A DNA stretch of 64,000 nucleotides from Tubiluchus corallicola (lineage: Eukaryota; Animalia; Priapulida): NCBI GenBank assembly GCA_030141605.1, contig JAQGDQ010000170.1, positions 1 through 64,000 on the forward strand. Direction: 5' to 3'. This document shows, one piece after another, positions 1 through 64,000 of the stretch; the stretch's first letter is position 1; every line of letters begins with the position of its first letter. The notes beneath the pieces are model-generated. The model was given only the letters and a program-made list of their open reading frames with translations, did no database searches and was not told the origin of the DNA. A program made the position numbers and the translations under genes.

Positions 1-8
1 GAGAGAAC

Positions 9-42
<34 letters not shown>

Positions 43-55
43 AAGAGAGAGAGAG

Positions 56-132
<77 letters not shown>

Positions 133-142
133 GAGAGAGAGA
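1..142. repeat. (GA)n microsatellite, imperfect
   Basis: Direct GA dinucleotide run with a few interruptions. Confidence 0.97.
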
Positions 143-518
143 AAGCCTAGTAAACACGTACATAAACATGAAAGATTAATCATCATCATCATCATCATCA
201 GCATCTCTACAGTCCAATATTACCCTTCATAAACCAAAACACGATTATGGATATCTAAGCGGTTTATTAGCACATCAGAAGACAATTAAGCGCTTTTTAT
301 AGTCGATCTGACTAGGTACAATAAATTAAATAACAAATACGTGATTTTGTTAAAATAAATTGCAATGTTAAATGGTTGCATTTCCTTTTTCATGATTTGT
401 CTATTTTGACGAAATGCAAAAATTTCCAATGTATGGCTTCCGTTGAATTCAGTGTGGATATTATAGGCTAATTCGTAAACCTGTCATCTGATGATTATAT
501 TGATGATGTTGATATTGT

Positions 519-713
519 TAAAGCAAAACCAGACCCAATCTTAAACTGTAGGTCTACTCTTTTAAAGTCTTGAAAGCAAACATACTGTTTTTTCAAAAAT
601 GAGTTACGTGAAAGATTTATTACCACACAAACACAATTTCATGTTTACATTCGTTAGTTAGACGGGCACTAGCAACTGCATTTTGCAAACTCGTTGCACA
701 AAAACAGGTACTC
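519..713 (+). mobile_element. 5' fragment of Kolobok-like MITE family, truncated by the (TCAC)n array
   Basis: Starts ttaaagcaaaaccagacccaatcttaaactg, matching copies near 28456 and 55201; similarity stops where the microsatellite begins. Confidence 0.7.
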
Positions 714-1970
714 GTTCACTCACTCACTCACTCACTCCCTCACTCACTCACTCACTCTCTCACTCACTCACTCACTCTCACTCACTCTCTCTCTCTCTCA
801 CTCACTCACTCACTCACTCAATCACTCACTCATTCTCCGTCTCCGTCTCTCTCTCTCTCACTCACTCCCTCACTCACTCACTCACTCACTCACTCACTCA
901 CTCCCTCACTCACTCGCTCACTCACTCACTCCCTCACTCACTCACTTCCTCACTCACTCACTACCTCGCTCACTCACTCACTCACTCACTCACTACCTCG
1001 CTCACTCACTCACTCACTCCACTCACTCACTCACTCCCTCACTCACTCACTCACTCACTCCCTCACTCACTCACTACCTCGCTCACTCACTCACTCACTC
1101 ACTACCTCGCTCACTCACTCACTCACTCGCCCACTCCCTCCCTCACTCACTCACTCACTCACTCACTCACTACCTCACTCACTACCTCGCTCACTCACTC
1201 ACTCACTCCCTCACTCACTCACTCCCTCACTCACTCACTCACTCACTCCCTCACTCACTCACTACCTCGCTCACTCACTCACTCACTCACTACCTCGCTC
1301 ACTCACTCACTCACTCGCCCACTCCCTCCCTCACTCACTCACTCACTCACTCACTCACTCACTCACTCACTCCCTCACTCACTCACTACCTCGCTCACTC
1401 ACTCACTCACTCCCTCACTCACTCACTCACTCACTCACTCACTCACTCACTCACTCACTCACTCACTCACTCACTCACTACCTCGCTCACTCACTCACTC
1501 ACTCGCCCACTCCCTCCCTCACTCACTCACTCACTCACTCACTCACTCCCTCACTCACTCACTACCTCGCTCACTCACTCACTCACTCCCTCACTCCCTC
1601 ACTCACTCACTCACTCACTCACTCACTCGCTCGCTCACTCACTCACTCACTCACTCACTCACTCACTCACTACCTCGCTCACTCACTCACTCACTCGCCC
1701 ACTCCCTTACTCACTCACTCACTCACTCACTCACTCCCTCACTCACTCACTACCTCCCTCCCTCCCTACCTCCCTCCCTCCCTACCTCCTTCCCTCCCTA
1801 CCTCCCTCCCTCCCTCACTCTCTCACTCTCTCTCTCACTCACTCACTCACTCACTCACTCTCTCACTCTCTCCCTCCCTCACTCACTCACTCACTCACTC
1901 ATTCACTCACTAACTCACTCTCTCACTCATCTCTCACTCATTCACTCGCTCATTCACTCTCTCACTCACT
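714..1970. repeat. (TCAC)n/(TCCC)n tetranucleotide array of about 1.25 kb with recurring ACTACCTCGC variants
   Basis: Direct tandem repeat; explains the SLTH-repeat ORFs 683..1972 and 694..2037. Confidence 0.97.
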
Positions 1971-2207
1971 AACTTATTTAATTAGTTGTTTATTTGCTAC
2001 CTTCGATAAACAAGGTAAACAATCAGGGGCAGTTTGAACAGCCCAAAGATGGTTTTGAAGTGATTAAGCAGCCATACCAGGTTCAGTGCTGCTTAACTTT
2101 AGTCGCTAAGTGTTTGTCGTGAACACTTAACCATTTACCTCGCTCTACATATATCATCTTTTCGTATGGAATTCATAGCGACATTAAAATGTTTAATTTT
2201 CTTACAG

Positions 2208-2449
2208 CTGCTGATGTGGCCGACTCAGAAACTGACAATAGCAGTAACCTTCGAAGAATGCAATACCTGTACAACAAGATGGCCGAGAAAAGAGACCAAA
2301 GCTTATTTCCAGGACCGGAGCAACGGAACTACCGGGAGTTGTCCAACTTGAGAGCCATGACGTTACAGAAGAGGGATTGCTTTCGGGACAACTGCTTAGG
2401 AAGAGGTCTGAGCTTCATGCGATGTCAGATGATTTGCAATGGCAAATAG
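2208..2449 (+). CDS. Terminal coding exon of a secreted peptide precursor (toxin- or neuropeptide-like; 4-Cys amidated mature peptide)
   Basis: Acceptor ttttcttacag|C at 2207/2208 (phase 1, typical after a signal-peptide exon); acidic spacer, RR and two KR sites, then DCFRDNCLGRGLSFMRCQMICN-GK-stop (amidation signal). Higher GC than flanks. Signal exon not identified. Confidence 0.75.
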
Positions 2450-2583
2450 AAGCGCCCTCTATGAACGAGAAAAAAAACACACGCTGAAAAAAAATCGTTT
2501 ATAACGTAAATACTTTCTTGTAATGTTTACACCTCTCTAGACTAAACTGAGTTACTTATTTTGATAAGAGACAATGCGTAATT

Positions 2584-3206
2584 AGAGTTTCCGCTACAAT
2601 CGCAGAACGATTGTGGGAGCGGAACTGACGTCATCCTACCGTCACGATGATCTTAGACTAGAATCATTTGTACAGATTTTTGTCGTCAGTTTCTGCACGA
2701 TTTCCAGACAGCAACACATGTACCTTGGCTTATGAATGTGTTTTCTTTCATCTTGTCGTGTCTATAAAAAATTTAAATCATTTAATTTTTTTATTACAGG
2801 GACTTAAAAGGCAGTTATAGTTAAAACATCACTAATTTAATAAAACTTTTAGTTTACATTGTTAAAAAAATCATGTCAAACGTTTTGACAGAGCTACTGC
2901 TGTCATCATCAGTGGTAATTTTTTACAAACATACAACCAGTTTATATAGGCAGAGTCTACAGTACAGAACTGCAGGCTCAGCCTATATAAACTGGTTGTA
3001 TGTTTGTAAAAATTTACCACCGATGACGACAGCAGTAGAATGTCAAAACGTTTCACATGACCTTTTAACTATGTAAATTAAATCATTTAAATTTAAAAAA
3101 TCGTCTTGAACTGTAACGAAACGTACTGGGCGTGACTCTGTACGTGAGAGTAGTGATGACGTCATCTCGCAATAAGATTTAACTGTTGGACTGTAGCGGA
3201 AGCTCT
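2584..3206. mobile_element. Palindromic MITE with TIR AGAGTTTCCGCTACA / TGTAGCGGAAGCTCT and a central ~190-bp hairpin
   Basis: Matching terminal inverted repeats; 2871-3060 is a near-perfect inverted repeat (mirror ORFs 2871..3056 and 2873..3076). Confidence 0.75.
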
Positions 3207-3845
3207 GTATACAACTAGATTTTCTAATAACTCAGGATGAGTGATCTAAATTCTAACGATGAGTAAAAAGGAATCATGGAAACAAAAATAACGGCTAGAG
3301 TCATTCGTCTTAACTGAGTAGACAGAGTACTCATTCTCAAGATTCTCCCAAACTTTGCTGTTAAACACTTGAGCGTGACAGTTACTCAGTTCGTCTGTTA
3401 GATTACTCACAAGCTCAGAAATTGTTCTGAGTGGGTGCAATTGTTTTAAAAACGACTCAATTTTCTAACTGCACACAAGCCATTCTAAGCGTGAATTTAC
3501 TCATTTTGAATGTGGCGTTACTCACTTTGAGTGTTAAGTTACTCGATTTCAATGCGAAAATTCTCAGAATGGTCAAATTTTAGCTGGACGGAGGTCAGTC
3601 GCTATCTTTTGCAACGGGTTGTTTTAAATAAAATTTAAATGTTTCTCTAAATTATCACATGAAAATTTTGCAAGTGAGGAAAAGATTCACTATTGTGTCC
3701 GTGTGAATTAACGTTTTGATCACCATAGTGCTAGTGAGACATGGCTTAATGAGTGTGGGTCAAGCTGGGTTCTGGTCATTAGTCAATTATTGCCCCTCGT
3801 TTTCATCTGTAATTTCTATTGCTTGTAATCACTTGACCTCTTATT

Positions 3846-4149
3846 ACAGCGCGTTCAGACCAGACAGCTTTCTGTCATGAGTTTTCTCTCTGACAACAAA
3901 CTTGGAAGTGTGAACTGCTCTGCGAGTTACTGTCGGCAGAAATTGTTAACTCTCCGATAGTTACTACGAGTTTACTGTCTAGTGTGAACGCTTCGGCGAG
4001 TTACTCTCGACACTTCTCACAGTGACTAGAGAAGTGAGTGTGAGCTTGTGCTTACTGTCGGAGAGTAACTCACGGCAGGTTTTGCTCTCTAGTCTGAACG
4101 CGCGTGCGAGTTACTTGGTGAGAAAACTGGCTAGTCTGAACGCGCCGTA
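3846..4149. mobile_element. Harbinger/PIF-like MITE
   Basis: TIR GCGCGTTCAGAC / GTCTGAACGCGC; related inverted copy at about 42288-42591. Confidence 0.6.
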
Positions 4150-5339
4150 TCGCAAAATCAAAGTAAAGGTCATGGTGGGTCAACCAGACAGAAAATTTTG
4201 TAACTACAGAGTGAAGAAACACTCTATGAAAGCAAGTAGATTCGCTTCGTATTATGATTCTGCCATTGAAATTGACCAGTTGAATCTGTGTACGTTTGAA
4301 TCCATGTGTTACATTTCGGTTGTTGATTATTTTACGCATGCCTTCATGTTGGCCAATCTGACGTTAATTCAAAAACTGGAAGCAATATGTCTATCTGTCT
4401 CATTCGAATGTGTCGTTTTAAGGGAGATTTTGCGAACTACGTAACATTTTTTTTCAAAATACGACCTGTATTTTGTATTTTCGTTGTTTTTAAAAGTTTT
4501 CCAACACAAAATTGCAGTAGTTGAGACCAAGGTTACGTAATCAAATCTATAATGTAATACAATTACTTGTGTTTTGCACAGAAACTAAATTTATTCGGTG
4601 AGATTAATGGGCAAATTACTTAGTCCTTCTTATTCTTTATTGCAAAGCATTTTTGAAGAAAAAAACTGTTTGCAAAATGGTAGATAATCTTTGCATGTCA
4701 AATGTAAAGATTACATTTTTACTAGTTTTGTTATATTATTGATTTTTATTTGTGCACCTAATGAAGTGTGAAATGTCCAATGCTCAGCAAAGCATTACAA
4801 AGTACCGTTTTCTTACAATTTGGGTTACCTCAATCTCAATTCCAGCAAAAATGTTGTTTATTTTCCAGTAAATATTATATATATCTCATGATGTTCTGAC
4901 ACAACTTAGATTGAAAAGAAAATTTTTAATCCAAGGTTGAAATTGTCTTACATAAACTAAGATATAAAGTGTAAATGCTTTTACTTCTCGTAGATTAATG
5001 CCGGGAAGCTTATCTTTTAAACTTCATTTCTTCAAAAAGACAGTCTTTGTTTTGTGTTCGATGGCTTTTTGAATGTCAGCAAACTGCATTTGTTTAATGC
5101 TGATTCAAATAGCTTTGTGACAGTCTTTTTATAAAGTAAGTAGTGTTAATGATTACCTAAGTTTTTATCTTAAAATTCGACATTTAGACAGTATACAGCA
5201 CTAATTTGAAAAATAAAAATTAAACCTTTCAAAGTAAATGATATCTAGTTGAAGGATTCTTTTTCGATGTAATAAAGATCATTAATTTCATGAGAATTTG
5301 ACATTTTGCCAGTTTCAGATTTGTAAACTAAAACCGTTA

Positions 5340-5840
5340 TTACATATGTTTATATGTAATAACTTAATATATGTAATATTAATATATGTTTATGTGTAAT
5401 GCATGTATAAACATATGTAATTACATGTTTACGTATTATATATGTAATTACGTATGTTTATATGTTTACATATTATATATGTAATTACGTATGTTATATG
5501 TAATACATGTATAAACATATGTAATTACCTATTGAGATATTATATATGTAATTACGTATGTTTATATGTAATACATGTATAAACATATGTAATTACATGT
5601 TTACATATTACATATGTAATTACGTATGTTTATATGTAATACATGTATAAACATATGTAATTACATATTGAGATATTATATATGTAATTACGTATGTTAT
5701 ATGTAATACATGTATAAACATATGTAATCACCTATTGAGATATTATATATGTAATTACGTATGTTTATATGTAATACATGTATAAACATATGTAACTACA
5801 TATTCACATATTACATATGTAATTACGTATGTTTATATGT
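5340..5840. repeat. AT-rich minisatellite (tatatgtaattacgtatgttt... subunits, about 64-65 bp period)
   Basis: Direct tandem repetition. Confidence 0.9.
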
Positions 5841-5898
5841 AAAATTAAAAATGTTTATAATCCAAAAATCAATAGCAGTTTGTTTTCATCGATCTTAA

Positions 5899-6349
5899 AG
5901 GAAAACTGGATAGTTTTTGAATCCAACCCCGTTTTGAGGTACGCTAAAAAGTATACATTTTAACATCTATAATAATGTTTAAACTTTTCTAATTACTGTA
6001 CAACATTCAGTCACGTGATGCGCAAAAACTCGACAAATTTTACCGTCTAAATTTCAAGTTTACCGCTGCACTCACGTATCAGCTCTCGAACGTGTGTACT
6101 ACGTCACAACTGAACCCCGTCCCTGTGCTGAGAGGTGCAGCACCCGTACTCTGTGCAACGCGTTTCGGAGATGCAGGCGCTAGCGTCCATCTAACTATCC
6201 AATGGTCGTGACGTCAAAGAACTAGCCGCGCGAGCCCGAAATTGCATTTCTGTTGTAATAATTCATTCATGTAAGTCATTCTTGAAAAAAAATAGTATGT
6301 TCCCTTTTAATATTTTGAACTATAGTTTAAGACTGGGTCCGGTTTACCT
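5899..6349 (-). mobile_element. Kolobok-like MITE
   Basis: ttaa|AGGAAAACTGGA ... TCCGGTTTACCT|ttaa; internal similarity to the 55205 family in reverse orientation. Confidence 0.7.
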
Positions 6350-7508
6350 TTAAGAATGACTTGAAATTTATTCTGATGAAGCCACACAATTTACAATAAG
6401 AGACAGACATCTCCAATAAAACTTTTAACTTGTTTAAGTGACAGTAACGTTTGTTAAACTGTCACTCAAGTTGTTTTTCACATTTTAATCACCGCTGGTA
6501 AATTCAACGCTCTTTACTAAACGCCGCCAAATCGAGTGCACGGTACTCTTTGTGACGTCGTGTTATTTCAATTTACCTGGCGGCTTTCTTTGATCCCTGT
6601 TTACCTGCAACTCCTGATCGTGTTTCAGATCGAGAAAAATCAGAGAAAACATTTGATGATCCAAAAAGAAACCAGCATCGCAAACGCCATTTGACATTAT
6701 TACTTTTTCTTTTGAATTCTATTTGAAGACTATATTTTCGAACAGCTATTACATCACACGTGTGAACGGTTACAGAATTACGTCAGCAATTACGTCACAG
6801 TAAGGCTCGAATAGCGGGAACTGAGGCTGCGGAAAAAGTCCTAAGCCTCTTCACTACCGCACAATTTGTATTGCAGCTGGCGTATGAATATATTCAAAAA
6901 AGGGAAAATTGTTACCGTTACAAATACACGGTCATAAAATTACGTCAGCAAATTACGTCAGCAATTACGTCAGTAAGGCTCGAATGTGAAAAACTACGCA
7001 CTAGAACTTAGCATAGTGTGGGAGTTAAAAGGCTGTGGAAAAAGTTATATGTCGCTTCTCTGCCACCCAATGTGTACTGTAGCTGGCGTAGAGAATACAT
7101 GTGTTTTAAGACAAGGTAAAGCTGCTAAAGATACTACTACAGGCTACAGATTACTGCAACTTTGGCTATATCATAATTTGTAGTTACACCATTAATTCCA
7201 CAGCTTCCACCATCACGATCACCACCATTTTCATCATCACCATTTTCACGATATCATTTCAAAAGTAGCTTTCATTTGTGTGATATAATTCAAATCATTT
7301 TGCAAAATCTAGGGCAGAAAACAAGTCACTACACAGCAGACTACAGCACACATCCAGCAATAACAGCAATCTTTTTTGCTGTACTTCCGACGTTTACAGG
7401 CATTTTGTGGCCTACATATTAGTTTTTTTGGGGTCAACAGAGGACAACACCACTGAGGCAGTGAAGCAACGCTAACTTCGTACGAAACTTTAGTGATGTA
7501 GCCTTAGT

Positions 7509-8005
7509 CTTCTTCTTCTTCTTCCCAGCTTTTCCCTATGCGGGGTCGCCGTTGTGAATGAGTCTTCTCCACGCATTCCTGTTGTTGACCATCTCTTCAT
7601 TTATGTCTTCCCTTCCCACGTGATCTTCACCGACTCTTCATTTCAGGTGTCCATACCATCGCAATCTTGCGAGGCTTCCACTACTTTTACTGTTCCTCTG
7701 ATATTATTATTTCCAATTTTATCTCTTCTTGTTATTCCCACCATTCATCTCAACATCCTCATCTCCACCACACCCATTTTCTTCTCTTCGGTCTTCTTTA
7801 GAGAAGCTGCTTCCAGCCCATAGATTAGACCGGGTCTGACCACTTCTTTTTGGACTTCCCTTTAAGTCTCACCGACTCATTCGTAGAAGGTTTTGGCGCA
7901 GTTTTTACAGGCGGATGCCCTTCCTACCGTAACCCTCCCTATTTATCCGACCTTGGGACCGGCACTGAGTTGGGCTGGCTTTTACCCCCCCCCCCAGTGG
8001 CTAGG
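7509..8005 (-). mobile_element. Bipartite RTE-derived non-autonomous retroelement (5' UTR joined to 3' end) with 19-bp TSD
   Basis: TSD ttagtgatgtagccttagt at 7490-7508 and 8006-8024; minus-strand 3' end ggcgaccccgcatagggaaaagctgg(gaa)n typical of RTE-clade tails; 5' part carries aggaagggcatccg...gtaaaa. Confidence 0.85.
7929..7978 (-). ncRNA. Twister-ribozyme-like motif (possibly degenerate)
   Basis: Minus strand CAGCC CAA CUCA GU GCCGGUCCCAAG GUCGG AUAAA UAGG GAGG GUUAC resembles the type-P1 twister core (UAA...GCCGGUCCCAAGCCCGGAUAAA...GAGG, recalled); deviations at CAA and AAGGU. Confidence 0.65.
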
Positions 8006-8361
8006 TTAGTGATGTAGCCTTAGTAACTCCCTGTATATTATAAAAGTACACTGGTCCTTATCGGGTTCATACTCTATCGTATGTGTCGATCCCATTTCCA
8101 AATCCGAAAATAAGGTTTGTCTTATTTATTTACTTATTTTATTGACATTTATACATGTGTTAAAAACAGTATGGAAGAAATATATAAGCAGGCGCATGCG
8201 CACTTCAAACCTGACGCCAATCATACATAAAATGGTGCACGAAAGTCTGTGAAAACGATTTACTAAGGTTGGTAACATTCTGAAAGGCCCACTTTAGAAT
8301 ATAAGTCAATAAACGGCAATTAATTTTTAATTTAAGTTAATATTACTTTATATTATATTAA

Positions 8362-8398
<37 letters not shown>

Positions 8399-9679
8399 TA
8401 TAATAATTATTACATAAAACATTACTTTCTTTTTAGTATTATGTAGTCTTGTTATTATTATTTTAGTTTTTAACACTCGCAAACGCACATATATTCATAT
8501 CACTTGTCATTTCCTTTAATAAAGGACTGAAGTTGGCCAACGTCTTTAAAGTTAATCTCGAGCTGCCGCGTTACTAGACTGTTTTACAGTTCAGTACAGT
8601 ACAGCACGGGAAAAACCAAAGAAAGGTTTAAAACTTAAAATTCGTAGTCGTAAAAGCTCTATTCACATCAAACGTTTTTAATTAAACCTAGCGTTTGGAC
8701 ATTGAAGTTTTACGTTCATGTAAATCATAATTTTTGCAAAGACTTTGACACCCGACGTCATAAGCGCAATGGCGCCTTTTCTTTGCAGGTAATTCGCGCA
8801 GGCGCAGGCCGCGAGTGACGCCAGGCAACTTGCTCATTCCGCCCGCCGCGGTGCTTTTCTACCGAAGGCGAGACTAAATGAATAATATTAATCGTAATAA
8901 CGAATAATAATATGAATAGTAATAAATAAATTGAGGCTTAATAATGTGATACCGGACCCAACTCGCGAGTTTTTCGAAATTCTGACCAAACAGCCTGCAG
9001 AAAAAACGTTCTAGCGCCGCCTGGTGGGACTCTCGGAAGAAGATATATAGCTTTCTTGAAAGAGCAAGAAGCAATGATGATGTGGACTATATGTTAGGAC
9101 TTGTCCACCAAGAAGAGTACCGACGAGTTAATTAGATGTTCTATTTTCGGCAATTTTCACTTGGAAAACTGCTAACGCAAAGCTATTGTTCTGACGTCAT
9201 CCATTATACACTGCCTGTAAACTTAGAGCTTTGATTCAGTAAAAGCTGCTGCTGGCTTTGCGTTAGGAAAATAAACGAACACTAGGTAGGATGTTCGCGC
9301 ATTGTTGATTATAAGTGGATTTATAAGCAAATTTTTTTGCGGGGCCTTTGCTAGTGTAATATTATAATCCAAGAATTTGGCTGCATTAACAGATTTCAGT
9401 GTTCTGTTACTCGCAGGCTTTTTGGTCGGTGCTAATTCGGATACACGAGTAGTTGATGTTGTATGGTTTCTCACTGTAGGTTTATACGCAAAATTCTTTG
9501 TGAGGTTGACTACTTTTTGACTATGAACGGTCATCTTATTATTTAAAGTTTCCTTAGGAGATTAGGGAAAGTCAGTGAGTTAAAAATTAAAGCTACTGAC
9601 TTTGCAAAACAGTTGTTAAGTTAGCAAGAGTCAGTCGGTTAGTCAATAAATCTTTCAGTTGAAGAGCGAGTGAGATAGA

Positions 9680-9826
9680 CAGTCAGACAGTCAGTCAGTC
9701 AGTCAGTCAGTCAGTCAGTCAGTCAGTCAGTCAGTCAGTCAGTCAATCAATCAGTCACTCAGTCAGTCAGTCAGTCAGTCAATCAGTCAGTCAGTCAGTC
9801 AGTCAGTCAATCAGTCAGTCAGTCAG
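9680..9826. repeat. (AGTC)n microsatellite
   Basis: Direct repeat. Confidence 0.95.
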
Positions 9827-9914
9827 TTATCATCTTATTTTATCTTCACTTTATAAATTACTAATACAGTTCATGTTGCATTCTATTCTGCCTTTAAAGT
9901 AGTAACCACATAGG

Positions 9915-11640
9915 TCTAAATTGAAGAAAGAATGACTCACTCAGTGTGTTGGGTTTATTTTACTCATCACTTAACTTAAAAAAACATGTCAAAGTAATTT
10001 GCAAAGAACTGCCTATAAAGCATAAGTCTAAAATAAGCCACTTCTAAATAGAAATTTTCAGGCGTGGCGGTTGCCGCCATGGTTGCCGCCATTCACTTGG
10101 AAAGCATGAGGTAACGGGTAGATTTCGTGACTTTCCGTAAGCGCTTGCTGCGTAAACTAATTCAAACTTCTGCAGTTTACCTAATGTTCACGCAAAAATA
10201 TTACAGATTTAGCTATCTTTTTTGTGTAAAATCCTGGATACGTTCGTAAAAAAAATGTAACAAGGATTTAGTAATAAAACTGTAATGAGCACCTCGTGCA
10301 ACTAGTAAAATCACTTTTATTGTTGCAGTCACTTCATGCTTGGACGCTTCCATTTTGAACGCCCATTCTTCTTCCAATGACGTCATTCGTCTTGAAGAAA
10401 AGTAGCTCACTGTCAATCTTCGTTAAAAATATAATAAGTTTTTAGAAAAAGATTAGATGGCTAATTTTTTAATATTTTTTACCAATAATATTACCAATAT
10501 TAGGTAAACTGCGCAATTTCGATTTAGTTTAAGCATAGCGTGCTTACGGAAAGCCACGAGGTGCTTACGAAAAGTCACGAAGTCTCCCAGTTACGTCATG
10601 ACTTTCAGAAGAATGGCAGCAACCACCACGCCTGAAAATTTCTATTCAGAGGTGGCATATTTTGCATACTGTGTAGACAGTTCTTTGCAAATTTCTTTCT
10701 TATACTTTTCTAAGTTTAAGTGATAACACTAAAACAAACCCAACACACTGAATGACTTGCTTTTTCCTTTAACACACCACAAACAGTTTAAGTGATAAGA
10801 GTAAATAAACCCAACATACTGAGCGACTTGTCCTTTCCTTCAACACACCATAAACAGTTTAAGTATTAAGAGTAAAATAAACCCAACATACTGAATGACT
10901 TGTTCTTTCTTTTAGCACACCACAAACAGTTTAAGTGATAAGAGTAAAATAAACCCAACATACTGAGTGACTTGTTCTTTCTTTTAGCACACCACAAACA
11001 GTTTAAGTGATAACTGTAAAATAAACACAACATACTGAGTGACTTGTTCTTTCCTCTAGCACACCACAAACAGTTTAAGTGATAACTGTAAAATAAACCC
11101 AACATACTGAGTGACTTGTTCTTTCTTTTAGCACACCACAAACAGTTTAAGTATTAAGAGTAAAATAAACACAACATACTGAGTGACTTGTTCTTTCCTT
11201 CAACACACCATAAACAGTTTAAGTATTAAGAGTAAAACAAACCCAACATACTGAGTGAGTTGTTCTTTCTTTTAGCACACCACAAACAGTTTAAGTGATA
11301 AGAGTAAAATAAACCCAACATACTGAGTGACTTGTTCTTTCTTTTAGCACACAAACAGTTTAAGTGATAACAGTAAAATAAACCCAACATACTGAGTGAC
11401 TTGTTCTTTCTTTTAGCACACCACAAACAGTTTAAGTGATAAGAGTAAAATAAACCCAACATACTGAGTGACTTGTTCTTTCTTTTAGCACACCACAAAC
11501 AGTTTAAGTGATAAGAGTAAAATAAACCCAACATACTGAGTGACTTGTTCCTTCCTCTAGCACACCACAAACAGTTTAAGTGATAACTGTAAAATAAACA
11601 CAACATACTGAGTGACTTGTTCTTTCCTTTAGGTCGAAAA
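9915..11640. mobile_element. Long-TIR (foldback-like) MITE, copy X, with a 72-bp terminal unit expanded to about 13 copies at one end
   Basis: About 9990-10200 and 10490-10710 are inverted repeats; one degenerate unit at 9925-9980 versus a tandem array at about 10715-11630. Boundaries approximate. Confidence 0.75.
10715..11630. repeat. 72-bp minisatellite array, about 13 copies
   Basis: Period measured from aagt at 10861 and 10933; 24-aa repeat in spurious ORFs. Confidence 0.95.
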
Positions 11641-12287
11641 ATTAATCAAATTTGTTGAATAGAAAAATAAATTTGAGTAAATGCACATTTAAACTCAGAG
11701 TTCGGCCTGACATAACAAAAAATTCTAACTTCAAGATACGCTTTAAGAACCCTGTACTACCAATGCATTGTAAACAAGTTCTAGAATTACCAAGTTGTCT
11801 ATACCTAATTTGTTCCCCTGTAGAGAATTCTAACGACACAATCGTTCATTCGTTTTTAAAGTTAATAGTTTAATCCGTCAGAAACGTGATCTTCCACATC
11901 AACTGTGGATCCTCTGACATTTAAATAAATTTGTTTTGACCGCCCTGGGACCGATACGCATATTTATAATTTTATTTCCAACACGCATGGACGCCTCTTA
12001 TGATATTGAATCCCCACCCATTTGCGCGGAAGGCAGAAATTTTACAATTTTGTTGATAATGGATCCGCTTGGGCATAGTTAATAGAGTTAAAACCATGCA
12101 TGCTAAATTACTTTTATATGCCCTCCACTCAACACTCAAGCTATCAGTTGCATCGTATTAATTACAATATTAGTAAGTCTTAATATCTAAACCGGAATCG
12201 CGATTCTGACGTCAGATTCTGTAGATCATCAATTGATTGAATCAAACTTGTTTTTCTATTCAGCATATTTGATTATTTTTTCAACTT

Positions 12288-13250
12288 AAAAGAACAAGTC
12301 ACTTAGTATGTTGAGTTTATTTTACTGTTATCACTTAAACTGTTTGTGGTGTGCTAAAGGAAAGAACAAGTCACTCAGTATGTTGGGTTTATTTTATTGT
12401 TGTCACTTAAACTGTTTGTGGTGTGCTAAAGGAAAGGTCAAGTCACTCAGTATGTTGAGTTTATTTTACTGTTATCACTTAAACTGTTTGTGGTGTGCTA
12501 AAGGAAAGAACAAGTCACTCAGTATGTTGGGGTTGTTTTACTGATATCACTTAAACTGTTTGTGGTGTGCTAAAGGAAAGAACAAGTCACTCAGTATGTT
12601 GGGGTTGTTTTACTGGTATCACTTAAACTGTTTGTGGTGTGCTAAAGGAAAGAACAAGTCACTTATTATGTTGAGTTTGTTTTACTGGTATCACTTAAAC
12701 TGTTTGTGGTGTGCTAAAGGAAGGAACAAGTCACTCAGTATGTTGGGTTGTTTTACTGTTATCACTTAAACTTAGAAAAATATAACAAAGAAATTTGCAA
12801 AGAACTGCCTATAAAGCATAAACTTAGAATCCCCTACCTAGTTTTTCTGTACAGAAAGTTTCAGGCGTGGTGGTTGCCGCCTTTCATTTGAAAATTATGA
12901 CGTAACTGACGAGACTTCGTGACTTTTCGTAAGCGCTTCGTGGCTTTCCGTAAGCCGTGCGCTGCTTAAACAAATTCAAATTTCAGCAGTTTACTTAATG
13001 TTCACGCAAAAAATTACAAAATTAGCTATCTATCTTTTTGTAAAAACTTATTATACTCTTGATGAAGATTGACAGTGCGCTACTTTTCTTCAAGACGAAT
13101 GACGTCATTGGAAGAAGAACGGGCATTGAAAATGGGAGCGCCCAAACATAAAGTGATCGCGACTTTAAAGTGATTTTACTAATTACACGAGGCGCTTTTT
13201 GCACTTTTATTACTAAATCCTTCTAACATTTTTCGCGAACATTCAAATAA
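12288..13250. mobile_element. Second, oppositely oriented and truncated copy (Y) of the same element with about 7 copies of the 72-bp unit
   Basis: Array 12288-12770 is the reverse complement of 10715-11630; core 13060-13235 is the reverse complement of 10260-10420. Confidence 0.75.
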
Positions 13251-13467
13251 GTTATAACAAAAAAGAAATTACAGACGAAAGATTTTGTCGTATTACGAGC
13301 TAAAACGATGACGTCTGGGATGCGACGAAATGACGTCACTAGAGTTTTGATGCGTCATCTAGAAAGAAAATTAGAATCGAATCGAATTTGTGACTTTCGA
13401 ACCCGAATCGAATTCAGTTTTAAAGATTTAGGTTACGGTACATAAATTGTCTGGAGAATTAGCAAGT

Positions 13468-13481
13468 TATTATTATTATTA

Positions 13482-13563
<82 letters not shown>

Positions 13564-13570
13564 TTTTATT
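13468..13570. repeat. (TAT)n-(TATT)n microsatellite
   Basis: Direct repeat. Confidence 0.95.
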
Positions 13571-13689
13571 TCATATTTATTTCGTATAAAAATATACAGT
13601 TTACAAAGATAAAGATGTTAGTAAAACAGGTAATGCGATGTGAGTAAAGTAACATATCTACAGACATCAACTTTATAATAACCACACAT

Positions 13690-14110
13690 TGTAGTTCCCT
13701 TGTAATTATATTACATTATGTTGTAAGAAGCTATAATAGATATCTTAAAACATAATCTTTAAATGAGTTCTTAACCTTTAATTTTACATTTTCGTTTAGA
13801 TCTACAGTACAACCATATTTAATCTTAAATTTACTCGACTGTTATTTACATAGTAGCATAGCTTTGGAATTCTCAATGTGCAAGAGTTTACAATTTTTCT
13901 CACAAAGTTTAATATTCGACTATCTATTAAATAATTCGCAGGCATTGTGCTACAAAAATACATTAACAATTTGATGCTTTCATTTTGTTTAAAATCGAAT
14001 ATTTTTCTATAAGCAGGGTTCCATTTTACCCTAATGGCATTAACTACATTGTTTGATATACCTCCAATTTCGCATCCGTATAATAAAATAAAATAAATCA
14101 TAAGTTGCTA
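13690..14110 (-). mobile_element. Decayed LINE ORF2 C-terminal fragment nested in a GAATCGAAT-rich MITE
   Basis: ORF 13802..14101 has ILLYGCEI and WNPAYRKIF, typical of the post-RT region; flanks (13370-14910) carry tcgaatcgaattc motifs also seen at 61816-62160. Confidence 0.55.
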
Positions 14111-15306
14111 ATTGTAAAGTCTTATTTAATTGTAAACGCCTTCCAATTATTTTAGGTTCGAATCGAATTCAGTTTTAATGATTTTCGAATAAATTTTCGA
14201 ATCAGATATCAAAAGCGTTCTCGTAAAGACTATGCACACTGTTTGATTTTGTTCTGCAGTAAAAACACTAATAATTTGTCTAGAAATTGCTCACAGAAAT
14301 TAGACCTAAGCTGAGCTGATTGCATGATGTTTCAAACGTTTTATGACAAAGAACGTTCAACGTATGGATAGAGGTACTTGACCTGGTGATGATTTACTCT
14401 GGACCTGACGTTGCTTCATTTTCTTTTTTGCTTCTTACGTTGGTTTGAGTTCTTGATTTATATGTAATTATTAGTTTTGTTTTTGATGAGTTTAAATTTT
14501 CCGTTTTGTTTGCTAATTTAAATTTTGCCTCTTCTCACTGCCAAATTTATTTGCTGTTTCTAAATTTAAACTCATTTGAACTTGTTGCCTCATTTTTTTG
14601 TTTTGTTAAGTTGCTGATTATTTTCATTTGTACATACCTTACTTGACAGGTCACTTAATTTTCTTCAGTTAGGATAGGGGGTGCTTGACTTGGTGACCCT
14701 TGGTCTTTTCGACACCCCGTCTCTTTTCCGTCTTTATTTTAGTTTTTAGCTTTTGTTTATGTTTATTTTGTAACATTCAGAGACAAATAAATTTTTTACT
14801 TACTTACTTTACTTACTTACTGAATCACATCCTTCCAATTATTTTAGGTTCGAATCGAATTCGAACTAAAAAGTCGGCCGAATCGAATTCGAACATTCGA
14901 TGCTCACTCGTATCAGATACTGTGCGTGCGCTAGCCCAATTATTGCAATAATGGTGGCAATCACCAGCCACCCAGCTCTATTCTTCTGTCTGATTAATGT
15001 ATTGGTTGACAACTCTTACTTTTGACGTCGTTACGGTGACGTACAAATCATCCATCAATTAAGTCAGCGGGAGATAATGCAGCCTTATTTAGCGACATTA
15101 TCATCAATATATATTCATTAAAACCATGAAAGCCAATGATCAAAAGCCTAGCGCCAACGTACATTAAATAGTGCACCAGTAGTAACGGCAAGTGACGTTA
15201 CTACAACAACCAGACGTCAACCACTGGAAGGTATTTATCATGAGCGATGCGCATTGTTAATTAATTTTATCGATTATTTATAACTGGTATCCTGACCGAG
15301 CCATTT

Positions 15307-16660
15307 CTGTCATTCTATACCATCATCACACCATAGAAACTAAACTACATATTTTGCCATCACTTACAGAACGTGTACTCTTTTATAATTCTGCATTGTG
15401 GACTGTCAAAGTTGTCCATAAGGATGAAATCATCATTCTCTATCATCATCACACCACAGAAACTAAACTACATATTTTGCCATCATCTACAGAACGTGTA
15501 CTCTTTTATAATTCTGCATTGTGGACAGTCAAAGTTGTCCATAGGGATGAAATCATCATTGTCTATCATCATCACACCACAGAAACTAAACTACATATTT
15601 TGCCATCACTTACAGAACGTGTACTCTTTTATAATTCTGCATTGTGGACAGTCAAAGTTGTCCATAGGGATGAAATCATCATTGTCTATCATCATCACAC
15701 CACAGAAACTAAACTACATATTTTGCCATCACTTGTAGAACCTGTTCTCTTATATAATTCTGCATTGTGGACAGTCAAAGTTGTCCATAAGGATGAAATC
15801 ATCATTGTCTATCATCATCACACCACAGAAACTAAACTACATATTTTGCCATCACTTGTAGAACGTGTACTCTTTTATAAATCTGAATTGTGGACAGTCA
15901 AAGTTGTCCATAAGAATGAAATCATCATTGTCTATCATCATCACACCACAGAAACTAAACTACATATTTTGCCATCACTTGTAGAACCTGTTCTCTTATA
16001 TAATTCTGCATTGTGGACAGTCAAAGTTGTCCATAAGAATGAAATCATCATTGTCTATCATCATCACACCACAGAAACTAAACTACATATTTTGCCATCA
16101 CTTACAGAACGTGTACTCTTTTATAATTCTGCATTGTGGACTGTCAAAGTTGTCCATAAGGATGAAATCATCATTCTCTATCATCATCACACCACAGAAA
16201 CTAAACTACATATTTTGCCATCACTTGTAGAACGTGTACTCTTTTATAAATCTGAATTGTGGACAGTCAAAGTTGTCCATAAGAATGAAATCATCATTGT
16301 CTATCATCATCACACCACAGAAACTAAACTACATATTTTGCCATCACTTACAGAACGTGTACTCTTTTATAATTCTGCATTGTGGACTGTCAAAGTTGTC
16401 CATAAGGATGAAATCATCATTCTCTATCATCATCACACCACAGAAACTAAACTACATATTTTGCCATCATCTACAGAACGTGTACTCTTATATAATTCTG
16501 AATTGTGGACAGTCAAAGTTGTCCAGAAGAATGAAATCATCATTGTCTATCATCATCACACCACAGAAACTAAACTACATATTTTGCCATCATCTACAGA
16601 ACGTGTACTCTTATATAATTCTGAATTGTGGACTGTCAAAGTTCTCCAGAATAATGAAAT
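15307..16660 (+). repeat. 123-bp minisatellite (about 11 copies) derived from LINE ORF2
   Basis: Period 123 (catcatcacacc at 15321 and 15444); unit encodes KLHILPSLVEPVLLYNSELWTV and the last unit runs into unrepeated LINE sequence. Confidence 0.95.
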
Positions 16661-17030
16661 CAATGCTTTCCAAAGATGTCCGTACAGAAAGATGTTGGGC
16701 ATAAAATGGCCAAAGAAAATCTCACATCAAGATCTATATGATTCAACGAAGAAGAAGGAATGGAGTGAAGTCATACAGATGCGTCGGCTTAGATGCATTG
16801 GGCATGTCATTAGATTACCAAAGGACCCTCCACTTACTACAGCGTTACATCAATCACTAATACCTGGGAAGAAATCAAGCTAATCAAATATTTAGATGGT
16901 CTGAAGAAAGGTGTATTAAATACTCAACTTGACTTAAACAACATAGATACTTGGCATGTGGCATCAGACCAGGAGACATGGCATCAAATTATGAGTGGTG
17001 CTAGGTTGTATAAGAAGTACGTAAGATGAC
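15307..17030 (+). mobile_element. 5'-truncated RTE/RTEX-like LINE 3' fragment including the array
   Basis: AFQRCPYRKMLGIKWPKKIS...RRLRCIGHVIRL is the conserved RTE-type ORF2 C-terminal region. Confidence 0.8.
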
Positions 17031-17059
17031 GAATCAGTGGCAGTAGGATTATTTTGACT

Positions 17060-18810
17060 AATAACATCCTTTTTTCTAAACATCTATTGTAGACATCGAG
17101 CCTCTTCCTTTATTAGAGCATCCCACTGTTTCCTGTCTGTAACTAAAATTATCAAGTCCTATGATGCTCTTATCAAAGTTTGCTCTCAGTTGTTGTAGTT
17201 CTTGATATCCAAGTTGCCTGTAGGTCGTTTAGCAGGTTTCAGTGCCTCCTTTAATGTTAATCTTACTGACGTTGTTTCTGGCAATCTCATTAAATATCCT
17301 ACCCATCTTAGTCTTCTGATTTTAGTGCTCCAAAGTTCTTCCTTGGTTCTGTTTAATGTTAATCTTACTGGTGTTGTTTCTGGCAATCTCATTAAATATC
17401 CTACCCATCTTAGTCTTCTGATTTTAGTGCTCCAATGTTCTACTTTGATTCTCTTTAATGCTAATCTTACTGGTGTTGTTTCTGGCAATCTCATTACATG
17501 TCCTACCCATCTTAGTCTTCTGATTCTGATTTTAGTGCTCCAATGTTCTTCCTTGGTTCTCTTTAATGTTAATCTTACTGGTGTTGTTTCTGGCAATCTC
17601 ATTAAATGTCCTACCCATCTTAGTCTTCTGATTTTAGTGCTCCAATGTTCTACTTTGATTCTCTTTAATGCTAATCTTACTGGTGTTGTTTCTGGCAATC
17701 TCATTAAATGTCCTACCCATCTTAGTCTTCTGATTCTGATTTTAGTGCTCCAAAGTTCTTCCTTGGTTCTCTTTAATGTTAATCTTACTGGTGTTGTTTC
17801 TGGCAATCTCATTAAATGTCCTACCCATCTTAGTCTTCTGATTCTGATTTTAGTGCTCCAAAGTTCTTCCTTGGTTCTCTTTAATGTTAATCTTACTGGT
17901 GTTGTTTCTGGCAATCTCATTAAATGTCCTACCCATCTTAGTCTTCTGATTCTAATTTTAGTGTTCCAAAGTTCTTCCTTGGTTCTCTTTAATGTTAATC
18001 TTACTGGTGTTGTTTCTGGCAATCTCTAAATGTCCTACCCATCTTAGTCTTCTGATTCTAATTTTAGTGCTCCAAAGTTCTTCCTTGGTTCTCTTTAATG
18101 TTAATCTTACTGGTGTTGTTTCTGGCAATCTCATTAAATGTCCTACCCATCTTAGTCTTCTGATTCTGATTTTAGTGCTCCAAAAATCTCCTTTGGTTCT
18201 GTTTAATGTTAATCTTACTGGTGTTGCTTCTGGCAATCTCATTAAATGTCCTACCCATCTTAGTCTTCTGATTCTAATTTTAGTGCTCCAAAGTTCTTCT
18301 TGGTTCTCTTTAATGTTAATCTTACTGGTGTTGTTTCTGGCAATCTCATTAAATGTCCTACCCATCTTAGTCTTCTGATTCTAATTTTAGTGCTCCAAAG
18401 TTCTTCCTTGGTTCTCTTTAATGTTAATCTTACTGGTGTTGTTTCTGGCAATGTCATTAAATGTCCTACCCATCTTAGTCTTCTGATTCTAATTTCAGTG
18501 CTCCAAAGTTCTTCCTTGGTTCTCTTTAATGTTAATCTTACTGGTGTTGCTTCTGGCAATCTCATTAAATGTCCTACCCATCTTAGTCTTCTGATTTTAG
18601 TGCTCCAAAGATCTTCTTTGATTCTGTTATGCAGCTGCTCATTTGAAATGATGTACGGCCATTTTATTTTTAAGATTTTCCTGGGTAAGCCTCTGTGGAA
18701 CACATTTGTTTATGCTTTCTGGGTTGCTGTTAAGCCCCACATTTCACTATTGTACATGAAGATACTAGTTACATATGTACTGAAGAATATGTTATTTTAT
18801 TTAATGTGAT
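17060..18810 (-). mobile_element. Second RTE/RTEX-like LINE 3' fragment facing the first
   Basis: Minus strand YVTSIFMYNSEMWGLT ... RKILKIKWPYIISNEQLH ... RRLRWVGHLMRLPETTP. Confidence 0.8.
17248..18625 (-). repeat. 102/108-bp minisatellite (about 13 copies) derived from LINE ORF2
   Basis: Units of 34 or 36 codons (TKEELWSTKIR(IR)RLRWVGHLMRLPETTPVRLTLKR); frame breaks near 18027 and 18300. Confidence 0.95.
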
Positions 18811-19289
18811 TTTTATTCTAGCTCTCTTTGTCTAACTAATGGATAGACGGCGGGCAGTGATCTGTTTGAGGATTTAGTTCCCTGCTGTCACCCATGGCAC
18901 ACAGTGGTGGGCACCACTACCGTATTGATCATGGCTGCATAATTTGACCGTTTACATTTACTCGTGTATAAAATGTATATGTATATGTGCCTAATGAATA
19001 ATAAGTAAATAACTATAATATAATGATAGTATAACAAAAAGTCGTTATATGTTAAATCAAAATAACTATGTAAATTCATTATTTTCATTTCAAATATTTT
19101 CTACTACTATCTACATAACACATGTACAGAGTACTCTATTCTTCCACCTCTTCAATAAGCTCGGAAAGACTAAGTGGTTAAATAATGAGTTCATATCACA
19201 ATAACAATCCCAATGTGACTGAATGCAGGCCACGTATTGCTGTTTTTTTCTTCTAATCAGATGAAGAAAGTGGAAAATATTTGTGGGTC

Positions 19290-19660
19290 AATTAACGTTT
19301 TCACAGTTTAGTTGTGCGCAAGCGCAATTGCTGTAAGTGAAAGGTTAAGTGTACCACAGCAATGCGTTTTAACTACAACCGTTACGTGACGTGTGTGGTT
19401 AAAGCAAAGCCGTCGGCCGCATTAGTTCAGTAAGGCCAGTTATTTTATGTGGACTTTACTTTGTTATGCATTAGTCTGTGCGATGAGTGATTTACCTAGC
19501 AGGATCTTACTTGGGAACAAGAAAAAAGCGAACTAGGTAAGGTTCTAGCTAGCTGTTAAAATTGTTACTATTACAACAGCATGGACTGCGAGGCGTTGTC
19601 AAGTGTACAAAAATACGTTATCTGGTACTCTTAACCTTTGACCTTTTCACGATCAACATC
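19290..19660. repeat. Interspersed repeat; inverted paralogue at about 39010-39350
   Basis: Shared blocks such as aactaggtaaggttctagctagct and gcgaggcgttgtcaagtgta. Confidence 0.75.
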
Positions 19661-19819
19661 AATCGCTGGAACTCTTTTGATAATAACTAATAATTATGGT
19701 GAGTGAGTTCAACGAGGTTTAGTACCTAATTAACAGTATTATCATCAACAAATGATAAATGTATCAAAGTTTTAACTTTAAGAGCGCAAGTACAAGTTTC
19801 ACAGACATTCGAATACGTT

Positions 19820-20410
19820 AAAGAAAAACCGGACCCAATCTTAAACTACAGCTTAAAATTAACTATCTAATCTATAAAATATTGAAGGGAATATGCAGTT
19901 TTTTTTCAAGAATGATTTGTGTGAAAGAATTATTACCTCGCGAGGTTAGTTCATCGCTGTTACATTCATTTTGTCACTCGATAGTTAGACAGGCACAGGC
20001 AAGTACATCTCGGAATCGTGTTGCACAAAACAGGTGCTGCTGCACCTCTCAGTTTAGAAGTGTTCAGTTGTGACGTAGTACACATGCTCGAGCGCTCAAG
20101 CGTGAGGTATAGTGGTAAATTTAAATTAGTATTTTAGACTTTTACCAAGCTTTTGTGAATCACGCTGAATGTTATACAGTAGCACTGTACTTCAGTTTAC
20201 GCTCTTGCGAGCACGTGCAACACGCTCTCGGAAGGTTTGAAAGCCATTTTCATTTCTGATGTCATCACTAGCTGCGCTCCTCAGCAGTTAATTAAGTTTT
20301 TTAATTATTTGATTACCAGATAGAAACACTTTGGCATCACTCCCTGATGTAGGTGCTTGCACAAGATCCACAAAAGTAAAAAACCAGTAAGCCGTATTTT
20401 TGCTTAGATA
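19820..20410 (+). mobile_element. Diverged Kolobok-like MITE
   Basis: Starts ttaaagaaaaaccggacccaatcttaaact; colinear with the 55205 copy. Confidence 0.7.
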
Positions 20411-21339
20411 AACTGCAATCTAAACTACGGCAGAAAATACCCGAAAGCAAAACTTCAACTTCTTACTAATTAAATTAGCTACACCACAGCACCCAGAGAG
20501 CACCACCCTTAGCAGCACCGATTTTGACTGCACCTCATTCGTCGTATGTTACAGTCAGAGATTCACAAGGCTGCAAAAAATGTGACCGAGAAACAGAACG
20601 TCACACATTTACATTGTTCAAATACTAGCAGTTATACTAGCAAAGGCTACTGCAAAAAATCTACATATATATCCATTCTAATCAATAATGCGCAAACATC
20701 CTACATAGTGTTCAGTTATTTACCGAGAAGTGGCATAGCAGTGCCTAGTTTTTTGTTAAAACTGCTGTGTTTACCTGTCTTGAGGACAGATTTCTTTTAT
20801 TTAGACTTCTATGTGCCTAATGTCTACAACAGACATAAAGGGATATGATGACAATGATGATGATGATGACTACAAATATAATGCACTCCTGAATTGCAGA
20901 GGAAAAAAATGCAAGGCGCAAAATGCGCCCAAGTTAAAATGCAGGACAATCGTGTGGTCTTACGTCATAATTTTGTTGTCTTCGCGGCGTGCAAGGTGGA
21001 TTGACAAACCAAAGTTTGGATTTAATAAACAGCAGATTTCACTCGGTTGAAGCACTATACAGTCTGTTCCAGCAATAGTGACCACAATGAATGCCTGAAT
21101 TTAATATCCGTGGATTTATTAAGCGAATTCTACTGTAGTTGCAGTCTGAATTCTTGCACAATGAAATCACAAAAAAAGTTTATCCAATAACAGCATTTTG
21201 AAAACACGGAGGATTTCGAATTACCCTAAACGCAGAGCAATATACAGAATTGCAAAAAACTCGTGGTTAAACCAAATTTAACATAAATCTTCTCTACTTT
21301 CATACTTTACCTATCAAAAACTGGTATACGTGTGCTTGC

Positions 21340-21930
21340 AAACCAAAACCATCCATAAGTTGGCGTAGTAAAAACTACGTTATGATGCTTCAAAGTAGAA
21401 TGCACCAAAAATTTGGCCAAATGTCAATTTTTGTATTTTATAAAACCAATGGTAAATATATTGGACTTTTATATCCTAACATCAAATTATCGAGAAAATG
21501 TAATCGAATCATATAATCCCGTATCCACTTTTCAGGCTAGAAACTAGTAACGCAATTGTGAAAAACTTTCAAACTCCGATTGTAGCTCGTGGAAACAGTC
21601 AATTTGCTTGGTGTTTTTTCTGTCGCCAAGCCCAGATCTTTGCCAGGAAGAGCCATCTACTGGATTTAAACATAACTTCAGTGTGTTTTTGCAAAGTCCA
21701 TAGCAACCAACATTTGTGCGGTTGCTAAGTGTTTTGTAGAGACACGACAAAAAACAATGGCTAACTTTAACAGTGATTTTCTAAAGGTTATGTTTTTCAC
21801 TGCATAGCCTGCACCTCAACTTCAACGTGGATTATCTCAGCTTAGAAATAACACAGAGCGATGAACTTGGTGTCAAAATGATCTTCATGAAATTGAGATT
21901 CAGGATATGTGAATAAGTACAAAAACTTAA
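21340..21930. repeat. Interspersed ~600-bp repeat family (other copies about 27340-27945 and 52250-52890 in opposite orientation)
   Basis: Shared aagctgagataatccacgttgaagttgaggtgc and cttatggacggttttggtt blocks. Confidence 0.8.
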
Positions 21931-22197
21931 TTGTCGACTTGTGAACGATTTTGCTGTATAAGCACACACATACATATACATTAACTGCATATATAACTGC
22001 TGGATCTATAACTAGCAGGTTTTTACTGCAGCCTATTCAGCTAATTTCATCATCAGATTTTAATAATTTAAAACATGGCATAAAAAATTCCAGATGGCAA
22101 AATGTTTCAAACATTGCCGCCATGTTTCCCCCTAGTAATAACTGTAACAATGCAAATAAAGTTATAGAAGATTCCACTGCACTCATTTTCATAGCAA

Positions 22198-25100
22198 TCA
22201 CGTTAGATGGTAGCGTTCATCATGCGTTTCAAAAAACTCCCTCATAGAAGCACACCTTGGATTAGTGCACCGAGGACATCTTAGCCGTAGTTGAGAGGAA
22301 CAAGTCCGGTTTGCGACCAGATGAGTTTTTACGAGATCAGCCAGTGTCTGAAAGTACACAAACGTTCATTTCTCTAAAGGGACCATCCACAAGTCCTATT
22401 TGCTACCAGATGCTACCTTACGTTATAATAGAGTTATCATATTAGTTAGTTTTAAGATCATATTAGATGGTTTTTAGATATGTCACATACTAGAAGGTTT
22501 TACTAACTCTTTAATTCCTACTGCTCTCTTTATGGCACCTCTATCCATGTTTTATTTGAAAAACATTAACACTTTAGCTGTATAAGTTAGGACAGCTTTA
22601 CGTCGTGTATTAGCTATTCCCTGTAATTCGCAATTGTATTTCTGGCAACGACCCGTATGTAAAAATTGTACCTAAATGAACATCAAAGTCGTATAAACGT
22701 ACATAAATTTATTAACAAGTTTTAACTTTTTAAAGGAAAACCGGACGATTGTGTAAACATTAGTTCAGAATCAAGAATGCTCTATAATATTGAAAACTAC
22801 AATAGCTTCTGTGTAGCTTTGAATAACTATAAAATCAAAGCTTAGATTAAATAATAATTACTTCAAATACTTAAATTTTGTTAAACTTTCAAAGCTGCGC
22901 GCGACTCAGTGAATCTACTAAGATTGGCAACGGCACTTTTTTGTCACATTCGTGTGGCCGACAAATAGAAGGCGGTATACCGTTATAAGCGTGATCGTGA
23001 ACTGCAGTGTTAGTTTCTGACTTCATATGATGTAGAGCCCATTTTCATGACATCACGCGTTCAAACAGTACTGTAACACTTACGCAAACATGCTAGACGC
23101 GCAAGAAAAGATGCCCGCCATTGCACAAACTGTGGTTAGTTTCTGACGTAAGCAATAGCTGTGTTTGATTGCCGTTAATTAACTTTCCAAAGTAATTATT
23201 CAAATATAAGAAACAATTGCCAACTTTCATAGGCAAGAAAATGTATATTTTGGACAGTAAATTAAAATGAGATTAAGTTTAAACAATCGTCCGGTTTTCC
23301 TTTAAGTATAAAGCCTGCCAAGCTAATCTTCAAAACAAGAACTCCAAAAACTAAATGATTTAAAAAGAAGAAAAACTCACCTGAACAAAGATGGGATTTA
23401 TATTTAGCGATGCGGATCGTTTGACGTCTGCACCAACCTGAAAATGAACACAGAAGACATATCAGACTGAACAAAGAATGAAACAAACAAAAAACTGAAA
23501 CTAACAAATTACACGACAAAAATGTTCTATGTGAGAAAAAGCCAACTATGGAACAACATTAGCTCCTTGCTGCATTTTGCTTGGACACATGAAAAACTGC
23601 TCTCACTAAGCAGAGATTATGTTATATTTGATAATTTTTGTAGGTTTCTACTCCTCACACAATGGATTTTCAAGCAAAATTATATAGGAAATGCATTTGC
23701 TTATCTTAGGCAAATTAAAAATCAATTTTTGATGAATAAATTAAAGAAATGATTGCAGTAACTGCATTGTTTGCACTTGTAACAATGTTGTGAAAGTCAT
23801 GTATGAAGTGGAAGTTGAACACTTGTAGAAAACGAATGAACACTATATTACATATCTGCACAAAAACTGAAACACGTTTATTATACTACATAGACATATG
23901 TAAAATGACTGCTAAACTACACACTGATGACCAGAGTGTCCTGCACTGATCACCAAGATTTAGACAGTGGCTAGAAGTGAAATCTAGCCAGTATATATAG
24001 GTAGAGAACTATGCAAAACTTGGCTTCACAAATACCATTACAGTAAAAATAGGGGGAGATCCAGCGAGTATGCATATTCACTGGACCGAGCAATTGTACT
24101 AGGGGTGAGTTTAACTAGTAAAATGTTAAAGTGATTAATCAATAGATGGCAGCACCTAAAATATACAGTTACAACTTTCACAAATGTGCAGTATCACTTG
24201 TGTGAAACTGGCTGATGCAGAAAATTTTAACTATCCAGACGCAACAGTCTGATAAAGTTTGCTCTCAAATCTACTCTGTTTTTAAAAGAAATTCCTATTA
24301 AAATTTGAAACAAACTTAATTTGTCCTTGGCTGATCGGTTGGTCTTTCCCGGAATAGCAGCAGAACACTGCACAGCTTGAGTTGTAGCAAGCAGGCGATC
24401 AGTAAAATTGTGCGTGCGATCAAGCTAGTCTACACCAGACTAAACTACTCAATAGGCTAATTTGGAGTGTCTGAAAGGGTGTTTTTCTTACTTTCATCCA
24501 ATTACGTCACTCATAAATGTCTAAACAAATAACATGATTGGATAACCGAGATTCTCCTGAATAGAACATTACCTCATTTTGTAATCATTTAGTCATGTCT
24601 GTGCTCATACAGTAGCAGAAACGTTAAGAGTCTTGTAAGACGTATTTTTAATGGTGAGGTTCTGAAGGAGTTGAAGCTATGGAATGCAATGATAACTCTT
24701 TAGAAAAGTGCAACATAGACAAAATTATAAACCAGCACGTTACTAATATTTCTATGTATACATTTGTGTGTCAGCACGTGTACTAGTTCTGTAATTTTTT
24801 TTTCTATATAATTTTGTGTATTGCATTGAACTATAAGTTCGAAATGAATGCCACGAATTTAAATAAAATAAATAAATTGAGAAAAAAAACATAATATACA
24901 ATTTATATACATATAAATTCATAAACAATTCATATTAGCTAAAGAATTATTCAAAATAAATTATAAGTAATTCAAAATTGAAATTTTAAGTTATTACATT
25001 AAATTTTGAATTAATGCAATATGGTGAACATTGTAATCTTAATAAATTATAAATAAATAAATTAATGTTACAAAACCATAATTAATTAACTTTTGATACC

Positions 25101-28100
25101 AAAAGTGAAAAACAAAAAATGTCAAAAAATTTGAGATGCCGTCTGGATTTGAACCAGGGCCTTCTGCTTACAAAACACTGGAAATGCTGAATTTGGTTGC
25201 CAGTTATTAGGGACGAGATTTGCACTGCCTTGACCACTGAGTATAAAGTATCTGCAATGCAAGGAGAAGGTTCCCGGTTCAAATCCAGCTGCATTCTAAC
25301 TTTTCACATTTCCTGACTTTCAAGTTTAGTATCAAACTTCAATTAATTTTTTGTTTGTAACATCAATGCAATACCTTAACCTCAAAACTACTAGTACAAT
25401 TTGAAATCAGTGACAATCTACATTAATAACTTTGCTGAGGCTTGTTAAGAGACTGCAAAAAAACAACGCCATTACTTGGACACCGGAACTCAAGAAAATG
25501 TGCTGCCATCTATGGGATACAAATACACTTACGCTGACTGCTGCGAACTCACCTTTTCGCCGAGTTCGACCGCATACTGAATGTCCATCTCTAGCAAAGT
25601 TTCTATGTGGTCAGTAGTAAAGGCTACGGGAACTAGAAGTATGTGCTTCCGGCCAATTTTAACGAGGCCCTTAATGCACGTTTCCGTCGCGGGTGAAAGC
25701 CAGGGGATTGGACCAACCTGCAACAGCAAAAGCAATACATCTAGCTGCATAAATTAAGCAGAATGGCACTGTCACTTCCAGGGAATGGGACCAACCTGCA
25801 ACAGCAAAAGCAATACATGTAGCTGCATAAATTAAGCAGAATGGCACTGTCACTTCCACTGTAAGTTCCAAAGTAGCAAACTTTATTCGATTCGAATTCA
25901 CACTCCAGTGAAGAATGCTCACTCCATTAAACGCTTGAGAAAAATGGCAATAAAACTCCCTGAAACAAACTTGACAGACGAAAATTACAGAGTGTTTTTT
26001 CTTGTTAGGTGCAACAGTAATATGAGCAAAACTTCCCTTTGTAAGTTCACTACTGCATTTATTACATTACAAATTCACATCAGCATAATTATAATATTCG
26101 CCATCATGCATGTCTGTTACTGCCGTCTGCTTACAGGCATCCAATTCTACACCAAAGCTGCCAAAACGTACAACCGACTCTTTGACACTGCTAAGCTGTA
26201 CTAGCACTTACTTCTAGACTGATTGGCAATTTGTTGTTTGTAATTTGTACTTGTTGTAAAGAGGGTTAAACTAACTTAAATTATGTTCACTGATCAAAAG
26301 ATAATCAATATAGAGACTACTTCTACGAAATGAATACAGTGTTCCCTCGCTACTGTGTGGTTCGTTTATCGCGGACTCGCTGTTTTGCGGGTTTTCAAAA
26401 ATATTAATGCAAAATATTTATCGCGGTATTTTCGCTGTTTCTCGGGTTTTTGCGTTACTCCGTCTAAAGTATTTTTGCACATGCGTAGTACGTATTGTAC
26501 AGTAATATATAGATTTGATGAATTTTGCATACAAAATCACAAAATATATATTAAAAATATTAATTCTTACATTAAAAGAATATTATAAATCATAAAAAAT
26601 TACCATTTACAGTAAATAGTGTATTTATTCGGCGGATGAATACACACCAAAAACGAAATGTAGTACTTGTGCCCGCAAATAAGTATAGCATCCCTACTTC
26701 ACGGAAATTCACTTATTACGGAACGGAACACCCGCGATAAGTGAGGGAACACTGTATATTATAATAATTTAGTCAGTTCTTGTGAAGGTAGTTATAATAG
26801 AAAAATATAATCAGGAAACAAACATTCAATATGGCTGCGAGCGCCTTGTAACACGCTTTAAAATTTCAATTTTCATGAACAAATAGTGCAGCATAAGCCA
26901 GACTTAGGTGCAACCGAAATTATCTATGTCTTCGACTGAATTTAATTACAAATTTGCCACTTCTGCCACTTAGACTTTGTATTAAAATAAAATGCATTTG
27001 AATTGAATTACCTTCTGTCAAGAGGGCACCAATGACAGCATTAGAGAGAGTTATTGTTATTACACAATTATTGTATTGTTTGCTAGTCACATCTGCTAAT
27101 TTTATATGTATTTGTCTGTCTATATACTACTTTATTTCATCTGCACTTTTCTTTCTTTTGCCTACATGGTGATTCATGTATCACTTATAAAAGCTGTCTA
27201 ACCTGAACCAAATAAATTGTGTTTAAACTAAACTTATCTTGCTTCAGGCTGCCGAATGTTGGTTGTGATATAATTTTGTTCTTTCGGAAGTTTTTTGGAA
27301 AATGCGTGTTTGCAAGGCAAAAATGTCAATAAGTCGGCAATTACGCTTTTCCAATTATTCGCATATCTTGAATCTCTATTTCATGAGAATCATTTTGATA
27401 CCAAGTTCATCACTCTATGATATTGCTAAGCTGAGATAATCCACGTTGAAGTTGAGGTGCAGACTACACATTGAAAAACATAATCTTGAGAAAATTGCTT
27501 TTAAGGTCAGCCATTGTTTTTGTCGTGTTTCTACAAAACACTTAGCAACCGCACAAACGTTGATTGCTACGAACTTTGCAAGAACACGTTGAAGTTATGT
27601 TTAAATCTTGTAGCTGGTTCTTTCTAAGGAAAATTTGGGCAACAGAAAAACTGAAAAAGAAATAATTGCTTCCAAGAGCTACTACCGGAGTTTGAAAGTA
27701 CAAGTTTTTCACAATTGTAGTACAATTTCCAGTAAAGGGAGTATGATGTTATAGAACTAGATTTTTAGTATTTTCTAAACATTTTCCTTATAACTTCATG
27801 CTATAACATAAAAGTCCAATGTATTTAGCATTCGTTTTTATAAAAAAAATTGACATTTGACCAAATTTTTGGTACATTCTACTTTAAAGCATCATAACGT
27901 AGTTTTAACTATGCCGACTTATGGACGGTTTTGGTTTGCAAGAACAAATAATTTCTCACATTTAAACGTCACTGAAATTTTTACATTCACTGATAAAAAA
28001 TCATGGTTAGAGGGGTTATCCTTAAGCCTTTTTTTACACCAGACAACGAGTGGTCTGTCCAAACTGACACATTGTCTCCTGAATGCCAAAAATTTCTCGA

Positions 28101-31100
28101 AGTAATTTAATCATCCATTGTTATGCTCAAAACATATAGACATTTACAATCAATACAATTATTATTTATTTACTTATTAATAATTATTTATTATTATTAA
28201 TTATTATTATTCGTTAGTAATTATTTAATTATTACTAAACACACGTTTATTATTTGAGACATTTTTCAGACTTTCAGACATTACCCACCTTAGATTGCCA
28301 GGCTAACCTATATGAATGAGACCAGTTGAGAACCTCCATAATTTTTAACACAGATGCTCCGACTTCGGCTGGATAGGTGTCGCCACGTCTCACAACCTGC
28401 CAATCATCAATGCAATCAAATTACCTGTTTAAAAGATGCTGGGACACAAAATGTTTAAAGCAAAAAACCAGAGCCAATCTTAAACTGCAGGTCAAAACAA
28501 TCTACTCTTTAAAATATTGAAAGGAAACACGCTATTTTCTCAAAAATGACTTACGTGAAATGATTATTGTCACACAAACACAATTTCACATTCGCGCCAC
28601 TAGTTCTTCGCTGTTACATGCATTTCATCATTCGCTAGTTAGACGGGCACTAATGCCTGCATTTCGAAAATGAGTTGCATAAAAAACAGGTGCTGTACAC
28701 CTCAGTTCAGATGTGTTAGTTTCTGATGTACTGCACGCGTTCGAGCACAACGGTAAATTTGAAATTTGAATTTTTATCTTAAAATTTGCCTAGTTTTCAA
28801 GAGTTTCAAGAGTTTATTCATTTCCACATTGCATCTTACAATTATCATTAAAATACAGATTATTATCCATTTAAGTAAATATAAATATAAATATAAATAA
28901 ATGCATTATTATCGAGAAATTACAAAATGCAGCATATACATGTGCAAATTACATTACAGAACAATTTTGATGCATACAGTTTGAGCCTAAAAGCATAGCT
29001 TGACAGGACAAACTGTATGTGAAAAGTATGTTTTAGTACAACACACTGAATATCTTACAGTAACAATGTACTTCAATTTTCGCCTTCACAAACACATGCA
29101 ACACGCTTGTGGAATATTTTTCCTGTTGAAAATTATTTTCATTTGTGATGTCATCAATAGTTGGGCTCGCCCGCCATTAATTAAGTTTTTAATCTATTAT
29201 TTAATTATCAGATATGCTTTTGCGCTATTATTGGTATTAAAATGTATACTTATTACCGAACTTCAAAATGGGGTAGTATATGAAAAATCATGCTGTCTTT
29301 CTTTAAAAAATATCTTAAGGCATGTATACAATTGAACTCAACTAAATCGGATTTTGTGAAAATGTTAGTTTAACACCGGACGGATGATGTACGATATCTG
29401 CACTATTCACATTTCTTACCTTGCAATTTACAATACATTATGTACGTAACAGGGTGTTAATCGTAGTACTACAGTAGGGGCTGCTTAATAGACTCACTTT
29501 GGGATGGAAGTATTTTGACCCAATTAACCGACTGAGTCAATTAGCCGATGGGTGTAGCTTACTACTACTACAGGAGTATAATGACCTGTCACCTTAGTAT
29601 GCATTGCAAAGGCTGTAAATGAATTTTACAAATGAAATTTATTTAAGAATATTTAATTTATATAAGTGAATTAATAAAAAAAGGTCGCACAAATCTGATT
29701 GTTTCCACTAAAAATTACAAAAATTCCCATACAGATAAAAACATTGAAAATTTGTTGCTGTATCCTGCACACATTCATTCAAAACACCTAGTCACTTAGT
29801 GCTTGTGCTGCAGTTGGTGATGACCATTTTTCTCCTGTGAAAAGCAGCGGGAACTTCAAAAGCAAACCGCTGGTCAAGTGATTAAATGTTTAGCTTCTAG
29901 ATACAACGAGGTTAATTACAGTGAAGAAGCGGATGACAGATTCAAAGCGAAACCGCTATGCTAGTATATTTGTGCATATGATAAACATACTGTACCTGCT
30001 TACAAACAAAGCTGTGCTTAACGTGACTGTTTCTACGTATATTATAATGCAGATAATCGACGTATAGAGACATAAAAGAAGCAAAAGCTCTCTGAGCACA
30101 ACACAAGTGTCTTTTTAAGTATGTGAAGTAAAAATATTGAGTCAATTATGCAGAGTTGTTTGAGTCAATTACAGACACTTTTTATGTACATTTGAATAGA
30201 AGCGGCCCGTACCAGATATTTTTGAGTAAATTAAGCGACTGTGTCTATTAACAGCGCCGACTGATTTGTATTACAGCATATATTACCGACATAGGTAGAG
30301 AATGGGCAGAAAATAGCAGCACGACGTCATGGCGAACCTCCAATGGAAATTCTTCTAGTTTCTTCTTAATGTTGTCAGCATGTGCCTGCAAATGCATTAA
30401 GAGATACTTCAGTAGAGAGTGTTTTTAAGTATCAAGTACAACAATATACGTATCTTATTTAGCTTTAACTTGTTAGCAGTATTTCAAACAAGTAAATTTT
30501 TCTATACTTTTCATAAGCCAAGATTAAATCCAAGAGTACACAATATTAAACAAATACGCACTAATAACAAACACGACAACAATTCTATCACTAGACACCG
30601 AGTTCAACTTTGGATACCCTGTCATCAAATTTAAAACAAATCAAGTCTTTCGACGAATTGAAATCAAAATTAAAAATACATACATTAAATCGTTTTGAAA
30701 ACCCAACATACGTAAACGATAATATATATTCATCCGCAAATTTTATTTACACATGTCCATTTTAAATTGTGTGTATATATTGTATATAGTCTATTATAAT
30801 TTGCGTGTAACATTATAATGTATATTTTGTTTTAAATTTTTGGTACAGTAGTTTTTAGTTTGTACTGGATGCATTTGCCTTTAACAGTTGTGTGAATTTT
30901 ATTCTCATGCTGCGATGTTCTTTTATGCTTTTATAGTTACGAATATATATATATATATGCCATAAAAAATATATATATATATATGAATATATATATATTG
31001 AACATAAAAAATCGATATTCATAACTATAAAAGCATAAAAGAACATCGCAGCATGAGAATATATATATACATATATATATATGAATGCACACTGTTAAGT

Positions 31101-34100
31101 ACTATAGATAAAAGATACTGAGCAAGTATGTACAGTTGCCCGCTTCAAACGCAGTAACACTGTTGGGATACTTCCCTTAATAATGGAATTGTTACAGTTA
31201 AATTTCTGAAAATGTAACTCATTACTGTTACAAGTTACACGATGAAAAATGTGACTTGTCACAGGTAGAGTTACATTTTTTAAAACGTATCTTTCTGAAA
31301 TGTTCCTATCACAGAATGATTGACAACAACTAGCGAAAGAGACCTCTGCTAAACCTGGGAATGTGGGCCATCGATCGATCGTGCTCCACCGTATGTTCGA
31401 AGCGTTAACTCTGGCAGCGTAGTGTCTGGCTATTGCATTTAAACTGCTTCCCATTGTTGAACAGCTATACTGCGGATACATGCTAAATGCCACAGCGTGT
31501 TCAACACCGTCACTGAAAAATAAAAGTTCCACTTGTGATGACTGTATAATTATCAAAAACATTTTTAACATTTTCACAGAAATACCAATAAATGTTTATA
31601 GTTAAAATTAAAAACAACAGTACTACAGTGTTCCCTCACTTATCGCGGGTGTTCCGTTCCGGGCCCACCAGTGATAAGTGAATTTCTGTGAAGTAGGGAA
31701 CTGCTTGGGTTCGCTGCCAGAAAACCTAGAAGTTGCAGAATGTTTGGGTAGCATCGTAAGGCTCGAATAAATTCAGTCTCAAATGAAAACTTTGCAAATA
31801 GCGGATGAAAACTACGCACACGTCAGCAAGTAGCATCTCAAGCGGACGCAAGTACTACATTTCGTTTTTGGTGTGTATTCATCCGCCGAATAAGCACACT
31901 ATTTACTGGTAATTGTTTATATTCTTTTAATGTTAGAATTAATATTTTTGATATATTTTTATACATTTTGTGATTTTTTTATGCAAAATTCATCAAATCA
32001 ATACATTACTGTACAATACACACTACGCATGTGCAAAAATACTTTAGACGGAGTACCGCAAAAATCCACGAAACAGCGAAAATACCGCGATAAACGAACC
32101 GCGAAATAGCGAGGGAACACTGTACATAGAATACTACTTGTAATTAACGGCACAGTACAAATTTGTGTGTACATAATCATAAACAGAATTCTAAGTTAAT
32201 AATTATTATTGTATACCTAAAAATATATGGATATCAAATTGGAAGAAAATATACTTACAAATATATCGATATCAAAATGGAAGAAAATATACCAAAAAAT
32301 ATATCAATATCAAATTGGAAGAAAATATACTTAAAAATATATTGATATCAAATAGGAAGAAAATATACTTAAAAATATATTGATATCAAATAGGAAGAAA
32401 ATATACTTAAAAATATATCGATATCAAATTGGAAGAAAATATACTTAAAAATATATCGATATCAAATTAGAAGAAAATGTATTTAAAAATATATCGATAT
32501 CAAATTGGAAGAAAATATACTTGAAAATATATCGATATCAAATTGGAAGAAAATATACCTAAAAATACATGGCTATCAAATTGGAAGAATACATACCTTT
32601 CCATTTGTTCTATGGTATCTTCTGTAAATGGAGGGACGTATCTAAATCCAACGTAAAACTGATGAGGTGCTGTAATAGTAAACATCGGCTTTAATAACTT
32701 CATAAACCTCTTTACATTTGATGCAACAAGTTGTAATGACAACGCACATCAAAAGAGCACAAACGGACGATACAAAAACACGTAATTACAAAGTACAAAA
32801 AATAATAAAATTTTGTGATTATATAAAAATGAAAACTGGCATTTAAAATCTTCAAAAAAGCAATAAGAGAACTGTCTCAAAAGTCCAGGTTAAGATTAAG
32901 AAAAATCAACAAATAACTAACTATTCTGTTGGACATATCTATCATGGCAAAATTGTTGAGAATTAATAGATTTAATTAAATGATCCAATCTAATTAATTG
33001 ATTAGAATCACTGTTTATCAAAACAATGAAAAATTATTACCAAATTCGGGACAGACTTCATCTAGTTTTTTCACCATTCCTTCAGCCTGCTTCCGCGTCC
33101 AGTAGAGAATTGGTGATCCACCTCCAATGTGACGGTAGTGTTCCTGGATGGAGGGTGTCCGCCGTTTTGCTATCATAGGCGCAAGTGTGCTGCAGGTAAG
33201 CAAGAAACAGTCTCTCAGAAATACAAAAAAATCACTTGTATTTTAACACAAAAAGCTGGAATGCAAAGGCCCATTTCACAGTGAAGATGTAAGGAAAAGT
33301 GATGCTCGGAATTGCTGTCACAAAAATCAAAAAACTTCCTGAAAATTTCAGATTTTTCTCGAAATCCCTTGCTGCAAGGAAGTTCATTTCACGGTGAAAC
33401 AGTCAGCTGCAACTGCTTTACGAGTTTTATACTGTATAACCATGTTTAAGTTAAGTTATACTTGCGGTATTTCTGATATACAAAGTACAACTAATAATGT
33501 TAGTCAATGTAATGACAGACCTGTTTGTTTTTTTAGTAAAGTTCTACTAACCGCTTAAAAATCTTAAAATATACATATATAAAGTGAATATGTGCCTGCG
33601 TTTTCATGAATATAGCCATTGATGTTGCATTAATAAAACATAAAAGGGTCAGTCTGTTAAAAGAGAGAGTAAATCTTATAATTTTATGCTGAAATGTTTT
33701 AATTGTTGTTCGCTAAATAAGAAAGAAGTAATTGAGTAGTTAAAGTTAAGACTGAATCCACGAGGATTTCTCATGAAAATGGAACATGCAGTATTTCGAC
33801 TGTGGGGCAAAATTCCCCATGAGGAGGATGCATAGCCTCTAGTTGGCAGCAGAATTGCTCATGAGGAACTGCACGAGGAATTTTACCACGTGTCCTCACT
33901 GTGAAATGCGCCATAAAAAACAACGTGTTCCACTTTCGTGAGGAATGATCCCAAAGAATTTCTCCTGGAAGCATTTTGCTGCGTGTCCTCACCGTGAAAT
34001 GCACCAAATTTGAGTAAATGAGTTTTTATGATTATAAATCAAGAAAGATATAATAAGAAAACTTTTGACATGTTCCCAATTAAAACAAGGAGGTTGCTTC

Positions 34101-35885
34101 AAAAGAATCCACAAAATAACAAATTTGTACTGAAAAGTTTCTCCTGCCCTTGTACTGGTTATAGTCTTATAGAACATTCATTTTTCCAAATAAATGAAGG
34201 AATCCTGAAGCAATAATCTGAAGAAATTCATAACACTTTGCTGGGGCTTCAAACACAAAGCCAAGAACTTGTCAATGAGAATTCCCTTGAAAATATGATC
34301 ACACTTGTTGTCCAAACATTTCGCCCAAACAAAAACATTGCCTTTGTTTGCACAATGGTACAACTACGCAAAAAACAAAAGATCAGTCGTTGTACAGGAT
34401 GCCCCATGAGAGCAATTTTTCCAGTTGCTGAGAATATAACGTAAGTATGCATGCGTACTCTTGAAATGGTAACGGTATCAGTTCTTTGTCACTAAACAAA
34501 TTAAATAAGAAAGAGTAGACATCGTCTAGCATTTCTGGTCCGCCCATATTCACCATCATTATCCCTGTCTTTACTTTAGATCTGAAATCCAAAAAAAATT
34601 ATGTTGTTTTCATGTAAATTGTTCAAGCAAATTTCTTTAAAAAATGAGTTATAATTTACTAATATTTAGAGCCCAGAGCCGCGCCATTTCAGCTGAGCTC
34701 CAGCCTGTTTATTTCTACAGTCGACCTAGCCAATGAGAAACCCAGCTTTAGTCGCGTCAGCCGCTCAGTGATGGGAGTCGAGCTAGCCGACATTTTTGCC
34801 GGCTGCAAAGATTTTCGTTCTTTCGATTATCACATGACACTGCAAATCACTGGTTGAAATATGGCAAATGCATTGCAGATTCACGGTCAGATCGTGCGTG
34901 TGCTGGCAGAGATACTAAACTTTAGAAATTTTTGAACGAGAAAGCTAGTTAATTCAAAATCAAGTATACAAATAGGCTTTAGTCACACGTATGGGATCAT
35001 TTTGGTGTTTTGGTGATTCATCAGTAATCAAGACAAACTTCAGCAAGAGTTGGATTTAAATTATATATATACAGATGCAATAAATCCATTGCTTTTCTGT
35101 AATAATAAAAAACTGATCTGTAATGCATCATTTGAATTTGGACATCAACTTTTTTCTGTGTATGTATAAGCAACATGAATTATTTAAAAAAATTGCCTCA
35201 ATGATTTAACAGTTAACAGCAATTTATCATTTATTTAGTTAACGAAAATTCGCAGCTTTAGCTGACTTAGCAGATTTTTTTCAGCTGATGTAGTAGCAAC
35301 TCACTCAGTTTCGGCCAAGCTAGCTGATTTACTGTGTGAGTCAGCTGATGTAGTAGCAACTGACTCAACTTCAGTCGAGCTAGCTGATTTACTGTGTGAG
35401 TTAGCTGATGTAGTAGTAACTGACTCAGTTTCAGCGGAGCTAGCTGATTTATTGTGTGAGTCAGCTGATGTAGTAGCAACTGACTCAACTTCAGTCGAGC
35501 TAGCTGATTTACTGTGTGAGTCAGCTGATGTAGTAGCAACTATGTGAAAAAAGAATGGGCATTGAAAATGGGAGCGCCCAAACATGTAGTGATTGCGACT
35601 TTAAAGTGATTTTACTAGTTACATGAGGCACTTATTGCAGTTTTATTACTAAATCCGCCTAACATTTTTTGCGAACATTGAAATAAGCCTAACTTCCTAG
35701 ACTACTTGACATTTTCTTTAAGGAAATAACACTACTTTGACATACTTGGCAGGCAGTTTGGTGATATTCTCATCTTGAGTAGTAACACTTGCAGTTGAAC
35801 ATTTTGATATGCATTCCTTATAGCTGCTAACACACTTCCTCGCAATGCGAGACAATGAAAGAAGATGTCTCATCATCAAATCCAT
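22198..35885 (-). CDS. FECH: Ferrochelatase, mitochondrial, 410 aa, 10 coding exons
   Basis: Exons 35885-35746, 34581-34459, 33189-33041, 32669-32597, 31512-31344, 30385-30287, 28396-28289, 25717-25553, 23437-23381, 22347-22198; all GT-AG and phase-consistent (1233 nt). Motifs [46 protein letters not shown] and 2Fe-2S ligands CPRCTNPRC; N-terminus resembles a transit peptide. Confidence 0.97.
22734..23301. mobile_element. Complete Kolobok-like MITE in the last FECH intron
   Basis: Perfect TIR AGGAAAACCGGACGATT / AATCGTCCGGTTTTCCT flanked by TTAA; AG...CT termini rather than piggyBac CCC...GGG. Partial sister copy at about 46500-46950. Confidence 0.85.
25078..25355. repeat. Palindromic element with two opposed tRNA-like B-box arms
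   Basis: GGTTCAAATCC on plus near 25276 and on minus near 25146; outer inverted repeats aattaacttttgatacc / gtatcaaacttcaatt. Confidence 0.55.
25700..25858. repeat. 78-bp tandem duplication spanning the acceptor of FECH coding exon 8
   Basis: Two near-identical units; acceptor positions 25717 and 25795. Confidence 0.92.
26337..26754 (+). mobile_element. pogo/Tigger-like MITE
   Basis: ta|CAGTGTTCCCTC ... GAGGGAACACTG|ta. Confidence 0.85.
27340..27945. repeat. Copy of the ~600-bp interspersed family
   Basis: Reverse-complement match to 21340-21930. Confidence 0.75.
28456..29305 (+). mobile_element. Kolobok-like MITE with internal insertion
   Basis: ttaaagcaaaaaaccagag ... tgctgtctttctttaa; colinear with 55205-55818 apart from about 28795-29040. 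Confidence 0.75.
29472..30263. mobile_element. Tc1/pogo-like non-autonomous element
   Basis: Imperfect TIR CAGTAGGGGCTGCTTAATAGAC / GTCTATTAACAGCGCCGACTG. Confidence 0.55.
30901..31060. repeat. Near-perfect intronic hairpin with ~45-bp arms and AT-rich loop
   Basis: attctcatgctgcgatgttcttttatgcttttatagtta versus taactataaaagcataaaagaacatcgcagcatgagaat. Confidence 0.9.
31626..32122 (-). mobile_element. pogo/Tigger-like MITE, inverted copy
   Basis: Same CAGTGTTCCCTC TIR with TA flanks. Confidence 0.85.
32228..32590. repeat. 40-bp minisatellite, about 9 copies, abutting a FECH splice donor
   Basis: Unit gatatcaaattggaagaaaatatacttaaaaatatatc; ends a few nt from the donor at 32596. Confidence 0.93.
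33265..33990. mobile_element. Harbinger-like MITE with duplicated right end
   Basis: ggcccatttcacagtga ... tcactgtgaaatgcgcc; a second tcaccgtgaaatgcacc about 90 bp further on. Confidence 0.5.
35265..35541. repeat. 60-bp minisatellite with alternating A/B variants (120-bp higher-order unit)
   Basis: Units alternate cagtttc.gc..agc and caacttcagtcgagc. Confidence 0.92.
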
Positions 35886-36352
35886 ACATGTAAACAGGTT
35901 AAAGCTGAAACAAGCAAATTATTAAAGAGGATAATGGACACCATATGCAGTTTTAACATCAGCGCCAGGGACGATGACCACACGAATGCGGGAACCTCCA
36001 ATCTTTCACTGCAGAGAATGCTGGACCGGCTTTGTTACACTGTTGTCAAAAAAACTGAATCATTTAGTGACAGTATAACTTTTTGACGTCAAGTTCATAT
36101 CTTTCATTATTAGATGTGTGCTTGATAAACCCAAATCGATCATTATTCGGCATAGTTAAAACTACGTTATAGCTTCAAAGTAGAATATACCAAAAATTTG
36201 TTCCAGAGATCGTCTAGAATGGCTTGTATTAACTATACTGGGGCAGAAATATAATAAACTTGACGTAGTTCACTAGTTCCGATGATTAGTAACAAACTAT
36301 CCCATAAAACTACATGAAAAACGTGAGCCATAACCAAACATAAGCAACCTAC

Positions 36353-36470
36353 GTGTACAGACTCCCCTGCACCTTGATGATACAGCTCACACTCTCGAAA
36401 TAACCGACAATGAAGACGATTCGCTCGACATTTGAACCTTCTGCTATCCGCGACGACCGACTCTGCTGAT
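36353..36470 (-). promoter_or_regulatory. Probable non-coding first exon of FECH containing a 14-codon uORF (36431-36387)
   Basis: Donor cac|gtaggt at 36353/36352; the next exon has acceptor gtttcag| at 35904, 19 nt before the ATG. 5' end is a guess. Confidence 0.5.
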
Positions 36471-38080
36471 TTCGGATTTTAGGCATTTTCCTTGTGTTTA
36501 CAATAAATAAAGCCACAAGCTTAAAATCAATCTACTTGTCACATGCCGCAATACAGAGAAGTTTATAATACTTACACATTAAACTATTTAAAAATTTGGC
36601 TTGCCATAGACTCAAATTGACTGGTGCTGAGCATTTATTATAGACAATAAGGTTTGGCCAATTTTTCTCAAATCGAGCAGTACCGATTAGGGAGTCTTTG
36701 CCTGCACATGTTGACGGTGCACCCCTGGTGACTGCACAAAATATTAAGTTATCTAACAGTAGCTTAAATATAGTTACATAAATTTCTTGCACATGATAGA
36801 ACCGTGTAAGTAGTTCATCTATTTGCGTTGCTACCACACTCTTGCAAATATTGTATTCGTATGCTTTTTGCTAACATGTCTCATATAATTGTTTTTATTT
36901 ACTATTGGATGTGAATAAAATAAAAATGATTTTACGTTTCAGTATGATGTAAATATATACGTGTTCTGTTTGTTTAATAAATGCGTATTTAAGCGAAACC
37001 AAATAAAATACATCTCAGTGTTTATGACCAAAAAATATAGGTCTACTGATAGATCAAGAACTATTAAAAGTGCAGAAGTGAGTGTCTGTAATGTGTACTT
37101 GTTTTAATTTTTATCTGTATAATATCTGTGAAGCGCTGAGTTCCATATGAGGAATGGATTTTTGAAATTTTTTCAAGAACTATGATATTATAACATAAAC
37201 TATATAATTAATATATATAATGGATTATATAATATCCAAGCATAAAGAAAAAATTAAAGAAAAAAGATTGATTATATTAAATGCTTTTGGTAATATCGAG
37301 TGAAAAGGAGGTGCTGCAGTTCCGCAGTGACCATACAGGAGTCGCCACTGCCTGGTGGCATTTATTTAATTTATATAAATCTACTTGCAGATGAAGAATG
37401 AAAAGTGCACATCGCGAGAATATTACTCAATGCTCATCCTGTAAAGAATCTGTTCCACCTGCCATCATTGGCTGAGTGGTTTACACTTGCGAATAAAAAA
37501 ATTATAACAATCTCATAGCAGCATTGCTGAAGTTTGCCTGACCTGGTCTCACATGATACCATCTTGCAACATGTACTTTTTAAAAAGTTAATGACATAAT
37601 GATAATAATAATAACAATAGATTTCAGACGTGCTTATTGCGTTAGTATTTTTATAGAAAAAGTCATTTTCAATTTCAGTAATCAAAATCATACTCAGTCA
37701 CCAAAGATAGGCATAGTTTTACCTTTAGAAAACAGGTTGTTTGATATGTTTCCATATAGTAACTTTTGCGATAGTAACAACTTCTGACAAAACTCAGAAT
37801 CAATACGGACTTCTTTGCAAACTAAGTTATTTATTAACAGCTACAAAGTTCTACAAAACCGAAAAATACATGAAAAAAAACTGACAAACATAATTTCCGG
37901 AAATCAAAATAAAATAAGGCAAAAAATAACCAAATTGTAAATCAATAACAGCAGCTACAGAAAACTAGAAACACAGAAATCTGGATAATTCCTGTAGAGA
38001 AAACAATTGTTAACTGATTAGTAGAAACTGATCACATTTTGTACCAAAAAAAAACTGAGAAAAGTTTAACAAAAGTTCTA

Positions 38081-41000
38081 TTAATAGCCTCTTCCACGAC
38101 GACGGCGCCATCCAGCCATGCCCAAACCAACGCCCCAGTCTCCTTCACCTTCCATTGCAGAACGCAACTCACAGTAGGACTTTGTCAAAGATTGCCTCTT
38201 CAAGTGGACAACATAGGTGGCGATACCGTACTTGTCTTCCGGGCAGCAGGGGAATGTTTTTTCTTCCACCTCAGTGTGGGATCCAGTGACCTTCCACTTG
38301 CGGTTAGATTCCGGTCTGTAGAAGCCAAGGTCGAATCCCTCGTCGCCCTCCTGTATTTGAAGAGTGATGGCAGTAGTGGGGTGGGCCCACGATCCGAACA
38401 TGAGGCGACACATGTGCTCGTCTCCTCGTGCCCATTTCAAGTCAGCGAAGATACAATGGACGACATGTGAAGTAGGAACCACCCAAAGACAATCACCATT
38501 TGCATGAATTTGCACTCTTATGTCGTTCTCATGAACAGAAGACATCAACCCACGTCCTGCGCTGTAAAACATAGTTGAATTAAATATTCTCTGCATTAAA
38601 TAGTGTACCATAACTTCTATTCAATAGCACAAGGATTTTTCTTAGTTGGAATCAAATTTCAAACGCAAATACTTGTCGCTCGGCATTATGGGGACGTATG
38701 CAAAAAACGTGTGCACTTCTAACAAGTTCGAATACATGCAAGTCATGATGTTTAAAATCAAAGAAGAGCTTTTTTGAATTAAGTGCAGTCAGAAAAAATA
38801 AAATTTTCAGCCGTAATTGTGGATCATTTTACATAGTTTGAGAATTCTGGTTAATATTTTGCAGTTTGTTAGTACACCACAAATAACTTTTCATGTCAAA
38901 TGCTCAAAACAAATTAAAATTAGTGGCCAATCAAGGTAAGGGACTACACTTGTTATGAAGCAAAAATGTTCATTCAATAATTCTTTTCACAATTCCAGCA
39001 ATTTATGATGATCGTGAAAAGGTCAAATGTTAAGTGTGCTAGACAATGTATTTGTATACACTTGACAACGCCTCGCAGCCCATGGCATTGTAATAGGAGC
39101 AATTTTAATAGCTAGCTAGAACCTTACCTAGTTCCATTTTTTCTTATTCCTGCTGGTAAATCACTCTATGCACAGACTAATGCATAACTAAATAAAGTCT
39201 GCGTAAAACAACTGAAGTTAACGAACTGATGCAGAAGACGGCTTTGCTTTACACACACGTCATGTAACAGTTGTAATTAAGAGGCATTGCTGTGGTACAC
39301 TTAACATTTGACTTGCAGCAACTGTGCATGCGCATAACAAAAGTATGAAAAAGCTTTAGTAATAGTTAGAAATAAGTTAGAAATAAGTATTTGTTGATGT
39401 TATTTGTAAAAGTAATTGACATGGAAACAATTTTCTGATAAAGAACAACAACGTGTAATTACACTAATGCTTACTCATTAAACATCATGACGTCGGGAAC
39501 CCATATCACATCAGATGACAGATAAAGAGCATTGATGTTGCCGTATTCTTCTGGATCCCAACTAAGAGCTGGATCATTCCACCTCTAAAAACAAGAATTT
39601 TCCCAAATATACTTCAAATCACATTCAGTGTAATATCCAGTGGTAGCTTGTGTATAGGTGCTGTGGAATTGCAGCACCCACTATTTTCACTCGATATTAT
39701 AGATAATATTCAATATAATGAGTCAGTTTTCTTTAAGTTTTTATTTATGCTTGTACATTACGTATAAGAATGTCAGTAGTCATTCCACTAGTACATGAAA
39801 AAATTACAAAAATCCTTGCATACAACTGCGCGCATCACAGTTCCAGGAGCGAGGTGATTGGCCGTCGTGCACATGCAGTCATGCGCACATGTCCGAGATA
39901 AGAAGCTGCATGTTAGGTAGAGAAAGCACTGTCGCTCATGCAGTGCAAGTGTACAGAAGTACTTCTATAAACTAAATTTCCTTTTCATATGTTTGCTTCA
40001 TTTTACACAATATTAAAGCAATGGCTAAAAATTTTCTGAAGCAGCACCCCCACAAATTTTAACTACGAACCGCCAGTGCTAATATTAAAAACTGATCGAC
40101 GGTTAATGAAAAACAGAGGACATAGCATCGCTCTCTGTGCAGAAGAACCAACGCGGTGGCTGTGAAGAGAAACAGACAATCTCCGAAAACGATGTTGTCC
40201 GTTTGTTTTGAAAACATTTACTCTCAATACTAAGCAGCATCACTGAAAGTACGCCAGGCACCTACAAGGTTCTTCAGTAGCAGTTTTAAAACTCGATAGC
40301 TGGTCAGTTTCCAGTGCTCAATACTGACACAATTCGTGACATGATCGGTTTTACCAAACAATCCAGTTTTGTTAAATTTACACAGCGTATACAGATACGA
40401 TGAGCACAATCAATGCACACCATGTAATTTAAGCAAAAAGTAACACAAAGGATTATTGCAAAAGTGTTTTTCAAGAAAAAAGAATATAATTAATGGAATT
40501 CATAGTACTCACCAGTCTAGTATAACCACTGAAGGTCATTGTCTGATCACGAGGATCCTAAAATGAAAAAAAAATTATGAAAAAACTGAAGTTCATCAAT
40601 GATTTCCTAGAATTGTCAGCTAAAATTAAAGCAACAATGAAAATGTGGAACAGAGAAGCAAATATGGCTAAAAGCAGTAATGAAAAAGTGTGACACAGAA
40701 GTGAAAGAAAGAATGACATGATAAAGCCAAGGTTGGTGATAAACTGAAAACAAAAGGCAAGACAATTACAACAAGTTTAAACAACAGTTTAGCAAAAAGG
40801 GTGCGAAATTTGAAAGGGGGGAGGGGTGATTTTTCTGAAGTGTTTTTACCTCTTTCTTAAATTTGTATGGCATTCAAAGTTAATAATTACGGTTAGCTGT
40901 AATCAAGAGATCTCCGGTTCAAGTTCCATTGATATCAAAAATTTAATTTGATTTCTTTCTATGTTAGTTGGAGAAGTGTCTCTTTTTGTAAGCAAAAGCA

Positions 41001-43545
41001 ACCACCATCAACGAGTCAAAAATGGCTACTGGGCTAATAGAAATCTCAATGAAAACTGCTTCAATGCTTAACAAATCTAGAAGCATCTAAAGGTTGGTTC
41101 AGATAGTAGATAATGTGTCACAATTGACATTTGCTTCAACAAAAAACTTTGGCACAAAAGTGGTACATTTACTACTACAGAAACCTAATTCCACTTTCCG
41201 AAAACCTAAAACCTAATGCGGCTAGTTCTTTGCTGTTACATGCATTTTGCGTTTAGTTACTTAGAGGGGCACTAGCATCTGCATCTAGGAAATGTAATGC
41301 ACAAAAAACAGGCGCTATGTACCTCTCAGTCCAGATGTTGTTCAGTTGTGATGTAGTGCACACGTTCGAGAGCTCACGTGTGAGCATAAAGGTCAACTTG
41401 AAATTTAAATTTTTAAACTTAAAATATGCTGAATTTTTTGTATCACACTGAGCGTTGTACACTAGTACAACACCTCAATTCTCATTTTTGGAAACTTACC
41501 ACATCCTCCAGGATGATGAGTGCCACACTAATGTGGACAGCCGTTGGCTCTGAAGCGGATGTAGATGGGCGGACATGATGGTCATAGTTCTGAAATAAAT
41601 GCGCCTGGAGCAGTTTCTCGTCCTCACTTGCTCTAACAGCAACTAAAAAAACAGAGTTTATTTAAAATCAAATCTGTAACCACCAGCATTTCAACACCAA
41701 CCAGTGTCATTACCAGCGGTGGTTCGTAGCTAAAATTAGTGGGGGCGCTGCTTCAGAAATTTTTAGCCATTGTTTTAATATTGTGTAAAACAAAAAAACA
41801 TACGTAATTTTAATGTTGTAATTTTAAACAAACAAATTTATACATAAACTTGATAAAATTCTAAACAAAAAGTATTGTTTTCTTACGAATAGACTAAATT
41901 GTCTTAGTTCAAGAATGTGCCGATACACAGCTTTTCAAACACGTGGCAACCGACAACACACAGCGTGGCAGGAGCACAGACATGTGCGCATGCACATAAC
42001 AGACAAACACCACGTTGCCTGGACAGTGAAGCAAACAGTACTCACGTGCTCCACTTCCGCGCAAGTACAAAGAAAGAACTAAAGAAAAACGACTTATCAT
42101 ATTGAATATTATCGATAATAATGAGTGAAAACAGGGGATGCTGCAGTTCCACAGTACCTATACAAGAGCCGCCACTAGTCATTACACAGTTGACTTTACA
42201 AAATTGCTGCTGATGGCAAAGTTGCACAATGAATGATTGTAAGCACAGTTATTTAAGGAATTATGTCGTCTTACTGTCTGCAGTAATTGCGAGTTCAGAC
42301 TAGCAAGTCACTCAATAAGTGACCCACAAGCATGTTCATACCAGAGAGCAAGACTTGGAGAGAGTTACTCTCCACAGTAAGTGCCAGCTGACCCTCTCTT
42401 CTCTATTCACTGCGAGAAGTGTCGAGAGTAATTCGCCCATGCGTTTAGACTGGACAGTAAATTAACTCTCAGCAACTATCGGAGAGTTTGCAATAAATTG
42501 TTGACATAACCCGCAAAGCAGTTCACGCTTGCGAGCTTTCTGTCAGTGAGAAAACACGAAGCAAAGAAAAGTGATAGTCTAAACGCGCAGTAACACACAT
42601 TGTATTAGAATTTAGAAAGGGACGAACAATGGAAAAGTGATAATATTAAAAGCAATGATAAAACAAAGAATGATTAAAACATAAGACATTTAAAACAGAC
42701 TGCAAAACATTCACAGACCAAAAGCTAATTCGAATTAGCATCACAAGTTTGTTGTTTAGTTTAAGCTGGTTACCAAGCTGCAAGCCAGTGCTGTCTGAAA
42801 ATTCTGTTGTCATCATAACTAATAAGAAAAGTAAAATTTAACTGCCTAAACTGCTAAAGCTAACTAGTTTTAACTTTTAGTTTAACATACATACTGATTC
42901 TCACTAGTGATAGAGCTAAAATAGGAGCAACATAGAAATTTTAATATTTGTTATTTATTGAACCATTAAGTAAAGAAATCACAGAAGACAAAAAGACTTC
43001 AAATACAGCTGAACAAAGAAACCACATATAAGTGGTGTAATAGCTCAAGCACAAAAACCCATACAAAAGAGCAACATACATATATATTATAAACTTAATA
43101 TTACATATGTATTACAGTTAGTCAGTCAATCAGTCTTGCACTGAGTTATCTCAGCCGGGCCTGTCTTCAAATATTTTGTGGACCAATCTAGCATTAATTT
43201 TAATAACTTCTACATCTTGTGATGCATTTAAGAACACGAACTGCTCATTAGGAGACATATAATGAAAGTTAGGACAAAAATCAGAAAGAATAAAAAACAT
43301 TCCTCTGTTATATGAGCGTATTTAAATGCTAACCACATTAAAAAATTTTCCATGAAACTTTTTCATATTCAGTTTAGAAATAAATTTTAGGAAAAATTCA
43401 CACAAAATGTCTATTTTACGAAAAAAAATTTAATGAAAATACATTAAAGCTATTGAAAATAAGTGAAAAATGGACAACAAACTCAATATTTATAAAAACT
43501 TATCTTACTTAATGCAGAGATGAGGAAAATCAATTGAAGCCACAT
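38081..43545 (-). CDS. Acetylcholine-binding-protein-like secreted Cys-loop ligand-binding domain (271 aa if the last exon reads through)
   Basis: Exons 43545-43509 (signal MWLQLIFLISALIAVRA), 41642-41500 (LFQNYDHHVRP), 40557-40513 (45 nt), 39584-39475 (110 nt, WNDPALSWDPEEYG, IWVPDV), 38561-38081 (FGSW, FPCCPEDKY). The 45- and 110-nt exons are typical nAChR sizes. No transmembrane exons found before FECH. C-terminus uncertain because of a possible donor T|gtgagt near 38173. Confidence 0.88.
39638..40078. mobile_element. hAT-like MITE family (copies about 41714-42180 inverted and 45447-46500)
   Basis: CAGTGG... termini and shared internal blocks tgaagcagcacccc and agaagctgcatgttaggtagag. Confidence 0.65.
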
Positions 43546-44707
43546 TGTTCTTCCAAGGAGCCAAGAACAGCAATGAACAGTTGAAAAGAGATGCTTCCAC
43601 AGAGACAGCCAAACATCAAGTGACACAGACTCGTTGGTTTTCCTTCTCTCCTTGAACACGATCTGCCCAAATGTCGGGCCATCTGGGAGATGCAGTCAAG
43701 CTGCCCAGCAACCTAACCCTTCTTATTTACTTTGCCGGACCCTGGACAAGTTTTTCTTTAGCCAAGGTTGCGTCTTGGGTGTGGAATTTTTCATTTGCAC
43801 TAGGGGAAGTGCTGATAAGAACGGGTGTGCGAAAACGAGGCTTTGTCGTGTTACTTTTAGATTGACAAGTTGTATAATCTTATTTGGTAGACGTCTAATT
43901 CGTCTAAACAAACGATCACAACACTTGCATCAAAAAGTAAAGAAAATGCTACGGCAACTGTATGAGATGGTCACGCCCACTCACACCTTGGCATTTAAAT
44001 GCAAATGATCTCTGTCATTGTGCTCTTAAATATCAGACCATCAGTGAGTATCAACTTCACTGGGTTACTGAGATCAAGGCTAGTATCGAAGCGTGTGAGA
44101 AAAAGGAAGCAGGTTACGTGATGCAAATACAAGTCGTGAGATATCTTCATCTTTTTACCATAGCAACCGCCAACAACTCACCACAGCTAAACAGCCAAGC
44201 TGCACATTAAATACAAACTTCCAAAGACATTAAATATAAACTTCAGTTCACACACTTGTTTTACTTCATATACAATAATTAATACACGCATAGGAAATTA
44301 GAAATATATATATATATATATACATATTATCTCGAATTGAAAAATAAACTGTGCATCTTTAACAGTTAAGAAAAAACAGAGTTGGACTTGGTCAATGTGT
44401 ATGAGCCAAGCACCTGCTCAGAGACATTATTAACAACGCTCCGCTTAATTGCAAATAGAAGATAATATATAAAAGTTTTAATTCAATGAGTCGACTTTCA
44501 TGCTCTCTCATCAGGAGCATTTTCCTTTTTTGATTTCTTCACAGGTTTTGCTATAAGCGCCCGCATCTTTAACAGTTAAGAAAAAACAGAGTTGGACTTG
44601 GTCAATGTGTATGAGCCAAGCACCTGCTCAGAGACATTATTAACAACGCTCCGCTTAATTGCAAATAGAAGATAATATATAAAAGTTTTAATTCAATGAG
44701 TCGACTT

Positions 44708-51440
<6,733 letters not shown>

Positions 51441-52249
51441 TCCATACTGCCTAATCTCTATTGTATAAAACTATTGATAGAAATATTGATATAAAATATT
51501 ATATATATAAAACCGTCAAAGATGACGATATTATTATATATATTATATAAAATTTATATCAATAAAAACTATTGATATAAAACTATTGATATTGATATGG
51601 CTGTGCAGTATTCTTATAACACGTCGTACCTGCAACAAAATAAACTAAGAATACATATAATAAAACAACATAATATGTTTATTTGGATTCTAGTGCTTGG
51701 TTTATTACCCGTCATATAATTACTCTCCAGTAAGAACTACTACATCCAATACTTTAATTTAAAAACCTGCTTTATTTTATCTTTGGACATATCAAAAATG
51801 GTACTAAAACTACATAAGTCATGTTAAATCTTACAAAATGCAAACTGATATTGTAATCATAAGTTATTTCAAGTGATGCTGTATAATTTTGAAAAAATGC
51901 AAAAATGGAGATAGCAGATTTCATCAGTAAGCCAACGATATACAAGCTCAGCTAATCATTAATGTCTAATATTGATTTTTGCTCTTGGAATGCATTATTT
52001 CCGGGGAAAAACATGGCTTCGATTAATGATATGAAAGGCACAATAACTAGTATCAAACTATCAATAATTATCAATTATAATTAGTGTCATTATGCAAATA
52101 ACTATATGTGCGAATTGTATTTGTGCGACTCAATGACCAAAGCCCGAAAATTTGGTGCCTCTATTTCTGTGACTATTACTGCTAGTTAGTCCACCAGTTA
52201 CAAATGCACTATGTAAAACTAAAAGATATTTGTGTGCTTGCATAGCAAA

Positions 52250-52890
52250 ATCATCCATAAGTCAGCAATTAAGCTTTTCTAGTTATTCAAACATTCCGAA
52301 TCTACATTTCATGAGGATCATTTTGATACCAAACTCATCGCTCTACGTTATTTTTAAGCTGAGATAATCTACATTGAAGTTGAGGTGCACGCTACGCAAA
52401 GAAAAACGTAACCCCGAGAAATTAGCTGTCAAACTTAGCCATTGTTTTTTGTTGCATTTCTAGAAAACATTTAGCAAAGGTATGAAAGATTGGTTGCTAA
52501 GCACTTTGCAAGAACACACAGAAGTTATGTTTAGATCCAGTAGACGGCTCTTCCTCAAAAAGATCTGGGTTTGGCAACAAAAAAACCCAGAGCAAAACGA
52601 TTGCTTGTACGAGCTACAATCGGAGTTTGAGTTTTTTTAGAATTGCATTACTAGTTTCTAGCCAGAAAAGTGGGTATGGGGTTAAAAAAGTAGATTTTTA
52701 GTATTTTTTGAACATTTTTTTGATAATTTAATGCTAGAATATAAACGTCCAATATATTTAGCATTTGTTTTTACAAAAATCAGAAAGTTGACATTTGACC
52801 AAACTTTTGCCAAGTTTTAGTGTATTCTACTTTGAGGCATCATAACATAATTTTAAATATGTCAACTTATGGACGGTTTTGGTTTTTTTT
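52250..52890. repeat. Copy of the ~600-bp interspersed family
   Basis: Reverse-complement match to 21340-21930. Confidence 0.75.
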
Positions 52891-53487
52891 CTTTCTGCAG
52901 CGCTTCTTTCTGCAAAGCTAACTTTAATGGACTGTCATTTGGCAGTCGTATAACATGTCCTATCTATTTTAATCTTCTCCGTTTGATTATATTTTTAATT
53001 GTCCACTCCTCTGCCTTGATTATTATACAGATCCTGGTTTGATATTTTCTTTAGCCATTTTATTCCTAGAATGTTCTGTAGTTTGTTATTTGAAATGCAT
53101 CAATTTCTGATTTGTTGAAGAAAATCATGACGAATAAATGATTAATTAATTAATTATAAATGATTCGTGTCGTCGTCATCACCATCCAATGAATCACACG
53201 CCCAGTGACATGATCTGCTCACCTCCCTATGCCTAGCCGCAATGCCCCAAGTACATTTATTTCTAACGATCAATGCTGAAGTGTTTAAATCTTTCTGTGC
53301 AAAATCTAAATATGTTAACATTTTCCTCCTGCAGGTTTTTTAGCTGGTTCTATGGCTTGTTGAAGAGCTATCTTCACTGGAATATCATCAGGTATTCGGA
53401 ATATCGTGTCGTCGTCATCATCATCATACGCCCGTCACGGCTATTGTAGACATTGGGCAGGCAGAATTCTAAAAAAAAGAAATCTAC

Positions 53488-53725
53488 CTTCTGTCGTCGG
53501 AGATACAGTAACTGTTTAGGCAATAACCAAAATCTTTGACTTCGTGTGGCCGCGTTAGCCGCCCATCCTCGAAAGATCCAAAGCGGCTGCGGTCCTTTCG
53601 ACGATGGGACCGTAGGTCGAAAAATCTTTTCGGAGCTTGTGTTTTTATTTGTATATGGCTGCATGCATACTGACTTAGGCCTAGAGCAATAAACTGGCAA
53701 AGCATTGCGCATGAGGCGTACTGTG
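53488..53725 (-). promoter_or_regulatory. Putative BLOC1S6 promoter and 5' UTR exon
   Basis: CpG-richer patch, NRF1-like tgcgcatg near 53706, donor gaag|gtagat near 53488 and acceptor ttgcag| near 51629. Confidence 0.45.
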
Positions 53726-54057
53726 CAAATTTTTGATTATTTTGTTTAATTAGAAAAATTCATATGGATTTTGATATTACCATGTGTTCATTTACACCTT
53801 TTAGTTTTAATGCAGTTTGACTGTGTAAACTGTACTTTCCCTCATTAGTAAGATGTGAGAACAAAGTGAATAGCAGAGTGTGTATTTCGTTACCCGTGTA
53901 TTGGTGTAGCATGGTTGACCGGGTAGGTTGTGTAGACCTCCAAATCTCCCTTCTAACTAACCGATTCACTGTCTACCAGTAACAGATGTAAAAGCACTAT
54001 GGCTTTAATTGTGTCAACACTTCCTTCTGTTACATTGGATTATTTTGTATACATTGG

Positions 54058-54105
<48 letters not shown>

Positions 54106-54120
54106 GTAATAATAATAATG
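54058..54120. repeat. (AAT)n microsatellite
   Basis: Direct repeat. Confidence 0.93.
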
Positions 54121-55204
54121 TTATTATAATAATTACTATATAAAACATTACTTTCTATTTAGTATTATGTAATCATTATGTGTTTCTTTCAAATAAATAG
54201 CCTAGAAGTCTTGTTATTATTATTTTAGTTTTTAACACTCGTAAACTCATATTTTCTGAATACTTGCTTTATTGCGCAATTTAATCTTCAATCACATTAT
54301 TATTTTACCACTATTTATCGATAGTTGTACACGGCGGTGTGCAGGTGTACTTTTGCTGGGGGTACAAAAACAGCGAGTAACAGTGCAGGATAATTACGTC
54401 AAAATATTGCTTAAGCAACAGAGAATCTATCAGTTTTAAGTCGCCAAACCTTGTCTCTGATGCATATCCTATACCAGTATCAACTGCTAGAGGTTACTAC
54501 AAACCGACAGACAGACAGACAGACAGATAGACTGACATATTGATAACTGTTAAAAACAGTAATATTAATAATCTAAGGTGTGTCTTGCTAGAGATGCTGC
54601 ATCTATCAGGATTGCTATGCTATGCCTATTGCTAAGCTACGTAATTACGTAATTATAGACGATTGTGACGCATCTACGAAGCGAGTTTTACACACTTCAG
54701 CTGCATCATCGTCTCGTTATAGCAACGATTATCATCTATGAACTAAATTTTTGTTTGTTCCGGTTTCTAGATAACCATGAGAGTAGCAACAGGCCAACCA
54801 GAAGTGAAGACAAAAAACCTGTAAACAAATGAAGGGTGTCATGAAATCTAAAACAAATTGACGCAAATGGTTTATAACCCAGTTTGACGTTCAAGAAGGT
54901 ATTTTACATGAATGTAACTAATTATTATTATTATTATTATTATTATTAGATAGACAGACAAAGTCATTAAATTATATTAAAACAATACATGCACAGAGGT
55001 ACGATGTATGTAATTGTATCCTGCTTAAAAGGATCCCCTATTATGCAAGTCATCTTTGAACAATAATTCAACACTAATAACAATATACACATAGTATCTG
55101 CTTTTGGACATACATTTGCATAATCTGTTTTACAGAGTTGCTTTTGCAGTTAGTATAGCACTTTGAAACAAGGCACTTGGTGTTGCAACCAATTTTATCC
55201 TTAA

Positions 55205-55818
55205 AGCAAAACCCGACTCTTCCTTAAACTGCAGGTCAAAACAATCTACTCTTTAAAGTATTTAAAGTATGGAACTCCCTATTTTTTTTAAAAATGACTT
55301 ACGTGAAAGAAATATTACCACACAAACACAATTTCGCGTTCGGGCCACTAGTTTTTCGCTGTTACATGCATTTCACCACTCGGTAGTTAGACGTGCACTA
55401 GCGCCCGTATTTCTGAAACGTATTACACAAAAACAGGTGCTGTACCTCTCAGTTCAGATGTGTTAGTTCGAGACGAACTACTCACATTCAACAGTTCATG
55501 CATGAGTACAGCGGTAAATTTGAAAATTGAATTTCTATCTTAAAACTTGCCTAGTCTTAATACAACACACTGAATATCTTATAGTAGCACTGTACTTCAA
55601 TTTTCGCTTTCGCAAACACGTGCAACACGCTCGTGAAATACTTTTGCGTTGAAAATTATGTTAGTTTGTGATGTCATTGGGCTCGCCCGCTGTTAATTAA
55701 GATTTTAATCTATTATTTAATCATCAGAAACGCTTTTGCAGCATTAATCCTGTTAAAATCTATACATTTTATTGAGCTTGAAAATAGGTTATTATATGAA
55801 AAATCATCCTGCCTTCCT
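55205..55818 (+). mobile_element. Full-length Kolobok-like MITE
   Basis: ttaa|AGCAAAACCCGAC ... TCCTGCCTTCCT|ttaa; at least six related copies in the window. Confidence 0.8.
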
Positions 55819-55822
55819 TTAA

Positions 55823-56020
55823 GTGGCGTTTATGTAGATGCGGATGCGGATGCGTTTTCCACGGCGGAGTAGCTTGTAGAAAAAAATCAATAGGAAATGG
55901 TGGCGAAAAAAGAATAACGCATACGTAGAATAACGTGTTCATTGCAAATAAATAAAACCGATTTTATCTACTCCGCACCGCAAAAACGAATCCGCATCCG
56001 CTTTCTACGTAAACGCCACT
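55823..56020. mobile_element. Short Harbinger-like MITE
   Basis: TIR aagtggcgtttatgtaga / tctacgtaaacgccactt with internal gcggat / atccgc repeats. Confidence 0.65.
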
Positions 56021-56365
56021 TTAAGGGGTAAGAGCAACCGGCTTTTCGGTAGATTTGACGAGTAACCTTTCTAATGTACGCACGTAGTATCCGCTTTCGG
56101 AAATACAATCACAAATCTCTTGCATAGAGAAGTTACTTTTTGAGTTTTGTAGTTCGTAGCACCTTGAAACATTGTTGCAACCCAAACTTTTTCCTTACAA
56201 GAGTAGAGGAATCGCCATTGCTAGGTTTGTCGAGTAGACTATACTAATGCATAGAAAATGCAGTTATATCTCAGTTAAGTACTATATCATACGATCTTCT
56301 CCGGTGTTTGTTAATAAGTTTAATCTTTATCAAATCTTTTTATTATCTATTTACAGGTAGTGCAA

Positions 56366-59300
56366 ATGTCATCACGAGGTCGGTCTCAATTAAAATCAAC
56401 TTCCAGAGCAAAAAACGTAAGCTAGCATATAGATAATAATATTATAGCTAAATACCTGCATCAGATGCTAGATACACCAGGTACTATAGCTAGTGAAGAA
56501 TAGTATCTTTAAGTACTTATCGCTGTCGTAAAATATGGCCATGACGAGTAACGACTTTGCAGTTGTGGATTTCAATTTTAACTATAATAATACTATAAAT
56601 ATGAAAAATCGATATTCTGTTAAGTCTGGCCAAAATTTAAAGTTGCGGAGCATGCTTAATTCGGTCTGAATCGAAATGATGTTAATTAGTTGCGTTATAA
56701 ACAATAAATTTTGGCAACGGGATGGAAAATAACCAAGAATTTTCTATTTTTTAAACGGATCTTTTTACTATCGTAGCATCTGTATGCAGGTATCTAGTAG
56801 TAGTACTTTGAAGGGAGCATTAATATTGTTGATATATTTATAGAGAAACAGGAGAGTTTGATAATCTGTGTGGGCTTCTAGTATCGGGATTTTCGTGGAG
56901 TTTCTTAAAGAGGTGGCAGAATATTTACTTGTATTGTGAGATGATTTCAAAGAATGGCCATTAACTAATCGTAAAGCGTAGTTTTGAAGTACATTTAACT
57001 TGATGTATGAGTCTCTTTTCACTTTTTGGTACAGTATGCAGGCATATATATAATGGGGCAAAATTAAAGTTTTGTAAATGAGAATTTTTGTTTGTTTTCA
57101 TAGCTATCCTCTGATTTGTCGATGGTACGAAGTACTTAATGCCATTTTTTTATAAATGTTGATGAACTGCTCTTCCCATGTAAGCATGTTGTCCAACTTA
57201 ACACCCAAGAAATTAACAACTTTTGACTGCACGATAACATCATTTTCTATTTGCAGGGATATAGCAGCTGTATTTTCAGTATTGTTAATTGTTGGGGATA
57301 ATACCATAAATTCTGTTTTGTCACTATTCATTTTTAGCTTGTAATACTTAAATGCCATGTTGATATTCTTTATGTCTTTTTCTAAGTACTGTTTTGCAAT
57401 GCTGATATTCTCGTGAGCCAGATAAATAGTCGTGTCGTCTGCATATTGCATAATACTTGAATGTTGTAGAACGTTAGAAATATTGTTGATGTAAAGGTTG
57501 AACAGTAGAGGTCCCAACAGCGTGCCCTGTGGGATACCTCGTTGAAGGTTAGCCCAATCTGGGAATGTTGTAGAGTTTATTTTAACCTGCTGCTTTCTAT
57601 TTTGTAGGTAATCATTAATTAATTTTAATGCTGATTGTTCAAATCCAAGTTCTTTCAAATTATCTAATAGTAGTGTGTGATTTAAACTGTCGAAAGCTTT
57701 ACTTAAATCTAGAAAAGCTGCTGCCACATATTTGTTTTTATCAAGATTATCTCGCCAGTTTTCAGTTACGTTTATTATAGCATCCACAGTTGAATGTTTT
57801 TTTCTAAATCCGAATTGATGTTTCGATAAGAGTTCATTTTGATTGACATATGTAATAATTTGATCTTAGATTACTCTTTCCCAAATTTTACTCATACAAT
57901 GAACTATTGATACTGGTCTGTAATTTATTGGATCATCTTTAGCATTCTTTTTGTGGATTGGTGTAATATTAGCTGTTTTGCATTGATCAGGAAATTTGCC
58001 ACGCATTATTATTTGGTTAGTGATATAGGTTATATGTGGAGCAATCAAATGCATACTGTCCTTTAGAATTTTTATTGGTATGTCAGATGTGCCACTACCT
58101 TTATTGGCATCTAAATTATTTATTATTTTTAAAATGTCAGCAAAAGTAACACTGGAGAATGAAAATTGGTTATTTGCAGCAGGTCCTACAGTTTTTAGTT
58201 TGTCTTTTATGGTATCAGTATAATCAGTCTGCAAATTAAAGTTTCCGAGGTTAACAAACGTCTCATTTAACAAATTTGCGTATCTTTGGGTTTCGTTATT
58301 GCGGTATTGTTGATTTTAAGTTCATGTAACCTATTTTGTTTATTTTTATGTTTATTTATAACATTGTTGATCACTGTCCATTTTTGTTTTGTAGTGGAGG
58401 CACTACTGCATTGTTTTTGAATATATCTGTTTTTTAGAATTTTATTAAGATTGTTGAATTTGTTTCTAGCTTTCTTGTACTTTATGTGGTCATTTTTAGA
58501 TTTAGTGTTAAGCCATATATAAGTTATTTTTATTATTTCTTAAATCATTAAGTTCAACATTTGTCCAATTACTTTCACAATTAAGCTTTGATTTGATGTT
58601 CAATTCTTTAACTTTTTTGAAAGGTGCATGAAGATCTAAGCAGTATTGGATATTGTTTATTAAAATGTCTACTTGAGTGTTTATATTTGTTGTAAGGTAT
58701 ATCTCGCTCCAGTTCATTTTAGCTAAGTCATTTAAAAAGTATGTCTCATTATAGTGTGTGAAATCTCTGAAACTTTTCCAACACGAATTATGATTTGCTG
58801 CATTAAAGTGGAATAATTTATCAGCAGTAATTATAAAATTGTGATCTGAATATTCACAAGGTATACTGTCATGAGCTATAAATTTGCAAGGGTTATTAGT
58901 AACAAAATGATCGATTAATGTAAAAGTCGTTTTATTGCACCTTGTTGGTTTATCTATAGCTACAAAGTAGGTAGTACAGTATAGTTAGAAAAAATTAAAA
59001 TATTTAATATTCTAGAGTCTAGACAGATAGACATCTAGATGCTAGGTTAGTAAAAAGCGTGGTTTAGAAAAAGAAAAATTTTTGGTTATTTTCAGTCCTG
59101 CTGCTAAAATTTATTGTTCATAAATTTCGGCCAGAATCCACAGCCAATAGATCTTTCATATGTATGATATCGTTTTAGTCACCATTTGCGACAGAATTCT
59201 GCAACTGTAAGGGTCTATTTGTTAGGAATTCTGCAACTTGTTGCGGCCATATTAAACGACAGTACGCGATAAGTATAAGTACTTAAAGACACTATTATTC

Positions 59301-62300
59301 AATTAATATTCAGATATAAAAAGATCTATAATATTTATTCAAGTAATATTTCTACGATAATATTATTAATTTGTGAATTTGTGTTCATATTATTTTCATG
59401 TTTGTTATACAGTTAAAAAAGGCGTCATCGCAAACTAGACGGTCCCCATCACTACTTAGGCCAAAAAACGTAAGTTTATAGGTAGTCCAGAATGTATCAT
59501 TACAGAACAGCGTTCCCTCGCTACTTCGCGGTTCGTTTATCGCGGACTCGCTGTTTCGCGGGTTTTCAAAGAATATTATAAATCATAAGAAATTACCATT
59601 TACAGTAAATAGTGTATTTATTCGGCGTATGAATACACACCAAAAACGAAATGTAGAACTTGCGCCTGCTTTAGATGCTACTTGCCGACGTGAGTTGTAC
59701 ACAACACACGATTGGTTGATTGATGGAAAGTGACCAACCAGAGAATGCTGCTCTGTATCCCAGTCGCTGATTGGCTCAGGTACCGTGCAATTTGTTTTCT
59801 TGTACGCTATTTGTGAAATTTTAGTTAGACACTGAATTTATTCAAGCCTACGATGCCACCCAAAACGTTCTGCAACTTCTACGGTTTCTGGCAGCGAACC
59901 TAAACGCGTCCCTACTTCGCGGAAATTCACTTATCACGGGCGGGCCCGGAACGGAACACGCGCGATAAGTGAGGGAACACTGTATATCTAAAAATTTTGT
60001 AGATTTATCTTAGCTTTGAAATGCCTTTTCCTGTTACTGTTTTTTACTGCTTGTATTTTGCATGCATCGAGTATCTTGCCACAGCAGGCAAAGATATATA
60101 GGTAAGCACTTTAATTTGATGAAATTTAAAGCTTCTTTTTATAAATGCAGTCAAACCTCGTCATAATGCTTCACTTTATAGTGCCAGTCTCGCTTAATGC
60201 CAATATTTTTTTAGCAAAACAAAATAATCTGCATTTCATAACCATGTATACGTTCATCTAAATGTATTTTATTGTTCAACATGCTGAGAGTTTAAATGAT
60301 ATTGTGCGCGATACAAATAAATTTTAAGTTACACATTACTGCATCTGGCTATGATGCCAAATTCACTGTAATGCCCACATTTCTCAATCCCAAGGTAAAC
60401 AGTAAAAAGAGGTTTGATTGTGAGCAATTAAATTTTCAAGCACGGCTGCCTATGTCCAAGAAACGAGAAAGGGTTTTGCGGAAAATTGGAAAAATCAGAC
60501 CACCAAGCAACTGAGAAGCTTATACATGTCATCAAAACGTCCAAACTTTGTAGGCAATCCACGTAGTTTAACTTTGGACTCCCTGAACATGAAAATCACA
60601 AACTTCAAATAATTTAGAACTCTGCAGTCCGTCTCATTACGAAAACTGGAAAACATGATCATTTTACACCCATTCTAGGATTGTTACTTCGGTTGCCGAT
60701 AAAGCTCCGAATTTAATTTAAAATTCTTTGTATCACCTAAAAATACTACATGGTTTAGGACCTACATATCTTACCGATCTTTTAGTGCGCTATAACATAG
60801 ACTAAACACTTCGTTCTAATGCTAACGAACAAATTAATTTACATCGGCCAATTCCCAATACAGTATCCTATGGTGAAAAAACCATTTCTGTGTATACGGC
60901 GTACCCCTGGAATAACTTGCTGTACATTGTACATATTCATTCATTAGATTGTTTTAAACAACATCTTAAAACACATTTGTTTAAATTGTACTTATTATAA
61001 ATTGATAAATTATTTTTAATTTTTAATGTCTTTCAAGTTTTATGTTTCTTACGAAGTTTAAATGTATTTTATTGTTCAGCATGTTGAGATTTTAAATGAT
61101 GTTGTGCGCTATATAAGTAAATTTTAAATTACAGTACATTTTGTAGATACATTGTCAGTTGTCACACTTTTTGTTTCAGTTGGTTCAATCACGCACTTTT
61201 TGTATAAATGATTATGATACAAAGAAGAGCATTAACGGAAGCTTACTACCTACCGCCTTGTTTATGTCAAACGTTTCCCAGTTAAAGGTGATGAAACTAA
61301 ATATTTCCGGGCTTATTAATTCAAAGATATTTTTCAAAGAAAGGCAGGATGATTTTTCATATACTACCCCATTTTCAACTCCGATAAAAGCATACATTTT
61401 AACCCGATTAATACTGCAAAAGCGTTTCTGGTAATTAAATTATAGATTAAAAACTTAATTAATGGCGGGCGAGCCCAACTATTGATGACATCACAAACTA
61501 ATGTAATTTTCAACAGCAAAAATATTCCACGAGCGTGTTGCACGTGTTTACGAAAGTGAAAATTGAAATACAGTCCTACTGCAAGATATTCAGTATGTTG
61601 TACTAAAACTAGGCAAGTTCTAAGATGAAAATTCAAATTTCAAATTTACTGCTCACGCATGAGTGAACATAGAACTAGTCGCGCGAATGTGAAACTGTGT
61701 TTGTGTGGTAATGATTCTTCCACGTAAGTCATTTTTGAAAAAACTGCATGTTTCCTATTTATGAACTTTTTTAGAAAAGTTTGCGCAGTGTACAGTAAAA
61801 TAGACATAGCTGACCTAGGGGTGAATCGAATCAAGTTTGTTACTTTTCAGCTTGAATCAAGCCGAATTTCGAATCCGAATTCAATTTTAAATACTTTCGA
61901 ATACTATGAAATTTTCCAATCGATAATTAAAAGCGATCTCACAAAAATCATGCATATTAAATGATTTGTTTTGCAGTAAGAGCACTAATAATTATTTATT
62001 TCAAAATTCTGTATGGTAAATTGTGCTTATTGGCTGCATGATATTTCGTATTTTTTTCTTTTAATGATAAACAACGTATGTAGCTGCAGTGCTGAAGTAT
62101 TCGACAATTTTAGTTTCGAATCGAATTCCAATTCGAACATCCGATGTTCATGCGTATACTAGCAGTATATTATGATTTGGTACTGCACAAGGCATTGTAT
62201 ATAGCAATGGCTGAAAAAGAAGTGCGCCTTCAAAGGGTAAAAGTTAATTGTTCTTTACAGGTATTAATGAATCATGGGTCATCGTACCACTATTACACAC

Positions 62301-62521
62301 TCATGATGTGTTGCGTCTGTCTTTCCATGGTTCTTCAAATCGTATGCGGCACATTGTCTGCTTATATAGCCTCAATTGACATGTACAAGCAGAAGAATCA
62401 AGTAAAGATGCAAAGGTTAAACAACTTAACTTCTGTGGTAGTTTACCTTATTACTGCCTTGAATACATTCATTGGAGGTTTTGGGATGCCATACTCGGTC
62501 TCGGTCTTGGATAAAAAGTAA
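56366..62521 (+). CDS. Ninjurin family protein, about 158 aa
   Basis: Confident exons 61180-61287 (NDYDTKKS...ALFMSNVSQLK) and 62261-62521 (two hydrophobic helices, LNNL...NTFIGGFG). Phase-0 upstream exons 56366-56416 and 59413-59469 are plausible but less certain. Confidence 0.85.
56497..59300. mobile_element. Foldback MITE split near its centre by a LINE insertion
   Basis: 56497-56760 and 59055-59300 are inverted repeats (aatagtatctttaagtacttat / ataagtacttaaagacactatt; ctggccaaaattta / taaatttcggccag). Confidence 0.65.
56775..58960 (-). mobile_element. Inactive CR1/L2-group LINE ORF2 (endonuclease end plus reverse transcriptase)
   Basis: PTR...LIDH...SDH endonuclease end; YRPVS, FLDLSKAFD, GIPQGTLLGPLLFNLYIN, QYADDT, FLGVKLD; broken by stops and frameshifts. 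Confidence 0.93.
59508..59982 (+). mobile_element. pogo/Tigger-like MITE, third copy
   Basis: CAGCGTTCCCTC ... GAGGGAACACTG|ta. Confidence 0.82.
60480..61135 (+). mobile_element. Decayed L2-type LINE 3' end; tail sequence also present at 60258-60332
   Basis: Translation NSAVRLIT...HDHFTPIL...LPI...FKIL...LHGLGPTYLTDLL...FKQHLKTHLF. Confidence 0.75.
61335..61770 (-). mobile_element. Kolobok-like MITE fragment
   Basis: Reverse-complement match to 55205-55818. Confidence 0.75.
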
Positions 62522-64000
62522 TTCACAATTTTTTGTTTTTAAGCTGTTCTGTCTTTTTTTTAAATTGGATGATAAAGAAAAAAGTACCTTTATATTGTCT
62601 TTGTTGATTTTTAACTTTTGTTGACTTTTTATTCAGTTTACATTGTGTACTGAGTCACTATTCCTCAGCACAATTACACAACATTATGAAATAATACAAA
62701 TGTGTTGATATTTTCGACGAAAGTGTGTTCTACTTTGCAGATGTAGTTTTCAGCTAGGAACTGTATACACTCGATTGCAGTACTGCATTGTAACTTCTAG
62801 TCAGCGATGGCATACACTACAGCTTAATAAAGAAATGATTATTATTTTTAATTCTGTAAAACAGTAGGGGCCGAGCATAGCATTTACAGCTAGATCAGTA
62901 GAACGTTTGAGTCAAATTAAACTCCTATTATTACGTCAGTTTAATTGCATGATGATTGAAACAATGTTTGCCACAATTATTAGTTTCTGCATCTTTGAAA
63001 TGTATCAGTTTTAGCAGATATATAAAATTAACGATCTTTAAAATTGAATGGTAAAAATCTTCAAGGCATCAGATGTTTCAGAAATATTTTTTGTCAAGAA
63101 CACAATGTGTGGATATAATTCATGGTGGTGTTATAAGCATCGGCTGAAACATATGTATCCTACTATAGGTCATATGACTGATTCACATTAAATTAAGAGT
63201 CAATGGTAACGGTTTCACAAAAATTTATTTCGTTTGTCTCTTTCATATTTTTTCAATTAATTTGCTTATAATCCTCATCCCTTTTCAAGTATAAATATTT
63301 TTCCTTATTAGTGCGGCAGAAAGCAGGTCAATAACAACAATATTTATTTTTTTGCTTCCATTTTCCGAATTTGGATTAAGAAACGTAAATTGTGTTAACC
63401 TAATCGCATTCAAATGTGGAGCCACCAGTCGCTGCACTATGCTGTCTCTAAACGTCGGCCACGAAGAAAAAGCAGCTATCGGCGCAAGAAGATTTCTTTC
63501 ACTGCTAAGTTAATTGTTGCCTGAAGAAGACGGAAAGGCGAGAACGCGGACTTGAAGTTCAAAAACTGAGAAATAAGAATTCAAAATTAAATTATTAGCA
63601 CAAAAGTGATACAAAAATAAGGTTTTAATATGAGAGTCTAGGGAAAAGCAGCTAACGTGACGAAGAGTAATACTAGTAGCGAGTTTTACTAGTGTGACTG
63701 GTGGGTACCGGCCTGAGTACTTCGAAATTATTCTCATCAACTTACCGAGTTCACTTTTCTTTAGCCTGAATTAGCTAGAGATTAGCCTTATGCATTTATT
63801 AAAAGTTACTAATTAAGGTATTTATTATTAGTATGAGTTATTAAAGGTTTTTGATCCTGAGAGGGCATTTTGGCCTCGTTGTTTGAATGAGAGTAATGAC
63901 ACCTCATACCGGCAAAGTTGTATGCACATTGGATAATTTCGGTTGTTAGTTAAACACATTTATCACTTAGGTGATTCCTCGCTTCAGATTATTTTTGTTT

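What the first reader, a model, noticed from the sequence alone, without database searches (positions are those of the whole stretch)
38081..43545. Soluble AChBP-like protein with remodelled binding box and 14-residue Cys-loop
Seen: signal peptide plus a full nicotinic-type ligand-binding domain with vicinal CC in loop C but no M1-M4 exons in the roughly 1.6 kb before the FECH leader. The Cys-loop is C-IFADLKWARGDEHM-C (x14, no FPFD). Established: receptors have C-x13-C with FPFD contacting the membrane domain; molluscan AChBPs have a shorter hydrophilic loop. The aromatic box reads loop A F (MMFN, usually Y), loop B W kept, loop C F and Y (usually Y and Y), loop D Y (usually W). Inference: an independently truncated secreted pentamer with shifted ligand preference, perhaps a decoy or toxin sponge.
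Basis: partly seen in the sequence, partly recalled or inferred. Interest (0 to 1): 0.72.

Follow-up and report, generated by a model that had tools for sequence, protein, structure and literature searches.

The report
Secreted, channel-less nicotinic receptor binding domain
This invertebrate gene encodes only the outer, ligand-binding half of a nicotinic acetylcholine receptor with no channel part, and it likely makes a secreted ring of five subunits that would soak up acetylcholine or similar amines with lowered affinity, an ordinary new member of a kind already known from snails, a marine worm and a spider.

Summary
Five GT-AG exons on the minus strand give an unbroken 271-codon frame: signal-like N-terminus, complete nicotinic ligand-binding domain, x14 Cys-loop, vicinal CC. 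No receptor transmembrane exon was found anywhere in the 64 kb; the same search found 19 of 20 spiked-in controls. The protein lacks the Cys-loop aromatic-Pro motif kept by 69 of 69 channel-bearing homologs and 0 of 13 channel-less ones, so it reads as channel-less without RNA. The consensus donor at 38172 leads only to an immediate stop, and the 30-codon tail looks exonic. The oddities are mostly precedented: loop A Phe and loop D Tyr occur in snail AChBPs, and Cys-loop length varies among AChBPs. The one notable point is joint loss of the K145/Y190/D200 positions, which predicts weaker acetylcholine binding. Independent origin is not shown (one clade not rejected, p-AU 0.42). Expression, secretion, pentamer and ligand are untested; no RNA run was listed. 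The scan noted a similar gene in another genome (e1-7469266). Verdict: real, new member of a known kind, modest interest.

The parts
43509..43545 (-). Exon 1 coding part: ATG and first 12 codons of the predicted signal peptide (phase 1)
   Evidence: hydropathy; no upstream in-frame ATG in the ORF 43483-43695
41500..41642 (-). Exon 2: end of signal peptide, N-terminal helix, beta1
   Evidence: Pfam Neur_chan_LBD positions 3-40, E 7.8e-5, below cut-off
40513..40557 (-). Exon 3 (45 nt): beta1-beta2 loop (Pro62 where most receptors have Glu) and loop D Tyr72 at 40524-40522
39475..39584 (-). Exon 4 (110 nt): WxPD motif and loop A Phe110 at 39482-39480
38081..38561 (-). Exon 5: loop E, Cys-loop, loops B, F and C, beta10, tail and TAA
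   Evidence: folds as the nicotinic beta-sheet region, mean pLDDT 80
38408..38455 (-). Cys-loop C148-x14-C163, lacking the aromatic-Pro motif
38387..38401 (-). Met166 (K145 position) to loop B Trp170
38222..38254 (-). Loop C: Phe215, vicinal Cys217-Cys218, Tyr223, Ile225 (D200 position)
38084..38172 (-). 30-codon Gly/Arg-rich tail with Cys242; begins at a consensus GTGAGT donor but is GC-rich like an exon up to the stop
   Evidence: GC 0.58, above 11 of 11 known intron starts and 246 of 246 non-coding 89-mers; covered without gaps by one X1 contig
37991..38172 (-). Possible alternative intron (donor 38172, next exon from 37991) that would end the protein at residue 241 with a split T|GA stop
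   Evidence: untested, no RNA
37830..37835 (-). First AATAAA after the stop, candidate polyadenylation signal
   Evidence: motif only

Best explanation
The locus is an intact five-exon gene for a nicotinic ligand-binding domain with no channel, and it likely makes a secreted AChBP-type homopentamer that would bind acetylcholine or related cationic amines at its subunit interfaces with lowered affinity and so buffer them outside cells. Shown: exon structure, domain, absence of channel exons in the window, loss of the residues that couple binding to gating. Inferred: the signal peptide sends it into the ER; the two disulfides form; five subunits assemble as in AChBPs; the all-aromatic box with loop B Trp still holds a cationic nitrogen; loss of the Y190-type hydroxyl with its Lys and Asp partners weakens or retunes acetylcholine binding; with no pore to open, binding only removes or stores ligand.
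For: Unbroken frame and canonical splice sites although the nearest known protein is only about 34% identical, and 22 of 24 columns conserved in 85% or more of channel-bearing homologs are kept: signs of continued selection. No transmembrane exon: best window piece 8.9 bits, best minus-strand piece downstream 6.0 bits, while 19 of 20 held-out receptors had an exon-sized piece above that background. Cys-loop [FYW]-P-x-[DE]: 69 of 69 channel-bearing rows, 0 of 13 channel-less rows, absent here; Glu at the E45 position 50 of 69 versus 0 of 13, Pro here. All five box positions are aromatic, both disulfide pairs present. Closest solved relatives are alpha7 receptors (E 8e-10) and Biomphalaria AChBP1 (E 6e-8). 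Y190 ring and hydroxyl each give about 2 kcal/mol, Y93F has little effect, K145 acts through the Y190 hydroxyl (PMC4845029, PMC11655062, passages; muscle receptor data).
Against: No RNA evidence either way. Signal peptide not run through a predictor. No N-glycosylation sequon, whereas 12 of 13 channel-less homologs have at least one. The exact box combination occurs in 0 of 84 homolog rows, so the ligand may not be acetylcholine; Alpo4, with loop A Phe, did not respond to acetylcholine (PMC10338036, passages). The roles of known AChBPs are themselves described as unclear (PMC4569296, passages). Two channel-less-looking rows that keep the Cys-loop motif (P0024, P0074) were dropped after inspection because they end in M1-like text; with them the count is 2 of 15. 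Some of the 13 may be incomplete gene models.
Confidence: 0.55

Rival explanations
1. The secreted pentamer has moved off acetylcholine and scavenges another ligand, such as a dietary or self-made nicotinic alkaloid or toxin.
For: Three of five box positions differ from the consensus (3 or more in 6 of 69 channel-bearing and 1 of 13 channel-less rows); K145, Y190 and D200 positions all changed (7 of 69 and 1 of 13 rows do the same). Toxin binding is proposed for other AChBPs (PMC3423370, section 11).
Against: No ligand, tissue or organism information; the box stays fully aromatic with loop B Trp and the vicinal disulfide; the single swaps are seen in AChBPs that are classed as acetylcholine binders (PMC3423370, PMC8777805).
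Confidence: 0.2
2. It is an ACCBP-like extracellular protein whose job is structural or mineral-binding rather than cholinergic.
For: Mollusc ACCBPs and Biomphalaria AChBP bind amorphous calcium carbonate (PMC3423370, sections 5 and 11). The mature domain is acidic (pI 5.3); tail Cys242 could link pentamers.
Against: The organism is not placed; acidity is common in the family; the ligand box is well kept.
Confidence: 0.08
3. The gene is silent or recently dead.
For: No transcript was seen; the X1 contig carries an Arg-to-His change in the tail (38097).
Against: No stop or frameshift in 271 codons, intact splice sites, 22 of 24 core columns kept.
Confidence: 0.07
4. It acts as a decoy subunit that co-assembles with or docks on membrane receptors, or is held at the cell surface by its basic tail.
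For: Arg-rich tail (pI 9.5); pre-M1 Arg234 is kept; basic tails also end P0139 and the Patella protein P0179.
Against: The Cys-loop and beta1-beta2 residues that face the membrane domain are lost; the tail may be spliced out; tail likeness was judged by eye only.
Confidence: 0.06
5. It is a normal receptor subunit whose transmembrane exons lie beyond the window or were lost by mis-assembly.
For: A consensus donor sits just after beta10; no GTRAGT occurs in 1,732 nt of the other coding sequence examined; the whole genome was not available.
Against: 38 kb downstream hold no such exon and contain FECH on the same strand; X1 contigs cover 37296-38206 in two overlapping pieces; the Cys-loop Pro present in 69 of 69 channel-bearing rows is gone.
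Confidence: 0.04

Closest known systems
Gastropod acetylcholine-binding proteins (Lymnaea, Aplysia, Bulinus, Biomphalaria AChBP; PDB 4aod, 1uv6, 2br7)
   Same: Signal peptide plus ligand-binding domain only; Cys-loop and vicinal disulfides; non-13 Cys-loop; loop A Phe as in BgAChBP1 (F92) and loop D Tyr as in Aplysia (Y55) (PMC3423370, PMC8777805).
   Different: Cys-loop x14 rather than x12 (Biomphalaria C126-C139); Phe at the first loop C aromatic; 30-residue tail; no N-glycan sequon; better sequence match to alpha7 than to snail AChBPs. Biomphalaria AChBP genes are reported to share only intron 1 with non-molluscan receptors (PMC3423370), whereas the 45- and 110-nt exons here match the alpha7 layout (recalled; one search found no paper to confirm).
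Capitella teleta AChBP (PDB 4afg) and Cupiennius salei AChBP
   Same: Non-molluscan channel-less domains; the spider protein is 246 aa with a 16-residue Cys-loop (PMC4569296); Capitella AChBP matches exon 5 at E 1.3e-4.
   Different: No close kinship shown; neither sequence could be placed in my trees.
alpha7-type nicotinic receptor subunits
   Same: Best sequence and fold matches (E 8e-10; Foldseek E 8e-5); a Cys in loop E as in alpha7; intron after loop A Asn at the place where many predicted alpha7-type fragments begin.
   Different: No M1-M4; FPFD, E45, K145, Y190 and D200 positions changed.
Mollusc ACCBP (amorphous calcium carbonate-binding proteins)
   Same: Secreted channel-less nicotinic domain (PMC3423370).
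   Different: No evidence of mineral binding or of a shell-forming host.
Unstudied LBD-only gene models (Mya P0013, Gigantopelta P0065, Patella P0179, Gordionus P0158, unnamed P0030/P0076/P0096/P0155)
   Same: Same architecture and same loss of the Cys-loop motif.
   Different: About 25-32% identity to this protein; no supported grouping with any of them.

Membership tests
AChBP (soluble acetylcholine-binding proteins) | Complete nicotinic ligand-binding domain | tested here: met
   Pfam PF02931 over exons 2, 4 and 5; full-length BLAST to receptor domains
AChBP (soluble acetylcholine-binding proteins) | No transmembrane domain | tested here: met
   Genomic level only; both possible 3' ends stop without a hydrophobic helix
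AChBP (soluble acetylcholine-binding proteins) | Signal peptide and secretion | tested here: inconclusive
   Only hydrophobic stretch is residues 1-20; no predictor, no protein data
AChBP (soluble acetylcholine-binding proteins) | Cys-loop and vicinal loop C disulfides, loop B Trp, aromatic box | tested here: met
   C148/C163, C217/C218, W170; all five box positions aromatic, three differ from consensus
AChBP (soluble acetylcholine-binding proteins) | Homopentamer | not testable with these tools
AChBP (soluble acetylcholine-binding proteins) | Binds acetylcholine or nicotinic ligands | not testable with these tools
   Needs a binding assay
Gastropod AChBP clade | Groups with Lymnaea, Aplysia, Bulinus and Biomphalaria AChBPs | not tested
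   Those sequences were not retrieved; in a sequence search alpha7 scored above them
Nicotinic receptor alpha subunit | Vicinal cysteines in loop C | tested here: met
   C217-C218
Nicotinic receptor alpha subunit | M1-M4 channel domain | tested here: not met
Nicotinic receptor alpha subunit | Cys-loop with aromatic-Pro-x-Asp motif (usually x13) | tested here: not met
   Motif in 69 of 69 channel-bearing rows, absent here; x14 itself occurs in 4 of 69
ACCBP | Binds amorphous calcium carbonate, expressed in mineralising tissue | not testable with these tools
   No expression or binding data

The most novel reading that the evidence does not exclude
An independently derived secreted nicotinic pentamer, from an animal lineage with no described AChBP, that has shed the whole K145/Y190/D200 and Cys-loop gating machinery and now scavenges a non-acetylcholine ligand such as a nicotinic alkaloid or toxin, with a spliced-in or spliced-out basic tail that sets whether it is free or surface-held.
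Probability: 0.15. Interest if true: 0.55.

Novelty: new member of a known kind. Interest (0 to 1): 0.28.

Why it matters
AChBPs are the standard soluble models for nicotinic drug and toxin binding, and their natural roles are still unsettled. A divergent one with a naturally hydroxyl-poor box and none of the K145/Y190/D200 triad would be a handy natural test of what that triad gives to binding once gating is gone. If it binds something other than acetylcholine it would widen the known jobs of these proteins. As an architecture it is not new: channel-less nicotinic domains are frequent in invertebrate genomes.

Tried and rejected
Whole genome not held, so paralogs and distant exons could not be searched. 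No RNA holder listed; X1 behaves as low-depth DNA contigs and X2 covers only repeats; no evidence on expression either way. Word-indexed search with exon 5 found nothing at E 0.001 among 9 candidates; the profile search gave 6 hits of 4,675 candidates; neither gave a close ortholog. Atlas search unavailable. Tail as a frameshifted M1 remnant: it is the same length as the alpha7-type M1 exon remainder, but 346 of 600 shuffles scored as high; rejected. Hydrophobic frames after acceptors at 37954 and 37060 do not match the M1 profile or a Pfam family (37954 frame); rejected. First transmembrane profile held rows with ligand-domain pieces; the two clear ones were removed. Trees: 93-row quick tree leaves the protein in a polytomy; 37-row tree likewise, one clade not rejected. 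Host placement by FECH: bilaterian, long branch, top identity 64% to Capitella, unresolved. A 21-nt mini-exon at 42915-42895 would keep the frame but is not needed; left open. No complex prediction sent: only an exon fragment could be given. Papers: PMC4780051 not held; PMC4621750 passages gave nothing of use; searches gave nothing of use. No supplements were read; those of PMC6896357 may list binding-site variants that bear on rarity.
Full report
Gene model. Reading the minus strand and testing boundaries by script gives five exons: 43545-43509, 41642-41500, 40557-40513, 39584-39475 and 38561-38081. All introns are GT-AG and the frame runs 271 codons to TAA. [quoted passage not shown] Exon 5 matches human alpha7 best among solved structures (E 7.8e-10), then Biomphalaria AChBP1 (6e-8) and Capitella AChBP (1.3e-4). 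Folded alone with a 115-row alignment it gives beta strands at mean pLDDT 80, with the tail low in confidence, and Foldseek ranks alpha7 first.

Is the channel really missing? A profile of post-loop-C regions from homologs found no significant match in 3,379 six-frame pieces of the window (best E 0.067, on the other strand). With 20 receptors held out and cut into exon-sized pieces, 19 of 20 had a piece above the best window background of 8.9 bits, while the best minus-strand piece downstream of the gene scored 6.0. FECH follows on the same strand from about 36 kb to 22.2 kb. A DNA-like run, X1, covers 37296-37998 and 37972-38206 in overlapping contigs, the second without gaps, which supports the local assembly. 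The whole genome and RNA were not available.

The protein carries its own signature. Of 159 proteins then in hand, 92 covered most of the domain; I dropped 8 near-duplicate cluster members, leaving 69 channel-bearing and 15 channel-less rows, and then 2 more (P0024, P0074) that end in M1-like text and look like cut gene models. The Cys-loop motif [FYW]-P-x-[DE] is in 69 of 69 channel-bearing rows and 0 of 13 channel-less rows, and is absent here; Glu at the E45 position is in 50 of 69 and 0 of 13, and is Pro here. The protein keeps 22 of 24 columns conserved in at least 85% of channel-bearing rows; the two misses are the Cys-loop Pro and the first loop C Tyr. That pattern fits a domain kept under selection after release from a channel. 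The receptor residue numbers (E45, K145, Y190, D200) are assigned by alignment; E45 as a coupling residue is recalled.

The 3' end. A consensus donor lies at 38172, two codons after the end of the domain. The tail behind it has GC 0.58 up to the stop and 0.27 after it, above 11 of 11 known intron starts (mean 0.30) and 246 of 246 non-coding 89-mers, so it is probably exonic. If the donor is used, the strong acceptor at 37991 makes a T|GA stop at once. Both forms lack a channel. The tail is not a recognisable M1 remnant (346 of 600 shuffles score as high). X1 differs from the window at 38097, an Arg-to-His change in the tail.

The binding box. Loop A Phe occurs in 7 of 69 channel-bearing and 3 of 15 channel-less rows, loop D Tyr in 4 of 69 and 1 of 15, first loop C Phe in 6 of 69 and 2 of 15, and a x14 Cys-loop in 4 of 69 and 1 of 15; the exact five-residue combination occurs in 0 of 84. 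In print, BgAChBP1 has Phe at loop A and BgAChBP2 Phe at the second loop C Tyr (PMC3423370, passages and sections 5, 11), Aplysia AChBP has Tyr55 where alpha7 has Trp (PMC8777805, passages), and AChBP Cys-loops vary, 16 residues in the spider protein (PMC4569296, passages). The more telling change is that the K145, Y190 and D200 positions are Met166, Phe215 and Ile225; all three are lost in 7 of 69 channel-bearing and 1 of 13 channel-less rows. In the muscle receptor the Y190 hydroxyl gives about 2 kcal/mol, Y93F does little, and K145 acts through that hydroxyl (PMC4845029, PMC11655062, passages). So weaker acetylcholine binding is a fair inference; a new ligand is possible but not shown. Alpo4, an annelid receptor with loop A Phe, remains an orphan that did not respond to acetylcholine (PMC10338036, passages).

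Origin. No homolog exceeds about 34% identity over the domain (338 hits at E 0.001, 3 at 1e-10). The protein sits in a polytomy in both trees. The free 37-row tree needs 5-7 changes between channel-bearing and channel-less states, but the AU test does not reject one clade of the 14 channel-less rows plus this protein (p 0.419). Independent truncation is therefore unproven. The 45- and 110-nt exons match the alpha7 gene layout (recalled; one search gave no paper), while Biomphalaria AChBP genes are reported to share only intron 1 with non-molluscan receptors (PMC3423370, section 11); this mildly favours an origin separate from the snail proteins. The host is a bilaterian invertebrate that FECH does not place further; earlier notes on this genome also leave it unidentified (unchecked).

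How common. PMC6896357 (passages and section 5) counts 4-34 LBD-only gene models per genome across twelve molluscs, annelids and cnidarians, some no doubt fragments. My searches returned such proteins from Mya, Gigantopelta, Patella and the horsehair worm Gordionus and from unnamed sources. The scan recorded a similar gene in another genome (e1-7469266); nothing matched by sequence.

Verdict. A real, intact, channel-less nicotinic ligand-binding-domain gene that most likely works like an AChBP. Shown: structure, missing channel, lost coupling residues. Inferred: secretion, pentamer, ligand buffering, lowered acetylcholine affinity. Unsupported so far: independent origin and toxin-sponge role. 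New member of a known kind; interest 0.28.

Noticed in passing
window 22204-36550, minus strand: Ferrochelatase (FECH) gene with at least eight core exons and a C-terminal Cys cluster; long branch in a tree, top identity 64% to Capitella. A transit-peptide-like exon lies near 35900-35750.
   Followed up: partly
window 44354-44773: Near-exact 210-bp tandem duplication (209 of 210 letters) over the stop codon and 3' end of the upstream minus-strand ORF 44708-44950; may be a real duplication or an assembly slip.
   Followed up: partly
window 42895-42915, minus strand: 21-nt AG...GT segment in intron 1 that would keep the frame and add seven residues to the signal peptide; possible mini-exon.
   Followed up: partly
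window 62114-62521, plus strand: Ninjurin-family ORF (Pfam E 3e-13).
   Followed up: no
window 56768-58984, minus strand: Broken LINE-type element with reverse transcriptase (Pfam RVT_1 E 1.9e-31).
   Followed up: no
window 15261-18809: Two tandem arrays of short units whose translations resemble the C-terminal end of non-LTR retroelement ORFs (resemblance by eye, Pfam hits there are repeat noise).
   Followed up: no
proteins P0030, P0076, P0096, P0155 (also P0077, P0178): A supported clade (100/96) of unnamed channel-less nicotinic domains, most ending in a short spacer and hydrophobic tail that looks like a GPI-anchor signal; a membrane-tethered AChBP type may be worth its own look.
   Followed up: partly
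protein P0158 (Gordionus, horsehair worm): Channel-less nicotinic domain with a 38-residue Cys-loop.
   Followed up: no
proteins P0139 and P0179 (Patella): Channel-less domains ending in short Arg/Gly-rich tails, loosely like the tail of this gene; judged by eye.
   Followed up: no
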